A stretch of DNA of 64,000 nt from contig DATDRW010000069.1 in the NCBI GenBank assembly GCA_035291545.1, forward strand, positions 2,348 through 66,347, written 5' to 3'. Both the position numbers and the translations under genes were made by a program. The stretch is from Acidimicrobiia bacterium (lineage in GTDB: Bacteria > Actinomycetota > Acidimicrobiia > Spongiisociales > UBA11373). Positions 1-64,000 of this stretch are shown here, piece after piece; positions within the stretch are counted from its first letter, which is position 1; each line of letters begins with the position of its first letter. Under the pieces are notes generated by a model that was given only the letters and a program-made list of their open reading frames with translations, was not told where the DNA came from and searched no databases.

Positions 1-340
1 GCCTCAGGCTGGTAATAGTCGTAGTACGAGACGAAGTACTCGACCCGGTTGGCCGGGAAGAACTGGCGGAACTCGTTGGCGAGCTGGGCGCCCAGGGCCT
101 TGTTGGGAGCGAGGACCAGCGTGGGCCGTTGCACCTTCTCGATGAGCCAAGCGATGGTCGCCGACTTCCCGGAGCCGGTGATGCCGAGCAGCGTCTGGAA
201 CCGCTCCCCCGCCTCCACGCCCTCGGCGAGCCGGGCGATCGCCTGTGGCTGATCTCCGGCGGGACTGAAGTCGGAGACGACCTGGAACGGGTTCACCGGG
301 CAACGATACCCGGGGGCCAGGACGCGAATCACACGGCGGT
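1..340 (-). CDS. uvrB: Excinuclease ABC subunit B, N-terminal part. The gene continues beyond the window start.
   Basis: The reverse-complement translation of 1-340 reads [111 protein letters not shown]. This is the canonical UvrB N-terminus (Walker A and the YYDYYQPEA motif). The frame is absent from the ORF track because it is not terminated inside the window. The start is GTG at about 340, or the internal GTG at about 307. Confidence 0.85.
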
Positions 341-913
341 GATCTCGTCCCAGATCCGCCGACACTGCACGCCAAGGCCCGCCTCGTCGCCGCTGTTGTC
401 GATCACCCAATCGGCGGCCGCGAGCCATTCGCCTCGCGACACTTGCCGGCTCATGACTCGGCCCACGTCGCCTGCGGACATGCCGCCGCCGCGGGCGATG
501 GTGCGCTCGATCCTCGTCGCGTCCGGTGCGTCCACCACGATCCACGGCCACCCGCGCCCGATGAGGTCGCGCAAGACGGGCACCTCGACGAGCACGATGT
601 CGCCCGGGTGGGCGTCGACCGCGGCGACGATGACTCGGCGGATCCCCGGGCCGGTGATCCCCTCGAGCTCTCGCAGCTGCGCGGCATCGGCGAAGACAAT
701 CCGGCCGAGCGCGCTCCGGTCGATCCCGCCGGATGCGTCGACCGCCTCCGGCCACCGAGCCGTCACCGCCGCCGTTTCGGAGGTCCCGGGCGCCAGCACC
801 CTGCGCCCCGCCTCGTCGCCGGACACCACTACCGCCCCGAAAGAGACGAAGTGGGCCGCCGCGGCCGACTTGCCGCTCCCGATACCGCCGCCGAGGAAGA
901 ATTGCCCGTCCAC
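329..913 (-). CDS. coaE: Dephospho-CoA kinase
   Basis: ORF 329..1009 contains the P-loop [10 protein letters not shown] near its N-terminus and the overall CoaE pattern. The start is trimmed to the GTG (V33) just upstream of the P-loop. Its stop lies close to or overlaps the uvrB start. Confidence 0.75.
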
Positions 914-923
914 CGGGGCGAGG

Positions 924-2798
924 CTAATGGGCCGTGTCGCCGGTCCGGACGAGGCCGGCCAGCACGTGAAACGCGCGGGCCACCCTCGACCGGGGGCTGA
1001 GCGCCACAACCGGGATCCCCTCGTTCACGGACTGTGGCACCAGCCGGTCGGACGGGATCGAGCCCGCCACGCGGAGCCCCAGGCTTCGTTCGAGCTCGAC
1101 GAGGTCGAGTCTCGCCTTGGCGTTGACCCGATTGACCACGAGCTGGATACGACCCATCGGGAATCCGGCGCCGCGGAGCGCGTCCAGGGCGATCTTGGCG
1201 TTCTTCACCGACGGGAGGTCCATGTCGACCACGACGAGGACGTCGTCGGCCTGTTCCAGAACCGTGATCAGGTGATCGTCGAAGATCGGCGGGGTGTCGA
1301 TCACGACGACCTCGTAGAGCGCGCGCAGTCGATCGATGATGGCTGCGATGAGCTTCGCCGGAACCTCGTCCTCACTGGTGGGAAGGACCGGGGCGGGAAG
1401 GACGCGCAACCCGCTCTCGTGGCGGAGGAGCATCGACTCGAACCGGGCATCGGAGAGGTCATCGATCTTCCCCACGAAGTCCAGGAGGGTCCGCGACGGG
1501 TCCAACTGCAGCATGAGCGCCACGTCACCGAACTGGAGATCGGTGTCCACGATGACGACCCGGCCGTCGCCACGCTGGAAGGTCAGCGCCATGGCCAGGT
1601 TGGTGGCGGTGACCGTCTTGCCGGAGCCGCCCTTACCCGCCATGACCGCGACCACCCGGCCTCCCCCGGCGGCCGGCCGCAGAGCCGGGGAGGGTGTCGG
1701 CTCCGGGTGGGCGAAAGGTGAGGCGGCGGGAACGCCGCTCCGCAGCGGAGACTCATCCTCGGGGTGGACGACCACCAGTTCGTCGGCCTCGCGCCGCATC
1801 GTCGGTGGTGGTGCCGGTGGAGGGGGTGGGTACTCGAAGACGGGGTCAACGGTCGGCGGAGGAGACCACGCAGGAAGGGCCGGTGCCGCGTCGAAGACGG
1901 GGTCAACGGCTTGTGGTGCGAATGCCGGAGGAAGCGGCTGGACCACATTGACGACGGGGTCATCGGTCGGCGGAGGAGACCACGCAGGAAGGGCCGGTGC
2001 CGCATCGAAGACGGGGGCATCGGCTTGTGGCGCGAATGCCGGAGGAAGCGGCTGGACCACATCGACCGAGCGCGGGGAGTCGGCTTCGGCCGCGGTCAGA
2101 GGCACCCGAGCCGGGGGCGGAGTCCCGACGATCGGACCCGGCGGCGTCACGCGGCCGGCGCCGGCCACCACCTCGATCGGCGGGGATGCCACCACCGTTG
2201 GGGCGTCGTCGGGGACCTCCCGGGCATCGGTGCGCCCAACCGGCCTCGCCTCTTCCCACTCGGGATCCGGAGCGAACAGACGGTCGTCCCCGGGATGGGC
2301 AGGCGCCGGCAACGCCGGCGCGGTCGGGGCGGTGAATGCTGCGGGCACGGCAGAGCCCGCTACGGCCTCGATCTCCACCGAGACGACCGGACCATCGTCC
2401 GGTTCCCCGACCGCAGCCGGTCCGGGATGTCCGCCCCGCGCGGCGGCGAGGATCTCGTCGACCTTGCCCGGCGTGAGCGGCGTTTCCACGACGCCGGCGA
2501 GGCCCGTCTTCATCCCGGCGAGCATCATCCGGTTGGTGACCAGGTTTGCCACCAGTACCAGCGGGAGGGTGGGATCGACGGTTCGGAGATCCCGCGCCGC
2601 AACGATGCCGTCCTCAGAGCCGAGTGAGGGACCGAGCACTGCCACATCGATGCGTCCGCCGGGAACGATCTCGGCGGCCTCGTCGATACTGCGCGCGGTC
2701 AGGACCCGCTGCCCGGAAAACAGCATGCGGGCATCCTCGGCGAAACCCTGGTCGGCATCGACGACGAGCACGAGACGCCGCTGGGACTGCATCTCCAC
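924..2798 (-). CDS. Orphan CpaE/TadZ-like protein. It has an N-terminal atypical receiver domain, a Pro-rich repeat linker and a C-terminal MinD/ParA-family ATPase.
   Basis: The N-terminus (LVLVVDAD...IDVAVLG...) is CheY-like. The C-terminus has the deviant Walker A VMAGKGGSGKT plus the MinD/ParA core (DTDLQFGD, VVIDTPP). The architecture matches TadZ/CpaE and the mycobacterial 'septum site-determining' Ssd-like proteins. The linker contains a near-perfect duplicated 38-aa Pro/Ala-rich unit. Confidence 0.7.
   Translation of the reverse strand: MEMQSQRRLVLVVDADQGFAEDARMLFSGQRVLTARSIDEAAEIVPGGRIDVAVLGPSLGSEDGIVAARDLRTVDPTLPLVLVANLVTNRMMLAGMKTGLAGVVETPLTPGKVDEILAAARGGHPGPAAVGEPDDGPVVSVEIEAVAGSAVPAAFTAPTAPALPAPAHPGDDRLFAPDPEWEEARPVGRTDAREVPDDAPTVVASPPIEVVAGAGRVTPPGPIVGTPPPARVPLTAAEADSPRSVDVVQPLPPAFAPQADAPVFDAAPALPAWSPPPTDDPVVNVVQPLPPAFAPQAVDPVFDAAPALPAWSPPPTVDPVFEYPPPPPAPPPTMRREADELVVVHPEDESPLRSGVPAASPFAHPEPTPSPALRPAAGGGRVVAVMAGKGGSGKTVTATNLAMALTFQRGDGRVVIVDTDLQFGDVALMLQLDPSRTLLDFVGKIDDLSDARFESMLLRHESGLRVLPAPVLPTSEDEVPAKLIAAIIDRLRALYEVVVIDTPPIFDDHLITVLEQADDVLVVVDMDLPSVKNAKIALDALRGAGFPMGRIQLVVNRVNAKARLDLVELERSLGLRVAGSIPSDRLVPQSVNEGIPVVALSPRSRVARAFHVLAGLVRTGDTAH
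1834..2066. repeat. In-frame tandem direct repeat with a 114-bp period, about 2.05 copies at roughly 96 % identity, inside the REC-ParA gene.
   Basis: The seed tcgaagacggggtcaacgg recurs at 1834, 1891 and 2005. The 1891-2004 unit is repeated at 2005 onward. It encodes the duplicated peptide VVQPLPPAFAPQA.DPVFDAAPALPAWSPPPT. Confidence 0.85.
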
Positions 2799-2896
2799 CT
2801 TTCTCGATCCGCGTCCGGACCTACCGAAAACATCGGAGCCCAGATGGGGAACTTGAGGACGGAGGGCTAGTCACCTGGCAGAAGGTGACAGGCACT

Positions 2897-2958
2897 AGAA
2901 ACCAGAGACCAGAAACCAGATATCAGATGTCAGAGACCTGGTCTCTGATGCCTGATGC
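2897..2958. repeat. Intergenic oligonucleotide repeat array (ACCAGA and GATGCC units) containing a perfect 9-bp palindrome.
   Basis: The sequence is aaccagagaccagaaaccagatatcagatgtcagagacctggtctctgatgcctgatgcc. It lies in the spacer between the rpsA 3' end and the REC-ParA gene 5' end. Confidence 0.5.
2930..2948 (-). terminator. Terminator-like hairpin downstream of rpsA (perfect palindrome tcagagacc-t-ggtctctga). No U-tract follows.
   Basis: A 9-bp perfect inverted repeat centred at 2939, 11 nt beyond the rpsA stop. Confidence 0.3.
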
Positions 2959-4359
2959 CTACTTCCTCCCGATACCGCGCTGCTTGAGTTCTTCGAGGAT
3001 CGCCTCCAGGGAGGCGTCGGCGTTGAAGGTGGGCGCCGGTCCTTCGCCCGCCTCCTCCTTCTCGAACTCCTGGCTCTTCTTGCGCTTGCCGCGATCGCCT
3101 CCCGCCGCCGGAGGCGGACCGGGACGACGCTCTTCCTCCTGCCATTGGCTTCGGCTCTCCCACTCCGGAAGCGCCTGCTTGATCGACAGGCTGATGCGCC
3201 GGCGTTCGCCGTCGATCTCGGTGATCTTCACCTTGACCGGCTGCTCGACCGATAGCTCGAGTTCGGGGCTCTCCACGTGATGCATGGCGATCTCCGAGAC
3301 GTGCACCAGACCCTCGACACCATCGGCGACCGACACGAAGGCCCCAAACGGCACCGTCTTGGTGACCTTTCCATCGACGACGTCGCCGACACCGTGGGCG
3401 CCGCTGAACGACTCCCACGGGTCCTCGCGAGTCTGGCGGATCGACAGAGAAATGCGCTCGCGGTCAAGATCGACCTCGAGCACCTTCACCTTCACCTTGT
3501 CCCCGACGGACACCACCTCGGAGGGATGGCTGACGTGCTGCCAGGACAGCTCGGAAACGTGCACGAGGCCGTCCATCCCGCCCAAATCCACGAAGGCGCC
3601 GAAGTTGACCACCGACGAAACCACGCCGTCACGCATCTCACCGGCCTTGAGCTCGTCGAGGAAGGCCTGCCGCTGCTCCTGCTGCTCCTCCTCGAGGTAG
3701 GCGCGGCGTGAGAGCACGACGTTGTTGCGGTTCTTGTCGAGCTCGATCACCTTCGCCTCGAGCGTCTCTCCGATGTAGGGGTGAAGGTCGCGGACCCGGC
3801 GCAGCTCGACCAGGGACGCCGGGAGGAACCCGCGCAGGCCGATGTCGACGATGAGCCCACCCTTGACGACCTCGATGACCTGGCCGGTGACCGTGCCGGC
3901 CTCGTTCATGACCTTCTCGATGCGGCCCCAGGCGCGTTCGTACTGGGCGCGCTTCTTGGACAGGATGAGCCGTCCCTCGGAATCCTCCATCGTGAGGACC
4001 AGGGCCTCGATCTGCTCACCGACTTTGACGATGTCGGCGGGATTGACTGTATTCCGGATGGACAATTCCTTCGCAGGAATGACGCCCTCGGATTTGAAGC
4101 CGATGTCGACGAGGACCTCGTCGGGGTCCACCCGCACGACCGTGCCGGTGATCAGGCTTCCCTCTCTGAACTCCACCACGGTCCGCTCGACGGCGGCCGC
4201 GAAATCTTCGGCGGTGAGGTCGTTGGGGATGTCTCCCAACCCCCTCATGGCCGCGGCCTGGTCGGCCACCTGCAGGCGGTCGTTCGTCGGTGCGTCGCCT
4301 GCCGGCGCCTCGACGGCCGCTGCATCCGCAGCGGGCGCGGTCACTGTCTCTTTGGTCAT
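2959..4359 (-). CDS. rpsA: 30S ribosomal protein S1
   Basis: There are four S1 repeats (for example GTVVRVDPDEVLVDIG and GQVIEVVKGGLIVDIGLRGFLPAS) and a basic/acidic C-terminal tail. The start is placed at MTKETV (ATG 4359), which has a GAGGTGA Shine-Dalgarno sequence, rather than at the ORF-track Met. Confidence 0.9.
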   Translation of the reverse strand: MTKETVTAPAADAAAVEAPAGDAPTNDRLQVADQAAAMRGLGDIPNDLTAEDFAAAVERTVVEFREGSLITGTVVRVDPDEVLVDIGFKSEGVIPAKELSIRNTVNPADIVKVGEQIEALVLTMEDSEGRLILSKKRAQYERAWGRIEKVMNEAGTVTGQVIEVVKGGLIVDIGLRGFLPASLVELRRVRDLHPYIGETLEAKVIELDKNRNNVVLSRRAYLEEEQQEQRQAFLDELKAGEMRDGVVSSVVNFGAFVDLGGMDGLVHVSELSWQHVSHPSEVVSVGDKVKVKVLEVDLDRERISLSIRQTREDPWESFSGAHGVGDVVDGKVTKTVPFGAFVSVADGVEGLVHVSEIAMHHVESPELELSVEQPVKVKITEIDGERRRISLSIKQALPEWESRSQWQEEERRPGPPPAAGGDRGKRKKSQEFEKEEAGEGPAPTFNADASLEAILEELKQRGIGRK

Positions 4360-4386
4360 GGGCTTAGGTTCACCTCGAACGGGGGT

Positions 4387-4409
4387 CCCCGGACGCCAAG
4401 GGTCCGGGG
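4387..4409 (-). terminator. GC-rich hairpin (ccccggac-gccaagg-gtccgggg) between the polA stop and the rpsA start.
   Basis: An 8-bp stem with a 7-nt loop. No U-run follows, so it could equally be an rpsA leader structure. Confidence 0.25.
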
Positions 4410-4455
4410 GCGGGTCAGAGCGTACCACAGCGCCTCCGGCCGGGACCAGCCGGGT

Positions 4456-7071
4456 TCAGTGCCTGGCCTCCGCCAGGCTCGTCCCGACCCCCACCTCGGC
4501 CAGCAGCGGCACCCGGAGATCGACGATCCCCTCCATGACCTCGCGTACGGTGGCGGCCACCTCGTCCCGGGCCGGGATCGGCGCCTCGACGACGAGCTCG
4601 TCGTGCACCTGGAGGAGGATGGCCGCACCGGTGGCTTCGAGGCGTTCGTCGAGCACGATCATCGCCTTCTTGATGATGTCGGCCGCGGAGCCCTGGATCG
4701 GGGCGTTGAGCGCCATGCGTTCCCCCGCCTGCCGCTCCCGGAAGTTTCCGGAGACCAGCTCCGGCAGATAGCGACGCCGTCCCAGGATCGTCTCGGTGTA
4801 CCCGGTGTTGCGTGCCTCGGCGACGATCGACTCCATGAACGCTCGCACTCCGGCGAACTGCGAGAAGTAGGCCTCCATCTGCTCCCGGGCCTCCTCCTGG
4901 GAGATCTCGAGACGCTGGGCCAGCCCGTAGGCCTCCATGCCGTACAACAAACCGAAGTTGATCACCTTTGCCCGGCGGCGCATCTCGGGAGTGACGTCGC
5001 CGGCGGCGACCGCAAACACCCGCGCCGCGGTCTCGGTGTGCACGTCGGCTCCTCTCCGGAAGGCCTCGACCAGCGCCGGATCACCGCACAGGTGGGCGAG
5101 GATGCGCAGCTCGATCTGGCTGTAGTCGGCAACCACGAACACGTGACCGGGTGACGCCACGAATGCCCTGCGGATGGTCCGGCCCTCCTCGGAGCGCACC
5201 GGAATGTTCTGCATGTTGGGCTGCTCGGATGAGATTCGCCCGGTCGAGGCTCCGGTCTGATTGAATATGCAGTGGATGCGGCCGTCTGCCGCGATCAGGG
5301 GCAGAAGCCCGTCGACGTAGGTGGAACGCAGCTTCTCCAGCTCCCGGAACCGGAGCAGATGGTCGACCACGGGGTGGTCGTCGGCCAGTTTCTGCAACAC
5401 CGAGGCGTCGGTGGAGGGCTGGCCCTTGGGGGTCTTCTTCAACACCGGGAGCCCGAGCCGCTCGAACAGCACCTCCCGCAGCTGGAGCGTCGAGTTGACG
5501 TTGAACGCTTCCCCGGCCGCCTGGTAGATCTGCTTCTCCAGCGTGGCGAGGCGGTCGCGCAGGCTTTCTCCCAGCTCCTCGAGGTAGTCCCGGTCGATGC
5601 CGATCCCGGCCTCCTCCATCCGGGCGAGAACCCGGACCAGCGGCAGCTCAACCTCATCGAACAGCCGCCGCCCACCCCGGGCGTCCAGCTGTTCCCCCAG
5701 AGGTGCCACGAGGCGCGCCACTGCCGTGGCACGGCGCCCCGCCGCCTCCAGGTCCGGACCGGCCGCTTCGAAGGCGAGCGTGCCCTGGGTGCCTTGCGTC
5801 GATCGCTCCCCCTCGGCGGCGATCTCGATCCCGAGCACGCGCCCGGCAAGGTCGCTCAGCGGCTGGTTGCCGGCTCCGGGATTGATCACGAAGGCGGCGA
5901 GTTGGGTGTCGAAGGCGAGACCGCGCAGATCGAGTCCGGCGTCGAACAACGCCCGAACCAACGGCTTGGCGTCGTGGAGGGCCTTCGGCACGGCCGGATC
6001 GGCGAGCGCGTCGGCCAGCGAGCCCAGCCGGTCGAAGGCAACGAAGGTGGCCCCGTCGTCCTTGGCCACCGCGATGCCGACGAGGTCGCCGTCCTCCCAC
6101 ACGGGATCGAGTGCCAGCATCCCCGGTCCGGCAGCGGCGAGGGCATCGGCTCCCGATCCCGACCCCACCTCCACCTCGATCACCTCGTCGCGCTCCGCGG
6201 CCGCTCCCCCGATCTCCTGGAGGCGCTGCCACAACGATCGGAAGGCGAGCTCGTCGAAGACCCGGCGCACCTCCTGCGGATCCCAGGGCAGCAGGCGCAG
6301 CCGTTCCGGATCGGTCTCGACGGCGACGTCGTCGACGAGGCGGGAGAGATCGCGGTTGAGAAAGGCCTGCTCCCGCGCCCCCGCCAGACTCTCCTTGAGC
6401 CTGGGGGTCTGCTCGTCGAGGTGCTCGTAGATCCCCTCGAGGGTGCCGTACCCCGCAACGAGTCGGGAGGCGGTCTTCTCCCCCACCCCGGGAACGCCGG
6501 GGAGGTTGTCCGAGGAGTCGCCCCGCAGTGCCGCGTAGTCCGGATACTGCTCCGGAGTCACCCCGTACCTGTCGAGCACGTAAGCGGCGTCCGCCACCAC
6601 AATGTCGCTGATCCCCCGCCGCGTGTAGTAGACCTTGATCCGCCCCCCGATCAGTTGGAATGCGTCGCGGTCGCCGGTGACCACGAGCACCTCCCATCCG
6701 GAAGCGGCGGCGCCCCGGGCCACGGTGGCGATGATGTCGTCGGCCTCCCAGCCCGGCGCGATGAACTGGGCCAGCCGGAGTACGTCGGCCACCTCGTGGA
6801 TCAGCGGCAGCTGGCTGCGGAATAGGTCGGGCGCCGCCTCACGCTGTGCCTTGTACTCGGTGTACCGCTCGGCACGGAAGGTCCGCTCCGGACTGTCCCA
6901 GGCGACCGCCATGGCGTCCGGATGCTCCTCGCCGAGCAGTTTGATGATCATCGAGGTGAACCCGTAGACGGCGTTCGTCACCTGTCCGGTCGGTGTCGCC
7001 AGGTCGCTCGGCAGCGCATAGAAGGCGCGGTAGGCCAGAGAATGCCCGTCGATCAGGGCGAGAGTCGGCAT
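4456..7071 (-). CDS. polA: DNA polymerase I
   Basis: The 871-aa ORF has a 5'-3' exonuclease N-terminus (MPTLALIDGHSLAYRAFYAL) and a family A polymerase C-terminus (motif A DYSQIELR, motif B RRAAKVINFGLLYG, and QVHDEL). Confidence 0.95.
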   Translation of the reverse strand: MPTLALIDGHSLAYRAFYALPSDLATPTGQVTNAVYGFTSMIIKLLGEEHPDAMAVAWDSPERTFRAERYTEYKAQREAAPDLFRSQLPLIHEVADVLRLAQFIAPGWEADDIIATVARGAAASGWEVLVVTGDRDAFQLIGGRIKVYYTRRGISDIVVADAAYVLDRYGVTPEQYPDYAALRGDSSDNLPGVPGVGEKTASRLVAGYGTLEGIYEHLDEQTPRLKESLAGAREQAFLNRDLSRLVDDVAVETDPERLRLLPWDPQEVRRVFDELAFRSLWQRLQEIGGAAAERDEVIEVEVGSGSGADALAAAGPGMLALDPVWEDGDLVGIAVAKDDGATFVAFDRLGSLADALADPAVPKALHDAKPLVRALFDAGLDLRGLAFDTQLAAFVINPGAGNQPLSDLAGRVLGIEIAAEGERSTQGTQGTLAFEAAGPDLEAAGRRATAVARLVAPLGEQLDARGGRRLFDEVELPLVRVLARMEEAGIGIDRDYLEELGESLRDRLATLEKQIYQAAGEAFNVNSTLQLREVLFERLGLPVLKKTPKGQPSTDASVLQKLADDHPVVDHLLRFRELEKLRSTYVDGLLPLIAADGRIHCIFNQTGASTGRISSEQPNMQNIPVRSEEGRTIRRAFVASPGHVFVVADYSQIELRILAHLCGDPALVEAFRRGADVHTETAARVFAVAAGDVTPEMRRRAKVINFGLLYGMEAYGLAQRLEISQEEAREQMEAYFSQFAGVRAFMESIVAEARNTGYTETILGRRRYLPELVSGNFRERQAGERMALNAPIQGSAADIIKKAMIVLDERLEATGAAILLQVHDELVVEAPIPARDEVAATVREVMEGIVDLRVPLLAEVGVGTSLAEARH

Positions 7072-7082
7072 GCCGGGCGATG

Positions 7083-7136
7083 GTAGGAGAGACCGGAGGC
7101 CGGATACCAGATGCCGGATACCGGAGGCCGGATACC
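7083..7136. repeat. Tandem array of CCGGAGGCCGGATACC-type 14-mers immediately upstream of the polA start.
   Basis: The sequence is ccggaggccggataccagatgccggataccggaggccggataccggaggccgg. It is inverted relative to the array at 7662-7706. Confidence 0.55.
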
Positions 7137-7148
7137 GGAGGCCGGAAC

Positions 7149-7445
7149 TCAGGGGTCGGAGTCGTGGGGGCCGAGCCTCTCCAGCAGCTTGGCCCGTTTC
7201 GTGTTCAGGCGATCGATCCGGGCGGACAGGTCCGCCACCAGCCCGCGGAAGCGCGCCACGTCGCGGCTCGTGTCCCGGGCGTCCTCGCGCTCGATCGGGC
7301 CCCCCACTGCAGCGTCGCGCACGGCATCGTCCTCGAGATGCTGGTGGACCCCAAGCTCCTCCTCGGTCTGCCGAACCACCTCGCGCAGACGGGCGATCTC
7401 GTCGGTGACGGCGAAGAGCCGCTTCTCCAGGCGTCGCACCCGCGC
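7149..7445 (-). CDS. Hypothetical small Arg/Glu-rich coiled-coil protein, roughly 95 aa with an uncertain start.
   Basis: ORF 7149..7622 overlaps the tRNA at its 5' end, so the start was trimmed to GTG about 7445 (VRRLEKRLFAVTDEIARLREVVRQTEEELG...). The heptad-like charge pattern looks protein-like, but I do not recognise a family. Confidence 0.3.
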   Translation of the reverse strand, partial: ARVRRLEKRLFAVTDEIARLREVVRQTEEELGVHQHLEDDAVRDAAVGGPIEREDARDTSRDVARFRGLVADLSARIDRLNTKRAKLLERLGPHDSDP

Positions 7446-7499
7446 ATGGTACGGACCAGATGCCGATCCGGGGCAGCGGGTCGTATCATCCGGCGACGA

Positions 7500-7582
7500 A
7501 CCGGGATGGCGGAATGGAAGACGCGGCGGACTCAAAATCCGTTGGGCGAAAGCCCGTGGGGGTTCGACTCCCCCTCCCGGTA
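7500..7582 (+). tRNA. tRNA-Leu (anticodon CAA)
   Basis: The cloverleaf can be read directly. The acceptor stem is ACCGGGA/TCCCGGT and the anticodon loop CTCAAAA gives anticodon CAA. A long variable arm (GTTGGGCGAAAGCCCGTGG) is typical of class II Leu tRNAs. The T-arm is GGGGGTTCGACTCCCCC, the discriminator is A, and CCA is not encoded. Confidence 0.75.
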
Positions 7583-7589
7583 CGCGAGA

Positions 7590-7740
7590 GGCACCAGGCA
7601 ATAGGCACCAGGCATTAGGCACCAGGTACGCACGGACGTTCTGATTTCGCGATACCGACCCTGACCGGTCTCCGGCATCCGGTCTCCGGCATCCGGCCTC
7701 CGGCCTCCGCCTCTGGTGCCTGGTGCCTCGTGCCTGGTGC
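7590..7740. repeat. Composite inverted-repeat element downstream of tRNA-Leu and of nadE, about 150 bp. It is built from three GGCACCAGGCA(a/t)TA units, then two CCGGTCTCCGGCAT units, then four CCTGGTGCC units.
   Basis: The left arm (GGCACCAGG repeats) is the reverse complement of the right arm (CCTGGTGCC repeats), so a long imperfect hairpin can form. The position suits a bidirectional terminator for the converging tRNA and nadE. Confidence 0.55.
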
Positions 7741-7746
7741 CTCTCA

Positions 7747-9450
7747 CTACGCCCTGAACCCGTTCGTGATCGGCAGCCTGCGGTCGCGTCCCAGTGCCTT
7801 GGTCGTGATCTTCACGCCCGGCGCCGCCTGGCGGCGTTTGTACTCATTGCGATCGACCATCCGGGTCAACCGCTCCACTGTGGCCCGGTCAAAGCCCTCG
7901 GCCACGATCTGGGCGATGCTGCGGTCCCGTTCGATGTAGCCGCGGAGAATCTGGTCCAGGGTCTCATAGGGCGGGAGGGAATCCGTATCCAGCTGGCCGG
8001 GCCGCAACTCGGCCGACGGCGGCTTGTCGATCGTGGCCTGAGGAATCACCTCGCCGTCGCGATTGCGCCACCGGGCGAGGTCGTACACCAGCGTCTTCCA
8101 CACATCGACGAGCACCGCGTAGCCCCCCACCATGTCACCGTAGATAGTGGAGTACCCGACCGACATCTCCGACTTGTTGCCGGTGGAGACCACCATGTGC
8201 CCGAACTTGTTGGAGAGCGCCATGAGGATCGCCCCCCGGATCCTCGCCTGCAGGTTCTCCTCGGTGACGTCGGGCGAAGTGCCGGTGAACACGGCTTCCA
8301 GCGTTTCGAGGAATCCTGTGAACGGCGGCTCGATCGGGATCTCGTCGAAACGGATGCCGAGGTTGCGTGCCAATACCCGCGAGTCCTCCACCGCGCCGGC
8401 GCTGGAGTAGCGGGAGGGCATGGTGATCCCCCACACCGCCTCTGCACCGAGGGCGTCGGCGGCGAGGGTGGCCGTGAGCGCCGAGTCGACGCCGCCGGAA
8501 AGGCCCACCACCACACCGCGGAAGCCGTTCTTGCGAACGTAGCCCCCCAGCCCGCAGACGAGCGCCCGATACACCTCGGCGACTTCATCGAGCGGCTCGT
8601 GAGCCGGCGGCGGCGGCTCCGGATCACCCTCGAGTAGGTCACCGGTGGAAACCACGATCGCACCCACCCCCGAGCGGCCCTCCTCGCGCAGTGGAACGTC
8701 CACCCAGAAGCGCTCCTCGGCGAACTGGGGTGCCCGGTACAGCAGATATCCCGAGGCGTCGAACACCATGCTCTGTCCGTCGAACACCAGCTCGTCCTGA
8801 CCGCCGACCAGATTGAGGTACACCACCGGCACCCCGGCCTCGCGGGCGCGGGCGGCCAGCATCGCCTCCCGCTCCCGGCCCTTTCCGCGGTGATAGGGCG
8901 AACCGTTGATGTTCACCAGGATGTCCGCCCCGTTTCCCGCCTGCTGTGCCGGAGGCCCGTCGGGCACCCAGATGTCCTCGCACACCGAGACACCGACCAC
9001 CGCTCCGTTGATCTCCCAGAGCGCGCCCGGCCGGGTGCCCACGGCAAAGTAACGAGCTTCGTCGAAGACGCCGTAGTTGGGAAGACGGCACTTGTGATAG
9101 ACGCCGCGTACCCGGCCTCCCTGGATCAGCGCGGCGGCGTTGTGCACCCGGACGTGCCCGGCGTCGTCGGGTGGCAGCGACGACCGGTCGACGAACCCCA
9201 CGACCGTCGTCGTGTCGCCGGCATCCTTCGCCAGGCGGTGGAGCGCCTCGATGTTGGCATTGACGAACCCCTCGCGCAGCACCAGGTCCTCCGGCGGATA
9301 CCCGGTGATCGCCAACTCGGGCACGAGGAGGACGTCGGCCTGGCACTCCTCGGCCCATGCCATCGCCCCGCGGATGATCTCAGAGTTCGCCTCGATGTCG
9401 CCGACGGTGAGGTCGACCTGGGCGCAGGCGACTCGGAGGAAGTCGGTCAT
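7747..9450 (-). CDS. nadE: Glutamine-dependent NAD+ synthetase
   Basis: There is an N-terminal CN-hydrolase domain and a C-terminal NAD synthetase domain with the PP-loop GLSGGVDSALTA. The ORF ends with tandem TAG-TGA stops. Confidence 0.9.
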   Translation of the reverse strand: MTDFLRVACAQVDLTVGDIEANSEIIRGAMAWAEECQADVLLVPELAITGYPPEDLVLREGFVNANIEALHRLAKDAGDTTTVVGFVDRSSLPPDDAGHVRVHNAAALIQGGRVRGVYHKCRLPNYGVFDEARYFAVGTRPGALWEINGAVVGVSVCEDIWVPDGPPAQQAGNGADILVNINGSPYHRGKGREREAMLAARAREAGVPVVYLNLVGGQDELVFDGQSMVFDASGYLLYRAPQFAEERFWVDVPLREEGRSGVGAIVVSTGDLLEGDPEPPPPAHEPLDEVAEVYRALVCGLGGYVRKNGFRGVVVGLSGGVDSALTATLAADALGAEAVWGITMPSRYSSAGAVEDSRVLARNLGIRFDEIPIEPPFTGFLETLEAVFTGTSPDVTEENLQARIRGAILMALSNKFGHMVVSTGNKSEMSVGYSTIYGDMVGGYAVLVDVWKTLVYDLARWRNRDGEVIPQATIDKPPSAELRPGQLDTDSLPPYETLDQILRGYIERDRSIAQIVAEGFDRATVERLTRMVDRNEYKRRQAAPGVKITTKALGRDRRLPITNGFRA

Positions 9451-9480
9451 ACGACCCAGGGTAGGGCGCCGGCCCGGCGT

Positions 9481-9503
9481 CTTCTGCTCGGTCGGAGCAG
9501 AAG
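9481..9503 (-). terminator. Hairpin cttctgctc-ggtcg-gagcagaag between the trpA stop and the nadE start.
   Basis: A 9-bp perfect stem with a 5-nt loop. No U-tract follows, which is common in high-GC genomes. Confidence 0.3.
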
Positions 9504-9534
9504 GGCGTCGGCCGTCGGTCCGCTGCCGGCCCGG

Positions 9535-10346
9535 TCACCGCTGCACCCGCACGGCCCGAGCCAGATCTGCCACCGCCGCAGAGAGTGAAGCTGCCGCTGC
9601 GGCGACGCTCTCCGCATCGAGGACACGCCGCACCAGCGCCGAACCCACGATGACTCCGTCGGCGAGTGCGGCGGCATCGGCCGCCGCCTCGGGACCGGAG
9701 ATGCCCACCCCGAGCACGACGGGGATGTCGCTCAGGGCGCGGATCCGGGCGACGAGGGCCGCGCCGTGGCTGCTGGACCGGCGACGTTCGCCGGTGACTC
9801 CCATTTCGGCGATGCCGTACACGAACGGGGGTCGGGCATCCACCACCCGCCGGAGCCGATCTGTGGCGGTGGTCGGCGCGGCGAACTGCACGAGTCCGAT
9901 CCCCGCGGCCCGGCACGCCTCTGCGATCTCGGCGGACTCGTCGACGGGGAGGTCGGCAACGATCAGCGCGGCAGCCCCGGCGTCGGCGGCGGCCCGGCAG
10001 AACGCGGCCGCACCCTTGTGCAGCACCGGGTTGACATAGGTCATCACCGCCACCGGGAGCCGCACCACATCCGTCACCGCAGCGATCACCTCGAGTCCCT
10101 TGTGCAACGTCATACCGGCGGCAAGGGCACGTTTGCCCGCCTCCTGGATGACCGGCCCGTCCATGAGCGGGTCGGCGTACGGCATCCCGATCTCGAACCC
10201 GTCGGCTCCCGCCTCCGCCATCGCCGCGAACAGCGACACCGAGGCGGCGGTGTCGACAAGCCCTGCCATGAGATACGGCAGCAGCAGGGCACGCCCCTCG
10301 GAGCGGGCCGCGGCGAACGCGTCGCCGAAGCTCACGTTCGCGCGCG
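9535..10346 (-). CDS. trpA: Tryptophan synthase alpha chain
   Basis: The C-terminal 270 aa of ORF 9535..10494 are TrpA-like ([39 protein letters not shown]). The start is taken as the GTG at VSFGD, overlapping the trpB stop. Confidence 0.85.
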
Positions 10347-11504
10347 CCACGCCGCCACCTGATCGACGTCCTTGTCGCCGCGGCCACTCAGGCACATCAC
10401 GACCGTCTTGTGGGCGAGCGCGACCCGTTCCCGGGCGATCCAGGCGAGGGCGTGCGCCGGTTCCAGCGCCGGGATGATGCCTTCGGTACGGCACAGCAGG
10501 TCCATGGCGGCGACGGCTTCGCGGTCGGTGGCCGACTCGTAGCGGGCGATGCCGGCGTCCTTGAAGTAGGCATGTTCCGGCCCGACGCCGGGGTAGTCGA
10601 GCCCCGCCGAGATCGAATGCGCCTCGAGCACCTGGCCCTCATCGTCCTGGAGCAAGTAGGTGCGGGCACCGTGCAATACGCCCGGCGAACCGGCGGAGAG
10701 CGATGCACCGTGGCGGCCGGTGGCGATTCCATCGCCTCCCGCTTCCACACCCACCAGTCGGACCCCGCTGCCGACGAACGGGTGGAACATGCCCATGGAG
10801 TTCGACCCGCCCCCGACGCAGGCGACCACGACATCGGGTACCCGGCTCCCCAGTTGAGCGATCGTCTCCTCCCCGATCACCCGTTGGAACTCGCGCACGA
10901 TCCAGGGAAAGGGGTGGGGGCCGACCACCGAGCCGATGATGTAGTGCGTCGTCTCCACGGTGGCCACCCAGTCCCGGAGGGCGGCACTCACCGCATCCTT
11001 CAGGGTCCCCGCCCCCGACGTCACCGGGGTCACCACGGCGCCGAGCATCCGCATCCGTTCCACGTTGAGGGCCTGGCGCCGGATGTCGACCTCCCCCATG
11101 AACACCTCACACTCGAGCCCGAGGAGGGCACAGGCGGTGGCGGTGGCCACCCCGTGCTGGCCGGCCCCGGTCTCGGCGATCACCCGCGGTTTGCCCATCC
11201 GCTGGGCGAGCAACCCCTGCCCGACCGTGTTGTTGATCTTGTGTGCGCCGGTGTGGGCGAGATCCTCCCGCTTCAGCAGCAGATCGATCCCCAACTCCGC
11301 AGACAACCGTCGTGCCGGATACAGCGGCGTCGGTCTCCCCACGAAGTCCCTCAGCAGTGCAGCCAGCTCCGACTGGAATCCGGAGTCGGCGACGGCGGCG
11401 ACGAATGCCGACTCCAGTTCGGCGAGCGCCGGCATCAGCGTCTCCGGGGCGAACGCTCCCCCGTACTCCCCGAACCGCCCGCGGTGGTCGGGTCGAGCCG
11501 TCAT
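10332..11504 (-). CDS. trpB: Tryptophan synthase beta chain
   Basis: From [16 protein letters not shown] onward, ORF 10332..12245 has the PLP lysine motif HTGAHKINN and GGGSNSMG. The ATG at 11504 overlaps the trpF stop as ATGA. The 247 aa upstream of it is a shadow read across trpF. Confidence 0.9.
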
Positions 11505-12100
11505 CGGGCCGCCTCGACGAACTGCCGCATCAGGTCGGGATCCTTGATCCCCGGCGACCGCTCCACACCGGAGGAGACGTCGACCCCCCACGCGCCGGTG
11601 GCCGCGATCGCCCCGGCCACCGACGCGGGGGTGAGTCCACCGGCGATCACGAAGTCGCCCCCGAGCCCGCCTGCCAGGTCCCAGGCGAACCGTCGGCCGG
11701 TTCCGCCGTGCACACCCGTGCCACCGGTGTCGAGAAGGGGACGCGCCCCTTCGGGCACCACCGTCAGGTCCGGTGTCCCGGCGGTGACCGGAACCGGGAA
11801 CAGCACCGCGAGACCCGCTCTGAGGGCGGCGCGGGCGGCGTCCGCGGAATGCACACCGTGCGGCTGCACACCGGACACCCCGGCGAACACCGCGGCGGCG
11901 ACCACCCACTCGGGATCCGAGTCGACCGTCAGCAGGTACCGCTCGACGGGTATCCCGGCGGCAAGGTCGACAACCCGTTGCAGAGGCACGAACCGAGGCG
12001 AGACCGGGGCGACCACGAAGCCGACTGCGTCGGCGCCGGCGCTCACCGCGGCCTCGACGTCCCGGCGCCGGGTCATCCCGCACAGCTTCACCCAGGTCAC
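11501..12100 (-). CDS. trpF: Phosphoribosylanthranilate isomerase
   Basis: The 199-aa ORF begins [18 protein letters not shown], a TrpF-like (beta/alpha)8 N-terminus. It sits between trpC and trpB, with ATGA overlaps at both junctions. Confidence 0.8.
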
Positions 12101-12888
12101 GAGCGACCTCGCAACGACTCCACGAATCCTGCGGGATCCGGGTGTCGAACCGCGGCCTCGCCGACGAGCACGGCGTCGTAGCCGGCGGCGGCCATCCGGG
12201 CCGCGGCGGCCGGAGTCGACACCCCGCTCTCGGCGACGGCGACACAGCCCTCCGGGAGAAAGCGGCGCAGCGACTCTGCGGTGGCGAGGTCCACGGTGAA
12301 CGACCGGAGGTCCCGGTTGTTCACACCGACGATGGAGGCGCCGATCGCCGCAACACGACGTGCCTCTCCTTCATCGTGCACCTCGACGAGTGCGTCGATG
12401 CCGGCGGCCTCGGCCGCCGCCTGCGCCTCGCACAACTCGGCGTCTGACAGGATGGCGGCGATCAGAAGCACGGCGTCGGCACCCATGGCCCGCGCCTCCC
12501 ACACCTGCGCCGGATGGAGCACGAAGTCCTTGCGCAGCACCGGGAGCGACACCCGGCTGCGCACGGTCGCCAGGTCGCCGGGGAGTGCCCCGAAGTGATC
12601 CGCCTCGGTGAGCACCGACACCCCCGCGGCACCTCCCCGTTCATAGGCGGCCGCCAACGCCGCGGGGTCGAGGTCGGGGGCGATGGCACCCGCCGAGGGA
12701 GAGCGCCGTTTCACCTCGGCGACGATGGAGAGACCGCCTCCGGTGAGGGCGTCGGAGAATCCCCGCGGCGGAGGGGCCATTGCCGCGGCGGCGCGCAGTG
12801 TCGCCTCACGGGCGATCACTCCGGGGAGCCGGGAGCGGACGGAGGCAAGTATCTCGGGCAGCACCGGCGCATCGTAGAAACCCACCCG
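12097..12888 (-). CDS. trpC: Indole-3-glycerol phosphate synthase
   Basis: The ORF carries [22 protein letters not shown] and [11 protein letters not shown]. The start is trimmed to GTG ([13 protein letters not shown]), 4 nt after the kinase stop. Confidence 0.85.
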
Positions 12889-12892
12889 CCCA

Positions 12893-14278
12893 TCACCGGG
12901 CCAAATCGGGGATGCTGACCCGGATCGCGGTGCCGGCGCCGGGAGCGGTGACCACCTCGGCGTCCCCGCCCATCGCCGCAACGAGCTCACGCACGATCGA
13001 GAGACCGAGCCCACTTCCCTCGGGGCGGATCGGGCGATAGCGCGTCGCCACGTAGAGCCGCTCGAAGACGTGGGGGACGTCGGCAGGGTCGATGCCGGGA
13101 CCGCTGTCGGCGACGTCCATCACCAGTCGGCTGCCGCGACGGTGCAGTCCGAGCGTGACCGTGCCGGCTTCCGGGGTGTACCGGAGGGCGTTTTCGAGGA
13201 GGTTGCCCGCCACCTGGGCGATGCGGTCGGGGTCGACGTCAACGATGCCGACTTCCTCGACGTCGGAGGCAAGCTGCACCCGGGCGGACTCCGCCCTGCC
13301 CCGAAACCCCTCGAGCACACCCTCGAGGTGACCGGCGAGATCGACGGGTTCCGGACGCAGGGTGAACTCCGGAGCCTCGATGCGTGACAGGAGCATCAGG
13401 TCCTCGACCAGCCGGCGCAGCCGATCCGATTCGGTGCCCAGAACCCGGGCGACCCGCTCCACGTCCTCGGGGGGGATGCGGCCTTCTTGCATCGCCTCGG
13501 CGTAGCCGGAGATCGTGGTCAGCGGGGTGCGCAGGTCGTGGCCCACCGACACCAGGAAGGCCCGCTCACGGCGACGGGCCGCCTCCAGCTGCGCTGCCAT
13601 CTCGTTGAAGGCGACGGCCACCTCGGCGAGCTCGTCGCCACCATCCACCGGGACCCGCACCGTGAGATTCCCGGCGGCCACGGCCCTCGAGGCATCGTGG
13701 AGCTCCCCCAGGCGCCGCCCGGCGAACCGGCTGAAGGAGCCGGCGAGCAGGGCGGCGAGCAGCAGTGCCAGCGCCAGGGCCCAGGCGAACCGCAGCAGCA
13801 CCTCGCTCCACGGAATCAGTTCCAGACTGGTGCCGATCACCACGACGAGGCTTCCCCGATCACCGATGCGGAACGGCTGGGCCACCGCGGTCACGGACTC
13901 CCCGCCCACCTCGGCGTCGAAGCTGAAGGAATCTGCCAGGTCGGCGATTCCCGGCACCTGGGTGATCAGCTCACCCCCATCCCCCAGCACCGTGACCGTC
14001 CCCCGGGGACCAACGATGGCGGCTTCGACGAACTCATGGCCCCCGACGAGGGCGACGTCGCGGAGGATCTGGACGAGCCTGCCGCGCTCGCCGAGCCGGC
14101 CGCCCTCCGGTGGCAGCTCCGCCTCGATGAGACGCGCCGTCGCCGCCGCCTGCCGGGCGAACTCGGCCCGCGCCGAGGCCTCGACGGAGCGGCTGATCAG
14201 CATGGCGGCGGCAAAGCCGCCGACCACGAGGGTGATCACCGCCACCGCCACCATCCCCCAGAAGAAGCGGCGTCGCAT
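12893..14278 (-). CDS. Sensor histidine kinase with two transmembrane segments, a HAMP domain, a HisKA domain and an HATPase_c domain.
   Basis: The H-box is VSVGHDLRTPLTTISGYAEAM. N and G boxes (NALRYT, DSGPGID, GSGLGLSIV) are present, and there are transmembrane segments at the N-terminus and around residues 160-185. Confidence 0.85.
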   Translation of the reverse strand: MRRRFFWGMVAVAVITLVVGGFAAAMLISRSVEASARAEFARQAAATARLIEAELPPEGGRLGERGRLVQILRDVALVGGHEFVEAAIVGPRGTVTVLGDGGELITQVPGIADLADSFSFDAEVGGESVTAVAQPFRIGDRGSLVVVIGTSLELIPWSEVLLRFAWALALALLLAALLAGSFSRFAGRRLGELHDASRAVAAGNLTVRVPVDGGDELAEVAVAFNEMAAQLEAARRRERAFLVSVGHDLRTPLTTISGYAEAMQEGRIPPEDVERVARVLGTESDRLRRLVEDLMLLSRIEAPEFTLRPEPVDLAGHLEGVLEGFRGRAESARVQLASDVEEVGIVDVDPDRIAQVAGNLLENALRYTPEAGTVTLGLHRRGSRLVMDVADSGPGIDPADVPHVFERLYVATRYRPIRPEGSGLGLSIVRELVAAMGGDAEVVTAPGAGTAIRVSIPDLAR

Positions 14279-14304
14279 CTAGTGCCCCGTCACGTGTCGG
14301 GGAA

Positions 14305-14979
<675 letters not shown>

Positions 14980-14998
14980 GCTCACCTCCCCGCGTCGA

Positions 14999-15886
14999 TC
15001 ATCGGAACGGACTGTTCGAAGACTGTGAAGCACCGCCGAGACCGCCCCGCACGATCTCCTCGACCGTCCCGGGCGCCTCCCCGCCGTCCCAGCGTACGAG
15101 CACGGGGGCACCCGGGGTCGCTTCCCGGCGGAGCAGCGCCAGGGCGGCGGCGCCTCCCTCTCTGGGCGCCACCGTCCCGAGCACACCAACCACCACGCCG
15201 CCGACGACCACCTCGGCCCCCCGCGGGGGACGCCCCGCGGCAACGACCACCCGGCGCAGCATCCGATTGACGTGTCCCCGGCTGTCGATCCTGGCCACCA
15301 GTTCCTGTCCGACGAAACAACCCTTGGTGAAGGACACGGCTTCGGGCACGAGGCCGGTCTCCTGGGGGATGGTGCCGTCGTCGACGTCGCTGCCGAACCG
15401 CGGCTCGCCGGCGGCAATGCGATGGGCGGCCAGGGCCGCGTCGCCCAGGCGCGGGCCCGGCGGCGCCTCGACGGCGGCCACCAGACGCCGCGGTGCACCC
15501 GATGGAATCACCGCCTGGAGCACCGACCCGTCCTCGAACCATCCCGAACCCGGCTCGGGCACGCCGCCCCACACGGAGTGCACCGGACGCTCGTCCGTTC
15601 GCAGGTTCGCCACCACCCGGAACCGGAACCGATCGAGCTCGGCGACCACGGCGGCCCCGGTGCCGGCCGGCGTCACCACGCCGACCGACTCCGCGCCGCG
15701 CAACACCCACAGGATCGCCCGCAGCTTGCCCCGGGGCTCGAGGAGCAATGACCGCCTCACCTCTCCGGGGGCCATTCCCCGCACGTCCTGGCTGACCTGG
15801 CCGTCGAGGAACCCCACGGCATCGGCGCCCTCGACCCACACCAGCTCGTCCGTGCCGATCCCGATCCCGGCCGCGAGCTCAAACAT
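14999..15886 (-). CDS. YgfZ/GcvT-like folate-binding protein
   Basis: From MFELAAGIG onward, ORF 14999..16084 carries the YgfZ signature KGCFVGQE. ATG 15886 overlaps the trpE stop as ATGTTTGA. The upstream 66 aa is a shadow read across the trpE 3' end. Confidence 0.65.
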   Translation of the reverse strand: MFELAAGIGIGTDELVWVEGADAVGFLDGQVSQDVRGMAPGEVRRSLLLEPRGKLRAILWVLRGAESVGVVTPAGTGAAVVAELDRFRFRVVANLRTDERPVHSVWGGVPEPGSGWFEDGSVLQAVIPSGAPRRLVAAVEAPPGPRLGDAALAAHRIAAGEPRFGSDVDDGTIPQETGLVPEAVSFTKGCFVGQELVARIDSRGHVNRMLRRVVVAAGRPPRGAEVVVGGVVVGVLGTVAPREGGAAALALLRREATPGAPVLVRWDGGEAPGTVEEIVRGGLGGASQSSNSPFR

Positions 15887-17345
15887 CGTCGGCGGCGGCG
15901 ATGGCCGCAAGGACCGCGGCGGCCTTCTCGCGGCATTCCTCGTACTCGCGCTCGGGCCGGCTGTCCGCCACCACCCCGGCACCGGCCTGCACCCACGCCT
16001 TCCCGTCGGCGGCGACCATCGTGCGCAGTGCAATGGCGGTGTCCATGTTGCCCGAGAAGTCGAGGTAGCCGACGGCTCCGGCATACGGCCCGCGGGCCAC
16101 CGGCTCGAGCCGGTCGATGATCTCCATCGCCCGCACCTTGGGGGCGCCGGTGACGGTGCCGTGGGGAAACGTGGCGCGGAGCACGTCGACGGGCCCGATC
16201 CCGTCCCGCACCGTTCCCGACACCCCCGAGACGATGTGCATCACGTGCGAGTAGCGCTCGATCACCATGAGCTCGTCGACGGACACCGTTCCGAATCGCG
16301 ACACCCTGCCCAGGTCGTTGCGGGCGAGGTCGACGAGCATCACGTGCTCCGCCCGCTCTTTGGGATCGGCGAGCAGCTCGGCCTCGAGGGCGGCATCCTC
16401 GCCGGGAGTGGCCCCGCGGCGTCGGGTACCGGCGATCGGCCTGCTGTGCACCTTGCGGTCACGCATCCTCACCATCAGCTCCGGGGACGAGCCGGCGATC
16501 GCCAATCCTGGAGCCCTTACGAAGAACATGTAGGGCGATGGGTTGAGCAGACGGAGCGCCCGGTACACCGAGAAGGGATCGCCGGAGAAATCGACCTCGA
16601 AGCGAACCGAGGCGACGATCTGGAAGGCGTCGCCGGTACGGATGTGGCGGATCGCCCTTTCGACGGCGGCGCCGTATTCGACGGCGGTCATCGACGCCGA
16701 AACCGCCGGACGGCCGGCGAACGAGGGAACCGTCCGCACCTCCCTGCCGGGTGCGGTGCCGAGCGCGGTCGCCGCCTGCTCCAGGCGTAAGGCGGCATCG
16801 TCGTAGTCGGCGGCAGGATTAGGGCCCACGACCACGTTGCGGATGAGCCGGATCCGTTGTCCGAACCGATCGAACGCCGCAAGGCTCCCGACACCCAGCC
16901 ACAGCATCTCGGGAAGGCCGCGGTCGTCGGTGGGGCGATGCGGCAACCGTTCGACGTACCGCACCGCGTCGTACCCGAGATACCCGACCACGCCGGTGTG
17001 CAGCGGCGGCATGCCGGGGAGCTCGGGCACGGTGCATCGCCGCAACAGGCTCTCGAGGGCGATGAAGGGATCGCTGCGGTCGATGGGGAACTGCGCTCCC
17101 TCGAGCTCCACGACCCCGTCACGGGAGCTGAGGATGAACAGCGGGTCCCAGCCGAGGAAAGACCAGCGCGCCCAGCGGTCTCCCCCCTCCACCGACTCGA
17201 GCAGGAACGAGGGGCCGCTCCCGGCGAGAGCGCCGAATGCGCCGACGGCCGTGACGGTATCGCCGAGGACGTCGGCCCAGACCGGCACGATCGCGTGCCC
17301 GCCGGCCAGACGGACGAACTCCTCCCGGGAGGGACTCAGGCGCAT
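15879..17345 (-). CDS. trpE: Anthranilate synthase component I
   Basis: The 488-aa ORF has chorismate-binding motifs (LLESVEGG, SPELMVR, IAGTRRRG, GAVGYLDFSGNMDTAIALRT). Confidence 0.9.
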   Translation of the reverse strand: MRLSPSREEFVRLAGGHAIVPVWADVLGDTVTAVGAFGALAGSGPSFLLESVEGGDRWARWSFLGWDPLFILSSRDGVVELEGAQFPIDRSDPFIALESLLRRCTVPELPGMPPLHTGVVGYLGYDAVRYVERLPHRPTDDRGLPEMLWLGVGSLAAFDRFGQRIRLIRNVVVGPNPAADYDDAALRLEQAATALGTAPGREVRTVPSFAGRPAVSASMTAVEYGAAVERAIRHIRTGDAFQIVASVRFEVDFSGDPFSVYRALRLLNPSPYMFFVRAPGLAIAGSSPELMVRMRDRKVHSRPIAGTRRRGATPGEDAALEAELLADPKERAEHVMLVDLARNDLGRVSRFGTVSVDELMVIERYSHVMHIVSGVSGTVRDGIGPVDVLRATFPHGTVTGAPKVRAMEIIDRLEPVARGPYAGAVGYLDFSGNMDTAIALRTMVAADGKAWVQAGAGVVADSRPEREYEECREKAAAVLAAIAAADDV

Positions 17346-17388
17346 CGCCGCCGAGGGTAGGACTGCTTCCGGCGGATGCCCCGATGAA

Positions 17389-18138
17389 TCAGACGTTCCA
17401 GAGAAACCCGGGGAGGACCTGCTGGAACCACCGGTTGAGATCGACGAGCCGCCCGGTGACCATGAGCAACCCGAACCCGGCCAGCAGCACTCCCGACGTG
17501 ACCGTGATCGCGGTGAAGTGCCGCTTGAACCACCCGAAGGCCGAGTAGGCCTTGGTCATCGCCAGACCGGCGACGACGAAGGGGACCCCGAGCCCGAGCG
17601 AGTACACGAACAGGAGGAACATTCCCTGGGCGATCGTCTCCTGGGTACCGGCGACGGTGAGGATCGCGCCGAGCATCGGCCCGAGACACGGGGTCCAGCC
17701 GAAACCGAAAGCGACTCCCATCACCGGCGCCGCCCACGCCCCAAGCCGCGACGGGCGCACCTCGAGACGCCGCTCCCGCGCGAACGGGTTGAGCAGCCGC
17801 GGGTTCCACAACGCGCTCACCGCGACAAAGGCCCCGAACCCGACCACCAGCCATCCGGCGACCGTGGTGATGGTGCCCTGGTTCTGATTCAGCATCTTCC
17901 CCACCGAGGTGGCGGTCGCGCCCAGGGCGACGAACACCGCGGTAAACCCGGCGACGAACAACAGCGTGACCCGCAGCATCTTTCCCACCGATGCCTTGCC
18001 CTCTGCGAGGTCGGAGGCGGAGTAGCCGGACATCATCGACAGGTACCCGGGGAGCAAAGGAAGCACGCACGGCGACAGGAACGACAGCGCTCCGAACACG
18101 AATGCGGCGAACACATTGACGCTGGCGATCTCCACGAT
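17389..18138 (-). CDS. ccdA: Cytochrome c-type biogenesis protein CcdA (DsbD-like thiol:disulfide transporter)
   Basis: The first transmembrane segment holds the Cys pair (FLSPCVLPLLPGYLSMMSG). A second Cys, in WTPCLGPMLG, sits in a later transmembrane segment. The ORF-track start at 18216 overlaps the divergent csaA-like start, so the start was trimmed to an internal GTG and remains uncertain. Confidence 0.7.
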   Translation of the reverse strand: MVEIASVNVFAAFVFGALSFLSPCVLPLLPGYLSMMSGYSASDLAEGKASVGKMLRVTLLFVAGFTAVFVALGATATSVGKMLNQNQGTITTVAGWLVVGFGAFVAVSALWNPRLLNPFARERRLEVRPSRLGAWAAPVMGVAFGFGWTPCLGPMLGAILTVAGTQETIAQGMFLLFVYSLGLGVPFVVAGLAMTKAYSAFGWFKRHFTAITVTSGVLLAGFGLLMVTGRLVDLNRWFQQVLPGFLWNV

Positions 18139-18205
18139 GCTCCCGGGATGGGCGTGCCGTGCAACGCTACCGGCGCCCCGGCGGTTCCCGGTAATGTCGT
18201 TCGCC

Positions 18206-18532
18206 ATGCCGACCATTGCCGAATGGCATCAGTTCGCGGTCCGCACCGGGATCGTCGTACGCGCCGAGGCCAACGAGGCGGCGCGTCATCCGGCCTACCG
18301 GATGTGGATCGACTTCGGGGACCTCGGCATCCTCCAATCCTCCGCAAAGATCACCGACCACTACCGCGCCGCCGAGCTGGTCGGCACCCAGGTGATCGCC
18401 GTGACGGGGTTCGCCCCGCTCCACGTCGCCGGGTTTCGATCGGATGTGCTCGTGCTCGGCGCCCTCACCGACAGCGGGGTGGCGCTGGTGCGTCCCGACC
18501 GGCCGGTTCCACCCGGCAGCACGATCGCTTGA
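18206..18532 (+). CDS. CsaA-like tRNA-binding domain protein (Trbp111/MetG C-terminal domain fold)
   Basis: From MPTIAEWHQFAVRTGIVVRAE...GTQVIAVTGFAPLHVAGFRSDVLVLGA, the pattern matches CsaA/tRNA-binding OB-fold proteins. The start was trimmed from ORF 18116 because ccdA overlaps there. Confidence 0.5.
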   Translation: MPTIAEWHQFAVRTGIVVRAEANEAARHPAYRMWIDFGDLGILQSSAKITDHYRAAELVGTQVIAVTGFAPLHVAGFRSDVLVLGALTDSGVALVRPDRPVPPGSTIA

Positions 18533-19785
18533 CCCGGCTGGCGCTGCTCCGCCCCTCGCGACCGCTCCAGCGTCGCGAGACCGCGGCCCTCGCCCTCTTT
18601 GCGCTCATCGCCCTCGCCCAGGGCTGGACGGGTGCCGCCATCACCCACGTCCTCCCCTTCGTCCAGGACGACTACGCGCTCAGCGACGCCGAGGTGTTCG
18701 ACCTGATGACCGTCATCCGGGTCACCTCGCTCCTCGCCATCGCCTTCTCCTGGTGGGGTGATCACCGCGGGCGCCGGATGCCCCTGCTGCTGGCGTTTGC
18801 ACTGCTTCCGACGGCGACGCTGCTGAGCGCCGTCACCTCCGGCGCCGGGATGCTGACCGCGACCCAGGCGGCGGCCCGGGTCGGGACCATCGCCATCAGC
18901 GGCCTCGCCCTGGTCGTGCTTGCCGAGGAGGTCGGCCCCGAGGTGCGCGGCTACGCGGTCGGCATCTACGCCCTGGTCGGCTCGATGGGGACGGGCCTGG
19001 GACTGGCGCTCCGTCCCCTGGGTGCGGGTGACACCGACGGGTGGCGCGTGCTGTTTGCCCTCAGCGCGGTGCCGCTGCTCGGTCTGCCCCTCCTCGTCCG
19101 CCGACTTCGTGAGTCGAGGGCTTTCACCCCTCAGCCGTCGCGTCCACGCCTGACCGCGGTGCTCCGCGGCACCCATGCATCCCGGTTTTGGCCGCTTGCG
19201 GGACTGTCGTTTGCGGTGTCGGCCTTCACCGCTCCCGCAGCCAACCTGGCGTTGGTTCGATTGGAGAACGATCTCGGCTGGTCGGCGGCCGGCGCCTCGC
19301 TGCTCCTGGCCGCCACCAGCGCCCCCGGGGTGATCCTGGGAGTGCTCGGCGGCGGCCGTCTCGCCGACGTCTTGGGACGGCGGCCGACCGAGGCCCTCTC
19401 GCTGGTGGTGGGCGTGGCGGGCGGCTTTGCCTTCTACCTGATCGATGGGGGCTGGATGATGGCGGCGGGAGTAGGTGTGTCCAATCTCGGAGCGTTTGCG
19501 TTCGCTCCGGCGTTCGCCGCGCACCGGGCAGAGTTGTTCCCCACCGGGATCCGGGCCACCGCCGTCGCCTGGATCGTGAACGCATCGATCCTCGGAGGAA
19601 TCGCCGGGTTCGCCGCCGGAAGGTTCGTCGTCGACGCCTGGGGGATCTCCGGCACGGTCGCCGCACTCGGGGTCCTGGTGCTCGCCGCCACCGCGTTGAT
19701 CGCACCGCTCCCCGAGACCAGGGGACTCATCCTGGAGGTGAGCGGAACGGACCCCTCGGGCTCACCCTTCTCCATGCCAGGGTGA
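18531..19785 (+). CDS. MFS-type transporter
   Basis: This is the C-terminal roughly 418 aa of the artefactual 982-aa ORF 16837..19785. It has 10-12 predicted transmembrane segments with Gly-rich loops. The TTG start overlaps the csaA-like stop as TTGA. Confidence 0.55.
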
Positions 19786-21043
19786 TTGCCCGCACGACGA
19801 GCAGGGTGGCGATCCCCCACCACACCCCGGATAGGCCCCATCCCAGAGGCAGCACGGCGAGCATCACACCGGCGGCGAGAGCCGACGCGGCGACCATCGC
19901 TCCCGCCAGGTAACGGAAGTCACCGGCGCCGATGAACACCCCATCGAGCACCCACACGACCGCCCCGAGGGGCTGCAACAGCGCTACCACCCACAAGATG
20001 CCCTCCACCGCCCGGCGAACCGGTGGATCGGCCCCGAACCATCCCGGGAGGAAGGGCGCCAGCATCAGAAGGACGACACCGGCGACTACGCCCGCACCGA
20101 CGCCGAGTACCAGCAGGCGGTCGGCGACCTCGGTGGCTTCCCGGTGCCGTCCGGCGCCCAAGAGACGACCCACCACCGCCTGGGCCGCGATCGCAAACGC
20201 GTCGAGCGCCAGAGCCGTGAAGAGAAACACCTGCATCAGCACTTGATGGGCGGCGATCGCCGTGTCGGACACCCGGGTGGCGACCGAGGTCGCCAGGGTG
20301 AACGCCACCATCAACGCGGTGGTGCGGATGGCGAGGTCGCGACCCACCACCAGGAAGGACCGCACCTCGCCCGCCACGGGGCGGGCGCCTGCCAGGCCGT
20401 AGCGCCGCCGGCCCCGGGCGAAGAGAACCAGAAAGGCGGCGGCTCCCCCCCATTGTGCGATCACCGTCGCCCAGGCGGCACCGGCCACCCCCCAGCCCGC
20501 CCCGAAGATGAGCAGCGGGTCGAGCACCAGGTTGACCAGGTTCACCCCGACGGCCACCAGGAAGGGGGTACGCGTGTTCTGGTATCCCCGATACGCCCCG
20601 TGCCCGACCCGCATCAGGAGCACGGCCGGGGCGGCCAGCGCCCGAACCCGGACGTACTCGACCGCGGCCGCGGCGACCTCACCGTTGGCGCCGAATGCCC
20701 CGATGATGTCCTCTCCGAAGCCACGGAGCACCAAGACCACCACACTCCCTCCGCAGGCGGCAAGAGTGAGAGCCGTGACCACGGCACGACCGGCGGTCGC
20801 GGTCTGCCCGGCGCCCACCGCCCTGGCGACCACCGTCGTCGTGCCGTACTCGAGGAAGTTGAAGAGGAAGAACGAAACGGTGAAGAGGGCCGTCGCCACC
20901 CCGAGCCCACCGAGGGCGTCGGTTCCGATGCGGCCGACAAACGCCGTGTCGACCAGGCTGAGCAGCGGGTCGGCGATGAGTGCCCCCAGCGCCGGGAGCG
21001 CCAACGCGACGATCTCCCGGTCGTGGGACGAGCGCAGCCGGAT
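19727..21043 (-). CDS. MATE-family efflux transporter
   Basis: It has 12 transmembrane segments and N-terminal MATE motifs (ALALPALGALIADPLLSLVDTAFVGRIG). The GTG start overlaps the nth stop as GTGA. Confidence 0.75.
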   Translation of the reverse strand: MRLRSSHDREIVALALPALGALIADPLLSLVDTAFVGRIGTDALGGLGVATALFTVSFFLFNFLEYGTTTVVARAVGAGQTATAGRAVVTALTLAACGGSVVVLVLRGFGEDIIGAFGANGEVAAAAVEYVRVRALAAPAVLLMRVGHGAYRGYQNTRTPFLVAVGVNLVNLVLDPLLIFGAGWGVAGAAWATVIAQWGGAAAFLVLFARGRRRYGLAGARPVAGEVRSFLVVGRDLAIRTTALMVAFTLATSVATRVSDTAIAAHQVLMQVFLFTALALDAFAIAAQAVVGRLLGAGRHREATEVADRLLVLGVGAGVVAGVVLLMLAPFLPGWFGADPPVRRAVEGILWVVALLQPLGAVVWVLDGVFIGAGDFRYLAGAMVAASALAAGVMLAVLPLGWGLSGVWWGIATLLVVRAITLAWRRVSPRGPFRSPPG

Positions 21044-21693
21044 CACCGGAGCGTCTTGTCGGGATACGGGCAGCGGTCGGTGAGCACGCAGTCGAAGCAC
21101 CGGGGCTTCTTGGCGTCACAGGTGTCCCGGCCGAACTGGATGAATCGCATCGAGATCCCCGACCACGCCGCCTCCGGGTACAGGTCCTTCAGCGCAGCCT
21201 CCACCTTGACCGGGTCGACTGCAGCGGTGAGACCGAGACGGCGAGACACCCGGCCGACGTGGGTGTCGACGGCGATGGCGGGGTGTCCGAACGCTTCGGC
21301 GAGCACCACGCTCGCGGTCTTCCTCCCCACACCCTTGAGGGAAACCAGCCGGTCGAGATCGTCGGGCACCACGCCCGAGAAGCGCTCCACGAGGTCGGCG
21401 GAGAGGTCGAGGATGGCCCTCGTCTTCTGGCGATAGAACCCGGTCGAATAGACCACCGCCTCGACCTCCTCCGGGTTGGCCGCGGCGAGGTCGTGGGGTG
21501 TGGGCCACCGGGCGAACAGCACGGGCGTGACCCGATTCACGGTCTCATCGGTGGTCTGAGCGCTGAGCACGGTCGAGACCAGCAACTGCCAGGGGTTGCG
21601 GTAGTCGAGCGCGGTCCGGACGCTCCGGTAGCGCCGCTTCAGCCGATCGAGGATGGTGCGGGCATTCCTCCGCTCGGCCTGAGACGCGGTCAT
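21043..21693 (-). CDS. nth: Endonuclease III
   Basis: It has a HhH-GPD motif (LVSLKGVGRKTASVVL) and the C-terminal 4Fe-4S cysteine cluster CFDCVLTDRCPY. Confidence 0.9.
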   Translation of the reverse strand: MTASQAERRNARTILDRLKRRYRSVRTALDYRNPWQLLVSTVLSAQTTDETVNRVTPVLFARWPTPHDLAAANPEEVEAVVYSTGFYRQKTRAILDLSADLVERFSGVVPDDLDRLVSLKGVGRKTASVVLAEAFGHPAIAVDTHVGRVSRRLGLTAAVDPVKVEAALKDLYPEAAWSGISMRFIQFGRDTCDAKKPRCFDCVLTDRCPYPDKTLR

Positions 21694-21744
21694 CGGGCGG
21701 CGATGGTACCGGGGCGGCGCCCGACGGTACCCTCGCGAGCCGTG

Positions 21745-22371
21745 TCCTCACCCGCGACCACACCAGGTGCCGCCGCCCTGGAGCGCGCGGTGCGCGAACG
21801 CGGCAGGGTGGAGGGATCGCTCGTCAAGGTCGACGACTTCCTCAACCACCAGGTGGATCCCGCCCTGCTCGATCTCATCGGGCAGGACATCGCTGACCGC
21901 TGGGAGGGTGAGCACATCGATCTCGTGGTCACCGCCGAGGCGAGCGGAATCCCGCCGGCACTGACCGTGGCCCGCAGCCTCGGTGTTCCGATGCTCTATG
22001 CCAAGAAGTACCTCCGGACCACTACCGAGCGTCCGTCGTACGTGCGGGAGGTCGCCTCTCCGACCAAGGGCACCGAGTACCGGGTGGAGATCACCCGCCG
22101 ACTGCTCCCGGGAGGCCGCCGGGTACTCGTGGTCGACGACTTCCTCTCCGGCGGCCGTACCGCCGAGGCTCTCGGAGAAATCATCGAAGAGGCCGGTTGC
22201 TCGGTTGTGGGGTTCGCTTTCGTAATCGAGAAGTCGTTCGTGGAGGGGAGGAGCCGGCTTCTCGACCGAGGGTGGCGGGTCGACTCCCTGTTGCGCGTCA
22301 CCTCGCTCGAGGGCGGACTCGGCCTCGACACCGCTCGATTCGTTCCCGAGCACCGCGACGGCCCCGGCTAA
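21745..22371 (+). CDS. xpt: Xanthine phosphoribosyltransferase
   Basis: It reads VKVDDFLNHQVDPALL and has the PRPP-binding loop VLVVDDFLSGGRTAEAL. The start is GTG about 21745 or ATG 21703. Confidence 0.75.
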   Translation, partial: SSPATTPGAAALERAVRERGRVEGSLVKVDDFLNHQVDPALLDLIGQDIADRWEGEHIDLVVTAEASGIPPALTVARSLGVPMLYAKKYLRTTTERPSYVREVASPTKGTEYRVEITRRLLPGGRRVLVVDDFLSGGRTAEALGEIIEEAGCSVVGFAFVIEKSFVEGRSRLLDRGWRVDSLLRVTSLEGGLGLDTARFVPEHRDGPG

Positions 22372-22398
22372 CCTTCCCCCCTCGACACCGGAGGCCTT

Positions 22399-23115
22399 GT
22401 GGAAACCCGCGGTCGGCCAGACCCCACGACCCTCGCGTTCCACGCATCGCGCATCGTCACCGACCTCGGCGTCCTCCTCATCCTGGCGTCGATGAACCTC
22501 ACCTACGTCACCGCACCCGGAGGGGACCGCACGGCGATGGCTCTCGACGCCCTCCCGGCGCTATTGCTCGTCGCCCCGATCTTCATCGTCACGCTCCTCC
22601 CGGATCACACCCGTCCCCTTCCCCGCCCGGTTGCGTGGGGGGCTCTCGTGCTCGGCCTGGTCGCGTTCCCCTATGCCATCGTGAAATACCTCGATGCGGT
22701 CGTGCTCGCCGACACCCTCGACGGTACCCTCGGCCTCGGGGTGCGGCTGCTCGTGTTCGGCGCCTTCGTGACCATCGTCGGGATCGTCATCGGCCTCACC
22801 CGTTCGTGGATGGGACTCCCCTCCGGCGGATCGCCGACCCGGCGCACCGCGGTGCCGACGGCGCGGCGCGGTCCGGCGCCGGATGCGCCCGCCGTCAGCC
22901 GGGCCGAGGCGTCGCGTCCCCGACCGGCCCGGGCGGTGCCGGAGCAGAACCCGTTCACCGATCCCCTCTTCGATTCGCTCGAGATCCCGGAAACCCGCGC
23001 GCCGGAGGCCGCCTCGACGCGTCATCCGGATCTCGTGTACGACGCCGGGGGCGCCGCCGACCGGTCCGCCGACGAGGGCCCGGAACCACCGCGGGATCGA
23101 CCGCCCGGTCGCTGA
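22399..23115 (+). CDS. Hypothetical membrane protein with four transmembrane segments and a disordered Pro/Arg-rich C-terminal tail.
   Basis: It has a GTG start with GGAGG upstream and a hydrophobic core. The segment AIVKYLDAVVLADTLDG weakly resembles the next ORF. Confidence 0.4.
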   Translation: METRGRPDPTTLAFHASRIVTDLGVLLILASMNLTYVTAPGGDRTAMALDALPALLLVAPIFIVTLLPDHTRPLPRPVAWGALVLGLVAFPYAIVKYLDAVVLADTLDGTLGLGVRLLVFGAFVTIVGIVIGLTRSWMGLPSGGSPTRRTAVPTARRGPAPDAPAVSRAEASRPRPARAVPEQNPFTDPLFDSLEIPETRAPEAASTRHPDLVYDAGGAADRSADEGPEPPRDRPPGR

Positions 23116-23118
23116 ACC

Positions 23119-23496
23119 GTGCACCCCTGGCACCCGATCGCAATCGTCGGAACGGCCTTCGCGGCACTGTCGATGCCCTTTCCCTTCGCGACGCTTCCCG
23201 TCCTCGGGGTGCTCAACGGGATCGAGGCCGATGCGTGGCCGTCTCTCATCCCCCTGCTCCCGCTGGTGCTGTTTGCTTCCATGGGCGATTGGGGACGGGG
23301 ATTGCGGCCGACGGCCGCAATCGCGGTGATCGTGCCGGCGTGTCTCGCGGTCATCTTCGCGGTTGCCAAGCTCGCCGATGCCGTCCTGGCCGTACGCGCT
23401 ACGACCGGCGCATCGATGGGTGCTGGGGCGTTCGTCCTGCTCGGGGGAACCCTGATCGCTCTCGGCGGAGCGGCCGCAGCACTCAGCCGCGTCTGA
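23119..23496 (+). CDS. Hypothetical membrane protein with four transmembrane segments. It may be a paralogue of the preceding ORF.
   Basis: It has a GTG start, and the segment AKLADAVLAVRATTG parallels KYLDAVVLADTLDG of the upstream ORF. Confidence 0.35.
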   Translation: MHPWHPIAIVGTAFAALSMPFPFATLPVLGVLNGIEADAWPSLIPLLPLVLFASMGDWGRGLRPTAAIAVIVPACLAVIFAVAKLADAVLAVRATTGASMGAGAFVLLGGTLIALGGAAAALSRV

Positions 23497-23991
23497 TCAG
23501 AGTGTGAACGGGATGCCGATGGCGATGTAGAGAAAGCCGGCGACCGCCGACCAGAACGCCGTCGGGTTGGGTGGGGGACGCAGCCCGCGCCGAAGCCGCT
23601 CCATCGGATCACGGCGCTTCATCACCTTCCCGTGACGCACGTCGGCATCGTGCTCCACGTCGTCATCCTGGGTGTTGCGGGCTCCGACGAGCGCACCGGC
23701 CGCTCCGACCGCGATGTTGGCGAACCCACCGCCGCGGGCGCCGCCGGCGAGAAGGCAAAGCGTGCCCGACGCAAGCGAGCTGTAACCGAACGCATGGGTG
23801 AGACGCGCGCTGGATGCGAGGAAGATGACCAGGGCGATCACGCTGATCGCGACAAGGCCGAGCAGGAAGACCTTGACGTACACCAAGAGCCGCTCGCGTA
23901 GTGGCTCGGCGACCCACAGTTTGTTCCGGGTATCCCAGCGCCGTCGTTCCAGAAACGTCCGCGGTCCCGGGGTGACCGGTGGCTGCTCCAT
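23497..23991 (-). CDS. Hypothetical membrane protein
   Basis: It was trimmed to MEQPPVTPGPRTF.... There are two long hydrophobic helices (LLVYVKVFLLGLVAISVIALVIFLA and FWSAVAGFLYIAIGIPFTL). Confidence 0.35.
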   Translation of the reverse strand: MEQPPVTPGPRTFLERRRWDTRNKLWVAEPLRERLLVYVKVFLLGLVAISVIALVIFLASSARLTHAFGYSSLASGTLCLLAGGARGGGFANIAVGAAGALVGARNTQDDDVEHDADVRHGKVMKRRDPMERLRRGLRPPPNPTAFWSAVAGFLYIAIGIPFTL

Positions 23992-24052
23992 GTCCCGAGG
24001 GTAGGCGGATGCCGGTTCCGCGCACGACCGATGCGGGATATCCTCGCCGGTC

Positions 24053-24934
24053 GTGACCAGGACATCCCTCGCCGTGCTCTCGCTCGTGCTCGCCGCATTT
24101 CTGTTCGGAGCGACCTTCGTCGTGGTGAAGGATGCGATAACCGCACTGCCTCCCCTCGGGTTCGTCGGGTGGCGCTTCACCATCGGTGCCGCAGTACTTC
24201 TCGCCGTGTCCCGCCCCAAGGCCCGTCAGGCCGCGATCGCCGGCATCGTCGGCGGATTGTGGCTGTTCGCCGGATACGCCTTTCAGACGAAGGGCCTCGT
24301 GACCACCACCGCCTCGAACTCGGGGCTGGTCACCGGGCTCTACGTGGTATTCACCCCGCTGCTCGCCGCCGCGGTGGGACGGCGCCGTCCTCGCCCCCTC
24401 GTGGTCACGGGTGCGCTGGTGGCGTTCGGCGGGCTGGCCGTCCTCACCATGTCGAGCACGCTCACGCTGCAGAGCGGCGACCTGTCGACGATCGCCGGCG
24501 CAGTCGGCTTCGCCGGCCACATCGTGTACCTCTCCCGGGTGGCACACCGGTACCCGGTCGTCGCTTTCACCGGTGTCCAACTCGCCGTGGTCGGGGTCCT
24601 GGGGCTGACCTCGTCGGCCCTTTTCGAGGACTTCACCCTCCCCGGATCCGAATCCGTCACCGCGCTCCTCGTCACCGGGATCGCAGTCGGCGCCGGCGCC
24701 TTCCTGCTGCAGGTGTGGAGCCAGACCGTGCTCGGTCCTTCTCGAACCGTACTGATCCTCGCTCTGGAGCCGGCATTCGCCGCGCTCACCGGGGCGGTCG
24801 TGCTCGGAGAGCGGCTCGGAATGCGCGGCGGCATCGGTGCCCTCCTCATCCTCGCCGGGATCTATGTCGTGCTCACCGCCACCGGGCCGGAAGACGACCT
24901 ACCCACGGCCGAGTCGCTCTCGGCCGCCCACTGA
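24053..24934 (+). CDS. EamA/DMT-family transporter
   Basis: It has 10 transmembrane segments forming two EamA repeats, and the N-terminus LAAFLFGATFVVVK is typical of the family. Confidence 0.7.
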   Translation: MTRTSLAVLSLVLAAFLFGATFVVVKDAITALPPLGFVGWRFTIGAAVLLAVSRPKARQAAIAGIVGGLWLFAGYAFQTKGLVTTTASNSGLVTGLYVVFTPLLAAAVGRRRPRPLVVTGALVAFGGLAVLTMSSTLTLQSGDLSTIAGAVGFAGHIVYLSRVAHRYPVVAFTGVQLAVVGVLGLTSSALFEDFTLPGSESVTALLVTGIAVGAGAFLLQVWSQTVLGPSRTVLILALEPAFAALTGAVVLGERLGMRGGIGALLILAGIYVVLTATGPEDDLPTAESLSAAH

Positions 24935-25210
24935 AGGGTCGAGCGCATCGTCGTCCCGCCGCTGTTCGGCGATAGACCGCACGTGGAGCGCAGCCCGCAG
25001 CGCCACCAGCAGCAAGAACAGCACCAGTCCGAGCACGGCGAGGAGTTCCGGGCCGTCGAAATACGACGTGTGGCAGGCACCGATCCCCCCGGTGCAAAGC
25101 CCGAACCCATCGCCGCCTCCGGCGAGATCGAGCAGCACGATCAGCGGCAGCAAGGCCGCCGCCACGATCCCCACAATGATGCCGATGACGAGGATCCGGA
25201 TCGAGGTCAC
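24899..25210 (-). CDS. Possible small membrane protein. It overlaps the eamA 3' end and the call is weak.
   Basis: It has a GTG start and one long hydrophobic stretch. No family is recognised, so it may be a shadow ORF. Confidence 0.2.
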   Translation of the reverse strand: MTSIRILVIGIIVGIVAAALLPLIVLLDLAGGGDGFGLCTGGIGACHTSYFDGPELLAVLGLVLFLLLVALRAALHVRSIAEQRRDDDALDPSVGGRERLGRG

Positions 25211-25353
25211 GGGGCAACGGTAGAACGGTTGGCGCCTTTGTCGGGGACACCCGGGCCGGCACCGGGGACAAGTCGACCGCCGGTCCCTCCTCCGATTGCC
25301 AGCGGCTACCCACGGCGGTACCGTCGCCGCACGGTGAATCACAAGCGTGTGAG

Positions 25354-27000
25354 ATGACCTCGGCGTCGACCTTCTATCAAGAGCCCTTCAGCGGGGACGA
25401 GGCCGCACTCCTCGGTCGCTACTTCACCAACACCGACGGCCCGGTCTTTGCGCTCATCAACCTCCCTGAAGTCGTCAAGGGTGCCCTCTTCGCCCGCTAC
25501 AGCCGCAGCCCCAAGTCGTTGCGGAGGCTGTTCCTCGACGAGTTCTCGGCGGCACCCGAGGTTGGGATCGGTGAGATCGCCGGGGCCCTCGGTGCCGAGG
25601 ACGGCACGGTCCGGATGGCCCGGGCTGAAGAGTTGTACGCCAGAGTGTTCAACCAGTACGGGGACGACTCGGTGGCCCAACTCGGGGCGATGCATCTCGC
25701 CTGCGAGCAGGCATCGAACGTGCTCACCAAGGTGCTCGAGTGGGGCCGCCTGGCCGCATACCTCGAACAGAGCACTCGCTACATGTTCTACGACGAGCGC
25801 CTCGGCGGCCGCTACCGCTACCGAGTCCCACCGGAGGTGGCCGGCTCGAGCCTGGAGGCCGACTTCACGAAGACCCTCGATTCCCTGTTCACCACCTACG
25901 GTGCGCTCACGCCCGGCCTGACGACCTACTACGAGACGCTATTCCCCAAGGCGGAAGGCGACTCGGGATTCGTGTACCGCAGCACGATCCGCGCCAGGGT
26001 GTGCGACGACCTCCGCGGCCTGCTCCCGGCCGCCACGATCTCCAACGTCGGCATCCATGGCTCCGGACAGGCCTTCGAGATGCTGCTCCTGCGGATGCGG
26101 TCGCATCCGCTCGCCGAGGTGCGCAGCTACGCCGATCTCATGCTCACCGAGCTGCGCAAGGTTGCCCCGGCCTTCCTCCGCCGGGTCGACGTCCCCGACC
26201 GCGGGGGCGACTGGTCGCGCTATCTCGAAGAGACCGCGGCAGCGATGCGCCTCATTGGTCGAGAATTCGACGCCACCCCACCCGACCGCCCCGAGGTGAC
26301 CCTCGTGGAGTGGGATCCCGAGGCGGAGGCCAAGGTCGCCGCAGCAGCGCTCTATGCGGTCACCGATCTCCCCGACGACGTGCTCCTCGAGCGGGTGCGG
26401 GCACTCCCCGCGACGGAACGGCTCCGGCTCATCACCGGCTACACGGGCGACCGCCGCAATCGCCGTCACAGGCCCGGAAGGGCGTGGGAGCGCACCGGCT
26501 ACCGGTTTGACATCCTGTGCGACTACGGCATCTTCCGCGACCTGCAGCGCCATCGCATGCTCACGATCGAGTGGCAGCGGCTCGGCACCCACCATGGGTT
26601 CATCGTGCCTCCGTCGATCGACGAGCTCGGCGAGCAGACACGCTGGCGAGAGGCGATGGAGGGCGCGGCCGTGCTCGCCGGTCGGCTGGCTGCAGCGCTC
26701 GGTCCCGAGGTCGCCCAGTACGCGGTCCCCTTCGCCTACCGGGTTCGCTTCGTCATGCAGCTCAACGTGCGCGAGGCGCTTCACCTCCTGGAACTCCGTA
26801 CTGCGCCGGGCGGGCACCCCGACTACCGCAGGGTATGCCAGGAGATGCATCGCCTGATCCGCGACCAGGCGGGACATGTCGCGCTCGCCGAGGCGATGCG
26901 GTTCGTCGATCACTCCGACACTGATCTGGGGCGCCTCGACGGCGAGCGGCGGGCCGCGGCCAGACGCGCCGCCGCCGGGGTGGGCGATCCCGACGACTAG
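25354..27000 (+). CDS. Tandem-duplicated ThyX-like protein (548 aa) from the FAD-dependent thymidylate synthase (Thy1) family. It is an intragenic fusion of two ThyX domains.
   Basis: Half 1 has the ARYS N-motif. Where canonical ThyX reads RHRIASYNELSGRY, half 1 reads WGRLAAYLEQSTRY. It also has the C-motif LRMRSHPLAEVRSYA. Half 2 has FRDLQRHRMLTIEWQRL, with RHR intact but the Ser..RY lost, and LRTAPGGHPDYRRVCQEM. Confidence 0.6.
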   Translation: MTSASTFYQEPFSGDEAALLGRYFTNTDGPVFALINLPEVVKGALFARYSRSPKSLRRLFLDEFSAAPEVGIGEIAGALGAEDGTVRMARAEELYARVFNQYGDDSVAQLGAMHLACEQASNVLTKVLEWGRLAAYLEQSTRYMFYDERLGGRYRYRVPPEVAGSSLEADFTKTLDSLFTTYGALTPGLTTYYETLFPKAEGDSGFVYRSTIRARVCDDLRGLLPAATISNVGIHGSGQAFEMLLLRMRSHPLAEVRSYADLMLTELRKVAPAFLRRVDVPDRGGDWSRYLEETAAAMRLIGREFDATPPDRPEVTLVEWDPEAEAKVAAAALYAVTDLPDDVLLERVRALPATERLRLITGYTGDRRNRRHRPGRAWERTGYRFDILCDYGIFRDLQRHRMLTIEWQRLGTHHGFIVPPSIDELGEQTRWREAMEGAAVLAGRLAAALGPEVAQYAVPFAYRVRFVMQLNVREALHLLELRTAPGGHPDYRRVCQEMHRLIRDQAGHVALAEAMRFVDHSDTDLGRLDGERRAAARRAAAGVGDPDD

Positions 27001-27060
27001 TGCCGCGTCACGCAACGTCTGGCGCGGTCACGACGGCCCCCGACGCCACCGGACGGGGCA

Positions 27061-27294
27061 TTAGCCGGCCAGCGGGATACGCAGCACCAATCGATCCCCC
27101 TCGACCGCCGCCTCGGCGTCTGCGATCAGCGAGTAGTCGACGAAGTCCTGCTGCGCCGACGCCAGGAAGCGGCGGCGGGCCTCCCCCTCCAGGGGCGGCA
27201 CACCTCGCTCCTTGACGGCGGCGGCGCGGTCGCGGAAACGCTTGCGGAAAACGTCGATGTCGAACTCGGCCACGTTCCTCCCCGACGGCTTCAC
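27061..27294 (-). CDS. Hypothetical small protein (77 aa)
   Basis: It is a clean ORF with protein-like composition, and no family is recognised. Confidence 0.35.
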   Translation of the reverse strand: MKPSGRNVAEFDIDVFRKRFRDRAAAVKERGVPPLEGEARRRFLASAQQDFVDYSLIADAEAAVEGDRLVLRIPLAG

Positions 27295-27387
27295 ACCAGG
27301 CTAGGCCGTTCGCCGCCTACCCTCCCCCCTCGGCAGCCGTCCCCGTCCGGCCGGTCCGGTTGCGAGTGTCCTTGTAGTCGAGCCTGG

Positions 27388-28242
27388 ATGAGAGCGGTGC
27401 TGAACCGACGGCTGCTGCTGGTCACGGGCAAGGGAGGCACGGGCAAGAGCGCCGTGGCCGCCTCGCTGGCCGTCGCCGCCGGCCGGCGCGGATTGCGGGT
27501 CCTCGCCCTGGCGATGGACCATGGAGCCGGCCTGGCCCGTCACCTCCGGGCCACCACGCTCGGTCCGGCACCACAACGCTGCGGAGACGTCCACGTCGCC
27601 GTCGTCGACCCGGTCGCCGCCCTCGACGAGTACCTGCGGATGCGGGTACGGGTGCCCCGCCTGGCCGCGGTGAGCCGGGTCTTCGCCGCGGTCGTCGAGA
27701 CCGTGCCCGGTGTGCGTGACACCACCATGATCGGGAAGGTCGTCTTCGAGTCGACGCGCCCCCGGTGGGATCTCGTCGTTGCCGACGCTCCCCCGACCGG
27801 GCAGGTGTCCTCCTTCCTCGAGGCCCCGGCGACCATCGCCGGCCTCGTCCCCGGTGGCGCCGTCCGCGACCAGGCCGCGTGGATGCGTTCCGTGTTGGCC
27901 GACCCTCAACACACCGGACTCGTCGTCGTCGCCACACCGGAGGAGTTGCCGGTGACCGAGGCGAAGTCGTTCATGGCCGGGGTCACCGCGAGCCGTACCG
28001 CCGCCGTGGCGGCGTCGGTGGCCAACAAGGTGCTGCCGGCGCCCGATTTCGACGGTTCCGCTCTTGCCGGCACCACCGACTCGTCGAGCCGCCAGGCGGG
28101 CGCACTCCACCTCGCCCTCATCGAACGACAACAGGGCCACCTGATGGACCTGAAGGCGGATCGCACCATCCCGTTCCTCTTCGGGATGCGCACGGCCGGT
28201 GAGACCACAGAGCGCATCGCCGACCTCTGGGGGACGGTTTGA
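27388..28242 (+). CDS. ArsA/Get3-family ATPase, the first gene of an adjacent pair.
   Basis: It has the deviant Walker A VTGKGGTGKS and an ArsA-like core (DAPPTG). It is the same architecture as the mycobacterial Rv3679. Confidence 0.75.
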   Translation: MRAVLNRRLLLVTGKGGTGKSAVAASLAVAAGRRGLRVLALAMDHGAGLARHLRATTLGPAPQRCGDVHVAVVDPVAALDEYLRMRVRVPRLAAVSRVFAAVVETVPGVRDTTMIGKVVFESTRPRWDLVVADAPPTGQVSSFLEAPATIAGLVPGGAVRDQAAWMRSVLADPQHTGLVVVATPEELPVTEAKSFMAGVTASRTAAVAASVANKVLPAPDFDGSALAGTTDSSSRQAGALHLALIERQQGHLMDLKADRTIPFLFGMRTAGETTERIADLWGTV

Positions 28243-29246
28243 CCCGGGTCACCCTCGTCATGGGCTCGGGCGGGGTCGGAAAGACGACGATCGCGGCCGG
28301 TCTCGCCGCATTGTCGGCGCAGCGGGGGTCACGCACCCTGGCGATCACGGTCGACCCGGCGCGTCGCCTCGCCGACGCCTTGGGGGTGGCGGTCGGCCTC
28401 GATCCCGGGGCCGTTGCCGGCTGGCCGCGACTCGATGCCTCCATGCTCGACGCCGCCGCCGCGTGGGAGAGCATCGCCCGTACCCACGCCGACACGGCCA
28501 CCGCGGCACGGCTCCTCACCAACCCGTACTTTCGAGCGGTCGCCGACCGCTTCCCGTCGGGCCAGGCCTACGCCGCCGGCGAGGAAGTCCTTCGTCATGC
28601 CCACGGCGGTTCTTACGACCACATCGTGGTCGACACCCCGCCGGCCGACGGGGGCCTGACGTTTCTCGCTGCACCGCGCAACATCAGGACCCTCATCGCG
28701 GGACGGGCGCTCCGCCTCCTCACCGGTCCCCGTCTCCCGGGGCGCCGACTCATCTACTCGATGACCGCCCGCCCCGCGTTGATGATCGCCGACTCGGTGC
28801 TCGGGGGCCGCCTCCTCGAGGACGTAGCCGAGTTCTTGCTCGACCTGAGCACGATCTACCCCGGGGTCGCCCGGAGGTCGCGCGAGGTGGAGCGTCTGTT
28901 CTCCGCGGCGACGATCGTTGCGGTGGCAACGCCCGATCCGGGGCCGATCGCCGAGGCCCGGCGGCTCATCACGGATCGGATCGGCACCACCGACTCGCCG
29001 CAAATCATGGTGTTCAACCGGGTGCTCCCCCCGGAATGGGCGAGCGCTCCCAGAGCCGCCGACCCGATCGGCGCCAACCTGCAGCGCTGGGCGGCCGAGG
29101 CGAGCCGCCACGACGCCCTGCGACGCGCCTTCGCCGCCAACACCGGCGTCAATCCTTTGACCATCCCCTGGTTGCCCGAGGCCCCCGGCACTCCGCAAGG
29201 GCTCGCCGACTTGATGGCCGCCGCCGGACTCGAACCCCTCAGCTGA
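28239..29246 (+). CDS. ArsA/Get3-family ATPase, the second gene of the pair.
   Basis: The P-loop is MGSGGVGKTT and the core is VDTPP. The TTG start overlaps the first gene's stop as TTGA. Confidence 0.7.
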   Translation: MTRVTLVMGSGGVGKTTIAAGLAALSAQRGSRTLAITVDPARRLADALGVAVGLDPGAVAGWPRLDASMLDAAAAWESIARTHADTATAARLLTNPYFRAVADRFPSGQAYAAGEEVLRHAHGGSYDHIVVDTPPADGGLTFLAAPRNIRTLIAGRALRLLTGPRLPGRRLIYSMTARPALMIADSVLGGRLLEDVAEFLLDLSTIYPGVARRSREVERLFSAATIVAVATPDPGPIAEARRLITDRIGTTDSPQIMVFNRVLPPEWASAPRAADPIGANLQRWAAEASRHDALRRAFAANTGVNPLTIPWLPEAPGTPQGLADLMAAAGLEPLS

Positions 29247-32200
29247 GCACTGAATCGGCGCCGAGCAGCGCCCGCAGATCGGCGTAGAGGGCGGCACGCG
29301 GCTCGACGGCGTGCTGCGATCCGATGCGCACCACCGTGGTCTTGCCTTCGGTCTCCAGGTGGGCGTACACCGGCACCGTGCCGGGATGATCGGCGAGAAT
29401 CGCCCCCAGCCTGGCGACGAGGTCCGCCGACATCGCCGCCGCCCGCACCCGCAGACGGACCGCGTGCTCCCGGGTGAGGTCGGGTTCGGACAGGTCGAGG
29501 GCGATGAGCTTGAGATCGTCTCCCCGCTGATCGACACGCGCCTTGACGACGAGGATGGCGTCCTCGCGAACGAAAGGTCCCTTCTCGGCGACCACCCGCG
29601 GAAAGCACACGACCTCCACGCTCGCCTCGAGGTCCTCCAGTGCGAAATAGAGCATCGGCTCTCCATTGCGGGTGTACCTGCGGCTGACCCCGGCGACGAT
29701 GCCTCCGACGGTGACCGTGGTCCCGTCGGCGACTTCGTCGAGCGATGCAATCGAGGCACGGGCCAGCGCGCGCAACTGGCTCTCCACTCCCAGCAAGGGG
29801 TGATCGGAGACGTAGAGCCCGAGCATCTCCCTCTCGAAGGCGAGTTTGACCTTCTTGTCCCACTCCTGGAAGGGGATGTCGACAGTGCCCGCCCGAACCG
29901 CGGGCTCCTCGGCTCCGAACAACGAGAACTGGCCCATGTCCTCGGCGCGGCGCCTGGTGATCGCAGCTTCGATCATCTGCTCGTACACCGTGATCAACCC
30001 CTTGCGGGAGGCGCTCGTAGTGTCGAAGGCTCCCGCCTTGATCAGCGACTCGATGGTCCGCTTGTTGAGCACCGCGGGGTCGACCCGGTCGACGAAGTCC
30101 TGGAACGAGGCGAAGACGCCGTTCTTGCGCCGCTCCTCGGTGACCAACTCGACAACACCCTCTCCCACGTTTCGGATCGCCGACAATCCGAACGGGATCG
30201 ACCCGTTGCGGGCGACGAAATCCGACTCGGAGGCGTTTACGTCGGGGACGAGCACCCGCACCCCCATGGTGCGGCACTCGCTGAGATACACCGCCGTGCG
30301 GTCCTTGTCGCGCTTCGACGAGGTGAGGAGTGCCGCCATGTACTCGGCCGGATGATGCACCTTGAGCCACGCCGTCTGATAGGCGACCAGGGCGTAGCCG
30401 GCGGCGTGCGGCTTGTTGAACCCGTAGCCGGCGAAATGGGAGACGAGGGCGAACAGCGACCGAGCCAGTTCGCGGGGATGGCCCTGCGAGACACATCCCT
30501 CGACGAAACTCTCCTCCTGCCTGGCCATGACCGCCGGGATCTTCTTCCCGATGGCCTTGCGCAGGGTGTCGGCCTCCGCCAGTGAAAAACCCGCCATCAC
30601 CTGGGCGGACTGCATCACCTGCTCCTGGTACACCATGATGCCGTAGGTCTCCGACAGGACCGGCTCGAGGTCGGGATGCGGGTATTCGATCGGCGACCGC
30701 CCGTTCTTGCGATCGGCGTACAGGAGGTGGGTACCGGCGCCGAGCGGACCCGGGCGATACAGCGAAATGAGCGCCATGAGATCCTGGAACCGGTCGGGCC
30801 GGAGGCTGCGCATGAGCGACCGCATCCCCGAACCCTCGAGCTGGAACACGCCCATGCCGTCGCCGCGGGAGAGCATCTCGTACACCACCGGGTCGTCGAG
30901 GGCGACGCCGTCGATGTCGGGGCGGGTCCCCGTGTTCTCCCCCACCAGCTCCAGACAGCGTTCGATCGTGGTGAGGTTGCGCAGCCCCAAAAAGTCCATC
31001 TTGAGCAGCCCGAGCTGTTCGATGGCGTGCATCTCGAACTGCGTCACCACCTCGGCGTCTTCGCCCTTCCGTTGGATCGGGACGATCGAGGTGAGCGGCT
31101 CCGGCGAGATCACCACCGCGGCGGCGTGGATCGAGTCCTGGCGTCGCAGTCCCTCCAGACCGCGGGCGGTGTCGATCACCCGGCGGGCGTCGGGATCGGA
31201 CGCGTAGAGCTCGCGCAGACCGGAGGCGTTTGTGAAGTAGTCCCGCTCGTAGTCCTCGGCCCCCGGTCCGGGAGGCGTGAGGCATTGGTCGATCGTGGCA
31301 TCCCGCCCGAGGATCGCCGGGGGCATCGCCTTGGCGATCCGGTCGCCGAGCCCGTAGGTGAAGCCGAGCACCCGTGCCGAATCACGCACGGCCTGGCGCC
31401 CCTTGATGGTGGAGAAGGTGACGACCTGGGCGACGTGGTCGGAGCCGTACTTCTCCGACGCGTACCGGATCATCTCCCCGCGGTACCGCTCGTCGAAGTC
31501 CATGTCGATGTCGGGCATCTCCCTCCGCCCCGGGTTGAGGAAACGCTCGAAGATGAGCCCGAACGTGATTGGGTCGACCTCCGTGATCCGGAGGCAATAG
31601 GACACGATCGAACCACCGGCGGATCCCCGCGCGGGCCCGGTGCGGATCCCATGCTCCCGGGCGTGCCGGATCAGGTCCCACACGATGAGAAAGTAGGCCG
31701 GGAAACCCATGGTCTCGATGACGGACAGCTCGTAGTCGAGCCGTTCGGCTACCGCTACGGGGATCGGGTCCCCGTAGCGGACCCGTGCCCCCTCGAAGGC
31801 GAGACGCCGCAGGTAGGAGGACTCGGTCTCGTCTGCCGGAACCGGAAAGTGGGGCAGCAGGATGTTCCCGAACTCCATCCGCACCTGGGCCCGTTCGGCC
31901 ACGAGCAGGGTGTTGTCGCAGGCACCGGGGAAACCGTCGTCCGGGAACAGGGCGCGCATCTCCCGGGCGGTCTTCACGTAGTAACCGCTCCCCTGGAAGG
32001 AGAAGCGCGTCGGATCCGACATCACCGAGCCGGTCTGGATGGACAGCAGGGCGTCATGGGCCTCGGCCTCCGACTCCCGGGTGTAGTGGCAGTCATTGGT
32101 GGCGAGCAGCGGTGCGCCGATGTCCCGCGAGATCTGGAGCAGGTCGGGGAGTACGCGCCGCTGCGCCTCCACGCCGTGATCCATCACCTCGACGAAGAAG

Positions 32201-32751
32201 GAGTCCTTTCCGAAGATGTCCTGGTACATCGCGGCCGCTTCCCGGGCCGCGGCGTAGTCGCGCTGTCCCCCGACGTTCCCCTCCTCCCCCGAGGCGTCGG
32301 GGGCGAGCAGTTGGGGCACGTGTCCGCCGAGACAACCGGTGGTCGCCACCAAACCTGCGGAATACCGGGCGAGCAGCTCGTGATCCATGCGCGGCTTGTA
32401 GTAGAAGCCCTCGAGGAACGCGGCGCTGGCGAGTTTGAGGAGGTTGGCGTAGCCCTCCTGGGTCACCGCGAGCAGGGTGATGTGGTAGCGCACCTCGTCG
32501 CGGCGCGGGGGGCGATCGAAGCGCGCCCCCGCGGTGAGGTACCCCTCCATGCCGATCACCGGGGTGAGGCCCGCGGCGGTGGCCTGCTGATAGAAGTCGA
32601 CGGCCCCGTACAGCACGCCGTGGTCGGTGAGCCCCACCGCCGGTTGGCCGTCGGCGGCCGCGGCGGAGACGACATCGGGAATCCGTGCCGCCCCATCGAG
32701 CATCGAGTACTCCGTATGGAGATGCAGGTGGACGAAGCTGCGGTCCGACAC
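29239..32751 (-). CDS. dnaE: DNA polymerase III alpha subunit
   Basis: The 1170-aa ORF has a PHP domain (FVHLHLHTEYSMLDGA), a polymerase core and an OB domain. Confidence 0.95.
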   Translation of the reverse strand: MSDRSFVHLHLHTEYSMLDGAARIPDVVSAAAADGQPAVGLTDHGVLYGAVDFYQQATAAGLTPVIGMEGYLTAGARFDRPPRRDEVRYHITLLAVTQEGYANLLKLASAAFLEGFYYKPRMDHELLARYSAGLVATTGCLGGHVPQLLAPDASGEEGNVGGQRDYAAAREAAAMYQDIFGKDSFFVEVMDHGVEAQRRVLPDLLQISRDIGAPLLATNDCHYTRESEAEAHDALLSIQTGSVMSDPTRFSFQGSGYYVKTAREMRALFPDDGFPGACDNTLLVAERAQVRMEFGNILLPHFPVPADETESSYLRRLAFEGARVRYGDPIPVAVAERLDYELSVIETMGFPAYFLIVWDLIRHAREHGIRTGPARGSAGGSIVSYCLRITEVDPITFGLIFERFLNPGRREMPDIDMDFDERYRGEMIRYASEKYGSDHVAQVVTFSTIKGRQAVRDSARVLGFTYGLGDRIAKAMPPAILGRDATIDQCLTPPGPGAEDYERDYFTNASGLRELYASDPDARRVIDTARGLEGLRRQDSIHAAAVVISPEPLTSIVPIQRKGEDAEVVTQFEMHAIEQLGLLKMDFLGLRNLTTIERCLELVGENTGTRPDIDGVALDDPVVYEMLSRGDGMGVFQLEGSGMRSLMRSLRPDRFQDLMALISLYRPGPLGAGTHLLYADRKNGRSPIEYPHPDLEPVLSETYGIMVYQEQVMQSAQVMAGFSLAEADTLRKAIGKKIPAVMARQEESFVEGCVSQGHPRELARSLFALVSHFAGYGFNKPHAAGYALVAYQTAWLKVHHPAEYMAALLTSSKRDKDRTAVYLSECRTMGVRVLVPDVNASESDFVARNGSIPFGLSAIRNVGEGVVELVTEERRKNGVFASFQDFVDRVDPAVLNKRTIESLIKAGAFDTTSASRKGLITVYEQMIEAAITRRRAEDMGQFSLFGAEEPAVRAGTVDIPFQEWDKKVKLAFEREMLGLYVSDHPLLGVESQLRALARASIASLDEVADGTTVTVGGIVAGVSRRYTRNGEPMLYFALEDLEASVEVVCFPRVVAEKGPFVREDAILVVKARVDQRGDDLKLIALDLSEPDLTREHAVRLRVRAAAMSADLVARLGAILADHPGTVPVYAHLETEGKTTVVRIGSQHAVEPRAALYADLRALLGADSVLS

Positions 32752-32871
32752 GGGCTCCTCGCCGACGAATTACAGGGGTGTGACCCGTGACGATACCAGG
32801 AGCCTCCCCGGCGTCGCCGTCCGGCATTCCGGGGCCCCGCCGGTGCGCCGTACACTTCCCGCGAACGGAGC

Positions 32872-33780
32872 GTGCAAATGGAACTGGGATATCAGGGTCG
32901 CCTCTTCATCCTCGCCTTCGATCACCGCGGCAGCTTCAAGAAAAAGATGTTCGGGATCGTGGACGAGACGCCGGTCGACACCCGGCGGCTGCGCGAGGCC
33001 AAGCGCCTGGTCTGGGAAGGCTTCACGCTGGCTCATGCCGCCGGTCTCCCCGAAGGTGCCGGGATCCTCGTCGACGAGGAGATGGGAGCAGCAGTTGCCC
33101 GCGAGGCCGCCGCACTCCATGTCCCCTTCGCCATGCCGGTGGAGCGATCGGGACAGGACACCTTCGACTTCGAGTACGGAGAGGATTTCCGCAAGCACAT
33201 CGAGGCCTTTGAACCCACCTTCGCCAAGGTCCTCGTGCGCTGGAATCCCGACGACGGCGGCGAGATCAAGCGGCTGCAGGGTGAGCGGCTCGCCGCTCTC
33301 GGCTCATGGCTCCACGAGTCCGGGCGGCGGTTCCTCTTCGAGTTGCTGGTCCCCGCCTCGGCGGCGCAGCTGGCGTCGGTCGGCGGCGATGCCCACGCCT
33401 ACGACACGCGCGTCCGCCCGGGGCTCATGCTCGAGGTCATCACCGAGCTGCGAGCCGCAGGCGTAGAGCCGGACGTGTGGAAGATCGAGGGGATCGACTC
33501 CCCCGCCGCGTGCCGCGAGATCGCCGCCCTCACCATGGCGGGAGGACGCGCCGGGGTGAAGTGCGTCGTGCTCGGGCGCGGTGCCGACGACGCCCGCGTC
33601 GATCACTGGCTGCGCACCGGAGCTCCCATCCCCGGTTTCGCCGGCTTCGCCATCGGCCGGTCGATCTGGTGGGATACGGTGGCAGCATGGCGAGATCGCT
33701 CGGCCTCCTTCGAGGATGCCGCCACCGCGATCGCCGCCTCCTACCGGCGCTTCATCGACGTCTACCTCGCGAACGCCTGA
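32872..33780 (+). CDS. DUF2090-family class-I-aldolase-like protein (similar to the LacD / IolC C-terminal domain)
   Basis: LAFDHRGSF parallels the LacD motif LAFDQRG, and a TIM-barrel-like pattern is present. The family call is from memory of the motif only. Confidence 0.45.
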   Translation: MQMELGYQGRLFILAFDHRGSFKKKMFGIVDETPVDTRRLREAKRLVWEGFTLAHAAGLPEGAGILVDEEMGAAVAREAAALHVPFAMPVERSGQDTFDFEYGEDFRKHIEAFEPTFAKVLVRWNPDDGGEIKRLQGERLAALGSWLHESGRRFLFELLVPASAAQLASVGGDAHAYDTRVRPGLMLEVITELRAAGVEPDVWKIEGIDSPAACREIAALTMAGGRAGVKCVVLGRGADDARVDHWLRTGAPIPGFAGFAIGRSIWWDTVAAWRDRSASFEDAATAIAASYRRFIDVYLANA

Positions 33781-33963
33781 GGTGACCCGCCTCTGATCGT
33801 GTCGATGGCGACTGTTCGGTGGATCCCGGAGGACCCACGACGGGTGGCGGCGGCGACGAGCGCTCGCACCGGCTGCGGCACCCGCGACGACGCTGCGGAT
33901 GACCGCGTTCGGCCCTGGGCAGTCGCCCCCGCGGCGGGATGCCGATCACCCGTCACACCCCGA

Positions 33964-35112
33964 TCAGTAGAGGAACATCGGCTTGCCGCCGACTTGCCGG
34001 ATCCGGGGCCGGTACTGATCCGAGTCATACAGCTCGGCGACATCGACGCGTTTCACTCCTTCGCGGGTGACCGAGAGCGGCACGTTGGTGTAGCTGCCGC
34101 CTCGCAGCACCACCAACCGTCCCGTAGCTCCCTCGAGCGCCAAGTCCGTCGCCATCGCCGCGTAGTTCATGGCCACCATCAGATCCAGCGAGTCGGGCGG
34201 CCCCGACCGCATCAGGTAGGACAAGACCTGCAGGATGATGCCCACGCCGGTGATGCGCTGGAGCTCCTCGCCCAACCGAGCGCCGATGCCACCCAGCTTG
34301 CGATGCCCAAAGGCGTCTCCTTCTCCCCGCAGGGCCATCTCGCCGCCCTCGAGCACGGCGCCTTCCGAGATCGTCACCATGGCGTAGTTGCTCGGATTCG
34401 CCGCCCGGTCGGCCATCAACAACCCGGCGAGCCTGTCGACGTCGACCGGGACCTCGGAGATGACGGCCCGATCGACTCCCGCCAGGTAGGCCGTGATCAG
34501 CGAGGTCTCCCCGCTGTACCTGCCGAACAGCTCGAGGACGGCCAAGCGCTCGTGGGAGCCGGTGCTCGTGCGCAGGTTGTGGATGAACTCGATGCCGCGG
34601 GTCACCGCGGTGGAGAAGCCGATGCAGTAGTCGGTCCCGTGCACGTCGTTGTCCATCGTCTTGGGGATGGCCACCACGGGTACGCCCTCCTCGTGGAGCC
34701 GCAGCCCATACGAGAGTGTGTCGTCACCCCCGATCGGAATGAGCACGTCGATACCAAGATGGTCGAGCACGCGCAGGGCATGGTCGGTGAGGTCCACGGG
34801 AGCCTCTCCCTCACCCCGCGGGGAGAGAAACTCGGGAACATCCCCGGGCCGCACCCTTGCCGGGTTGGTCCGCGAGGTGTGCAAGAAGGTTCCCCCACTC
34901 CGATCGACCGTCCTCACTATGCCCGGGGTGAGCGCCACGGTGTTGGCGGCCGCGGAGTCGGGGGCGTCGGGATTGGTCTCGACCAACGCCGCCCACCCCC
35001 GGCGGAGCCCGAGCACCTCATGGCCGGCCGCGGCGGCGCGGTTGACGACGGCCTTGATGCATGAGTTGAGGCCCGGGACGTCGCCGCCGCCCGTCAGAAT
35101 CCCAACACGCAT
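33964..35112 (-). CDS. pfkA: 6-phosphofructokinase (PfkA family, ATP- or PPi-dependent)
   Basis: From [16 protein letters not shown], with IGGDDT, MDND and GR.SGE-type motifs. The upstream 48 codons of ORF 33964..35256 were removed. Confidence 0.85.
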
Positions 35113-35307
35113 GAGTCCAGCCCTCCTGTTCGCAATCTGCCACCGGGCGTGCTCGCGGCAGGACGTCGGGGCCGATGCCGCACCCGTAACCGACGCTCCC
35201 GCTCGGTCAATCGGGGCGATTGTACGAGGACGACGCGGTGTTCCGGGAGGAGCCAATCGGCCACCACACCGGAGACATGCCGAATCACCGTGGTCGCGGG
35301 GCCCCGA

Positions 35308-36190
35308 TCAGCGCAGCGCCTCGAGGACCCCGGCGAGGTCCGGGGGCAGAGGGCTGACGGCATCAACCCGGCCGCCCGTCACCGGATGGTCGAAGGCCAG
35401 CCGGGCGGCATGGAGAAAGACCCGGGGACTTCCTGCCGCCCTGCCGTAGACGGGGTCCCCGGCGACGGGGAGCCCAATCGTCGCCAGATGCACCCGGATC
35501 TGGTGGGTGCGCCCCGTTTCCAGCGTGACCCGCAGCAGGGTCATCTCACCGAGGCGCTCTTCCACACGGTAGTGGGTGGTGGCCGGGCGGCCCATGGGGT
35601 CCACCCGCATGCGCATCGGCCGCTCCGGGTCCCGGCCCAGCGGAGCCTCGATCGTACCCGTCGGGATGCTTGGGGCGCCGTGCACCAGGGCCAGGTACTC
35701 GCGGGAGACCCGGCGCCCCTTGATCGCCGCTCGCAGGCCGCGCTCGGCCTCCGCAGTGAGCGCCACGGCAAGCAGGCCGGAGGTGTCCCGGTCGAGGCGA
35801 TGCACGATCCCCCAGCGGTTCTCGCTGCCGATCCCGCGGACCGATGGCCAGCGGTGCAACACCCCGGCGGCGAGCGTCACTCCGGTGTCCCCCGCTCCCG
35901 GATGGGTCACCACACCCGCCGGCTTGTCGACCACGGCGAGGTGGGAGTCCTCGTAGACCACGGTGAAGGGCACCGCCGCCGGCTCGAGGGACGCCCGAGC
36001 CGGCGGCGCGTCGAAGGCGAGCACCCCGCCCGCCGACACGGCCTGCCCGGGTGCAGCCACGACGGCGCCGTCACAGGTGACCCCACCCGCCATGATCAAT
36101 GACCTGGCGGAAGCCCGGCTGATGCCGCCGAGTCGCGCCACGACGCGGTCGCATCGCTCCCCGTCGTACTCGACCGGAACCACCAACCTC
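35308..36190 (-). CDS. rluD: RluA-family pseudouridine synthase (RluD-like)
   Basis: An S4-like N-terminus is followed by the catalytic motif HRLDRDTSGLL. The GTG start overlaps the lspA stop as GTGA. Confidence 0.8.
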
Positions 36191-36668
36191 ACTTGCGGAA
36201 GAAGGCGAGGAACAGGATCAACACGGCGCCGACGGTGACCGCGGAATCCGCAGCATTGAACGCAGGGAAGAAGGAGAAGTCGATGAAGTCGACGACCTCC
36301 CCGTCGAACCACCCCCCGCCCCGAAACACGCGATCGGCGAGGTTCCCGAGCGCTCCCCCGAGCACGAGGCCGAGGGCGACGGCCTCAGGGACGATGTCGA
36401 TCTTCCTGACGAGCAGCACGATGAACACGACGATTGCGATCACCGCCAGTGCGATGATCGAACCGGCTCCTCGCAGCATGCTGAAGGAGGCACCGGAGTT
36501 GGTTACATAGCGGAGGTCGAGGAACCCGTCGATCACCACGATCGGTTCGCCGGGAAGCGTCGCCACCGCCCACCACTTCGCCAGCTGGTCGAGCACGAAC
36601 ACCCCGGAGGCAGTGACCACAGACCAGCGGAGCGGGGTCACCGGCGCGCCGACGCGCAGGTCACGCAC
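36189..36668 (-). CDS. lspA: Lipoprotein signal peptidase II
   Basis: The C-terminal 160 aa of ORF 36189..37085 match LspA (NSGASFSML, FNAADSAVTVG). The start is GTG about 36668 and is uncertain. Confidence 0.7.
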   Translation of the reverse strand: MRDLRVGAPVTPLRWSVVTASGVFVLDQLAKWWAVATLPGEPIVVIDGFLDLRYVTNSGASFSMLRGAGSIIALAVIAIVVFIVLLVRKIDIVPEAVALGLVLGGALGNLADRVFRGGGWFDGEVVDFIDFSFFPAFNAADSAVTVGAVLILFLAFFRK

Positions 36669-37011
36669 ATCTTCGTGTACGGGAGCGCGTCGAGACGGGC
36701 CACGGGAATCGCACCGCCGCAGACATCGCAGATGCCGTAGGTGCCTTCGACGATCCGGGCAAGGGCCTCCTCGACCTTGGAGAGGATGTCGCGGGTGTTC
36801 TCCAGGATGGACAACTCCTTTTCCATCTCGAAGGCGAGCGATCCCCCCTCGGCGGTGTTCGGGTCGGGGCTGCGATCGGAAGACGTCTCTGTGAGACGCA
36901 CCTCCTCGCGCGCCGCCTCGATGTCGCGGATCATCTCCTGCAGTCGCTGCCGCTCGTCCTCGAGACGTTGCCGAAATCGATCCTTCGTGGACTTGGCGAG
37001 AGCGCGAGCCA
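36638..37011 (-). CDS. DksA/TraR-family C4 zinc-finger protein
   Basis: It has a coiled-coil N-terminus and the CxxC...CxxC finger CDVCGGAIPVARLDALPYTKMCVTC. ATG 37011 has GGGAGG 6 nt upstream. Confidence 0.65.
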
Positions 37012-37097
37012 TAGAGCCTCCCTGGCGGCGAGCGACGATAGCACGCACGGGGGCTCATCCCCCCTTCCGATCGGCCCATCAACAAGACCCGGTGCCA

Positions 37098-37382
37098 TCA
37101 GGTGTTCCCGCCGGCGAGGGCGGCGCCGGCTGCGGCGAGCCCGACCCCGGAGACGAGGATCCGCTTGCGCCGCGAGGCGTGACCCGTGATGACCTGGGCG
37201 CGACGCCCCCCGAGACGGGCGGCAACCAGTCGAGCCGCCGCCCGGTTCGCCCCGCCCCCCTCGGCCGGTGCGGTGGTGCGCACCCGGAGCGCCCCATCGT
37301 GGATCCCCCCGATGGCATCGCGCGAGGACCCGGGAACCACCCACACCTCGACCACGACGCCGTCGGGATGCGCGGAGAGCAT
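37098..37382 (-). CDS. DUF167 (YggU/UPF0235) family protein
   Basis: MLSAHPDGVVVEVWVVPGSSRDAIGGIHDGALRVRTTAPAEGGGANRAAARLVA matches the YggU pattern. It was trimmed from ORF 37098..37589. Confidence 0.55.
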   Translation of the reverse strand: MLSAHPDGVVVEVWVVPGSSRDAIGGIHDGALRVRTTAPAEGGGANRAAARLVAARLGGRRAQVITGHASRRKRILVSGVGLAAAGAALAGGNT

Positions 37383-37393
37383 GGAGAGAAGAT

Positions 37394-37442
37394 AGGCACC
37401 AGGCACCAGGCACCAGGCGCCAGGCATCTGGCGTCTGGTATC
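37394..37442. repeat. GGCACCA heptamer tandem array followed by its partial inverse (ggcatctggcgtctggtatc).
   Basis: The sequence is ggcaccaggcaccaggcaccaggcgccaggcatctggcgtctggtatc. It lies in the divergent spacer between the DUF167 gene and the ileS leader and belongs to the same motif family as 7083-7740. Confidence 0.5.
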
Positions 37443-37668
37443 TTCTTGGCCACGGCGCCGAAGGGGACGCGCCGCCTGGAAGCCGACGCCGGCGCCCGGG
37501 CGGACATCACCCCCGAGCCGCGGGAAGAACCGGTCCCCGGTGTAGAACCCGCCGCCTCGTCCCCCGACACGGGACCCTGGAGAGGCCACCGCGAGGTGGC
37601 AAGCCGGGTGGCACCGCGGGCCTCATGCTCGTCCCGGCGGCAGCGACGCCGACCGAGGACGAACGACG
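37440..37668 (+). promoter_or_regulatory. T-box riboswitch leader of ileS
   Basis: The conserved T-box sequence GGGTGGCACCGCGG is at 37606-37619, about 50 nt before the ileS ATG. It is followed by a GC hairpin that could sequester the ribosome-binding region. An AGAGA-like element sits upstream, and an AUC (Ile) codon (gacAUCacc) is a candidate specifier. Confidence 0.55.
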
Positions 37669-40600
37669 ATGAGCGACCGGACACCGTTCCAGCGGGTGCC
37701 CTCCGAGGTTTCGTTCCCCGAGCAAGAACGCGCCGTCCTCGACCTCTGGGACCGTCTCGACGCGTTCGCGGTGTCGGTGGAAAGCCGACCCGCCGATAGC
37801 GAGTTCACCTTCTACGACGGACCCCCCTTCCCCACCGGGAGCCCGCACTACGGCAATCTCCTCGCAGGTGTCCTCAAGGACATCGTTCCCCGCTACTGGA
37901 CGATGCGTGGCCATCGCGTCGTACGCCGCTTCGGATGGGACACGCACGGACTTCCGATCGAGCTCGAGGTGCAGAGGGAACTCGGGCTGGCGAGTCCCTC
38001 CGAGATCGTCGAGTACGGCGTGGCACGGTTCAACGAGGCCTGCCGCCGACGCGTGATGGCCAACACCGAGTCGTGGCAGTCGATCACCAGGCGGATCGGC
38101 CGCTGGGTCGACTTCGCCGACGACTACAAGACCATGGACCCCGACTTCATGGAGTCGGTGTGGTGGGTGTTCAAGCGGCTGTGGGACCAGGGTCTGGTCT
38201 ACAAAGCGTTCAAGGTCCTGCCCTACTCCTACGGCGCCGCCACCCCCCTGTCCAACAACGAGGTCAACCTCGGCGGGTATCGGGACGTCGAGGACCCGTC
38301 GCTCACCCTTCGGCTCGTGGTAACCGCGGGCGCGGGCCCGGCCGTGCCCGGAGATGTCTTGTTGGTGTGGACTACCACCCCCTGGACCATCCCGTCGAAT
38401 CTCGGGGTGCAGGTCGGCCCCGAGATTCAGTATGTGCGCGTCACCACGCCGCTCGGCGGCGCGCCGGGCCCGTACTGGGTCGCGGCCGATCGCGTCTCCG
38501 CCTACTGGCCCGGGGGGGCCGACACTTCGGCCGACGCCCAAGGTTCCGAACTGATCGGGACCCGCTACTCGCCCGCGCTTCCCTACTTCGCCGACCTCGC
38601 CGAACGCGGCGCCTTCGTGGTCGTTGCCGGGCCCGAGGTGTCCACCACTGAGGGCACCGGGTTGGTCCACACCTCCCCCGCCCACGGAGAGGCCGACTTC
38701 GAGGCGTTCCAGGCGGCCGGACTCGTCGACCTGCTCGTGGACCCCGTAGACGAAGTGGGGCGGTTCACCGACGCCGTCCCCGAGGTCGCCGGGATGAATG
38801 TCAAGGACGCCGACCCGATCCTGGTGCGCATGCTCGCCGAACGGGGAGCGCTCGCTCGCAGCGAGCGAATTGTGCACTCCTATCCCTTCTGTTGGCGCAC
38901 CGACACCCCGATCATCTACAAGGCGATCCCCACCTGGTTCGTTGCCGTCGAACGGATCCGGGACCGAATGGCGGCCCTGAACGAAACCATCCACTGGGTG
39001 CCCGATCACGTCGGGAGCCGCCGGTTCGGGAACTGGCTGGCGAACGCCCGCGACTGGGCGATCAGCCGCAACCGCTTCTGGGGATCGTGCATCCCGGTGT
39101 GGGAGTGCGACCGGGCCGAACACCGGGAATGCATCGGCAGCCTCGATGAACTCGAGGCGCGATCGGGGACGCGTCCCGACGACCTGCACAAACACGTGAT
39201 CGACGCCATCGAGTTCCCCTGTCGGCAGTGTCCCGGGACGATGCGTCGCATCCCCGAGATCCTCGACGGGTGGTTTGAATCGGGTGCCATGCCCTACGGG
39301 CAGAACCACTACCCGTTCGAGGACAAGGAACGGTTCGAACGGGGCTTCCCGGCTCACTTCATCGCCGAGGGGCTCGACCAGACCCGGGGTTGGTTCTACA
39401 CCCTCATGGTCCACGCCACCGCGTTGTTCGACTCGATCCCGTTCCGCAACTGCGTCGTCAACGGACTGATCCTCGCCGAGGACGGCCGCAAGATGTCCAA
39501 GAGCCTCAAGAACTACCCCGATCCCCTCGGTCTCATCGAGTCGACCGGCGCCGACGCTCTCCGCGCCTACCTCATCAACTCGCCCGTGATGAGGGCGGAG
39601 CCGCTGCGATTCTCCGAGCGTGGAGTCCGCGAGGTGGTGCGCACCGTCATGCTCCCCTACTGGAACGCCTACTCGTTCTTCACGACCTACGCCGCAGCCG
39701 AGGGTCTCACCACGGCCGATTTGGCGGCGGCGCCCCAACCGGCGAACCGGCCCGAAGTCGATCGCTGGATCCTTTCGGTGCTGCAGAGCCTGGTGAGGCG
39801 GGTGAACCACGAGATGGAGGGCTACTACCTCTACAACGTCGTGCCGCCGCTGATCGACTTCGTCGACCACCTCACCAACTGGTACATCCGGCGGTCCCGT
39901 CGCCGGTTCTGGACCAGCCGTACCGACGCACGAGACGACGCCCTCGCCGCCTTCGCCACCCTGTACGAGGTCCTGGTGACCTTCGCCGAACTCATGGCCC
40001 CGGTGCTCCCCTTCGTGACCGAGACCATGTACCAGGACCTGGTCGTCGCCCACCGCGGCGCCGCCGCCGGCCCTGCCAGCGTGCACCACGAGGACTACCC
40101 ACAGGCCGATCCGTCACTGATCGACGTGAAACTGGAGGAGGCGATGGCGGTCGTCCGCCGTGTCGTCGGACTGGGTCGCGGCCTTCGAGTTGCCGAGGCG
40201 ATCCGCACCCGTCAGCCGCTGGCGCGGCTCATGGTGGTCAGCCACGATCCGGCGATCCGGGCCGCGGTCGCCGACCATGCCTCGCTGCTGATGGAGGAGC
40301 TCAATGTCAGAGCCGTCGTGACCTCCGAGGACGAGACGGCACTCGCCGACGTCAGCGCCAAGGCCAACTACCGCACCCTCGGGCCTCGCTTCGGCGCCCG
40401 CATGCCCCAGATGGCGGCAGCGGTCGCCGCCCTGACCTCCGAGCAGGTCGCCGCCGCACTGGCAGCGGGCTCCGTCGTGGTCGCCGGCGAGCCCCTGTCG
40501 GCGGCCGACCTCGTCGTCGACCGGGCCCCCCACACCGGACTCGTGGTGTCCGCCGGGGACGGGTTGGCGGTTGCCCTCGATACGGTGATCACGCCGGAAC

Positions 40601-40854
40601 TAGCGCTCGAGGGCACCGCCCGCGAGGTCGTCAAACTGGTGCAGGCGGCGCGGCGCGCCGCCGGCCTCGACGTGTCCGACCGGATCGTGCTGCGCTGGTC
40701 GTCTCCCTCGACTCAGGTCGCCGAAGTGATGGCGCGCCACGGAGCGTGGATCGCCGGCGAGGTCCTGGCGGTCGCAATCGAAGCGGCGACAGCGGGCGGG
40801 GAGCCGCTCGACGCCGCCGGCGAACCGATCACGCTGGCGATCGCACGCGCCTGA
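37669..40854 (+). CDS. ileS: Isoleucine--tRNA ligase
   Basis: The 1061-aa ORF has HYGN (the HIGH motif), KMSKS and the class I editing domain. Confidence 0.95.
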   Translation: MSDRTPFQRVPSEVSFPEQERAVLDLWDRLDAFAVSVESRPADSEFTFYDGPPFPTGSPHYGNLLAGVLKDIVPRYWTMRGHRVVRRFGWDTHGLPIELEVQRELGLASPSEIVEYGVARFNEACRRRVMANTESWQSITRRIGRWVDFADDYKTMDPDFMESVWWVFKRLWDQGLVYKAFKVLPYSYGAATPLSNNEVNLGGYRDVEDPSLTLRLVVTAGAGPAVPGDVLLVWTTTPWTIPSNLGVQVGPEIQYVRVTTPLGGAPGPYWVAADRVSAYWPGGADTSADAQGSELIGTRYSPALPYFADLAERGAFVVVAGPEVSTTEGTGLVHTSPAHGEADFEAFQAAGLVDLLVDPVDEVGRFTDAVPEVAGMNVKDADPILVRMLAERGALARSERIVHSYPFCWRTDTPIIYKAIPTWFVAVERIRDRMAALNETIHWVPDHVGSRRFGNWLANARDWAISRNRFWGSCIPVWECDRAEHRECIGSLDELEARSGTRPDDLHKHVIDAIEFPCRQCPGTMRRIPEILDGWFESGAMPYGQNHYPFEDKERFERGFPAHFIAEGLDQTRGWFYTLMVHATALFDSIPFRNCVVNGLILAEDGRKMSKSLKNYPDPLGLIESTGADALRAYLINSPVMRAEPLRFSERGVREVVRTVMLPYWNAYSFFTTYAAAEGLTTADLAAAPQPANRPEVDRWILSVLQSLVRRVNHEMEGYYLYNVVPPLIDFVDHLTNWYIRRSRRRFWTSRTDARDDALAAFATLYEVLVTFAELMAPVLPFVTETMYQDLVVAHRGAAAGPASVHHEDYPQADPSLIDVKLEEAMAVVRRVVGLGRGLRVAEAIRTRQPLARLMVVSHDPAIRAAVADHASLLMEELNVRAVVTSEDETALADVSAKANYRTLGPRFGARMPQMAAAVAALTSEQVAAALAAGSVVVAGEPLSAADLVVDRAPHTGLVVSAGDGLAVALDTVITPELALEGTAREVVKLVQAARRAAGLDVSDRIVLRWSSPSTQVAEVMARHGAWIAGEVLAVAIEAATAGGEPLDAAGEPITLAIARA

Positions 40855-40909
40855 GAACGACCATCGCGAGGCCGCGGAGATCAAGGCCGATCGACGCACC
40901 CTCCCCGCG

Positions 40910-41161
40910 TCAGCAGATCACCCCGGCGAGCAGGCTGAGCCCGAGCACGAGTACGAGTGGGGAGAGGTCGAGGCCGACATCCCCCATGCGGATCGGGGGA
41001 ACCACCGCCCGCAACGGACGGAGCAGAGGCTCGGTGACCGCGCGCAGTACCGACCGGACCCGCGCCACCGGATGGTCGAAGGAAACCGGAATCCACTCCA
41101 AGACGATGCGAGCGAAGACGACGATGGCGTACGCCTGAATGAGGAAACAGATCACCGACAC
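40910..41161 (-). CDS. yggT: YggT-family membrane protein
   Basis: The 83-aa ORF has two transmembrane segments, and the pattern IVVFARIVLEWIP is typical of YGGT. Confidence 0.7.
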   Translation of the reverse strand: MSVICFLIQAYAIVVFARIVLEWIPVSFDHPVARVRSVLRAVTEPLLRPLRAVVPPIRMGDVGLDLSPLVLVLGLSLLAGVIC

Positions 41162-41164
41162 CCG

Positions 41165-41911
41165 TCAGCCTTCTTCAGATGCCTGGTAATAGCCGAGTTC
41201 CGTGAGGCGGCGCCGCTCCTCGCGGCTGATGTTGACGCTCGCCGGGGTGACGAGCACGACTCCCTGGCCGATCTTGCGCATCGACCCACCCAGCGCGTAG
41301 GTGAGGCCGCTGGAGAAGTCCACGAGACGGCGCACCATCGCCGGCTCGACCTTGCGCAGATCGAGTACCACCGGGACGCTCGCCCGGATGTGATCCGCCA
41401 GCACCTGGGCGTCGTTGTAGGACCGGGCGACGATGACCTGCGACTCCGGATCGGCACTACTCATCGACCGCGCCGGCGGGCGATCAGGCGGCTGGACCAC
41501 CACCCCGGCATCGGTGAGGGCCCGATCCGCCATCGGCCGGCGCTTCGGCGCCATGGGCGGCTCGACCCGCCGACCCTGCACCGTGGGATAGCCGGCCCGG
41601 ATCACCTGGGGCTCGCGCGGGGCACTCCCGACCGCCCGATGCGGCCCGGAGCCCGGAGAGACCTGGACCCGCGACGCGTCCGGCGGCTCCTCGGCGTGAT
41701 ACGCCCCCTTGCTCCGCATCGGTCGCGCCGGCTCGGCGGCGGGCTCCTGCGTCCGCGGTGGACGTTGCATCGTCGGGCCGGGTGGCTCGGAGGCGGGAGC
41801 GGAAGGCCGCCGGGGCTCGGGGCGGGCTCGCGACGTCTCGGGTTCATCGATCCCGACCCGATCCTCATCGACGAGTCCAAGATAGAACATCGTCTTGTGC
41901 CACAAGCCCAT
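41165..41911 (-). CDS. sepF: Cell division protein SepF
   Basis: It has the N-terminus MGLWHKTMFYLGL, a Pro-rich linker and a C-terminal SepF domain (VIVARSYNDAQVLADHIRASVPVVLDL). Confidence 0.85.
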   Translation of the reverse strand: MGLWHKTMFYLGLVDEDRVGIDEPETSRARPEPRRPSAPASEPPGPTMQRPPRTQEPAAEPARPMRSKGAYHAEEPPDASRVQVSPGSGPHRAVGSAPREPQVIRAGYPTVQGRRVEPPMAPKRRPMADRALTDAGVVVQPPDRPPARSMSSADPESQVIVARSYNDAQVLADHIRASVPVVLDLRKVEPAMVRRLVDFSSGLTYALGGSMRKIGQGVVLVTPASVNISREERRRLTELGYYQASEEG

Positions 41912-41916
41912 TGGCC

Positions 41917-42585
41917 TCAACCCTCTTCCGGGGATACTCGAAAGATAGCCCGTCCGACACGCAAGATTGTTGCACCCTCCTCGACTGCGACTTCGAAGTC
42001 GTCGGTCATTCCCATCGACAGCTCCGTGAGGGTCGGGAACTCACCGCGCAAGCGATCGCGGAGCTCGCGCAGCGCGGCGAAATGCGGCCGCGCCGCTTCA
42101 CCGCTGGTGGCGAGCGGTGGGATCGTCATCAAGCCGCGCACGTCGATGCCCATACCGAGCGCGGCGTCGATGAGTGGGGCGGCATCGCCCGGGAAGACCC
42201 CCGCCTTCTGCGGCTCCCCGGACACGTTGACCTGCACCAGGGCCGGAGGAGAAACGCCGCCGCCGCGAACCCAGGAGGAGGCGAGCTCGAGCCGGTCGAG
42301 GGAGTGGAGCAGGTGTACGACCGGGCGGACCCGCGGCACCTTGTTCGTCTGCAGACGTCCCACGAAATGCCAGCGTATGTCACCGGGTAGCCGCGGAACC
42401 CGGTCGGTGAGATCGTGGGCGCGGTTCTCGCCGAAGTCGCGCACACCCGCCTCGTGCGCCGCGAGCACCGCACCATCGGAAGCACTCTTGCTCACGGCCA
42501 CCACGACCACCGATGCGGGAGCGCGGCCGCTGCGAGCCGCCGCAGCAGCCACCCGCAGGCGAACCGAGCTCAGTCCGGTATCCAT
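41917..42585 (-). CDS. yggS: YggS-family PLP homeostasis protein
   Basis: It has the PLP lysine context VVVAVSKSA and FVGRLQTNK, with an alanine-racemase N-terminal fold. Confidence 0.85.
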   Translation of the reverse strand: MDTGLSSVRLRVAAAAARSGRAPASVVVVAVSKSASDGAVLAAHEAGVRDFGENRAHDLTDRVPRLPGDIRWHFVGRLQTNKVPRVRPVVHLLHSLDRLELASSWVRGGGVSPPALVQVNVSGEPQKAGVFPGDAAPLIDAALGMGIDVRGLMTIPPLATSGEAARPHFAALRELRDRLRGEFPTLTELSMGMTDDFEVAVEEGATILRVGRAIFRVSPEEG

Positions 42586-43196
42586 GCCACCGTCACCTGC
42601 CGCTCCGTCGTCCCGTTCCTCCGGTATGAGTGGAACCCGTCATCCGACATCGTGCACGACTCGGCGACCCACACTTCGAGGCCCGCCAGATCCCTCCGGA
42701 TCGCCCGGCGCAGGTCGACACTCATCGTGCCCCAGGTGGTGAGAGCCTCGCACCCCGGCAACCGCGCCGCCACCTCGGCCCCGACCTCGAAGCAACAGGG
42801 CCCGATACCGGGACCGATCGCAGCCGTGTTCGGCGCACCTCCTGCCGCCGTCATCGCGGCGCGCAATGTCCGCACCACTCCGTCGGCGGCGCCCCTCCAT
42901 CCGGCGTGAGCGATCCCGACGATCCCATCTCCCACGAGCACGATCGGGAAGCAGTCGGCAGTCCCCACCGCCAGCGGGAGCCCGGGAACCTTGGTGTACG
43001 CGGCGTCTGCCTCACCGAGGACGCCGGCTGCGGTGGCGCAGACCACCGTCGCGCCGTGCACCTGGCGCATCCAGGCCCAGTCGGGAACGACTCCGGCGGC
43101 GGCGGAGAGACGCCGGCGCGCACGCTCGTCGCGACGGGCATCACCGTCGGAGGCGGTTCCGAACACCACCCCGGGCACGGTCCCGGGGCGGATCAT
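42570..43196 (-). CDS. pgeF: YfiH/PgeF-family purine nucleoside phosphorylase and laccase-domain protein
   Basis: It has TADCFPIVL and [12 protein letters not shown] 43196 overlaps the ftsZ stop as ATGA. Confidence 0.8.
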
Positions 43197-44314
43197 CCCT
43201 GAAGGAAGTCGGGGATCTCCAGGTCGTCGAGGGCGTCGCCGCCGGTGTCGGGCCAAGGCGCCGGCGTACGCTCGGCGCTCCCCTCGGAGCGCGGTCCGGC
43301 GGAGATCTCCACCGATGGAGAGCGGAAGCGCGTCCGGTCGACGCCGCCTCCCGTCGATGCGGGGCGTCCAAACCCGGCGGCGATCACCGTCACACGGATG
43401 ACCTCACCGAGGCTGTCGTCCACGGTCGCCCCGAAGATGACGTTGGCGTCCGGGGTGCAATTCTGGGCGATCGCGGTGGCGGCCTCGTTCACCTCGTGCA
43501 GGGTCATCGCCGACGAGCCCGCCACGGACAGCAGGACCCCACTCGCACCCTCGACACCGTTCTCGAGCATCGGAGAGGACATCGCCTTCGCCGCCGCCTG
43601 AGCGGCCCGGTTCTCCCCCGTCGCCTTCCCGATGCCCATGACCGCGGTACCGGCACCCCACATGACGGATTTGATGTCGGCGAAGTCGACATTGATCAGC
43701 CCGGGCGTCGTGATGAGATCGGTGATGCCGCCGACCCCGTGCAACAACACCTCATCGGCCATGATGAAGGCATCCAGCATCGACGTCTGCGTATCGGCCT
43801 GCTCGAGGAGGCGCTGGTTCGGGATCACGATCAGGGTGTCGACCACATTGCGCATGTTGGCGATCCCCTGTTCCGCCTGAAGCGACCGCCGACGGCCCTC
43901 GAACCCAAACGGCCTGGTCACCACCGCTACGGTGAGCGCCCCGATGCTCCGTGCCACCTCGGCCACGATGGGGGCCGCCCCGGTACCGGTGCCACCTCCC
44001 TCTCCGGCCGTGATGAAGACCATGTCGGCGCCACGCAGTGCATCCTCGATGTCGTCACGATGCGCATCGGCGGCAGCCTTTCCCACTTCGGGGTCGGCGC
44101 CTGCTCCGAGTCCACGAGTCAGTTCGCGCCCGATGTCCAGCTTCACGTCGGCGTCGGACATGAGCAGGGCCTGCGCGTCGGTGTTCACCGCGATGAACTC
44201 GACGCCGCGCAGGCCGGCCTCGATCATCCGGTTGAGCGCATTGACACCGCCTCCGCCGACACCGACGATCTTGATGACGGCCAGGTAGCTCTGGAGTCCA
44301 TCGTTCGACGTCAC
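43193..44314 (-). CDS. ftsZ: Cell division GTPase FtsZ
   Basis: It has the tubulin signature [10 protein letters not shown] and [13 protein letters not shown]. Confidence 0.97.
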
Positions 44315-44402
44315 GTTGCGGCCTCCTCGGGCAAAACTTAGACCTGTCGGGTCCTCGCCCGATGGGAACGCGAAAAAGGATAGTCGGGCCTCGACCGAAA
44401 CA

Positions 44403-45161
44403 TCACACCTCGTTGTCGGAACCCTCGACGGCAGCTTGAGGACTGGTCGTCTCCGTACCGTCGTTGATCGCGGGGCGCAGGGGTGACGACACGTCGATCG
44501 TCGCGCCGAAGGGGATTTCCACCTGAAGGAGGGCGAGCAGGGTGCGCCCCTTGTCGGCGAGGTCGATGGGGTACCCGAGCCGCACGGGATGGCCGGACGT
44601 CTCGGTCCACAACTCGGTGCCGCGAAGCTCGACGGTCATGGTGCCCCCGATGTCGTCGCGCAAGGTGTTGGCGAGATCGACGATCTCGCCCCAGGTCGGG
44701 TCGGCCGGCCGGTCACCCGGCACCAGATCGGGGAAGGCGAGCGCGGCCCGCAGATGTCCGCCACCGGGCGCCTCCCCGGTATCGAGCACAGTCCCGTCGG
44801 AGGCGACCAGCATCCAGGTGGTGATCCCCTCGATCCACGCCACCGGCACCCGCTCGAGCACCTCGACGACGAGCCGATCCGGCCACACCCGCTCCACGCG
44901 GACGTCGGCTACCCAAGGGTCGGCGGCGACGGCCCGCGCGACGCGCCCGGTGTCGACCCAGATCAGGATCGCACCTTCGCCGATCCCGGCTTCGGCGATG
45001 AACGGCGCAGGATCGGCATGCACCGCCCCGACGATCTCGATCTCGTGCAACGCCAACCACGGCGAGTGGAGGGCGAAACCGGCGGCGGCGACGAGCGCCG
45101 CCAGGGTCATCCACGGCCACACCCTGCGCCCCGGCTGCCCGGTGGTCGGCCCGTCGGTCAA
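44403..45161 (-). CDS. ftsQ: Cell division protein FtsQ
   Basis: It has a single transmembrane segment ([14 protein letters not shown]) and a POTRA/FtsQ periplasmic domain. The start is either TTG 45161, coupled to the murB stop as TTGA, or ATG 45110. Confidence 0.7.
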
Positions 45162-46060
45162 TCGAACTCCCCCACAAACCGCAACTCCGGTTCGAGAACG
45201 ATGCCCGTCGACTCGTGGACCCGGCGTTGCACCTCGCCGACCAAGGCGTAGACGTCTGCGGCGGTGGCTCCGGCATCCGCCACGAAGAAGTTCGCATGGC
45301 GCATCGAAACCTCGACCGCACCGACGCGCAGGCCCTTGAGCCCGAGGGAGTCGATGATGCGCCCCGCGGCGTCCCCAGCTGGATTTTTGAAGACACTCCC
45401 GGCGTTGAGGGTCCCACCCGGCTGGGTCTCCTTCCGCCACCGGGTGATCTCGCGGATTCGCAACTCCGCCTCTTGCGGATCCACGGGATCCGTGTGAAAT
45501 CTCGCCGACACGACGACGTCTTCGTCGGAGAGGTTCGAGTGCCGATACGACAGCTCGAGGTCGGTCGGTGCGCGTTCTCCGACGGCCCCCGATCGGAGCG
45601 ACACGATCCGCGCCGTGATCAGCCGGGAACCGGTATCGCTTCCGTGGCAGCCGGCGTTCATCCGCACCGCTCCGCCGACGCTACCGGGGATTCCCACGAA
45701 GAACTCGAGGCCGCCCCGCCCGGCGCGGGCCGCCTCCCGGGCGAGCACCGGAAGCGGCACGGCTGCTCCTGCGGAGATGACGCCGCCGCGGTCCATGGTC
45801 CGTCGAGCGAATCCCGTCCCCTGCCGGATCACGACCCCGGCGAAACCGCGGTCGGAGACGACGACGTTGCTCCCCCGGCCGAGCACGAACACCGGCAGAT
45901 GCTCCTCGGCGGCGAGTCGGGCGGCGGCCACCAGGTCCTCCTCGGTCTCGGCCTCGACCAGGTATCGGGCCGGACCACCGAATCGGTAGGTGGTCAACGG
46001 GGCCAGCGGAACATCCTCTCGCAGCCTTGCGGCGGCTGCGAGCAGCTCTCGCGCGGTCAC
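45158..46060 (-). CDS. murB: UDP-N-acetylenolpyruvoylglucosamine reductase
   Basis: It has a FAD-binding N-terminus (TTYRFGGPARYL, GRGSNVVV) and a MurB C-terminal domain. Confidence 0.9.
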   Translation of the reverse strand: MTARELLAAAARLREDVPLAPLTTYRFGGPARYLVEAETEEDLVAAARLAAEEHLPVFVLGRGSNVVVSDRGFAGVVIRQGTGFARRTMDRGGVISAGAAVPLPVLAREAARAGRGGLEFFVGIPGSVGGAVRMNAGCHGSDTGSRLITARIVSLRSGAVGERAPTDLELSYRHSNLSDEDVVVSARFHTDPVDPQEAELRIREITRWRKETQPGGTLNAGSVFKNPAGDAAGRIIDSLGLKGLRVGAVEVSMRHANFFVADAGATAADVYALVGEVQRRVHESTGIVLEPELRFVGEFD

Positions 46061-47424
46061 GATCGATCGACCAGCAGCGGATTGATCTCGTCCGCCACCA
46101 GGGTGATGTCGCCGGCGCCCATGAGCAGCACCAGGTCGCCCGAGCGGACCGCATCGGCCACGGCTCGGGCCAGCTGACTCCGGCGCGGGACATACGTGGT
46201 CTCGGCACCGGCGGCGGCTGCTGCCTCCGCCACCACCCGCCCGGTGACCCCGGGAATGGGGGCTTCACCGGCGGCATACACGTCGGTGACGAACACCCGG
46301 TGCGCTCCCGCCAGAGCGCGCCCCAATGCCGCGCCGAGGTCGGCGGTGCGGGTGAAACGGTGCGGTTGGAAGACCGCCACCACCCGGTCCGGGTGGCCGA
46401 GCGTGGCGGCGGCAATGCTGGCAGTCACCTCGGTCGGGTGATGAGCGTAATCGTCGACCACAACGACTCCCCCAACCCGCCCCCGCACCTCGAAGCGGCG
46501 GCGCACCCCGGCGTACCCGCGCAAACCCTCGGCGGCTGCGGCAACGTCGATGCCCAGCTCACCGATGAGGGCGAGCGCTCCCGCGGCGTTGCGCGCCACG
46601 TGCTCGCCGGGTTTGGGAACGGCGACCGGCACCCGACCGGCGGGCCCCTCGAGCACGAATCCCACTGAGGACGGGCCGTGCTCCAGGAGCGTGACTCGCC
46701 AGCGGGCGTCGTCGGCCGTGCCGTATCCGATGACACCGGGCACGGAACCGGCGAGCCGGCGCCCCCCGGCATCGTCGAGACAGGCCACCACCGGGCCCTC
46801 CACGGCCCCGGCCACCCGGGAGAAGGCCGCCTCGAGCCGTTCGACGGTCCCGTAGTGATCGAGGTGGTCCGCCTCGACGTTGGTCACCACCAGTCCGCGC
46901 AGGTGCAAGCCGAGGAATGTCCCAAACGCCTCATCGGCCTCGAGGACGAACAGCTCCTCTTCGCCGAGGTGGGCATTCGTGTTGAGATCGACGAGCTCGC
47001 CGCCCACCATGAACGACGGGTCGCGACCGAGGGCACGCAGGGCGGCGACCAGCATCGCCGTGCTCGATGTCTTCCCGTGGGTGCCGGTGACACCGATCGT
47101 CGGCAGGCGTCGTGTGATCTCGTCGAGCAGCCTGGGTCGCTCCCACACCTCGACCCCGGCGGCCCTCGCCGCCGACAGCTCCGGATCCCGATCGGGAACC
47201 GCACTGGAGGCGACCACCAGATCCCAGGATCGCGCCGATTCGGGCCGGTGCCCGATCCAGGTCTCGATACCGGCCCCGTCGAGCGCCGAGAGCGCATGCC
47301 CCGGCTTGAGATCCGATCCCGTGACGCGGTGACCCGCCTGGGCGAGGATCTTGGCCAGACCCGACATGCCCACTCCGCCGGCTCCAACGATGTGGATGCG
47401 CCGCCGATCGAGGAGCTCAGCCAC
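46057..47424 (-). CDS. murC: UDP-N-acetylmuramate--L-alanine ligase
   Basis: It reads IHIVGAGGVGMSGLA and has the Mur ligase motif GTHGKTSST. Confidence 0.9.
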   Translation of the reverse strand: MAELLDRRRIHIVGAGGVGMSGLAKILAQAGHRVTGSDLKPGHALSALDGAGIETWIGHRPESARSWDLVVASSAVPDRDPELSAARAAGVEVWERPRLLDEITRRLPTIGVTGTHGKTSSTAMLVAALRALGRDPSFMVGGELVDLNTNAHLGEEELFVLEADEAFGTFLGLHLRGLVVTNVEADHLDHYGTVERLEAAFSRVAGAVEGPVVACLDDAGGRRLAGSVPGVIGYGTADDARWRVTLLEHGPSSVGFVLEGPAGRVPVAVPKPGEHVARNAAGALALIGELGIDVAAAAEGLRGYAGVRRRFEVRGRVGGVVVVDDYAHHPTEVTASIAAATLGHPDRVVAVFQPHRFTRTADLGAALGRALAGAHRVFVTDVYAAGEAPIPGVTGRVVAEAAAAAGAETTYVPRRSQLARAVADAVRSGDLVLLMGAGDITLVADEINPLLVDRS

Positions 47425-48481
47425 CGGCGACCCCGAGGAGGCGGGAGGCCACTAACCGGGAGGCGTCCGGCCTCGCCGTCGCCGCGCAAGCTCGTGCCAT
47501 GCCGGTGCGACCGGACTCGTCGGAAATCAGCCCGGCCACGACACCGGGGAGGCGCCGGATCTCATCCTGGGCGACGATCACCGCTCCGCCGACGGAGGTG
47601 AGTACCCGGGCATTGGCGACCTGACCGACCCGCTCGAGCGGGACGAACACCGCCGGTGTCGCCGTGGCGGCGAGCTCGCTCACCGTCATCGCACCGGCGC
47701 GGCACACGACGAGATCGACGGCGGCGTAGAAGTTCTGCATATGGGTCTCGAAGGGGAGCCTCACCCACGGTAGCGAGGGGTCGACGACCTTCCCGATGCC
47801 GTGCGCCTCGGGGCCGGTGAGATGGAGCACCGGGACTCCCGCCGCGGACACGATCCCGGCCGCAGCCTCATTCAGAGCCCGTGCCCCCAGCGAGCCGCCC
47901 AGGATTCCCACCACCGGGCCCTCCATGGGAAGACCGTAGGCCGACCGCGCCCGACCGCGGAGTGTGTTGCGGTCGAATGCGGCAAGGGCGGGCCGCAGGG
48001 GGTTGCCGACCACCTCGGATCGAGCCAGACGCTCCGCCTTTCCCGGGAGACCGAGCAGCGTCATGCGAGCGCGGCGGGCTCCGAAGCGCGCAGACAGCGT
48101 GGGGTCGGAGTTCTGCTCGTGAACCACAAAGGGCACGCCGGCCTGCCGTGCCGCCAGCGCCGCCGGGATCGTCACATAGCCGCTCATCGCCAGCACCACA
48201 GACACGCCGGACCGCCGCAGCACATCGGCCATCGCCGCCGCCGACCGCCGCACGACGATCGGGATGCGCAGATTCTCCACCGTGAACCGGCGGTGCAGCC
48301 TGGTGAGATCGAAGCCGACGAAGCGGTACCCGGCCTCGGGTACCGCTCTCGCCTCGAAGCGGTCGCCCCCGAGGAACAACAGGCTCTCCCGGGGTACCCC
48401 CCGCTCCTCGAGCGCCGCAGCGATGGAGAGTGCCGGATAGACGTGCCCCCCGGTACCGGCCGCGGCGATGGCCATCGTCAC
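47417..48481 (-). CDS. murG: UDP-GlcNAc:undecaprenyl-PP-MurNAc-pentapeptide GlcNAc transferase
   Basis: It reads AAAGTGGHVYPALSIA, a GT28 fold. It is the C-terminal 355 aa of ORF 47417..49438. The start (GTG or ATG) overlaps the ftsW stop. Confidence 0.9.
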   Translation of the reverse strand: MTMAIAAAGTGGHVYPALSIAAALEERGVPRESLLFLGGDRFEARAVPEAGYRFVGFDLTRLHRRFTVENLRIPIVVRRSAAAMADVLRRSGVSVVLAMSGYVTIPAALAARQAGVPFVVHEQNSDPTLSARFGARRARMTLLGLPGKAERLARSEVVGNPLRPALAAFDRNTLRGRARSAYGLPMEGPVVGILGGSLGARALNEAAAGIVSAAGVPVLHLTGPEAHGIGKVVDPSLPWVRLPFETHMQNFYAAVDLVVCRAGAMTVSELAATATPAVFVPLERVGQVANARVLTSVGGAVIVAQDEIRRLPGVVAGLISDESGRTGMARACAATARPDASRLVASRLLGVAGG

Positions 48482-49647
48482 CGCGCCGCCACCTCGAACT
48501 CGACCGGGTGGCGGGCCACGCTCACCAGCACTCCGACGGCGACCAGCGAGATCACGAGGGCGCTTCCACCGAACGAAACGAAGGGCAGCGGAACGCCGGT
48601 GATGGGAAGGATGCCGGTGACACCTCCGATGTTGACGATCGCCTGAACCGACAGCCAGGTGGTGATGCCGACCGCAACCAGGCGGCCGAACCGGTCGGTG
48701 CACCGGCGGGCGATGGCGAGCCCGGCCACGGTGAATACCGCGAACAGGGCGATCACGCTCAGGGATCCGGCGAGACCGGTCTCCTCGCCGAGAATGGCGA
48801 AGACGAAGTCGGTGTGCGCATTGGGCAAGAACGACCAGCGGGCCCGGCTCGCCCCGAGGCCGACGCCCCACATTCCTCCCGTCCCCAGTGCGACGAGGCT
48901 CTGCACCGCCTGGTACGAGTTGCCCAGCGGATCGCTCTGCAGGTCGAGGAATCCGGTGATCCGCGCCCACCGATACGGCGAGGAGTAGGCGAGAACGAAA
49001 GCGACGCAGGATCCCGCAACTGCGCTTCCGAGCACGAGACCGAGCGGGGCGGCGCTCGCCAACACGATGGCAAACCCGCCGGCGGAGACCAGCAGCGTGG
49101 TCCCCAGGTCGGGCTGCACCATCACCAGCGCCCCCACCAGCCCGACCGAGCACAGCAACGGCCACAGGAACGCCCATGGACGGTCCATGTGATGCTCCCG
49201 CCTGCTCACCAGGGTCGCCAGGAACAGCACGGTGGTGAGCTTGGCGATCTCCGATGGCTGCACCGAGACCGGGCCGATGATGAGCCACCGCGTCGCCCCG
49301 TTGGCCCGCACCCCGAACGCCACCACGGCGGCGAGCAGCGCCACGCTCCCCACGAAGAGCGGGAATGACATCCGCCGCCACCAGCGCAGCGGGATCAAGG
49401 CCGCGATCACCATGGCCACCACGCCGCCCACCAGCCACACCACCTGGCGCTTGAAATAGAAGAGACCATCACCGGACTCGCGCAGGCCGACCACCGACGA
49501 GGCCGAGAGCAGTGCCCCCAGTCCGACCACGATCAGCAGCACGACCGGCACGAGGACGAACCCGATCGATCGCGAGACTCCCCGTTCGTAGATGAGGGCG
49601 CGGCGAACCGCCGCACGCGACGACGGTACGGCGACGACTCCGGCCAC
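48478..49647 (-). CDS. ftsW: Peptidoglycan glycosyltransferase FtsW (SEDS family)
   Basis: It has 10 transmembrane segments and SEDS motifs (GASRARWSFLPNAHTDFVFAILGEE, PLPFVSFGGSAL). The GTG start has AGGAGG 6 nt upstream. Confidence 0.9.
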   Translation of the reverse strand: MAGVVAVPSSRAAVRRALIYERGVSRSIGFVLVPVVLLIVVGLGALLSASSVVGLRESGDGLFYFKRQVVWLVGGVVAMVIAALIPLRWWRRMSFPLFVGSVALLAAVVAFGVRANGATRWLIIGPVSVQPSEIAKLTTVLFLATLVSRREHHMDRPWAFLWPLLCSVGLVGALVMVQPDLGTTLLVSAGGFAIVLASAAPLGLVLGSAVAGSCVAFVLAYSSPYRWARITGFLDLQSDPLGNSYQAVQSLVALGTGGMWGVGLGASRARWSFLPNAHTDFVFAILGEETGLAGSLSVIALFAVFTVAGLAIARRCTDRFGRLVAVGITTWLSVQAIVNIGGVTGILPITGVPLPFVSFGGSALVISLVAVGVLVSVARHPVEFEVAAR

Positions 49648-49648
49648 C

Positions 49649-50929
49649 TCAGGCCTCCTTCCGGATGCGGACGGCGGCGGCGAAGCGGTCGCCGCGATCG
49701 CCGTATGAGCGGAACATGTCGAACGAGGCACAGCCCGGAGCGAGTAGGACCGTGTCGCCTTCCCGGGCGATCCCGTCGGCGACGACGACCGCCTCCTCGA
49801 GTGTGGCCGCCACGATGGTCCGCGGTGACGCCGCGGCCAGCACCGGAGCGGCCTCGCCGATGGCGACGATCGCCCGGACGTTCTCCTCGGCGGCAAGGGG
49901 CGCCACGTCGAGACCCTTCGCCCTCCCTCCGGCGATGAGCACCACCGACGGGTAGGCGCGGATCGCAGCCAGGGCGGCGTGCGGATTCGTCGCCTTGGAA
50001 TCGTCGACCCAGGTGACTCCGGCCCACGTTCCCACCATCTGCCGCCGATGCTTCCCCGTGCGATAGGCCCGGGCCGCCCGCTCGACGGCGGACGGATCGG
50101 CGCCGAGGTGGAGCGCACCGGCGGCGGCGGCGGCGATGTCGACCACGAACGCGGCGTCGTCACGAACCATGCCGGTCAGCGGGATCGCGGCGGCGCCGAC
50201 CCGAAGCACTCCGCCGGCCACCCCCCACCCACCGGCCGGTACCCGGTCGGCGCTCACCGGCACCTTACGCGCGGTCGCCGGCGCCACGGCGACGATGGCC
50301 CCCGGGTCGTCGGCGTCGAAAACGACGATGTCGTCGCCGGTCTGGCGTTCCAGCACACGCTGTTTGGCGGCGGCGTACCGCTCCATCGTGAGGTGCCAGT
50401 CGAGGTGGTCCGGGGCGACATTGAGCAGTACCGCGGCGACGGCGTGGAAGCTGTCGACGAACCGGAGCTGGAACGACGACGCCTCCACCACCAGCACGTC
50501 CCACTCCCGATCGTCCACCCCGCACAGCGGGTCGCCGATGTTGCCGACTGCCGCCGCCCGCAGACCAGACTCCGCGAGCATCGCCGCCGCCGCCTCGGTG
50601 ATGGTCGTCTTCCCGTTGGTGGCGGTGACCGCCAGGATCGGGAGCCGCACGTTGCGGTAGCCGAGCTCCAACTCGCTCCACACCGTGAGCCCTGCGGCCA
50701 GGGCATCGGCGACGGGTGGAGCATGCTCGGGCACGCCCGGGCTGGGCACGACCAGATCGACACCGTCGAGCAGCGACCGATCCCAGGCCCCGCCATGGGT
50801 GGCGTCGGCATCGACGCCGGCGATTGCGGCCGGATCGGAGTCGTAGACGATCACCTTCTCACCCCGGGAACGGAGGAGACGCGCCGCGGCCCGCCCGCTG
50901 ATGGCTGCACCGATGACGAGTGCCGTCAT
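49649..50929 (-). CDS. murD: UDP-N-acetylmuramoylalanine--D-glutamate ligase
   Basis: It begins MTALVIGAAISGRAAA and has the motif TATNGKTT. It is the C-terminal 426 aa of ORF 49649..51982, and its ATG overlaps the mraY stop. Confidence 0.9.
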   Translation of the reverse strand: MTALVIGAAISGRAAARLLRSRGEKVIVYDSDPAAIAGVDADATHGGAWDRSLLDGVDLVVPSPGVPEHAPPVADALAAGLTVWSELELGYRNVRLPILAVTATNGKTTITEAAAAMLAESGLRAAAVGNIGDPLCGVDDREWDVLVVEASSFQLRFVDSFHAVAAVLLNVAPDHLDWHLTMERYAAAKQRVLERQTGDDIVVFDADDPGAIVAVAPATARKVPVSADRVPAGGWGVAGGVLRVGAAAIPLTGMVRDDAAFVVDIAAAAAGALHLGADPSAVERAARAYRTGKHRRQMVGTWAGVTWVDDSKATNPHAALAAIRAYPSVVLIAGGRAKGLDVAPLAAEENVRAIVAIGEAAPVLAAASPRTIVAATLEEAVVVADGIAREGDTVLLAPGCASFDMFRSYGDRGDRFAAAVRIRKEA

Positions 50930-51972
50930 CCGATCCCTCCCGAGGTGATGAAGTCGCCGTAGAACAGCCCGAGGCCGAACGCCACGAACAGTGCCGCCAG
51001 GATCCAGAAGCGGACGATCACGGTGGTCTCGGGCCAGCCCTTCAATTCGAAGTGGTGATGGAGTGGCGCCATCCGGAAGATGCGCCTGCCGAAGCCGCGG
51101 AACGCGACCACCTGCACGATCACCGAGACGGTCTCGAACACGTAGAGGCCGCCGAGCACGACCAGGAGCAGATGGGTGTTGGTGAGCAGGGCAAGGGCGG
51201 CCATGGCGCCGCCGAGGGCCTGCGACCCGGTGTCGCCCATGATGATCTGTGCCGGAGCCGCATTCCACCACAGGAACCCGAGGGTGGCCCCGACGAGGCC
51301 TGCGGAGAGCATCGCCATCTCCAGCGTGCCGACCACCGCATAGAACTCGGGATGACGGAACTGCCAGAACGAAATGATCATGAACGCGCCGAACACCAGG
51401 GCGGCGGAGCCCGAGGCGAGCCCGTCGAGCCCGTCGGTGAAGTTCACCGCGTTCGAGGCCGCGGTGAACAAGAGCAGGACCCAGACCACGTAGAACCAGC
51501 CGAGGTCGATCCCCAGCGGCCGGGTGAAAGCCATTTCGGTGCTGGCGCCGTAGCCCACGGCGCCCCAGGCGAAGAGTCCGGCGATGGCCAGCTGACCGGC
51601 GAACTTCCAGCGCTTCTTCAGACCGAGATTGCGTGCCTTGGTGACCTTGGCGAAGTCGTCGAGGAAGCCGATGAGACCCATGCCGACGAATGCGAGCAGC
51701 ACCAGCAGCCCCGGGGTGAGGAACGGTTTGAAGTTCAGGCTGACGTCCCCCGCCGGGGTGCGGGCATCGAGATGTCCGGCGAGCCATCCCATCGCCACGG
51801 CGAGGATCATCACCAGACCCCCCATCGTCGGGGTCCCCTGCTTGTGGGCGTGATCGACCTCGTCCTGGATGAACTGGCCGATGCCCTGGGCCCGGAAGAA
51901 CCGGATCGCCACCGGCGTCGCCAGGATCGTGACGAAAAAGGCCACACCCGCCGAAAGCAGCATCGCGATCAT
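50926..51972 (-). CDS. mraY: Phospho-N-acetylmuramoyl-pentapeptide transferase
   Basis: It has 10 transmembrane segments and the MraY motifs NAVNFTDGLDGLA and MGDTGSQ. Confidence 0.95.
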   Translation of the reverse strand: MIAMLLSAGVAFFVTILATPVAIRFFRAQGIGQFIQDEVDHAHKQGTPTMGGLVMILAVAMGWLAGHLDARTPAGDVSLNFKPFLTPGLLVLLAFVGMGLIGFLDDFAKVTKARNLGLKKRWKFAGQLAIAGLFAWGAVGYGASTEMAFTRPLGIDLGWFYVVWVLLLFTAASNAVNFTDGLDGLASGSAALVFGAFMIISFWQFRHPEFYAVVGTLEMAMLSAGLVGATLGFLWWNAAPAQIIMGDTGSQALGGAMAALALLTNTHLLLVVLGGLYVFETVSVIVQVVAFRGFGRRIFRMAPLHHHFELKGWPETTVIVRFWILAALFVAFGLGLFYGDFITSGGIG

Positions 51973-53309
51973 GCCGCAGCACCTCCTCCGATCAGTTCCG
52001 GGAGCCGTTCGAGTCCGGTCGCTCGCGACGCCTTGACCAGTACGACGTCCCCGGGACGGAGCCGGCCGGCGACGGCCTCGGCCGCCTCGACCAGGTCACC
52101 GACCGCGGCCACGACGGCCGTGCCCGCTCCTCTGGCGATACCGGGGTCCTCGCCGACCACGACCACCATGAAGCCGAGCGCGGCGGCTCGCCGTCCCACC
52201 TCCTCGTGCAGAGCCGGGGAAGCGGCGCCGAGCTCGTGCATCATCCCGAGGACCGCGACGTGTCGACCCGGCATGGCGGCCACCGTCGTCAGAGCCGACT
52301 CCATCGAGGCCGGGTTGGCGTTGTAGGCGTCGTTGACCACGAGAACCGTTCCTCCGAGGACGGACCTCTCCACGACCTCCATCCGCCACGGCGACAGCCG
52401 CACTCCGGAGAGCCGGCCGGCCGCCTCGGCGAAATCCACCCCCAAGGCGAGTGCGGCGGCCACCGCAGCCGCGGCATTGGTCGGTTGGTGGCGTCCCGCG
52501 GCGGCGAGGACGATGTGAGCCCGTTTCCCGGCGTGGAGCATGGTGAACGATGCCCTTCCCCGGGGGTCGACGGTCACGTCTTGTGCGGCGACGTCGGCAG
52601 AGGGGTCCTCGCCGAAGGTGATCATCGGTCCCCGGCGCATCGTGAGGAGAACGGGATCGGCCACCGGGAGCACGGCGACTCCCTGTGGGGAGAGTGCCGC
52701 AACGAGCTCCCACTTGGCACGACGAACGGTGTCGATGTCGCCGAACATCTCGAGGTGGGCGGGGCCGACGTTGGTGATCACGGCGACGTCCGGACGGATC
52801 ACCCCGCCGAGAGCCGCGATGTGCCCCAAGCCCCGACTTCCCACTTCCACCACCAGGGCGACGGCATCGTCCGGGCAGGCGAGCACGGTGAGCGGCACCC
52901 CGATCTCGTTGTTGTACGAGCTCGGGGCGGCGTAGGCGCCCGGTCCAACTGCTGCGGCGATCAGGTCCTTGGTCGTCGTCTTTCCGGTGCTGCCGGTCAC
53001 CGCCACCACCGGAGCCGACAGCTCCGTGCGGCGGCGGGCGCCGAGGGCGGCGAGGGCGGTGAGCGGATCGGCGGTCTCGACCCCGGCGGCGCCCTCGGGG
53101 AGGCGTCCCGGTTCGACCAGCGCCGCCGCGGCACCCGCGGCAAACGCCGCCGTTACGAATTCGTGGCCGTCGGCAGCCTTTCCGCGTAGCGCCACGAAGA
53201 GCGCTCCCGGGGCGGCTCGACGCGAGTCGATCACGACCGAGGTGATCGTGGCAGTGCCGACGGCGACCCCACCGATGGTGGCTGCAACCGAGTCGAGATC
53301 CCACTTCAC
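51969..53309 (-). CDS. murF: UDP-MurNAc-tripeptide--D-Ala-D-Ala ligase
   Basis: It has a Mur ligase core (VAVTGSTGKTTTK) and the MurF N-terminus. Confidence 0.9.
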   Translation of the reverse strand: MKWDLDSVAATIGGVAVGTATITSVVIDSRRAAPGALFVALRGKAADGHEFVTAAFAAGAAAALVEPGRLPEGAAGVETADPLTALAALGARRRTELSAPVVAVTGSTGKTTTKDLIAAAVGPGAYAAPSSYNNEIGVPLTVLACPDDAVALVVEVGSRGLGHIAALGGVIRPDVAVITNVGPAHLEMFGDIDTVRRAKWELVAALSPQGVAVLPVADPVLLTMRRGPMITFGEDPSADVAAQDVTVDPRGRASFTMLHAGKRAHIVLAAAGRHQPTNAAAAVAAALALGVDFAEAAGRLSGVRLSPWRMEVVERSVLGGTVLVVNDAYNANPASMESALTTVAAMPGRHVAVLGMMHELGAASPALHEEVGRRAAALGFMVVVVGEDPGIARGAGTAVVAAVGDLVEAAEAVAGRLRPGDVVLVKASRATGLERLPELIGGGAAA

Positions 53310-54760
53310 AGCTTCTCAGCCTCCTCGACGGCAACCACTCGATCGTCGAAGGGAACGACTCGGTCGCCGAAGTCCTGTGTCTGCTCGTGGCCCTTGCCGA
53401 GGAGGAGCACGACGTCGCCGGGCCGGGCAACCCCGACGGCGCGGGAGATGGCCCGGCGGCGGTCGATCTCGACGATCACCTCTGCCGGTCCGTGTGACCC
53501 GGCCACGACCTCGGCGAGGACGTCCTCCGGCCGCTCGCTGCGGGGGTTGTCGGTGGTGAGGACTGCGACATCTGCTCGGCAGGCGGCGCTCCCCATGAGG
53601 GGGCGCTTCGCCCGGTCACGGTCACCGCCGGCGCCGGCGACCACGATGACGCGCCCCGAACCCGCGAGGATCTCCCGCGCCGCCCCGATCACCGCCACGA
53701 TCCCGTTGGGGGTGTGGGCGTAATCGACGACCACGGTGAAGCCGCCGCCGGTCGCCACCAAATCGAAGCGGCCCGGGACCCGATCCACCGAGGCGATCCC
53801 CGCGGCGATCGCGCCGTCATCGATGCCGAGGCTGCGGGCACAGGCTGCCGCCAGCGCGGCATTGGCCACGTTGAACCGCCCGGCCAGCGGCACCTCGAGT
53901 TCCAGCGATCGACTGCCGTTGCCGAGGGAGAAACGGGAGCCGGAGAAGGCGAGCGCCACGCCTCCGACCCGCAGGTCGGCGTCTTGGCTCGTCCCCACGG
54001 CCATCACCGGAAGGGAAAGGCCGCCGGCGACGCGACGGCCCGCCTCGTCGTCGATCCACACCACCGCGCGCTCGCATTGCGCGAACAGGGCGACCTTGGC
54101 CCGCTCGTACGACTCCATGTCTCCGTGGAAGTCGAGGTGATCCTGGGACAGATTCGTAAATGCCCCCACCCGGAACCTGGTCTCGGCGACCCTCCCCAGG
54201 CTGAGCGCGTGGGACGACACCTCCACCGCGGCCACGTCGACCCCGGCGTCGACCATCCTGCGGAGCATCCGCTGGAAGTCCGTCGCCTCCGGGGTGGTGC
54301 GCACCATCGGGACGAACCGCCCCCGAATCCTCGCCCCCACCGTTCCGGCCATTGCCTCGGGAATGCCGGCGCGCCGACAGATGCTCTCGATGAGATGGGT
54401 GACGGTGGTCTTGCCGTTCGTCCCGGTCACCCCGACGAGACGCAGCCGGTCGGATGGCCGTCCGTGCACCTCGGCGGCAAGCGGCGCCAGCGCGGCCCGG
54501 GTGTCGGCCACCACCAGCGCCGGCACCCGGACGGCATCGTCGCGAACCTCCACGCAGACCGCGGGAGACCCCGCCGCCACCGCGGTGGGAACGAACCGGT
54601 GTCCGTCGGTGGTGCGTCCCCTCACCGCGACGAACAGCACGCCGACACCGGCGGCGCGGGAGTCGTGCGTTACGTCGGTGACGGCGACTGCGCCGTCACC
54701 GAAAACGACGCCCCGGCACACCGGTGCGAGCGCAGCGAGGGTGATGGGATCAGCCGGCAT
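53306..54760 (-). CDS. murE: UDP-MurNAc-L-Ala-D-Glu--2,6-diaminopimelate ligase
   Basis: It has GVTGTNGKTT and a DNPR-type (meso-DAP specificity) motif in TTDNPRSE. Confidence 0.9.
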   Translation of the reverse strand: MPADPITLAALAPVCRGVVFGDGAVAVTDVTHDSRAAGVGVLFVAVRGRTTDGHRFVPTAVAAGSPAVCVEVRDDAVRVPALVVADTRAALAPLAAEVHGRPSDRLRLVGVTGTNGKTTVTHLIESICRRAGIPEAMAGTVGARIRGRFVPMVRTTPEATDFQRMLRRMVDAGVDVAAVEVSSHALSLGRVAETRFRVGAFTNLSQDHLDFHGDMESYERAKVALFAQCERAVVWIDDEAGRRVAGGLSLPVMAVGTSQDADLRVGGVALAFSGSRFSLGNGSRSLELEVPLAGRFNVANAALAAACARSLGIDDGAIAAGIASVDRVPGRFDLVATGGGFTVVVDYAHTPNGIVAVIGAAREILAGSGRVIVVAGAGGDRDRAKRPLMGSAACRADVAVLTTDNPRSERPEDVLAEVVAGSHGPAEVIVEIDRRRAISRAVGVARPGDVVLLLGKGHEQTQDFGDRVVPFDDRVVAVEEAEKL

Positions 54761-56492
54761 CGGGTGCGACCCCCAGTTGATTGAGTGCCGCCAGTGTCAC
54801 TGCGGAGAAGACCGGAGCCGCCCCCCGTCCCCCGGTGGCATCTGTGCGCGGCGAGTCGAGCACGACGGCGACGACCACCCGGGGGACGTCGATGGGGGCC
54901 ATGCCGATGAAGCTCGCCACGACTTCGTCCTCGCTGTACGCCTGGCTGTCTTCCAGATACTTCTCGGTCGTGCCGGTCTTCCCGCCGACACGGTATCCGG
55001 GGACCGCGGCCAAGGATCCGGTGCCGACCTCGACCACCGCCTGGAGCATCGAGCGCATCTGCTCGGCCGTCGCCGCAGAGAGCACGCGTCGCTTCAGGAA
55101 ATCGAATGGCACGCGGGTCCCGTCGGCATCAACGATCTCGGCGACGAGGTGCGGCTGCACCCAGATGCCGTCGTTGGCCACGGCGGCGTACACCATCGCC
55201 ATCTGCAGGGCGGTGACGGACACGTGATAGCCGATCGAGGTGCCGGCGACGCACGTGGTCAGGCACCACTCCTCGGGTTCGCGCAGCACACCCGAAGCCT
55301 CACCCGGAAAATCGATTCCGGTGACGGTGCCCTCGCCGAACGCCGCCATGAAGGTATGCAGGCGTCGCGCCCCGAGTTGCTCTCCGATGAGAATCGTGCC
55401 GAGGTTGGAGGAGTAGGTGACGATCTCGGTGACCGTGAGCACGTCCGCATGGTCGGTGAAATCCTCGAACACCGTGTCCTGGATGGCGATCTCATCCGGG
55501 ATCTGGTACGACGTCCCGGGGGCGACGAGGCCGGACTCGAGCGCACCGGAGATCGTCACCACCTTCTGTGTGGAACCGGGCTCGAAGACGTCGGTCACGG
55601 CGCGGTTGCGCAGCGCCTCGTCCGGGATCGAGCCTCGCTCATTCGGGTCGTAGGTGGGCAGGTTGACCATGGCGAGGATCGCCCCGGTGGCGGGATCGAG
55701 CACCACCACCGATCCCGCCTCGGCTCCCGTCCGTTCCATCGCCTCGGCGAGCGCCCTTCCGGCGGCGAACTGAATCTCGGACTTGATCGTGAGCACGAGG
55801 TCGGCGCCGGGTTCGGCGGGCTCTATCCGGTGCTCCCCCTGTGGGATGGCCAGGCCCTCAGGATCTCGCTCCACCACCAGCGAGCCGGGATGTCCGGCGA
55901 GGGCGGCGTCGTAGTAGAGCTCGAGCCCCTCGAGTCCGACGTTGTCGTCAGCCCTCACGAACCCGACCACGTGGGCGGCGAGGTCCCCCGCCGGGTACAG
56001 CCGCTTCGGCTCGACGAGCAGGTACACCCCGGGAAGGTCGGCCTGCCGGATCGGATCGGCCACCGCCGGGTCGAGCTGGCGGGCCACGTACACGAACTCG
56101 GTGTCCGAAGCGAGCGCCGCCAGGACTTCGCGTGCCTCGCGCCCGACGAGCGGGGCCAAGGTCCGGGAGACGTCCACCGGGTCTTCGATCTCACGGGGAT
56201 TTGCGTACACCGTGATCGCATCCACGGTCACCGCGAGTTCACGGCCGTCACGGTCGAAGATCGTGCCGCGGTCGGCGGCCAGAGTGAGCCGTTGCAGCCG
56301 TTGGTCGAGCCCGCGGGCGGCGAACTCCTCGGCCCGGGCACCCTGCACCACGATCAACCGATAGCCGACCATGGACCAGGCGAGCACGAGCACGACGCCT
56401 ACGCCCGCGAGGCGCGCATTCAGACGACGCGGCCGTGCCTCCACTGTTCTCCTCCTCGGCGTCGTCGTGATGTCCCGACCGGGGCGCCGCAC
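54750..56492 (-). CDS. ftsI: Penicillin-binding protein, division-specific transpeptidase (FtsI/PBP3-like)
   Basis: It has a transmembrane anchor, a PBP dimerisation domain and a transpeptidase domain with the motifs GSTQK and KTGT. Confidence 0.85.
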   Translation of the reverse strand: MRRPGRDITTTPRRRTVEARPRRLNARLAGVGVVLVLAWSMVGYRLIVVQGARAEEFAARGLDQRLQRLTLAADRGTIFDRDGRELAVTVDAITVYANPREIEDPVDVSRTLAPLVGREAREVLAALASDTEFVYVARQLDPAVADPIRQADLPGVYLLVEPKRLYPAGDLAAHVVGFVRADDNVGLEGLELYYDAALAGHPGSLVVERDPEGLAIPQGEHRIEPAEPGADLVLTIKSEIQFAAGRALAEAMERTGAEAGSVVVLDPATGAILAMVNLPTYDPNERGSIPDEALRNRAVTDVFEPGSTQKVVTISGALESGLVAPGTSYQIPDEIAIQDTVFEDFTDHADVLTVTEIVTYSSNLGTILIGEQLGARRLHTFMAAFGEGTVTGIDFPGEASGVLREPEEWCLTTCVAGTSIGYHVSVTALQMAMVYAAVANDGIWVQPHLVAEIVDADGTRVPFDFLKRRVLSAATAEQMRSMLQAVVEVGTGSLAAVPGYRVGGKTGTTEKYLEDSQAYSEDEVVASFIGMAPIDVPRVVVAVVLDSPRTDATGGRGAAPVFSAVTLAALNQLGVAPDAG

Positions 56493-56547
56493 CGGGGTGC
56501 GAAACCCGTTCTCCTCGGGGTGGCCGGAGCCTCTTCCCCGCGCCGTG

Positions 56548-56961
56548 TTATGGCTGGGCGCTCAAGAGCGTCTTGAGGTCCACCCAGCGATCCTCCACGC
56601 CCGGCCCCGGATCGCCGAGACCGGGAACCTCGATCATCATGAGTTCGGTCGGATACACCATGCCCATCTCGTCGGCGAGATCGGCGATGCGCTCCGGCGA
56701 CCGCAGATCCGCCACGCGGAGGCGCAGCTCCCAGTACCGGGCCTCCTCCACGGCGATCTGGCTCCGGATGTCCTCGAGCACGAACGCATTGCGGTCGAGG
56801 GCGACCCGGGTCGAGATCATGACGAAGAACACCGCCGCCAGCGTGAAGACGAGTCCGAGCCATCCGCCGATACGCCGGTGCCTGGTGCGCGGCCCGACGA
56901 CCACATGGAAGCGGCGGGCACCGGGGGCCGGGAACGTCAGCGGGTACGAGCGGGCGACCAT
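56548..56961 (-). CDS. ftsL: FtsL/DivIC-like septum formation initiator
   Basis: It has a single transmembrane segment followed by a coiled coil, and it sits between rsmH and ftsI. Confidence 0.6.
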   Translation of the reverse strand: MVARSYPLTFPAPGARRFHVVVGPRTRHRRIGGWLGLVFTLAAVFFVMISTRVALDRNAFVLEDIRSQIAVEEARYWELRLRVADLRSPERIADLADEMGMVYPTELMMIEVPGLGDPGPGVEDRWVDLKTLLSAQP

Positions 56962-57878
56962 CAGAGCTTCTCCGCCACCCGAAGCCGGGCGCTGCGCGCC
57001 CGCGGGTTCGCCGCCACCTCGTCCTCACTCGGCCGGATCGCCTTGCGGGATACGAGGCGGAGCTCGGCTGCGGCCCCACAGACGCACACGGGGAGGTCGG
57101 GTGGGCACGTGCACCCGACCGCGCCGGCCGCGAACCGGCGCTTTACGATCCGATCCTCGAGAGAATGGTATGAGATCACGGCAATCCGGCCTCCGCGTCG
57201 CAGCACGCGCAGGGCAGCATCGAGGGCGGGGTCGATCGCACCCAGCTCGTCGTTAACGGCGATGCGCAGAGCCTGAAAGCTGCGTCGTGCCGGGTGCCCG
57301 TGGTCGCGGGCCCGAGCCGGCACGGCCCCGGCAACGACCTCCGCGAGGTGCGCGGTGTCGCCGACCGGGCGAGCGCGGACGATCGCGTCGGCAATGCGGT
57401 CGGCAAAGCGCTCCTCGCCGTAACTCCGGATGATGCGGGCGAGTTCGCCGCGGTCGACCTCATTGACGAGGTGACCGGCGTCGAACCGGGCGTCCGGGCC
57501 CATGCGCATGTCGAGAGGGCCGGGGCTCCGGTAGGAGAAGCCTCGCTCCCCCACGTCGAGCTGGTGCGACGAGACACCGAGGTCGAAAACGGCGCCATCG
57601 AGTTCATCGACTCCCTCCTTGACGAGCACGGTCTCCAGGGTGCAAAAGTTCGCCTGGTGCAGAGACACCCGCTCCAGACCTGCAGCCCCCGGGGCGGCGT
57701 CCGGATCGCGATCGATGGCGATCACCCGGAGCGAAGGCACTGCCTCGAGAAGCGCCCGGGTGTGGCCTCCCCCACCAAAGGTGGCGTCGAGGACGATCTG
57801 CGGCGCCACCGCCGAAATCGCCTCCACGATCCGATCGGTGAGCACCGGGAGGTGGTACGGGGTGTCGAGTCGGCTCAC
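56961..57878 (-). CDS. rsmH: 16S rRNA (cytosine1402-N4)-methyltransferase
   Basis: It has a SAM-binding site (DATFGGGGHTRALL) and DLGVSSHQLD. It was trimmed from ORF 56961..58061 to GTG about 57878. Confidence 0.85.
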   Translation of the reverse strand: MSRLDTPYHLPVLTDRIVEAISAVAPQIVLDATFGGGGHTRALLEAVPSLRVIAIDRDPDAAPGAAGLERVSLHQANFCTLETVLVKEGVDELDGAVFDLGVSSHQLDVGERGFSYRSPGPLDMRMGPDARFDAGHLVNEVDRGELARIIRSYGEERFADRIADAIVRARPVGDTAHLAEVVAGAVPARARDHGHPARRSFQALRIAVNDELGAIDPALDAALRVLRRGGRIAVISYHSLEDRIVKRRFAAGAVGCTCPPDLPVCVCGAAAELRLVSRKAIRPSEDEVAANPRARSARLRVAEKL

Positions 57879-57975
57879 GGTCAGCCCCCCGGAGCGCTGG
57901 CGCCAGGATGGAAGCGGGCGGAAAATGGGGCATTCCACATGGCATCCAGGGGGCTGACGGTGAGTCGATCGACAT

Positions 57976-58407
57976 TCAGATTCCTTCCTCGCTGAGCGCC
58001 TCTTCGATGCCGGCGTACTGCTCGTCGGCCTGGGACGAGAGGCTCTGCCAAGCCGCCGCATCCCAGATCTCGAGACGATCGCTCACTCCAACCACCACCA
58101 CGTCCTTGTCCAGACCGGCGTAGGTGCGAAGCGCCTGCGGGATCTGCAGACGCCCCTGCTTGTCGGTCTGCAAGTCGCTGGCGCCTCCGAAAAACGACCG
58201 GGCGTAGTTGCGGTTGACCTTGTTGTTGCGCGACAGCCGGGTGACCTTGGCCGCCGCCTCCTCCCAGCGATCCGTTGGGAACACGAAGAGGCAGCGCTCC
58301 TGCCCCTTGGTGACGACCGCTCCGGCAGCGAGGTGCTCGCGGAACTTCGAGGGCATCACGATGCGCCCCTTCTCGTCCACGCTGTGCTGGTACTCGCCCA
58401 GGAACAC
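57976..58407 (-). CDS. mraZ: Transcriptional regulator MraZ
   Basis: It begins MFLGEYQHSVDEKGRIVMPSKFR and has a duplicated SpoVT/AbrB-like fold. Confidence 0.9.
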   Translation of the reverse strand: MFLGEYQHSVDEKGRIVMPSKFREHLAAGAVVTKGQERCLFVFPTDRWEEAAAKVTRLSRNNKVNRNYARSFFGGASDLQTDKQGRLQIPQALRTYAGLDKDVVVVGVSDRLEIWDAAAWQSLSSQADEQYAGIEEALSEEGI

Positions 58408-58492
58408 CCGACATCTCCGCTTTCGTCATCGCCGTACCGCCTTCACGCTTCACGGCGTCCGGTCGAAGAGGTGCGATCGCACCCCTTCCTTT

Positions 58493-58537
58493 CCACTTCG
58501 CGCCACTTTCACCCACTTCCTGCCCCATGTCAACCAC
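58493..58537 (-). promoter_or_regulatory. MraZ operator. Three GTGG(G/C/A) direct repeats at exact 10-bp spacing, plus a fourth abutting a TTGACA hexamer.
   Basis: On the minus strand the sequence reads AAGTGG-TTGACA-tggggcagg-AAGTGGGtgaa-AAGTGGCgcga-AGTGGA. On the plus strand CCAC begins at 58493, 58503, 58513 and 58534. This is 90-130 nt upstream of the mraZ ATG and matches the known MraZ-box architecture of three GTGGG repeats one helical turn apart. Confidence 0.5.
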
Positions 58538-58620
58538 TTTGTGCCTCTGGGCGCCAATATGGAACAGGTGTTCGGGGGGTGAAGGTGCCCGCCTGCGCGG
58601 CCCCGGGTTCGCCGCGATGC

Positions 58621-58697
58621 GGTGGCGATGGGCAATGAGCAATCGGCGAGACCGCGCAGAGGCAGTGTCGCGGTGTTGCCCATCGCCCACTGCGTTG
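58621..58697. repeat. Nested inverted repeat: GTGGCGATGGGCAA ... TTGCCCATCGCCCAC, with an inner ACCGCG/CGCGGT pair.
   Basis: The 14-bp arms have one mismatch and are separated by about 50 bp. The element is intergenic between mraZ and the SDR gene. Confidence 0.35.
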
Positions 58698-58794
58698 CTC
58701 CCCCGCCGCCGGCCGCCCGCACCCCTGGCCCCTGGCCCTTCGCCCTTCGCCACCTGCGTTCGACCCCACCCAACGCGCTACCTACCCTCGCCCC

Positions 58795-59535
58795 GTGCTC
58801 ACCGCACGCCGCATCGTCATCACCGGCGCCTCCTCGGGGATCGGCCGCGGACTGGCGCGGGAGTACGCCGCCCAGGGTGCGCAGGTCTGGGCGGTGGCCC
58901 GCAACGAAGCAGCCCTCGCCGACACGGCGCGCGGTCACCCCGGCATCCACATCACCCCCGCCGACCTCACCACCGGGGCGGGGCGGAGGGCCGTCGTCAC
59001 CGCGGTGGAGCGCACCGGCGGCGTGCTCGACGTGGCGGTGCATGCCGCCGGTTTCCTCGGACCCGTCGGCGTCCCTCTCGCCGGGTATCCGGAACCGGAG
59101 TGGCGCGCGGTGTTCGAAGCGAACGTGACCGCGGTACACCTGCTCCATCAGGGTCTCTCCACCCACCTCGATGCCGGCACGGCGCCGACGGTGATCGCAT
59201 TGGCGAGCACGGTCGGCCGCACACCGAGGGCGGGTTGGGGGATGTATGCCGTGTCCAAGCACGCCCTCGAGTGGTGGGTGGCGATGCTCGCCCTCGAGTG
59301 GCCGCGGGGCCGGGTGTACTCGGTCAACCCGGGAGGCACCCGCACCCCGATGCGGGCAGCGGCCATGCCCGCCGAGGATCCCGCCGCCGTCCCCGCACCC
59401 GAGGAAATCGCCCCCCTCTTCCTGCGTCTCGCCCACCCGGCGGCACCGGAACCGTCGGGCTCGGTCCTCGACGCCCGTGACTGGATCGGGCGCAATCCCT
59501 GGGAGGGTCTCGACCCGGGGGCGACGCGGCAGTGA
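58795..59535 (+). CDS. Short-chain dehydrogenase/reductase (SDR) family oxidoreductase
   Basis: It has TGASSGIGRGLA and the YxxxK active site (YAVSKHALE). Confidence 0.75.
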   Translation: MLTARRIVITGASSGIGRGLAREYAAQGAQVWAVARNEAALADTARGHPGIHITPADLTTGAGRRAVVTAVERTGGVLDVAVHAAGFLGPVGVPLAGYPEPEWRAVFEANVTAVHLLHQGLSTHLDAGTAPTVIALASTVGRTPRAGWGMYAVSKHALEWWVAMLALEWPRGRVYSVNPGGTRTPMRAAAMPAEDPAAVPAPEEIAPLFLRLAHPAAPEPSGSVLDARDWIGRNPWEGLDPGATRQ

Positions 59536-59578
59536 CCACTTCCCGTCGCGGCGGCCGAACCATGCGTATCATCGCCCC

Positions 59579-59896
59579 ATGACGACCGACCCCCGCACCT
59601 CTTCGGCGCCGACTCCTCCCCCTTCGCGGAAATGGCTCGGACCGGCGCTGCTCCTGATCCTGGTGGTGGTCCCCGTCGTGGTGCTCGTGGCCTCCAACAC
59701 CGAATCGGACACCCTGGCCTGGGCCGGTTACGAATGGGAGGCCCCGAGATGGTTGGTGCTCGCCGCGACCTTCGTCGCCGGCGGCGTCGGCGCCAAGCTG
59801 CTCGGGTGGCTGTGGCGGTCCTGGCGGAGGCGGCGGCGCCGCAACGCCGACGAGCGCGACATCACGCGCAGGCTCGCCGGCGGCCAGGGAGGCTGA
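59579..59896 (+). CDS. Small membrane protein with one or two transmembrane segments and an Arg-rich C-terminus.
   Basis: It begins MTTDPRTSS, followed by LLLILVVVPVVVLVA and a W/R-rich tail, which is LapA-like in topology only. Confidence 0.35.
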   Translation: MTTDPRTSSAPTPPPSRKWLGPALLLILVVVPVVVLVASNTESDTLAWAGYEWEAPRWLVLAATFVAGGVGAKLLGWLWRSWRRRRRRNADERDITRRLAGGQGG

Positions 59897-59926
59897 TCCA
59901 AAGCCGCTGGTATCGTCGGCCCCCGC

Positions 59927-60430
59927 ATGGCTCAAGCGCTCGTGCTGAACGCCACATACGAGCCACTCACGGTGGTTCCGATCCGCCGCGCGGTCGTGCT
60001 CGTGGTCCGGAACAAGGCGGAGTTGGTGCACACCCGCGAGCAGCGATGGCACTCCGAGCACCTCGACATCCCCGTCCCGACGGTGATCAGGCTGCGCCGC
60101 TACGTGCGCGTTCCGTATCGCAGACGGATCGCATTGAGCCGGCGCGCCGTATTCGCCCGGGATCTCAACCGGTGTCAGTACTGCGGAGGCTCGGCCGAGA
60201 ACCTCGACCACGTCGTGCCCCGCTCCCGCGGGGGTACCCACGCCTGGGAAAACGTGGTGGCGGCGTGTCGAACCTGCAACACGCGCAAGGGTGACCGCAC
60301 GCCTCCCGAGGCCGGGATGGTGTTGCACATCCCGCCGAAGGCGCCCCGGGAGAACGGCTGGCTCCTCGTGGGTCTGGGCGCGCCACCCCATCCCTCGTGG
60401 GACGCCTACCTGGGTGCCGCCGCCTCCTGA
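59927..60430 (+). CDS. HNH endonuclease (McrA-like)
   Basis: It reads CQYCGGSAENLDHVVPRSRGGTHAWENVVAACRTCNTRKGDR. Confidence 0.8.
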   Translation: MAQALVLNATYEPLTVVPIRRAVVLVVRNKAELVHTREQRWHSEHLDIPVPTVIRLRRYVRVPYRRRIALSRRAVFARDLNRCQYCGGSAENLDHVVPRSRGGTHAWENVVAACRTCNTRKGDRTPPEAGMVLHIPPKAPRENGWLLVGLGAPPHPSWDAYLGAAAS

Positions 60431-60509
60431 CCGGACCCGGTGGCACCACGCTCCGCAGCCCTGCTCGGCACTTTGCGTGGTGATATCATCGCCGGCGGAG
60501 GTGAACCCG

Positions 60510-61031
60510 GTGCGCGTCGTCGGGTACGTGCGCGAATCCCCCGACCCATCGGACGGTCGATCGGCATTCGCTCAGCAGGAGGAGATCCGCAGGCACGCGG
60601 CGACGCACGGCCTCTGCGTGGTCGCGTGGTGCCAGGACCTGCGCGGGGCGACCCCCGGCCGTGACGGCTACCTGTCCCTGCTCGGCGTCGTCGCCTCCGG
60701 CGCCGTCGACGCCGTTCTGCTCCCCGGAATGGCCACGCTGTCGTCCGACCAGATCGTCCAGGAGATCATGATCTGGGACCTGGTCGGGCGCGGCATCCGG
60801 GTGATCTCGACGCTGGAGGCCGACCGCACCCTGCTCGGTGCGGAAGCCGATCCGGGCGCTGCCCGCATGATGATTCGCGACGTGCTCACCCGGGTCGGCG
60901 AACACGCCCGCTCCCTGGGCGCCCACCGAATCGAACCGCCTTCGATCCTCCCCGACGGGGACGTGCTCGTCCACATCATTCGCGCCGACGAGGCGGAGAT
61001 CTCTCTGCGAGATGGGGCCCCGCGCGCCTAG
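60510..61031 (+). CDS. Serine-recombinase catalytic-domain protein with no recognisable C-terminal helix-turn-helix.
   Basis: RVVGYVRESP parallels the resolvase motif GYARVST, and LRGATPGRDGYLSLLGVVASGAVDAVLLPGMATLSSDQIVQEIMIWDLVGRGIRVIS parallels the resolvase core. It has a GTG start with a GGAGG Shine-Dalgarno sequence. Confidence 0.45.
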   Translation: MRVVGYVRESPDPSDGRSAFAQQEEIRRHAATHGLCVVAWCQDLRGATPGRDGYLSLLGVVASGAVDAVLLPGMATLSSDQIVQEIMIWDLVGRGIRVISTLEADRTLLGAEADPGAARMMIRDVLTRVGEHARSLGAHRIEPPSILPDGDVLVHIIRADEAEISLRDGAPRA

Positions 61032-61699
61032 GCGCGCAATGCGGCCCAGGTGGCGCGGGCGACGGCGTACGCCCGGCCCGCCTTCACCACCGCCGCCCCA
61101 GCGGTGCGGGTCCCGTCGACGCGCTCGACGAGGACGGTGACCACTTCGGTCCCCTCGGTCGACCCCAGCGACGCCGACAGCAACCGCGGCGGCCTGCCCT
61201 CGGCGAGTGCCCCGACGACGGCTACGACCGCGGCCGCCACCGCATCCTCGGTGGCCACGGTGCGCTGGCTGAAACGCCGTCCATCGGCGGCGGTGGCGAC
61301 GACCATGACCCCGTCGGAGGACTCCTCGACCGTGAGCGAGGCGAGCGCCGACGCGACGCCTCCGTCCGACGGTTCCGCGGGGTGCAGGAGTGCGGGTTCC
61401 GGCGTCGGTGCCTCCGCCGGCACCGGTACCGGCGGCGGCATCACCGGCCGGGGTGGGATCGGGAGATCGGCGGCGGGAAGACTGACGGCGGGTGCCGGCG
61501 GACCGTCGTCTCCCGTCACGCGGGAGCGCATGCCGTGCGAAGCGAGCACGCGCTGCACGTCGGCGCCGACCGCACGCGGATCGGCCTCGGGATGGAGCCG
61601 AACCCGAACGTTGTCGGGCGTGACCCCTTCGCCCTCGACCTCGGCGGCGGCGACGCCGGGGAGGGAGAGGAGCTCGTTACGCAGCGTGTCTGCCGACAT
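61028..61699 (-). CDS. Hypothetical two-domain protein with a Pro-rich linker
   Basis: It was trimmed to MSADTLRNELLSLPGVAAAEV.... No family is recognised. Confidence 0.4.
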   Translation of the reverse strand: MSADTLRNELLSLPGVAAAEVEGEGVTPDNVRVRLHPEADPRAVGADVQRVLASHGMRSRVTGDDGPPAPAVSLPAADLPIPPRPVMPPPVPVPAEAPTPEPALLHPAEPSDGGVASALASLTVEESSDGVMVVATAADGRRFSQRTVATEDAVAAAVVAVVGALAEGRPPRLLSASLGSTEGTEVVTVLVERVDGTRTAGAAVVKAGRAYAVARATWAALRA

Positions 61700-61891
61700 G
61701 CGGGGCTCCCTTCTCCCACGGTTCCCGGATCGGCGCTCGCCCCGCATCCTAGACACCACGCATCGTAGGGTCAACGGCCACTGTCGGTATCTCCGGTGAC
61801 CCCGGCGAGCACGCCTCGCGCCTCATGGTTCCCACCTGCATGCGGAGGAACCGGCCACTGATAGTCTCCGCCCGCCCACCTTGGAGGAGCG

Positions 61892-62872
61892 TTGCCCACA
61901 CAGCCCGTCGGACAGGGTGAACTGAGCTGGTTCGCCGACCAGTTCGACGCGATCGCCGGCAACATCGAACGGGTCATCCAGGGCAAGCGCGACGTCGTCG
62001 ACCTCGTCGTGATGTCGATGCTGTCCGAGGGGCACGTGCTCATCGAGGACGTGCCCGGTGTGGGCAAGACCCTGCTCGCCAAATCGCTGGCGCGCAGCAT
62101 CCATTGCTCCTTCCAGCGCATCCAGTTCACCCCGGACCTCCTCCCCTCCGACGTCACCGGAGTGTCGGTGTGGGACCGGGAGCGCGGCGATTTCGTGTTC
62201 CGCCCGGGTCCCGTATTCGCCAACATCGTGCTCGGCGACGAGATCAACCGCGCCAGCCCGAAGACCCAGGCGGCCCTGCTGGAGGCCATGGAGGAACGCC
62301 AGGTGACGGTGGACGGCACCACCCGCGAGCTCCGCCTTCCGTTCATGGTCATCGCCACCCAGAACCCGATCGAACATGAGGGAACCTATCCGCTCCCCGA
62401 GGCCCAGCTCGACCGGTTCATGATGCGCCTCGTCATGGGTTACCCCTCCCGCGCCAAGGAGATGGAGATCCTCGAGACTCACGGCCGCGGGTCGTCGTAC
62501 ACCGATCTGGAGCCGGTCGTGAGCGGTGCCGACGTGCAGCGCATGGTCGACATCGCCCGCAGGGTGTACGTCGCGGATCCGATCAAGGAGTACCTGGTCG
62601 ACACCGTCGAGGCCACCCGGCACGATCCCGATCTCCTCCTCGGCGCCTCTCCCCGCGCCACCCTGTACCTCCAGCGGGCCGCGCGCACCCGCGCCGCCGT
62701 CGCGGGCAGACATTACGTGACCCCCGACGACGTGAAGGCGGCGCTGCGCCCGGTGCTGACCCACCGCATGATCCTGCGTCCCGAGGCGCAGATGCGGGGC
62801 GCCGTTCTCGAGGAGATCGTCGAAGGCATCGCCGGTGGTGTCGCCGTCCCGGGGAGCGGGGTCAGAGGCTGA
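61892..62872 (+). CDS. moxR: MoxR-family AAA+ ATPase
   Basis: It has Walker A (GVPGVGKT) and Walker B (IVLGDEINRA). The TTG start has a GGAGG Shine-Dalgarno sequence. Confidence 0.9.
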   Translation: MPTQPVGQGELSWFADQFDAIAGNIERVIQGKRDVVDLVVMSMLSEGHVLIEDVPGVGKTLLAKSLARSIHCSFQRIQFTPDLLPSDVTGVSVWDRERGDFVFRPGPVFANIVLGDEINRASPKTQAALLEAMEERQVTVDGTTRELRLPFMVIATQNPIEHEGTYPLPEAQLDRFMMRLVMGYPSRAKEMEILETHGRGSSYTDLEPVVSGADVQRMVDIARRVYVADPIKEYLVDTVEATRHDPDLLLGASPRATLYLQRAARTRAAVAGRHYVTPDDVKAALRPVLTHRMILRPEAQMRGAVLEEIVEGIAGGVAVPGSGVRG

Positions 62873-64000
62873 TGCCCACCGGCAGAGGCTGGGCCGCCCT
62901 CGGCGTCGCGGCGGCACTGCTGGTCCTCTGGGTCGGATTCGGCGAGATCGAGTTGATGACCACCGCCGTGTTCCTGGTGGCCGCGGTGATCGTGGGCACG
63001 GCCTTCGTCCGGCTCGCTCGACCCACCGTCACGGTTGCGCGGCGGCTCTATCCCGCCCAGGTGCACGCGGGCGACAGCGTGACCGTCGAGGTCGAAATGC
63101 TCGCCTCCCGCAGGCTGCGGAATCTCTTCGTCGAGGACACGGTGCACGGCCTCGGGGTCGCTCGCTTCGCCGCCGCCACCGCGATGCCGTCGCACCCGGT
63201 GGTCGCCCGGTACGAGGTGCATTGCCGGGCTCGCGGCGTCTACGCGGTGGGCCCTGCCGAGGTGGCGATTGCAGACCCATTCGGGCTCAGCGAGCGACGC
63301 GCCCACGCCGGGGGCGCCGACCGGTTGACCGTATACCCGCGTGTGGAGCGCCTCGCCGGGCTACCGGCGGTGCGGGGACTCGACCCCGCAGTGCAATCGA
63401 CCCGCCCCACCTTTGCCGCCCACGGTGGAGAGGATTTCTTCACGCTGCGCGAGTACCAGGCGGGAGACGATCTCCGCAAGGTGCACTGGCCGTCGTCGGC
63501 GAAGCGCGACTCGCTCATGATCAAGCAACTGGAGATCCCGTGGCAGGCCCGGGCGCTGGTGTTGCTCGACGTCAGGGCGGAGCGCTATCTCATCCCGGAG
63601 TCGTTCGAGCAAGCGGTGCGCGGCGCCGCCTCGACCGTGTCCCATCTCTATCAAGGGGGATTCAGTCCGGAGCTGTGGACGTTCGAACGGGCGCCCGGCC
63701 TCCGGTCCGGCAACCGTTTTCAGCAGGCAATGGACACACTGGCGACCGTGCAGCCCGTCCCCCACCTCGATCTCCGCCGAACCGTGGCGCGCCTGCGACG
63801 ACAGGGCGTCGGGGGCGGAGCACTCGTGTTGGTGACCGGCATCCCCGACGAGGGGGCGCTCGCCGCCTTCCGCGTGCTCGCCAAGGACTTCGCCCGCACC
63901 ATCGTGTTGCTGGTCGCCGAGCGCGCCGGCGACACCGGTGCCTCGTTCCGCCGCGCCGGTGCCGTCACCGTGGTGACCCGCCCCGATGGGTCGTGGGCGC
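62872..64000 (+). CDS. DUF58-family protein (MoxR partner). Its 3' end is cut by the window edge.
   Basis: The ATG overlaps the moxR stop as TGATG. It has two N-terminal transmembrane segments and the hallmark FTLREYQAGDDLRKVHWPSSAKRDSLMIKQLE. It is absent from the ORF track because no stop occurs in the window. Confidence 0.75.
   Translation, partial: MPTGRGWAALGVAAALLVLWVGFGEIELMTTAVFLVAAVIVGTAFVRLARPTVTVARRLYPAQVHAGDSVTVEVEMLASRRLRNLFVEDTVHGLGVARFAAATAMPSHPVVARYEVHCRARGVYAVGPAEVAIADPFGLSERRAHAGGADRLTVYPRVERLAGLPAVRGLDPAVQSTRPTFAAHGGEDFFTLREYQAGDDLRKVHWPSSAKRDSLMIKQLEIPWQARALVLLDVRAERYLIPESFEQAVRGAASTVSHLYQGGFSPELWTFERAPGLRSGNRFQQAMDTLATVQPVPHLDLRRTVARLRRQGVGGGALVLVTGIPDEGALAAFRVLAKDFARTIVLLVAERAGDTGASFRRAGAVTVVTRPDGSWA

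Follow-up and report, generated by a model that had tools for sequence, protein, structure and literature searches.

A lone, linker-expanded cpaE/tadZ gene between rpsA and coaE in an uncultured Acidimicrobiia clade: a remnant of a Tad pilus locus, probably recruited for another partner

Why does a receiver-ATPase protein resembling the pilus protein TadZ/CpaE lie in a block of housekeeping genes? The question is raised by a lone gene on the minus strand of the 64-kb window, the whole stretch of Acidimicrobiia DNA analysed here. ORF calls and Pfam place polA at 4456..7071 and rpsA, encoding ribosomal protein S1, at 2959..4359 as the upstream neighbour; on the same strand follow the gene itself (924..2792), coaE (329..913, by Pfam) and the 5' part of uvrB (1..332), the GTG start of which overlaps the coaE stop codon. 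The tight same-strand linkage to coaE described in the original prediction stands, although the measured gap between the stop of the gene and the GTG start of coaE is 10 nt rather than 11, and the two genes are likely to be co-transcribed. A long hairpin directly past the rpsA stop codon (2896..2961, minus strand) is probably an rpsA terminator or processing element that would insulate the gene from rpsA. A generic scan for sigma-70 promoters and intrinsic terminators over 300-4600 found nothing, and Rfam matched a single tRNA in the whole window, hence no known RNA element in the spacer between rpsA and the gene. None of the approximately 44 ORFs scanned in the window matched the T2SSE, T2SSF, Flp, TadE or RcpC families, nor did any pilus family occur in the 7.6 kb on the uvrB side of the gene in a near-identical relative (P0001), which confirms the lack of neighbouring pilus genes noted earlier. 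The scanned ORFs also included no minC, minE, ParB-family or sigma-28 gene; flagellar gene context was absent from the window, and the dcw/ftsZ cluster lies 40 kb away, unlinked.

The open reading frame is real. It extends over 924..2798 on the minus strand and encodes 624 aa when counted from an upstream GTG at 2798, or 622 aa from the in-frame ATG at 2792, which has GAAAGG 5 nt upstream. An exact look-up of the window protein returned no matching record, and the 99%-identical P0001 was used instead; there the gene call begins at the ATG, two codons after the GTG, and yields 622 aa. More than 70 full-length homologs, together with an ATPase-domain dN/dS that ranges from 0.02 to 0.12 among the six most closely related pairs (rough values, since dS is near 1), exclude a chance ORF. 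Large overlapping ORFs on the plus strand (129-1721 and 1336-2856) were rejected as high-GC artefacts on codon-position GC and homology, and a 157-aa ORF over the tRNA was rejected on the same grounds and on its overlap with the tRNA.

[quoted passage not shown] The AlphaFold2 model has pLDDT >90 for aa 1-120 and 375-618, and residues 121-374 are predicted to be disordered. The receiver domain (aa 5-119; 2436..2780, minus strand) has a confident flavodoxin-like fold and matches Pfam Response_reg at aa 10-115 with 32.7 bits against a cutoff of 30.2. In an alignment to CheY, the phosphoacceptor site is occupied by Gly (LGPS, nt 2625-2636), and Ala and Thr stand in for T87 and K109, respectively. 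The same Gly/Ala/Thr triplet at D57/T87/K109 (CheY numbering) was observed in 10/10 aligned homologs with a long linker (long forms), and D57 is Gly in 69 of the 72 short-linker homologs encoded in tad loci (short forms). With Gly, Ala and Thr in place of the phosphorylatable Asp and the switch Thr and Lys, a canonical two-component response regulator is ruled out; an atypical N-terminal receiver without the phosphoacceptor Asp is common to the window protein and TadZ/CpaE.

The ATPase domain (aa 375-618; 939..1670, minus strand), matched by Pfam AAA_31/CbiA/ParA at aa 381-614, carries the deviant Walker A motif GKGGSGKT (1614-1637), the A' motif VVIVDTDLQFGD (1524-1559) and the Walker B motif VVVIDTPP (1287-1310), all on the minus strand and all invariant across the homologs compared. 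In the 622-aa numbering, the two Walker A lysines are residues 387 and 392. The TadZ consensus has been quoted as K/RGGXGXS/T (bioRxiv 10.64898/2026.07.08.737194), in comparison with which the window protein keeps the canonical P-loop Lys (KGGSGKT). The closest solved structure by both sequence (E 2e-20) and fold (TM 0.88-0.89, rmsd 2.2 A) is PDB 3ea0, a ParA-family ATPase from Chlorobium tepidum, which comprises the ATPase domain alone and for which the deposit states no function. The E. rectale TadZ structure was not listed among the matches by sequence or by fold; how close the protein is to solved TadZ structures is therefore taken from the literature. The best NCBIfam matches are MinD families, both below cutoff (TIGR01968, 93.6 against 212.9 bits; TIGR01969, 95.4 against 201.75). 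MinD shares the fold (TM 0.76-0.84) and the full KGGxGK[ST] motif with the window protein; however, MinD has no receiver domain, and the window protein lacks a membrane-targeting sequence at its C-terminus and is not accompanied by minC or minE in the window. The Ssd family TIGR03815 (CpaE_hom_Actino) scored 73.4 bits against a cutoff of 154.45, and the ParA partition family NF041546 52.2 against 180. Ssd (Rv3660c) is likewise an actinobacterial CpaE-family ATPase with a proposed role outside pilus assembly, but it is still located in a tad-like locus. FlhG/FleN have a similar MinD-like fold (TM 0.72-0.80) and are members of flagellar regulons, and a promoter-like motif that fits the sigma-28-family consensus, described below, precedes the window gene; nevertheless, they are not orthologous to the window gene, which descends from cpaE, and a flagellar role for it would be speculation only.

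The origin of the gene is evident from comparison with other Acidimicrobiia, all of the compared genomes being metagenome-assembled. In approximately 75 of them the slot between rpsA and coaE holds a full Tad locus, cpaB-cpaE-cpaF-tadB-tadC-unknown-flp, together with a two-component system; the order polA-rpsA-cpaB-cpaE-cpaF-tadB-tadC-unk-flp-RR-HK-coaE-uvrB was found in 3/3 looked-up short homologs and in about 70 GTDB loci. In Acidimicrobiia, then, the polA-rpsA-coaE-uvrB block has the Tad locus embedded in it and straddling it, and the earlier view of a gene inserted into a housekeeping block does not hold: the complete Tad locus interrupts the block at exactly that point. The window and 13 further loci have the order polA-rpsA-cpaE(long)-coaE-uvrB, with tad genes otherwise absent at the site, and in the longer of the long-form loci the 7-10 kb around the gene contain no tad gene. 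Among the long-form genomes are GCA_001767695.1/MELR01, JACRIT01, JBBTKD01, DATECY01, JBFELU01, JAJCYA01, JAHLKU01, VGBK01, CAYYIA01 and one with a 745-kb contig in ERZ25039602. In a search of genome contigs for the cpaE family, no long-form genome was present twice among the best 80 matches, a listing in which weaker paralogs would not have appeared. In a neighbour-joining tree of the ATPase domain, the 11 complete long forms make up a single clade (100/100) that is nested among tad-locus cpaE, and in a tree of rpsA+polA the nine of these genomes with both genes form one bipartition (100/100); neighbour-joining was the only tree method used. By tree and synteny, therefore, the window gene is a positional and phylogenetic ortholog of tad-locus cpaE/tadZ, in agreement with the likeness to TadZ/CpaE originally proposed. 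As a remnant of the Tad locus of this slot it is TadZ/CpaE by descent, not an unrelated housekeeping ParA, and its place beside rpsA and polA, being inherited from the pilus locus, is uninformative about function. TadZ/CpaE genes normally lie beside tadA/cpaF, whereas this one has no cpaF, tadB/C or flp partners at its locus; since the long-form clade has lost all other tad genes from the site, deletions on both sides of cpaE are needed.

Comparison of upstream regions, the sole means by which it was detected, revealed a conserved promoter-like motif, CTCAAGTTCCCCATCTGGGCTCCGAT (CTCA-N16-TCCGA), at 2832..2857 on the minus strand, about 35 nt before the start codon. The published WhiG1/sigma-28 query consists of a -35 CTCA, a spacer of 16-17 and a -10 GCCGA with an invariant central CGA, one -10 mismatch being allowed (PMC12871210), and the motif fits it with one mismatch. 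CTCA-N16/17-NCCGA is present in 11/11 long-form upstream regions, and in a strict scan of the short-form loci 14 of 19 matches lay directly upstream of cpaB, cpaF, flp or tadE. A second match in the window, at 10833-10858, is inside trpB and was taken as a chance occurrence (3/100 shuffles give at least two matches). As a sigma-28/WhiG1-consensus motif that also precedes tad genes in relatives, the element points to a pilus or motility regulon, and the Acidimicrobiia Tad locus appears to be driven by a sigma-28/WhiG-type promoter.

The protein itself has changed most between its two domains and at its end. The Pro/Ala-rich acidic linker (P 24%, A 17%), delimited by alignment and AlphaFold2, covers aa 121-374 (254 aa; 1671..2432, minus strand), in contrast to the approximately 25 aa of tad-locus orthologs in Acidimicrobiia; across the long forms it varies from 130 to 400 aa. 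It contains an in-frame tandem duplication of 114 nt at 1839..2066 (minus strand; 2 x 38 aa, in-register units, 93-94% identical), reported by Tandem Repeats Finder as an array at 1834-2066. This duplication is lineage-specific, its alignment columns being empty in relatives, and a second long form (L016) has an independent in-frame tandem duplication; the linker is still growing in this way. Its best-conserved stretch is a polyproline island, YPPPPPAPPP (1803..1832, minus strand), found in 52/80 long forms against 6/116 short forms; in the 622-aa model, pLDDT climbs to 67-72 between residues 311 and 330. A basic-aromatic C-terminal tail of the KRRWF or GLFGRK type is present in 99 of 116 short forms and is missing from the window protein; 12 automatic tail matches were obtained among long forms, but on inspection none was comparable to the short-form tail. 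In Caulobacter, CpaE ends in an amphipathic membrane-binding helix (PMC13170226). A precedent for re-wiring of TadZ through linkers is the Bdellovibrio TadZA fusion, the TadZ region of which, together with a flexible linker, binds the polar hub RomR (bioRxiv 10.64898/2026.07.08.737194). That TadZ, likewise rearranged and with a flexible linker that matters, has no receiver domain and is fused to TadA, whereas the window protein keeps its receiver, has the linker between receiver and ATPase, and has no TadA at its locus.

Both folded domains are under purifying selection: in addition to the closest pairs given above, ATPase dN/dS was 0.17-0.27 in three more distant pairs, and the receiver values were 0.03-0.20, with the same roughness due to dS near 1. 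At similar divergence, the ratio of the ATPase rate to that of rpsA and polA is 1.22 in long forms and 0.42 in short forms, i.e., the former evolve about three times faster, which could reflect relaxed rather than new constraint. Because the replacements at 21 clade-specific ATPase positions are mostly conservative relative to tad-locus orthologs, nothing in them hints that a partner surface was remodelled.

We consider it probable that the gene descends vertically from the cpaE/tadZ of a lost local Tad locus and was most likely exapted for another partner. The ancestral state would have been cpaE/tadZ inside the Tad (Flp) pilus locus that Acidimicrobiia carry between rpsA and coaE. The lone-cpaE clade, which is uncultured, has a single origin; its ancestor would have lost cpaB from one flank and cpaF-tadB-tadC-unknown-flp-RR-HK from the other by deletion, and kept cpaE alone. 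The protein would still be a ParA/MinD-type ATPase that dimerises on ATP, its pseudo-receiver, held by a long and flexible tether, may make protein-protein contacts, direct binding of the protein to the membrane is improbable, and its expression may have stayed within the old pilus or motility regulon. As its cargo can no longer be the local Tad machine, exaptation as an adaptor that acts by itself in positioning or assembly is most likely. That a positioning ATPase was kept and remodelled after deletion of the local pilus genes suggests a job beyond the local pilus, and makes a pilus-independent positional ATPase plausible. The best reading may also be worded as a positioning ATPase of the TadZ type that has been exapted or that acts at a distance. 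A more specific version, quite possible but which we would put forward only tentatively, is that after complete loss of Tad the clade kept TadZ/CpaE and its sigma-28/WhiG-type promoter, gained the disordered, polyproline-bearing linker, lost the membrane tail, and turned the protein into a stand-alone ParA/MinD-type organiser for a different cargo; candidates are a flagellum, some other machine of the envelope, and a factor of the pole or of division.

Exaptation has to be weighed against a still working TadZ/CpaE, left at its old site and serving a Tad or other type IV filament machine whose genes lie in another part of the genome. Orthology to tad-locus cpaE, the mostly conservative changes of the ATPase surface and the retained promoter-like motif common with tad genes all fit continued pilus service, and scattered tad genes are known in Bdellovibrio (bioRxiv 10.64898/2026.07.08.737194). 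However, a cpaE homolog lies near cpaF, usually directly upstream, in the 76 loci with a tad locus in the slot, and also in 67 of 80 metagenome cpaF loci among the matches listed, mostly from distant phyla with CpaF identity of 50-64%; the 13/80 loci without one were, among these same matches, mostly cut at a contig end. Since cpaE is usually beside cpaF, a relocated tad locus would be expected to carry its own cpaE. Moreover, the receiver and ATPase domains of CpaE pack into a ring around CpaF (PMC13170226), whereas here a linker of 130-400 aa parts the two domains, and the protein has lost the tail that would be expected to contact the membrane beside CpaF. There is no tad gene in the 64-kb window or near the gene in the longer long-form loci. 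We regard continued service to a remote machine as less likely than exaptation, though worth keeping in mind.

Chance survival of a functionless, decaying relic that escaped the deletions might be read from the accelerated ATPase and from the variable, repeat-prone linker. Yet the gene is intact in 11/11 complete loci, as it is in 60 protein clusters of full-length long forms, its upstream motif is kept in 11/11 loci, and it was exactly cpaE that two flanking deletions spared. The low ATPase dN/dS of the closest pairs (0.02-0.12, roughly) and the invariant catalytic motifs effectively refute this explanation already, and we give it almost no credence. The original prediction favoured a housekeeping positional regulator of the divisome or nucleoid, unrelated to pili and placed in polA-rpsA-coaE-uvrB by its role. 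The gene is indeed an orphan at its locus, conserved and probably co-transcribed with coaE, and the M. tuberculosis CpaE homolog Ssd is reportedly a proposed septum-site determinant (compare the name of TIGR03815). But the position was inherited from the pilus locus, not chosen; the promoter-like motif is of the type that precedes tad genes rather than of a housekeeping type; there is no minC, minE or parB nearby, and dcw/ftsZ is distant; the scores are far under the MinD, Ssd and ParA family cutoffs; and a DNA-binding or FtsZ-binding feature was not identified in the protein. This proposal thus found no support, and we consider it improbable.

ParA/MinD ATPases are positioners of many different cargos, and a change of cargo in this family is rarely visible. 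Here the states before and after stand side by side in sister lineages: a compact, tail-bearing CpaE in a complete Tad operon, and, at an unchanged chromosomal position, a solitary CpaE with an expanded linker, no tail and the same promoter-like motif. The pair lends itself to a clean comparison of the features that bind TadZ to its pilus with those that permit its re-use. A sigma-28/WhiG-type promoter at the Tad locus would extend the reports on type IV pili in Rubrobacter and Actinoplanes to another class. The locus is also a warning that a housekeeping neighbourhood may be a mere deletion scar, and function is not to be inferred from such a context. If the tentative version with a different cargo is true, the ParA/MinD family would have a documented example of cargo switching in which sister genomes still show the ancestral state.

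The window gene (924-2798, minus strand) encodes 624 aa from a GTG; P0001, a metagenomic protein that is 99% identical, is called from an ATG two codons downstream and so has 622 aa, and the ATG of the window gene at 2792 has GAAAGG 5 nt upstream. The originally predicted layout of receiver, linker and ATPase is supported by Pfam and AlphaFold2. The receiver domain (aa 10-115) scores just above the Pfam threshold (32.7 vs 30.2 bits), AAA_31/CbiA/ParA is found at aa 381-614, and a model built from a 64-sequence alignment is confident (pLDDT >90) at aa 1-120 and 375-618, with aa 121-374 predicted to be disordered. The closest solved match by both sequence and fold is the ParA-family ATPase 3ea0 (TM 0.88-0.89), followed by MinD and FleN/FlhG; the top NCBIfam matches, MinD, Ssd and BcsQ, each fall far under their cutoffs.

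The same-strand neighbours are polA, rpsA, coaE and the start of uvrB. As predicted, coaE (GTG at 913, minus strand) tightly adjoins the gene downstream on the same strand, at a measured distance of 10 rather than 11 nt. Pfam annotation of about 44 window ORFs identified nadE, trp genes, a two-component system, dnaE, ileS, sepF, ftsZ and the dcw cluster, and no T2SSE, T2SSF, Flp or TadE, confirming that pilus genes are absent nearby. The dcw cluster is complete (41165-58425, minus strand: mraZ, mraW, PBP, murE/F, mraY, ftsW, murC, murB, ftsZ, with sepF downstream), and no match to minC, minD, minE or the parB family was found among the window ORFs scanned. A tRNA-Leu(CAA) gene lies between polA and nadE (7500-7583, plus strand); a 157-aa ORF overlapping it (7149-7622, minus strand) was rejected as a high-GC artefact. 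At 25189-27000 and 27001-29246 (plus strand) a ThyX-like ORF of about 600 aa with two Thy1 stretches is followed by two adjacent ArsA-like ATPase genes of the ParA superfamily, and near the window end a weak resolvase-domain ORF (27.6 bits) stands beside a MoxR-type AAA ATPase (60138-61031 and 61865-62872, plus strand).

The gene had been viewed as an insertion into a housekeeping block, a view contradicted by the loci of relatives, where the same slot holds a Tad locus. In a protein search, over 70 homologs 500-770 aa long share the architecture of the window protein (long forms) and come exclusively from Acidimicrobiia or Actinomycetota MAGs; the search also gave more distant matches of 390-435 aa, many of them annotated at source as CpaE. 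Three long homologs have the context polA-rpsA-X-coaE-uvrB, as in the window; three short homologs occupy the same slot, but within a complete Tad locus of the order rpsA - RcpC/CpaB - CpaE - CpaF(T2SSE) - TadB - TadC - ~460-aa unknown - Flp - NarL-type RR/HK - coaE - uvrB, with the ~460-aa protein present in two of the three loci and TadE and TadG upstream of polA in one. Among the best 80 loci from a family-alignment scan of GTDB species genomes, annotated by tblastn with Pfam-labelled reference genes, 72 have the tad arrangement, flanked by rpsA and/or coaE in 71 (the exception is an incomplete contig without rpsA or coaE), and 8 have the long gene alone between rpsA and coaE. Over the GTDB loci, those looked up and the window, there are 14 long-form loci lacking any tad gene; no short-form locus without tad genes was found among the GTDB and looked-up loci.

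The Acidimicrobiia Tad locus (compared loci L006-L008 and L017-L088; for example, L032 2363-21075) lies within polA-rpsA-coaE-uvrB and extends across polA-rpsA, with tadE, tadG and the 125-aa gene x125 just upstream of polA. It carries one to four flp copies, a conserved ~450-aa protein after tadC with no Pfam family, and a NarL-type response regulator and HisKA_3 kinase on the opposite strand. All genomes compared are MAGs, and some carry labels of other phyla: six loci of the Acidimicrobiia type (L031, L069, L072, L079, L080 and L087) come from MAGs labelled Armatimonadetes, Kiloniellales, Gemmatimonadales, Acidobacteriota or Acidobacteria, their polA or cpaE cluster with Acidimicrobiia, and these contigs are probably mis-binned. 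No description of Tad loci in Acidimicrobiia, of an orphan linker-expanded TadZ, or of the rpsA-coaE placement was found in full-text literature searches.

Neighbour-joining on the ATPase domain, with distant CpaE proteins as the root, groups the 11 complete long forms as one clade (100/100 bootstraps), the sister of the main short-form clade; outside both clades are further same-slot tad-locus genes from Microthrixaceae, Aquihabitans and others. The nine long-form genomes having both rpsA and polA fall on a single bipartition (100/100) in a neighbour-joining tree of the two concatenated proteins. The simplest history is an ancestral Tad locus in the rpsA-coaE slot, one loss in one lineage, and vertical inheritance since. 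Because cpaE sits between cpaB and cpaF, its lone retention requires deletions on both sides, and a third deletion is required where tadE-tadG stood upstream of polA; multiple deletions sparing cpaE argue for selection on this gene specifically. The window protein is TadZ/CpaE by descent, an evolutionary identity that we hold with high confidence, but it lacks both the usual tad-locus context and the usual membrane tail of this family. MinD, Ssd, ParA and FlhG are each excluded by score or context.

The inter-domain linker is about 25 aa in short forms and 132-406 aa in long forms, where it is rich in Pro (24%), Ala (17%) and Asp+Glu (13%), with 5% Lys+Arg, and can hardly be aligned outside a polyproline island (YPPPPPAPPP in the window protein) seen in 52/80 long vs 6/116 short forms. 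The window linker contains a 114-nt in-frame tandem duplication (1834-2066, 93-94% identity), whose alignment columns are almost empty among the other long forms (n=59), and that of the related locus L016 an independent one (gene positions 451-646, 84 nt x 2.3, 98% identical), so that the linker grows recurrently, by slippage or duplication. A basic-aromatic C-terminal tail, such as KRRWF(G/R) or GLFGRK, is present in 99 of 116 short forms. Inspection revealed no comparable tail in long forms: 12 automatic matches were rejected, since their Phe is part of the ATPase domain's final stretch or they are over-extended or partial sequences. In Caulobacter, a C-terminal amphipathic helix of CpaE was described as binding the inner membrane, and six CpaE dimers ring CpaF, with REC-REC contacts (PMC13170226). 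The tail loss and the long REC-ATPase tether would be compatible with release from this architecture. Both forms have a pseudo-receiver: in an alignment with a CheY reference sequence, Gly replaces D57 in 10/10 long and 69/72 short forms, and Thr or Ala replaces K109. At 21 ATPase positions, residues fixed in long forms are rare in short forms, and these are mostly conservative replacements.

Nei-Gojobori dN/dS values are rough because dS is about 1. Those of the ATPase are 0.02-0.12 across the six closest pairs and 0.17-0.27 for three pairs that are further apart; the receiver has 0.03-0.20 in the closest pairs, and the linker 0.2-0.55. No variation is seen in Walker A (both lysines), A' or Walker B. 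Scaled to rpsA+polA, the evolutionary rate of the long-form ATPase is 1.22, about that of those housekeeping proteins themselves and some threefold above that of the short-form ATPase at similar divergence (0.42); thus constraint was altered, though not lost. The window gene is very probably functional.

A hairpin with a 28-bp stem (2896-2961, minus strand; z -4.05) directly follows the rpsA stop codon; it is made of the short direct and inverted repeats GGCATCAG and TCTGGTTTC, and a similar repeat-rich palindromic element, partly masked by an N run, lies in the same spacer of the closest GTDB relative (L011 4167-4480). The sole conserved upstream element, in 11/11 long-form loci, is cTCAAG-N15/16-(t/g)CCGA(T/A), located in the window at 2832-2857 (minus strand), about 35 nt before the ATG. 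Rewritten as CTCA-N16/17-NCCGA, it matches published actinobacterial queries for the sigma-28 family, WhiG1 (CTCA-N16-17-GCCGA) and WhiG2 (T(A/C)AA-N16-GCCGA) (PMC12871210), the window copy having one -10 mismatch, which the search rule of that study permits; the sigma-28/WhiG assignment is by motif match. In Rubrobacter, type IV pilus genes are under the control of WhiG-type sigma factors, as are both pilus and flagellar genes in Actinoplanes (PMC8325347, PMC12871210). With a strict form of the motif, 31 sites were counted over both strands of 2.6 Mb of loci; 11 precede the long-form gene, and of the 19 in short-form loci 14 stand immediately upstream of cpaB, cpaF, flp or tadE. A second match in the window (10833-10858, minus strand), inside the trpB coding region, was judged to be chance. 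A slightly different pattern occurs in 10/66 rpsA-cpaB spacers vs 0.4 expected from shuffles, and several short-form lineages have CTCAA[GC]-N14-15-NCCGA[TA] immediately ahead of cpaB, cpaF, flp or tadE (L044 9001-9027, L060 11127-11153, L077 17256-17282, L024 1895-1920, and others); the L022-L076 lineage has instead a TTGAC-type -35 before cpaB, a difference that hints at turnover of promoters in the Tad regulon. With the conserved motif also standing before tad genes, the lone gene seems to retain the promoter of the Tad operon. In that case the cognate sigma factor would have to persist in long-form genomes, and the gene would still be switched on with the remaining members of the regulon.

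The original prediction of a positional regulator of the divisome or nucleoid found no support; such a role would be just one among many cargos that the protein may have newly acquired, and nothing in its favour was found. For a flagellar role of the FlhG kind, the promoter type is the only hint. Exaptation to a new cargo is a tentative reading that we put at somewhat under an even chance; that the window protein still serves type IV filament machinery encoded at another place in the genome is somewhat less likely. We see an even split between these two and lean towards exaptation. The protein has all that is required for ATP binding and a ParA/MinD sandwich dimer, together with a conserved protein-interaction pseudo-receiver. 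Most likely it would cycle between monomer and ATP dimer, with partners held on a long flexible tether by the receiver domain and possibly also by the polyproline island; it would have given up direct membrane binding, and its cargo would be something other than the local Tad machine.

Follow-up and report, generated by a model that had tools for sequence, protein, structure and literature searches.

The minus strand of an uncultured Acidimicrobiia bacterium carries a tight string of genes in the order ccdA, trpE, a ygfZ-family gene, RR, HK, trpC, trpF, trpB, trpA and nadE, in which RR encodes an OmpR-type response regulator and HK a HAMP histidine kinase. We propose, with a probability of about 0.6, that this part of the 64-kb window (the whole stretch of DNA that was analysed) is not one operon but a compact mosaic in which at least five transcription units follow each other on the same strand, and that the RR-HK pair would form an independent module within it. 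This reading is drawn from predicted promoter elements and from the comparison of related loci.

Gene identities and the trpE-ygfZ junction

The identity of each named gene was checked against Pfam and NCBIfam (Table 1). The identities, gene order and tight packing described in the first-pass annotation are borne out by these searches and by reading of the junctions. The TrpE assignment is supported by a TIGR00564 score of 519 (NCBIfam cutoff 517.7). The genes trpC to trpA are joined via 4-nt start/stop overlaps, ATGA at trpF/trpB and GTGA at trpC/trpF and trpB/trpA; of two ATGA overlaps reported earlier, the one at trpF/trpB stands, while trpC/trpF reads GTGA. The start of trpC is most likely GTG 12864, which gives a protein of 255 aa (homologs 254-256 aa) and an HK-trpC spacer of 28 nt rather than about 7 nt. 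Similarly, GTG 18135 is the most likely start of ccdA, and the resulting length of 248 aa is that of all homologs. Between ygfZ and RR lie 19 nt that contain a Shine-Dalgarno sequence, GGGAGG (14985-14990); RR and HK are 26 nt apart.

Table 1. Genes and predicted elements of the locus, with positions in the window.
Feature	Position	Strand	Basis and remarks
ccdA, DsbD_TM thiol-disulfide membrane protein	17389..18135	(-)	Pfam PF02683; start revised to GTG
trpE, anthranilate synthase component I	15879..17345	(-)	Pfam PF00425 Chorismate_bind, PF04715 Anth_synt_I_N
YgfZ/COG0354-family protein	14999..15886	(-)	GCV_T; TIGR03317 (CAF17-like YgfZ)
RR, OmpR/PhoB-family	14305..14979	(-)	Pfam PF00072 Response_reg, PF00486 Trans_reg_C
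HK, membrane sensor histidine kinase	12893..14278	(-)	Pfam HAMP, HisKA, HATPase_c
trpC-trpF-trpB-trpA span	9535..12864	(-)	
trpC	12097-12864	(-)	Pfam IGPS
trpF	11501-12100	(-)	Pfam PRAI
trpB	10332-11504	(-)	Pfam PALP
trpA	9535-10335	(-)	Pfam Trp_syntA
nadE	7747-9450	(-)	Pfam NAD_synthase, CN_hydrolase
ECF-sigma-like motif GGAAC-N17-CGTT	18163..18188	(-)	about 28 nt upstream of revised ccdA start
TACCCT, -10-like hexamer, predicted leaderless trpE promoter	17354..17359	(-)	8 nt before trpE ATG; no Shine-Dalgarno
Direct-repeat box CTTCACAGTCTTCGAACAGT (ACA...ACA, 11-bp phase)	15011..15030	(-)	PWM 27.7 bits; conserved position
GATGAT, weak -10-like hexamer (NANNNT)	14998..15003	(-)	7 nt after box; overlaps ygfZ stop codon
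TACGAT, -10 hexamer, predicted leaderless trpC promoter	12871..12876	(-)	6 nt upstream of GTG 12864, in HK-trpC spacer
Stem-loop, 9-bp stem (CTTCTGCTC...GAGCAGAAG), possible terminator without U-tract	9481..9503	(-)	RNAfold of trpA-nadE spacer
TACCCT, -10 hexamer of nadE	9458-9463	(-)	7 nt before nadE ATG

The start of the YgfZ-like gene overlaps the trpE stop in ATGTTTGA (15879-15886), as had been claimed. An overlap or a gap of at most 2 nt is found at this junction in 17 of 23 Acidimicrobiia loci, and nothing else in the cluster is as widely conserved as this start/stop coupling. The encoded protein shares with E. coli YgfZ and Iba57 a TIGR03317 score above cutoff (76.1; cutoff 49), the GCV_T fold signature and the conserved KGC[FY]xGQE motif, here KGCFVGQE. 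Its nearest PDB sequences are 3ttg, 1nrk (E. coli YgfZ) and 6qe3 (CAF17), with 1vly as a further YgfZ match, whereas it reaches only 47.6 with the E. coli-type full-length model NF007110 (cutoff 219). E. coli YgfZ and the yeast and human Iba57 (CAF17) proteins belong to COG0354, bind folate and are required for the activity of certain Fe/S enzymes; the family is tied to oxidative stress and Fe/S repair, and its genes are known to cluster with those of Fe/S proteins (PMC3223725). In contrast, the coupling seen here is class-wide and to trpE, whose product has no Fe/S cluster. A literature search found no description of a link between YgfZ and TrpE, in agreement with the first-pass annotation.

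The closest solved structures to RR are those of RegX3 (2oqr, 198 bits) and MtrA (2gwr, 172 bits), and the protein falls below the cutoff of every named NCBIfam equivalog, including PhoB, MtrA, YycF and CseB. In HK, Pfam and hydropathy place a first transmembrane segment, an extracytoplasmic domain of about 130 aa, a second transmembrane segment, HAMP, HisKA and HATPase in this order; the hydrophobic segments lie at about residues 5-29 and 160-183. The loop between them is modelled by AF2 as two helices and five strands (pLDDT 83). At least 120 full-length HK orthologs share 57-89% identity, and the loop contains invariant residues.

Predicted promoters and the direct-repeat box

The string of short gaps had been taken to mean that the genes are very likely co-transcribed. 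This argument is weakened by -10 elements that recur in front of particular genes. In each of the nine loci in which trpE follows ccdA (non-hisI type), the hexamer TA(C/G)CCT precedes the trpE start by 6-9 nt, while the remaining spacer diverges. For trpC, a TANNNT motif precedes the start by 5-10 nt in 19/21 loci, among them those whose upstream neighbour is oppositely oriented, and for nadE it does so in 14/14. Among control genes the same motif at 5-10 nt was found before none of the starts of HK (0/19), trpB (0/19) and trpA (0/16), and before one each for RR (1/30) and ccdA (1/18). With separate -10 elements, and with a box of its own in front of RR, the short gaps do not imply a single transcript. 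A TANNNT -10 element combined with a leaderless mRNA has been mapped in the transcription start site map of M. tuberculosis (PMC3898074). The elements at trpE, trpC and nadE share this architecture, in that TANNNT ends 5-10 nt before ATG or GTG without a Shine-Dalgarno sequence, and they suggest leaderless transcripts from separate promoters. Unlike the mapped start sites of M. tuberculosis, the promoters here are predicted, and they are located in spacers of 28-84 nt or within the 3' end of the preceding gene. Since they stand within a co-directional gene string, they would create nested sub-operons.

In front of ccdA the pattern is of a different, ECF-sigma-like type. Its two matches in the window are at chance level (1.24 expected), and the putative ccdA promoter is proposed on account of its conserved position instead: 13/19 loci, including the distant L003 and L009, have GGAAC-N16-18-(A/C)CGT(T) some 50 nt ahead of the ccdA start. 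A consensus scan of positions 7000-19000 returned neither sigma-70-type promoters nor intrinsic terminators, the stem-loop between trpA and nadE included, and no riboswitch or leader was matched in Rfam. Relatives have long hairpins in the ccdA-trpE and HK-nadE intervals.

Upstream of RR we find a direct repeat with the consensus TTCACA-N5-yTTACA at 11-bp phase, which lies within the final 30 nt of ygfZ and 32 nt before the RR ATG. It is the sole PWM match of at least 12 bits in the window. The box sits 25-60 nt upstream of RR in nearly all loci, and in 26 loci it keeps a fixed distance from RR whatever the upstream gene: at the ygfZ 3' end, past the ygfZ stop, or in ccdA-RR, trpE-RR, MFS|RR and GH1-RR spacers. 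It is also present in loci left out of PWM building (L014 20.4, L016 23.0, L116 20.0), of which L014 and L016 are distant opposite-strand loci. Because the box is embedded in ygfZ codons in the window and lies past the stop codon in L083 and L088, it is conserved as DNA and not as protein. A NANNNT hexamer follows exactly 7 nt after the box in 17/26 loci; in L081, L087 and L106 it lies 6 nt before the RR ATG, so that RR would be leaderless there. In the window the predicted promoter would yield a leader of about 12 nt that bears the GGGAGG sequence. The box is a candidate binding site for RR itself, in line with autoregulation. The upstream regions of trpE and nadE, where the first-pass annotation had proposed to look for OmpR-type boxes, score at background together with those of trpC and ccdA (-2.6 to -11.7; background -3.8 +/- 4.2; RR box 27.7 bits).

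Conservation of the locus and comparison with known systems

Of some 21 orthologous loci, with an HK identity of at least 57%, about half share the window layout; in the other half trpE and trpCFBA are missing, and RR-HK, in most cases together with ygfZ, remains between ccdA and nadE. Trp genes flank the pair in the window and in L084, L086, L089, L095-L098, L100/101 and L105, and are absent from the locus in about eleven others (L081, L083, L087, L088, L102, L106, L103, L104, L107, L090, L108). A shared backbone surrounds the pair (thyX...nth, MatE, MFS, tRNA_bind, then ccdA ... nadE, polA). The window arrangement recurs in about ten independent metagenomic or MAG loci and hence is not due to chance. 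A recent insertion of the two-component system was considered and is rejected, as half of the orthologous loci have the same layout and the linkage is conserved. Loci with and without trp genes interleave within clades of 96-100% bootstrap support, from which we infer that the trp genes were lost from the locus at least three to four separate times.

An old association is indicated by more distant Acidimicrobiia, in which an RR/HK pair again separates trpE-ygfZ from trpC, frequently in the opposite orientation; of five loci of this kind that were inspected, two carry the cis-element. Deeper members have hisI-trpE-ygfZ with a pair and no ccdA. Several relatives carry the pair in the opposite orientation with a GH1 gene between it and trpC. 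In L016, where about 140 nt separate the divergent RR and trpC, the box is located in the spacer common to both; no clear box is seen in L012. The sensor loops of opposite-strand pairs are just 17-23% identical to that of the window HK, and their putative orthology rests only on the box shared by L014 and L016.

In the split trp cluster of the Mycobacterium/Streptomyces type, the order is hisI ... trpE - membrane protein Rv1610 - trpC - trpB - trpA - lgt. The Acidimicrobiia locus resembles it in that non-trp genes separate trpE from trpC-(F)-B-A, trpG and trpD lie outside the cluster, hisI precedes trpE in the deeper loci and an attenuator leader is lacking (in the window, no Rfam match). The earlier remark that the layout departs from the mycobacterial one holds: the inserts here are the trpE-coupled YgfZ-family gene and the OmpR/HAMP pair, not a membrane protein. 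In addition, trpF is present, and the sub-clade has ccdA in the upstream place of hisI and nadE after trpA.

For the box, PhoP and MtrA of M. tuberculosis offer a comparison, with repeats of the TCACAGC type. The PHO boxes of Streptomyces PhoR-PhoP, the main example of an autoregulated OmpR/PhoB-family system in Actinobacteria, consist of 11-nt direct repeat units with the consensus G(G/T)TCAYYYR(G/C)G near the -35 position, and by analogy the RR box belongs to this class bound by OmpR-family regulators (PMC2275107). Shared features are a set of two to three direct repeats phased by 11 bp, their TTCAC/TTAC core, a weak -10 immediately downstream and a place ahead of the regulator's own gene, and the first repeat in L103, L104 and L116 (GTTCACCCGGG, GTTCATCCCGG) meets the PHO unit consensus almost perfectly. 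In contrast to PhoR-PhoP, RR is nearest to the RegX3 structure and not to PhoP, besides scoring below the PhoB, MtrA, YycF and CseB cutoffs; RR precedes HK, pst and phoU genes are absent from the neighbourhood, and the kinase, with its large extracytoplasmic loop, lacks a PAS domain.

The two-component pair and its neighbours

The first-pass annotation had suggested that the pair controls trp transcription. In this reading trpE to trpA form one eight-gene operon with a dedicated regulator that adjusts tryptophan synthesis to an external signal. It fits the tight packing, the lack of predicted terminators, the RR/HK pairs between trpE(-ygfZ) and trpC in many Acidimicrobiia lineages (TrpE only 50-63% identical) and the divergent arrangement in L016, and a transcript from the window's RR promoter would run into trpCFBA. 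However, trpE and trpC have their own conserved -10 elements and background box scores, and in several relatives the pair has the opposite orientation and a GH1 gene separates it from trpC. The repeated retention of the pair without adjacent trp genes indicates that it is probably independent of them, and we regard a dedicated trp regulator as quite unlikely. Also unlikely is the alternative that the pair has no promoter of its own and is expressed by read-through, the sensor being made whenever trpE is transcribed. The short ygfZ-RR gap, never more than 62 nt in the window's clade, its Shine-Dalgarno sequence and the lack of a terminator would suit this, yet box and -10-like hexamer persist when another gene, or a divergent one, lies upstream (L090, L103/104/107, L001/L003, L014, L016), and both the DNA-level conservation of the box and the putatively leaderless RR of three loci speak against it.

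A third possibility is that ccdA-ygfZ-RR-HK is the functional unit, a redox or envelope-stress module with the trp genes as interleaved passengers. The B. subtilis res operon, in which cytochrome-c maturation genes precede ResDE, may offer a loose comparison. The contiguity of the four genes in loci without trp genes (ccdA and ygfZ share 4 nt in L087 and L088, and ccdA directly precedes RR-HK in L103, L104 and L107) would agree with it, as would the conserved ECF-type element at ccdA and the link of COG0354 proteins to oxidative stress and Fe/S repair (PMC3223725). Against it stand the deeper loci without ccdA, L090 with neither ccdA nor ygfZ, L001 and L003 without ygfZ, and the background score upstream of ccdA, and we consider it improbable.

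We therefore favor the mosaic of separate units. An ECF-sigma-type promoter would drive ccdA, and leaderless promoters would drive trpE, with ygfZ translationally coupled to it, trpCFBA and nadE. RR-HK would have an activator-type promoter made of the phased box, the 7-nt spacer and the weak -10. The kinase may sense an extracytoplasmic signal via its conserved loop and phosphorylate RR, which most likely binds its own box in positive autoregulation. As the terminator scan was negative between the units, a single long transcript may well be made beside shorter ones, and read-through is possible from the trpE promoter into RR-HK and from the RR promoter into trpCFBA. Given the weak GATGAT hexamer and a Shine-Dalgarno sequence in the 19 nt past ygfZ, the former may supply much of the RR mRNA; the latter would be the sole likely effect of the pair on the trp genes. 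A point against this reading is that an RR/HK pair persists beside trp genes class-wide, including the divergent RR and trpC of L016, which neutral synteny alone does not predict. On balance, the two-component system would be an old resident of the interval that parts the split Acidimicrobiia trp cluster in two, and would act as a signalling module in its own right, with a regulon that may lie mostly elsewhere.

Composition of the cluster

The first-pass annotation of this region had described a two-component system and a YgfZ-like gene lying inside a single, very likely co-transcribed trp operon, and had seen in this a hint that tryptophan synthesis is controlled by an external signal. The cluster as such is real. 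The identities of all genes are upheld by Pfam and NCBIfam, the short gaps are present, and the trpE/ygfZ overlap (ATGTTTGA) is found as described. The trpC/trpF overlap had to be corrected, as it reads GTGA and not ATGA; the trpB/trpA overlap is GTGA as well. The trpC start probably lies 21 nt inside the start of the longest open reading frame. For ccdA, the longest open reading frame (start at 18216) would overlap tRNA_bind, a divergent CsaA-like gene with its start at 18206, while homologs place the start at the GTG at 18135, leaving a divergent spacer of 70 nt.

Coordinates of the genes and predicted elements of the cluster
Feature	Position	Strand	Remark
tRNA-Leu(CAA)	7500-7583	plus	between polA and nadE; sole tRNA gene in the window
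nadE	7747-9450	minus
nadE hexamer TACCCT	9458-9463	minus	predicted -10
Stem-loop	9481-9503	minus	9-bp stem, no U-tract
trpA	9535-10335	minus
trpB	10332-11504	minus
trpF	11501-12100	minus
trpC	12097-12864	minus	revised start
trpC hexamer TACGAT	12871-12876	minus	predicted -10
HK, HAMP/HisKA histidine kinase	12893-14278	minus
RR, OmpR-type response regulator	14305-14979	minus
YgfZ-family gene	14999-15886	minus
Direct-repeat box	15011-15030		candidate RR site
trpE	15879-17345	minus
trpE hexamer TACCCT	17354-17359	minus	predicted -10
ccdA	17389-18135	minus	revised start
ccdA motif	18163-18188	minus	ECF-like
tRNA_bind (CsaA-like) gene	18206-18532		divergent from ccdA

The window has a GC content of 70%. 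Uncultured Acidimicrobiia MAGs are its nearest relatives; in GTDB (one genome per species), the top TrpE match reaches only 63% identity. Three JGI metagenome contigs and one contig from ENA are 100% identical and come from the same organism. Housekeeping genes flank the cluster, with rpsA, polA and tRNA-Leu on one side and tRNA_bind, MFS, MatE, nth, thyX and dnaE on the other. This backbone, the same synteny in relatives and an even GC content across the region rule out a recent insertion or a mobile element. Likewise, TrpE is not a PabB protein, which would have accounted for a folate link: it scores barely over the TrpE cutoff (TIGR00564 trpE_most, 519 against 517.7) and below those for PabB (PabB-clade2, 361.9 against 408.55; TIGR00553, 297.9 against 328.4).

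The RR consists of a receiver domain (PF00072, residues 7-116, E = 1.2e-27) and a winged-helix DNA-binding domain (Trans_reg_C, PF00486, residues 151-222, E = 4.3e-26), the combination that defines the OmpR/PhoB family. Its translation contains the acidic pocket E11/D12, the phospho-acceptor D55 (in LLD-IGLPGMDG) and the lysine of VTKPF. The protein matches the structures of RegX3, MtrA, BaeR, PhoP and PrrA over its full length. Since it stays below every NCBIfam equivalog cutoff (YycF 218.8/340, MtrA 210.1/300, CreB 208.7/273, PhoB 204.6/296.2, CseB 197/350), with RegX3 as the closest solved structure, we assign it at the family level only. Neither lpqB downstream, as expected of an MtrAB system, nor pst or phoU nearby was found in the window and the relative loci. 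The HK is a class I (HisKA) membrane sensor kinase (PF00672, PF00512, PF02518) with transmembrane segments at 5-29 and 160-183 and a loop of about 130 amino acids between them. More than 120 full-length orthologs share 57-89% identity, and H247 is invariant in 46 of them. In the AF2 model (pLDDT 83) the loop forms two helices and five strands and the kinase core resembles HK853 and WalK/YycG; Foldseek matches of this model in the PDB are confined to the kinase core or WalK and point to no sensor ligand.

Predicted promoters of the individual units

Alignment of the sequences upstream of RR from 24 loci revealed a direct repeat (the box) with the consensus (C)TTCACA-N5-(C)T(T/C)(A/G)ACA, in which the ACA cores are spaced by 11 bp and a third unit, (T/C)CGAAC, often follows another 11 bp along. 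Searched with a 20-nt weight matrix, the 64 kb of the window contain a single site of at least 12 bits, located within the last ygfZ codons, 32 nt ahead of the RR start. Across 2.1 Mb of fetched loci, matches of at least 17 bits are almost all placed 25-60 nt ahead of an RR gene, and they include loci outside the matrix training, such as systems encoded on the opposite strand (L014, L016). The upstream DNA varies between ygfZ coding sequence, post-stop spacer, ccdA-RR, trpE-RR or GH1-RR junctions and a divergent MFS|RR arrangement. The distance to RR is kept whatever lies upstream, so the box goes with the RR gene and its conservation is one of DNA sequence. A NANNNT hexamer follows exactly 7 nt past the box in 17/26 loci (in the window it is GATGAT and overlaps the stop codon of ygfZ), and in three loci it stands 6 nt before the RR ATG. 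Box and hexamer have the architecture of a putative activator-dependent promoter, with the predicted regulator site placed over the -35 region. Streptomyces PhoP binds 11-nt direct repeat units in the same activator-type architecture (PMC2275107), and several first repeats of the box fit its PHO consensus, e.g. GTTCACCCGGG in L103. Two relatives carry a mini-ORF of 5-8 codons between the box with its hexamer and the RR start (L083, 7119-7172, ATGGAGCTGGCGCGATGA; L088, 7080-7142, ATGCAGCAACCGATGACGATGCGATGA). It is a possible leaderless upstream ORF with translational coupling to RR: it begins 6 nt past the -10-like hexamer, and its stop overlaps the RR ATG.

At trpC, nadE and trpE a -10-like TANNNT hexamer ends 5-10 nt ahead of the start codon, and there is no Shine-Dalgarno sequence. 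The hexamer is present before trpC in 19/21 loci, before nadE in 14/14 and before trpE in all nine loci where no hisI precedes it. It is absent before HK (0/19), trpB (0/19) and trpA (0/16), and is found only once each before RR (30 loci) and ccdA (18 loci). Leaderless transcripts mapped in M. tuberculosis, which account for 26% of the genes that have a primary start site, carry their -10 element at such a position (PMC3898074), the same as that of the hexamers at trpE, trpC and nadE. L081 and L106, which lack the trp genes, have this hexamer ahead of ygfZ instead. In L081 and L087 the gap between HK and nadE is just 10 nt and the -10 (TAGCCT) overlaps the HK stop codon.

For ccdA, 13/19 loci (among them L003, L009, L083, L086-L089, L101, L102 and L106) share the motif GGAAC-N16-18-(A/C)CGTT about 50 nt before the start; in the window it falls inside the divergent spacer. 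This candidate motif resembles promoters of the SigH/SigR/SigE-type ECF sigma factors, with GGAAC at -35 and CGTT/GTT at -10, yet finding the pattern by itself twice in the window, with 1.24 expected, is no more than chance would give. Such a promoter would place the thiol-disulfide membrane protein CcdA under a stress sigma factor.

A consensus scan, which has low sensitivity at 70% GC, found no consensus sigma-70 promoters and no intrinsic terminators. Rfam searches of positions 7000-22000 at permissive thresholds gave no hit to a trp leader, an attenuator, a T-box or a riboswitch, for which the spacers offer too little room. The trpCFBA unit may end at the stem-loop that lies between trpA and the predicted nadE promoter. 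Some relatives have long hairpins in the ccdA-trpE or the HK-nadE spacer. Spacers of relatives contain long inverted repeats of short tandem units (L086 4787-4961, L002 9784-10000, L083 9369-9444, L088 9375-9505, and upstream of trpC in L001), such as GCAATGGGCAA.../TTGCCCATTGCCCATTGCC, CAAGAGCCAAGGTCAAGAGCC/GGCTCTTGACTCTTGAC and CTGGCTGCTGGCTGC.../GCCAGCAGCCAG, or tandem TCTGTCC repeats. The spacers of the window itself have no such repeats, which are REP-like elements or terminators.

The predicted -10 elements at trpC and trpE, together with the box and -10 at RR, argue against one trp operon transcribed from a single promoter. We favor, with a probability of roughly 0.6, a closely packed series of units, each with its own promoter: ccdA / trpE-ygfZ / RR-HK / trpCFBA / nadE. 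Complete predicted promoters appear to fit into spacers of 28-84 nt, and even into the last codons of the upstream gene. This calls for caution in annotation, as short gaps lead easily to operon over-calling in high-GC, leaderless-rich Actinobacteria.

Gene order in relatives

Gene order was compared by tblastn of the window proteins against 80 genome loci encoding TrpE relatives. Two of these loci (L001, L003) have the order ccdA-trpE-RR-HK-trpCFBA without ygfZ, and one (L002) has ccdA-trpE-ygfZ-trpCFBA without the RR-HK pair. In L012, L014, L016, L021 and L024, hisI-trpE-ygfZ is followed by an oppositely oriented HK and RR, after which a GH1 glycosidase gene often comes, and then by trpC(F)BA. 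L033 reads trpE-ygfZ-(GH1)-trpCFBA, and Ilumatobacteraceae-like genomes have trpE-ygfZ only. Among the 80 loci, neither ygfZ nor the pair was found as an insert outside Acidimicrobiia-like genomes. The GH1 beta-glucosidase gene between RR (or ygfZ) and trpC in the deeper Acidimicrobiia L012, L014, L024 and L033 (e.g. L014, 12279-13469) runs opposite to the trp genes and is another non-trp resident of the same gap.

The contexts of the HK orthologs fall into four states within one conserved backbone. The full layout of the window recurs in L084/85, L086, L089, L095-L098, L100/101 and L105. The order ccdA-ygfZ-RR-HK-nadE, with no trp genes, is found in L081, L083, L087, L088 and probably in L102 and L106; ccdA-RR-HK-nadE in L103, L104 and L107; and RR-HK-nadE in L090 and L108. 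In all nadE-containing loci nadE lies 3' of the cluster, either after trpA or, in loci that lack the trp genes, straight after HK. A bootstrapped distance tree of RR and HK unites trp-containing and trp-lacking loci in shared clades with 96-100% support. Since the outgroups possess the trp genes, trpE and trpCFBA were taken out of this locus on at least 3-4 separate occasions while RR-HK was kept. Thus, the constant element is the two-component system and not the trp genes. In ten of these loci from close relatives (L081, L083, L087, L088, L102, L103, L104, L106, L107, L090), compared with 9535-17345 of the window, trpE and trpCFBA are gone cleanly, with the neighbours intact.

The cluster is a previously undescribed form of the split trp cluster known from Actinobacteria; the split is common to both, and in the window the gap holds the RR-HK pair. 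An ancient, self-regulated two-component system would occupy the gap of a split trp cluster. No paper describing a two-component system inside a trp cluster was found in the literature.

Possible coupling to tryptophan synthesis

If the two-component system were a dedicated regulator of the trp genes, as the idea of a signal-controlled trp operon implies, its site would be looked for at their promoters. The box matrix scores 27.7 bits upstream of RR, but -2.6 at trpE, -7.1 at trpC, -11.7 at nadE and -4.7 at ccdA, no better than random 120-nt windows (-3.8 +/- 4.2, maximum 7.3). The OmpR-type boxes suggested for trpE and nadE were therefore not found with this matrix. No box at the trp promoters and a pair retained without flanking trp genes argue against a dedicated trp regulator, and a signal-controlled trp operon is not supported. 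Still, some link to the trp genes may exist: the RR/HK genes have long been their neighbours, with RR and trpC divergent in L016 and the box within the spacer they share, and no terminator was found between HK and trpC. For this latter reason transcripts from the RR promoter probably run on into trpCFBA. Among the separately promoted units, such read-through would be the only probable coupling between the two-component system and the trp genes; in trp-lacking relatives it would extend to nadE.

The YgfZ-family protein belongs to COG0354 (CAF17-like; TIGR03317, 76.1 against a cutoff of 49) and matches E. coli YgfZ and CAF17 in the PDB by sequence, while its match to the GCV_T folate-binding domain is weak (37.7 bits). 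The motif KGC[FY]xGQE, KGCFVGQE in the window, occurs in all 23 trpE-adjacent homologs. In 17/23 loci across the class, the start of ygfZ either shares 8, 4 or 1 nt with the end of trpE or lies no more than 2 nt past it. This start/stop coupling, which extends from marine Ilumatobacteraceae-like genomes to the clade of the window, is conserved more widely than any other feature of the cluster and suggests stoichiometric co-production. The published gene clustering of COG0354 is with Fe/S proteins (PMC3223725), and no report of a YgfZ-TrpE link was found in the literature. Most loci without trpE keep ygfZ, which is there coupled to ccdA or inherits the trpE-type -10; the function of YgfZ is hence independent of TrpE. 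Two further readings appear unlikely: that YgfZ is functionally tied to anthranilate synthase in Acidimicrobiia, and that the two-component system feeds an extracellular signal by read-through into trpCFBA, or into nadE in relatives without the trp genes.

If the read-through input were true, it would be an unusual control of amino-acid or NAD biosynthesis by an envelope signal. A tie of YgfZ to anthranilate synthase would give COG0354 a role in chorismate, anthranilate or folate metabolism, beyond Fe/S repair. The class-wide translational coupling of trpE and ygfZ is a lead on YgfZ for which current knowledge of COG0354 gives no account, and the box is a concrete candidate site for an uncharacterised two-component system that is widespread in Acidimicrobiia (120+ orthologs). 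That trp genes were repeatedly lost around a signalling module that stayed in place may be the mark of recurrent tryptophan auxotrophy in uncultured Acidimicrobiia.

Follow-up and report, generated by a model that had tools for sequence, protein, structure and literature searches.

The window analysed here is a stretch of 64,000 nucleotides from contig DATDRW010000069.1 of an Acidimicrobiia bacterium, whose genome has about 70% GC. One of its ORFs starts with an ATG codon and encodes 548 amino acids; an earlier note had placed it at positions 25354 to 27000 of the forward strand, in exact agreement with the ORF listing, and had read its product as two consecutive flavin-dependent thymidylate synthase (ThyX) domains in one chain. 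The ORF has a GC3 of 0.86 against a GC2 of 0.48, a contrast typical of a real gene. The short motifs on which that reading was built were all found in the translation, namely ARYS (aa 47-50), WGR (aa 130-132) and EQSTRY (aa 138-143) in the first half, and RDLQRHR (aa 395-401) and QRLGT (aa 408-412) in the second. The features of the gene are as follows (Tm, T. maritima; Mtb, M. tuberculosis; Hp, H. pylori).

25354..27000, + strand: fused double-ThyX ORF, 548 aa plus stop (ORF listing, Pfam Thy1, full-length homologues)
25411..26199, + strand: half 1, aa 20-282, ThyX domain in a predicted 'subunit C role', dUMP-binding side (Pfam Thy1)
25660..25671, + strand: GDDS, aa 103-106, in place of the canonical G-H-x-S/T loop (alignment to Mtb ThyX)
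25741..25749, + strand: WGR, aa 130-132, RHR position of half 1 (column counts)
25765..25782, + strand: EQSTRY, aa 138-143, equivalent of the dUMP-binding loop (alignment, roles from PMC6514825)
26014..26028, + strand: RGLLP, aa 221-225 (alignment to Mtb 'AARAVLP')
26200..26295, + strand: linker, aa 283-314, consisting of a long helix and a loop between the domains (model helix 281-303)
26296..26913, + strand: half 2, aa 315-520, ThyX domain in a predicted 'subunit A role', FAD and uracil-activating side (Pfam Thy1)
26458..26490, + strand: NRRHRPGRAWE, aa 369-379, conserved basic loop where the canonical His53 loop would be (alignment to Tm and Hp ThyX)
26536..26556, + strand: RDLQRHR, aa 395-401, intact RHR motif (alignment)
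26575..26589, + strand: QRLGT, aa 408-412, Ser-x-Arg-Tyr loop position of half 2 (column counts)
26713..26721, + strand: AQY, aa 454-456, with Gln455 at the Tm Arg147 position ('evAqYvvPl' vs Tm 'EVARIVLPL')
26764..26817, + strand: NVREALHLLELRTAPGGH, aa 471-488, C-terminal FAD-site stretch (alignment)

When the two halves were compared separately to the Pfam Thy1 profile (PF02511, gathering cut-off 24.8 bits), both were recognized as Thy1 domains at scores far beyond chance, with 62.9 bits (E 4.5e-17) for aa 1-279 and 79.7 bits (E 3.1e-22) for aa 280-548; the whole protein reached 138.8 bits in two matched stretches. The NCBIfam equivalog model for thyX (TIGR02170) gave 59.6 bits for the whole protein, which is below its curated cut-off of 87.9, and 28.3 and 34.3 bits for the separate halves. 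The two halves resemble each other only distantly, and their relation is detected by profiles only: BLASTP of one against the other was not significant (E 0.078), and the profile-profile comparison with hhalign gave an E value of 7.5e-5 at 16% identity. Searching the PDB with the single window sequence returned nothing useful and family profiles were needed; the family profile aligned over half 1 with residues 47-230 of M. tuberculosis ThyX (E 7.5e-16), and the half-2 profile with the ThyX of H. pylori and of T. maritima (E 3e-7 to 2e-6). Moreover, an AlphaFold2 model of the protein (pLDDT 87.9, pTM 0.86) was compared with the PDB using Foldseek, and only ThyX chains were returned (probability 1.0, TM-score to target 0.6-0.73), so that the ThyX fold of the two-domain model is predicted with confidence. 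No fused ThyX form was found in the PDB.

Three identical subunits contribute to each canonical ThyX site: the RHR motif and the C-terminal Arg of subunit A bind the phosphates/ribityl of FAD as well as the uracil, the Ser-x-Arg-Tyr of subunit C binds dUMP, and subunit B adds a Ser and an Arg to FAD. Published structural work places the RHR and the C-terminal Arg on subunit A and the Ser/Arg/Tyr on subunit C, with Arg199 (Mtb)/Arg182 (PBCV-1) coming from the RHR-bearing subunit (PMC6514825; PMC3498832). We located these positions in both halves of the window protein and in a family alignment of 478 sequences in four sets.

Half 1 carries the dUMP-binding loop. Its EQSTRY corresponds to Tm Glu86/Ser88/Arg90/Tyr91 and Mtb Gln103/Ser105/Arg107/Tyr108, and E138, S140, R142 and Y143 are conserved at 94-100% in the four sequence sets. 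Arg221 of RGLLP, the counterpart of Mtb Arg172/Tm Arg147 and thereby the dUMP-phosphate Arg, is 100% conserved. At the RHR position, in turn, the family has W/R/D/E at residue 130 and G/S/A/H at 131, and only R132 is kept (97-100%); the motif region of the window protein reads WGRLAAYLEQSTRY, without R-H. In the GDDS loop Asp104 (94-100% conserved) occupies the position of Tm His53/Mtb His69, and Ser106 (97-100%) is the counterpart of Mtb Ser71. Mtb Arg87 has Asn122 as its counterpart, Lys126 following after one turn of the helix, and Gln239 becomes Arg in the CPR/DPANN set.

Half 2 displays the converse arrangement. R399-H400-R401 (97-100% conserved) correspond to Tm Arg78-His79-Arg80 and Arg395 to Tm Arg74; further on, Asn471, Arg473, Arg482 and His488 (86-100%) correspond to Tm Asn163, Arg165, Arg174 and His178. 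Taken together over the 478 sequences in four sets, R399, H400, R401, R473, R482 and H488 are conserved at 92-100%. The Ser-x-Arg-Tyr is lost at the QRLGT site, where positions 409-412 are variable family-wide, and the motif region of the window protein reads RHRMLTIEWQRLGT, without S-x-R-Y. Gln455 is conserved at 64-100%, the 64% being the figure among the 50% representatives. Alignment to canonical ThyX gave no clear His53 equivalent in half 2; in the basic loop found there R367, R370, R376 and E379 are conserved at 94-100%, Glu379 being the counterpart of Tm Glu58.

The contiguous ThyX motif RHRxxSxxxxSxR(Y) is thus in neither half as a single domain, and is complete in the window protein only when both halves are combined. 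This reciprocal pattern is fixed in the 478 sequences, which come from Acidimicrobiia, Chloroflexota, CPR bacteria and DPANN archaea. The window protein carries the family residue set (ExSxRY, R..LP and xxR in half 1; RHR, NxR, ELR..H and Gln in half 2), which is 86-100% conserved in the four sets, Gln455 excepted. The earlier note had spoken of motif decay, which is the wrong word for a pattern fixed across a family whose two halves are about equally conserved: mean pairwise identity is 0.40 and 0.36, with the linker as the least conserved part (0.17), and constraint on the two halves is similar. It had also stated that both halves keep the C-terminal motif, and here the picture is divided. 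Half 1 does have the R..LP Arg (R221) and half 2 the ELR Arg (R482); however, half 2 has Gln455 at the R..LP position, and R247 of half 1, which sits at the ELR Arg position, is R/K/H in the family, so that equivalents of Arg147 (R..LP) and Arg174 (LR) are not both kept in one domain family-wide. What is retained fits the published three-subunit geometry, half 2 keeping the A-role residues and half 1 the C-role residues, and because of this the sequence supports a pseudo-heterodimer that has fewer composite sites, as proposed. No clear division is seen for the B-role residues, Ser106 belonging to half 1 and Arg473 to half 2, with Gln239 of half 1 being the residue that is Arg in the CPR/DPANN set.

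Homologues 65-86% identical to the window protein align across 95-100% of its length, and among bacteria and archaea full-length ones (510-560 aa) are found at identities as low as 35%. At least 8000 proteins had E <= 0.001 among the matches listed, and those listed share the double-ThyX architecture; at 50% identity and E <= 1e-30 there were 966 representatives. A few degenerate family members were seen (P0207, P0231). Short half-length matches were considered as true separate subunits and rejected, being a gene fragment on a low-coverage contig of 1 kb and a frameshifted copy. Proteins of this family are already annotated as 'FAD-dependent thymidylate synthase', also in the small-genome CPR and DPANN lineages, where they are annotated as the thymidylate synthase of those organisms. 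The size of the family and its existing annotation weaken the novelty that had been attached to the gene. In the full-text literature searched we found no account of a fused, tandem or pseudo-tetrameric ThyX, and searches with the motif strings returned nothing relevant. The family is labelled ThyX, and we found no paper describing the residue split.

dUTPase catalyses the step that precedes thymidylate synthase and dTMP kinase the step that follows it, and the double-ThyX module is found naturally fused to both. Fusions with thymidylate kinase form at least 120 clusters in Ca. Saccharimonadales, and a fusion with dUTPase was found on two contigs; all these proteins keep the same double-ThyX residue pattern. 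These fusions lend independent support to a predicted thymidylate synthase function.

The window gene lies in the core chromosome, near dnaE, polA, ileS and the dcw cluster, and synteny is conserved, the conserved neighbours being an EamA transporter, a small ORF, two ArsA-like ATPases and dnaE. This conserved context is functionally uninformative. Pfam scans of about 40 genes of the window detected no thyA, folA, tdk, tmk or dut. In tblastn searches of the window and the fetched loci (82 and 83 loci), neither approximate sequences of E. coli ThyA and FolA and of T. maritima ThyX nor the Tmk and dUTPase domains of the fusion proteins gave a match. No biosynthetic or natural-product gene cluster was found near the gene.

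Taken as a whole, we consider that the gene encodes a predicted flavin-dependent thymidylate synthase, made of two anciently duplicated and fused ThyX domains that share out the active-site residues (probability about 0.75). The enzyme would convert dUMP to dTMP with CH2-H4folate, FAD and NAD(P)H. Half 2 would supply only the A-role set (R399, H400, R401, N471, R473, R482, H488) and half 1 only the C-role set (E138, S140, R142, Y143) plus R221. Two chains would assemble into a ThyX-like pseudo-tetramer, in which two sites, those combining half 2 in the A role with half 1 in the C role, would be complete and the two reciprocal sites vestigial. Each 548-aa chain would thus contribute one FAD and one active site, giving two complete sites per particle instead of four. 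The site count is what we infer from the residue split, and oligomeric state and catalysis are likewise inferred. Cofactor handling may differ from that of known enzymes, because the equivalent of Tm His53, a residue that matters for how T. maritima ThyX handles folate and flavin, is Asp in half 1 and lacks a clear counterpart in half 2.

Other readings of the same data were weighed. That the ORF could be a duplicate in decay, a pseudogene, or two neighbouring thyX genes wrongly joined in assembly or gene calling is suggested by the word decay itself, by the degenerate members P0207 and P0231 and by a frameshifted copy on one related contig. Nevertheless, the ORF is uninterrupted and has coding-type GC3, full-length homologues extend to 35% identity in bacteria and archaea, the positions called lost are fixed instead of drifting, all the catalytic residues are intact in the window copy, and the two-domain model is confident. 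The homologue searches, with their 966 representatives, together with the AlphaFold2 model and residue conservation refute this reading, and we give it a negligible probability. A ThyX-fold flavoenzyme that has acquired another substrate (UMP or dCMP, as in PolB, or another nucleotide) and does not make dTMP for DNA, an option raised at the outset, would agree with the score below the thyX equivalog cut-off, the absence of the contiguous canonical motif from both halves, and the replacement of the His53 equivalent together with the new conserved basic loop NRRHKPGR. PolB, the UMP/dUMP methylase of Streptomyces cacaoi (4P5A/4P5B), has a ThyX fold and is among both the sequence and the fold matches of the window protein. 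ThyX-like domains that are not thymidylate synthases are known, for example in a ThyX-MsrB fusion (PMC6211008), and a PDB entry title calls the C. glutamicum ThyX not required for thymidylate biosynthesis. However, the mapped dUMP and FAD contacts (PMC3498832, PMC6514825) are near-invariant and occur once per chain, except for Mtb Arg87; canonical ThyX is matched better than PolB (E 2.8e-7 vs 7.9e-4 with the half-2 profile), and the PolB fold match ranks under Mtb ThyX; and the gene has a housekeeping location with no biosynthetic cluster nearby. Since the module is fused in nature to thymidylate kinase and to dUTPase, we now regard such a change of function as quite improbable.

A related possibility accepts thymidylate synthesis and assigns the reciprocal, apparently vestigial sites a new use, for example as NAD(P)H sites or as regulatory/allosteric nucleotide sites. 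It draws on half-1 invariants left unaccounted for by the C-role (G103-D104-D105-S106, R48/S50/R51, K126 and R132) and on half 1 being as conserved as half 2. On the other hand, the reciprocal site has neither the Ser/Arg/Tyr nor residues one and two of RHR, its C-terminal Arg is not fixed, the conserved half-1 residues may be structural or B-role, and a second ligand would be purely hypothetical. We consider this repurposing unlikely, and it is equally doubtful that the pockets formed by half-1 GDDS, R132, K126 and R48/S50/R51 with the half-2 NRRHKPGR loop constitute a distinct functional site. The ThyX reductive half-reaction is still debated; if these pockets were indeed in use, flavin reduction or regulation would take place spatially apart from methyl transfer within one particle, which would amount to a natural dissection of that half-reaction.

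Returning to the predicted two-site thymidylate synthase, its closest points of reference are the canonical homotetrameric enzymes (TM0449, Rv2754c, H. pylori and PBCV-1 A674R). Each half of the window protein has the same fold as these, nearly the same FAD and dUMP contact residues are present and the chemistry is presumably the same; canonical sites are composed across subunit interfaces (PMC3498832; PMC6514825), and those of the double-ThyX protein are likewise composite by prediction. In contrast, canonical ThyX consists of four identical subunits of 210-250 aa and the window protein of one chain with two diverged domains, the RHRxxSxxxxSxR motif is contiguous in the former and split between domains in the latter, and two complete sites are predicted per pseudo-tetramer against four. 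Unlike canonical ThyX, the window protein also has a replaced His53 loop and scores below the TIGR02170 cut-off. The Tmk-ThyX-ThyX and dUTPase-ThyX-ThyX proteins of CPR bacteria contain the same module with identical complementary residues, and differ in the thymidylate kinase or dUTPase domain added at their N-terminus, which the window protein does not have. PolB and the atypical ThyX of C. glutamicum (3FNN) and T. thermophilus (6J61, which carries a further domain at its C-terminus), which are also among the fold or sequence matches, are single ThyX domains forming homotetramers and are matched more weakly than canonical ThyX; no natural-product gene cluster is seen around the window gene.

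Leduc et al. 2004 (PNAS 101:7252) reportedly combined complementary inactive ThyX mutants into heterotetramers that regain activity, each subunit type supplying part of the site. The logic is that of the natural split, but there point mutants of a homotetrameric enzyme were mixed in the laboratory, and no natural fused gene was involved. The ThyX of C. trachomatis (CT632), said to have been studied by Griffin et al. 2005 (J Biol Chem 280:5456), is presumably about 529 aa long, twice the normal length. It is an active FDTS by an NADPH-oxidation assay (PMC3498832), and chlamydial ThyX are so atypical that a 2002 phylogeny left them out (PMC6171736). This long enzyme may be a characterised member of the fused double-ThyX family, although C. 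trachomatis is taxonomically distant from the Acidimicrobiia source of the window and no chlamydial name appeared in two look-ups of family clusters.

ThyX is an antibacterial target. A natural single chain with its catalytic residues split over two diverged domains would be a ready-made asymmetric ThyX, permitting one site at a time to be mutated, cross-talk between sites to be studied, and the requirement for four sites to be examined. Because the gene has a housekeeping role and already bears the ThyX annotation, the gain lies in mechanistic and evolutionary detail and not in a new kind of system. In Saccharimonadales the thymidylate kinase fusions are labelled only 'dTMP kinase', and therefore thymidylate synthesis can be overlooked in those genomes. 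More broadly, several large and poorly studied lineages, namely Acidimicrobiia, Chloroflexota, CPR bacteria and DPANN archaea, appear to have the enzyme in this double-ThyX form.

The 548-aa product of 25354..27000 (+) is encoded by one unbroken ORF with an ATG start, whose GC by codon position (0.71/0.48/0.86) is typical of a real gene in a genome of ~70% GC. As the earlier note had proposed, both of its halves are ThyX domains, and the motif strings quoted there were all found in the places assigned to them. Scanned alone, half 1 (N-terminal, aa 1-279) matched Pfam Thy1 (PF02511) with 62.9 bits (E 4.5e-17) and half 2 (C-terminal, aa 280-548) with 79.7 bits (E 3.1e-22), the cut-off being 24.8 bits. 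The halves showed no similarity detectable by BLASTP (E 0.078), while their family profiles aligned in register by hhalign over 129 columns with 16% identity (E 7.5e-5), indicating that the duplication is real but ancient. The AlphaFold2 model is a confident two-domain unit (pLDDT 87.9, pTM 0.86); its Foldseek matches in the PDB were all single-domain ThyX chains (M. tuberculosis, T. thermophilus, T. maritima, C. glutamicum, PBCV-1 and PolB), and no solved fused double-ThyX structure was found among the PDB matches of the Foldseek and family-profile searches.

The half-1 family profile aligned to residues 47-230 of M. tuberculosis ThyX (Mtb; E 7.5e-16) and the half-2 profile to the ThyX of H. 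pylori and of T. maritima (Tm) (E 3e-7 to 2e-6), and the catalytic positions were compared in both halves.

Catalytic positions in the two halves of the window protein. Tm numbering follows a T. maritima sequence fitted to the PDB alignment; percentages give the spread between four sets that total 478 sequences (Acidimicrobiia-like, 50% representatives, CPR/DPANN and Tmk fusions).
Tm His53: half 1, D104 (94-100% Asp); half 2, not clearly present
Tm Thr55 (Mtb Ser71): half 1, S106 (97-100%); half 2, R376 (96-100%)
Tm Glu58: half 1, Q109; half 2, E379 (97-100%)
Tm Arg74: half 1, K126 (85-100%); half 2, R395 (58-100% Arg, else Lys)
Tm Arg78, His79: half 1, W130, G131 (variable); half 2, R399, H400 (97-100%)
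Tm Arg80: half 1, R132 (97-100%); half 2, R401 (97-100%)
Tm Glu86, Ser88, Arg90, Tyr91: half 1, E138, S140, R142, Y143 (94-100%); half 2, lost (409-412 variable)
Tm Arg147: half 1, R221 (100%); half 2, Q455 (64-100%)
Tm Asn163: half 1, S237 (S/N/T); half 2, N471 (86-100%)
Tm Arg165: half 1, Q239 (Q; R in CPR/DPANN); half 2, R473 (92-100%)
Tm Arg174: half 1, R247 (Arg in the window protein; R/K/H in the family); half 2, R482 (94-100%)
Tm His178: half 1, H251 (variable); half 2, H488 (92-100%)

The earlier note had described this reciprocal pattern as motif decay; the residue counts in the 478 sequences, with both halves about equally conserved (mean pairwise identity 0.40 for half 1 and 0.36 for half 2, 0.17 for the linker), indicate a fixed specialisation instead.

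Canonical ThyX has four active sites, each built between three subunits (PMC6514825). In the Mtb enzyme the FAD phosphates and ribityl are bound by R95-H96-R97 of subunit A with Ser71 and Arg190 of B, and dUMP is contacted by Arg95 and Arg199 of A and by Arg87, Ser105 and Arg107 of C, whose Tyr108 acts as a lid (PMC6514825); the PBCV-1 structure has the same arrangement, where one monomer supplies Gln75 and Arg182 and the other supplies Ser88/Gln89 (PMC3498832). Mapped onto these origins, the residues kept in half 2 are exactly those of the A-role and the residues kept in half 1 exactly those of the C-role, save that Asn122 stands in the window protein for Mtb Arg87, with Lys126 one helical turn further. 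The donor of the B-role is ambiguous, because half 1 carries Ser106 whereas Arg473 belongs to half 2. If two chains formed a ThyX-like pseudo-tetramer, any placement under D2 relations in which half 2 takes the A-role and half 1 the C-role would give two complete and two vestigial sites. The pseudo-heterodimer that was the main interpretation of the earlier note is supported in silico, as a fused variant of a well-known enzyme.

The fused architecture is common. A protein search with the window protein found at least 8000 proteins at E <= 0.001, the best 120 of which are 531-697 aa long (mostly 540-560 aa), share 65-100% identity and, where named, are called 'FAD-dependent thymidylate synthase' or 'thymidylate synthase ThyX', from MAGs of Acidimicrobiia and other Actinobacteria. 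When 1.84 billion cluster representatives were searched exhaustively with HMMER, 4427 matched at E <= 0.001 (966 at E <= 1e-30), and homologues of 510-560 aa aligned over their full length down to ~35% identity. Named members include Chloroflexota, Dormibacteria, Ferrimicrobium and Woesebacteria/Patescibacteria among bacteria, and Aenigmarchaeota, Micrarchaeota and Woesearchaeota among DPANN archaea. Across GTDB, with each species represented by one genome, at least 598 stretches matched, the best 80 being mostly from Acidimicrobiia, including Microthrixaceae, Ilumatobacteraceae and Iamiaceae.

In related locus L085 (986-2592) the fused gene is broken by a frameshift, one ORF matching aa 12-183 and the next aa 248-538, so that short 'half-length' database matches are fragments or errors and not genes for separate subunits. 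Five loci (L014, L018, L028, L029 and L059) carry a gene 59-63% identical to the Acidimicrobiia-type double-ThyX under the titles of Gammaproteobacteria, Bifidobacteriaceae, Bifidobacterium breve or Burkholderiales MAGs, which are probably binning or labelling errors and not true hosts. In protein P0226 (644 aa) a DSHCT (helicase C-terminal) domain precedes a Thy1 match that is only partial, which points to an unusual architecture or else to a chimera made in gene calling. In family representatives P0207 and P0231 almost all catalytic residues are gone from both halves (for example RFP or SRA for RHR, with S-x-RY lost), and these two may be paralogues that are inactive and serve another role; activity is therefore not necessarily universal in the family, but the window protein has the full catalytic set.

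The earlier note had also considered a neofunctionalised flavoenzyme in place of a thymidylate synthase, a reading disfavoured by natural fusions and by the half-2 profile, which matched canonical ThyX more strongly than PolB. An N-terminal thymidylate kinase domain precedes the double-ThyX in three distinct family representatives and a dUTPase domain in one. The kinase fusion is recurrent: proteins of 768-795 aa with PF02223 and PF02511 make up at least 120 clusters (P0208, P0215, P0219, P0406-P0524), and the named ones, from Ca. Saccharimonadales, are annotated 'dTMP kinase' only, a label that hides their thymidylate synthase part; the dUTPase fusion (P0224/P0281, 703/704 aa) occurs on two contigs. 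The complementary residue pattern is identical across all these fusions. Since dUTPase yields dUMP and thymidylate kinase uses up dTMP, the partners are a strong argument for conversion of dUMP to dTMP by the double-ThyX module. A tblastn search with E. coli ThyA and T. maritima ThyX as queries, covering the window and 82 related loci (1.4 Mb), detected neither thyA nor a single-domain thyX.

The window is core chromosome, with coaE, rpsA, polA, nadE, trp genes, dnaE, pfk, ileS, sepF, ftsZ and a mur/ftsW/mraY/ftsI/rsmH cluster, and two long related contigs (L001 and L002) share the gene order around the double-ThyX gene.

10494..11501: no ORF picked by GC3-based gene choice; between trpA and trpF, probably holds trpB
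18216..19727: likewise no ORF picked
24899..25342 (-): 147-aa ORF without Pfam match, starting 12 bp from the opposite-strand ThyX start codon
27061..27294 (-): 77-aa ORF convergent with the ThyX gene, no Pfam match; sequence and position kept in L001 (11680-11889, -) and L002 (11667-11888, -)
27388..28242 and 28239..29246 (+): pair of adjoining genes for ArsA/ParA-like P-loop ATPases with a 4-nt overlap, placed after the ThyX gene and before dnaE; L001 and L002 have the pair in synteny

At the position of the 147-aa ORF, related contigs carry one of 96-103 aa; the true start of the 147-aa ORF is therefore probably further in, leaving a divergent promoter region shared with the ThyX gene.

The window protein belongs to the ThyX fold family, but it is not a member of the single-domain NCBIfam thyX equivalog, as it lacks the contiguous motif and scores 59.6 bits against a cut-off of 87.9, each half alone also falling below it. 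Its mode of action is most likely that of a ThyX with half the number of active sites. The novelty once claimed for it is weakened, the family being widespread and already auto-annotated as FAD-dependent thymidylate synthase; what stands is that full-text literature searches found neither a fused ThyX nor the complementary residue split described, so the variant is catalogued and its mechanism apparently undescribed. Griffin et al. reportedly showed in 2005 that the C. trachomatis ThyX (CT632), of ~529 aa, is active. The chlamydial ThyX was omitted from the first phylogeny as too divergent (PMC6171736), and that of C. trachomatis has been assayed for NADPH oxidation (PMC3498832). If CT632 belongs to the double-ThyX family, the activity of the fused architecture would already be established.
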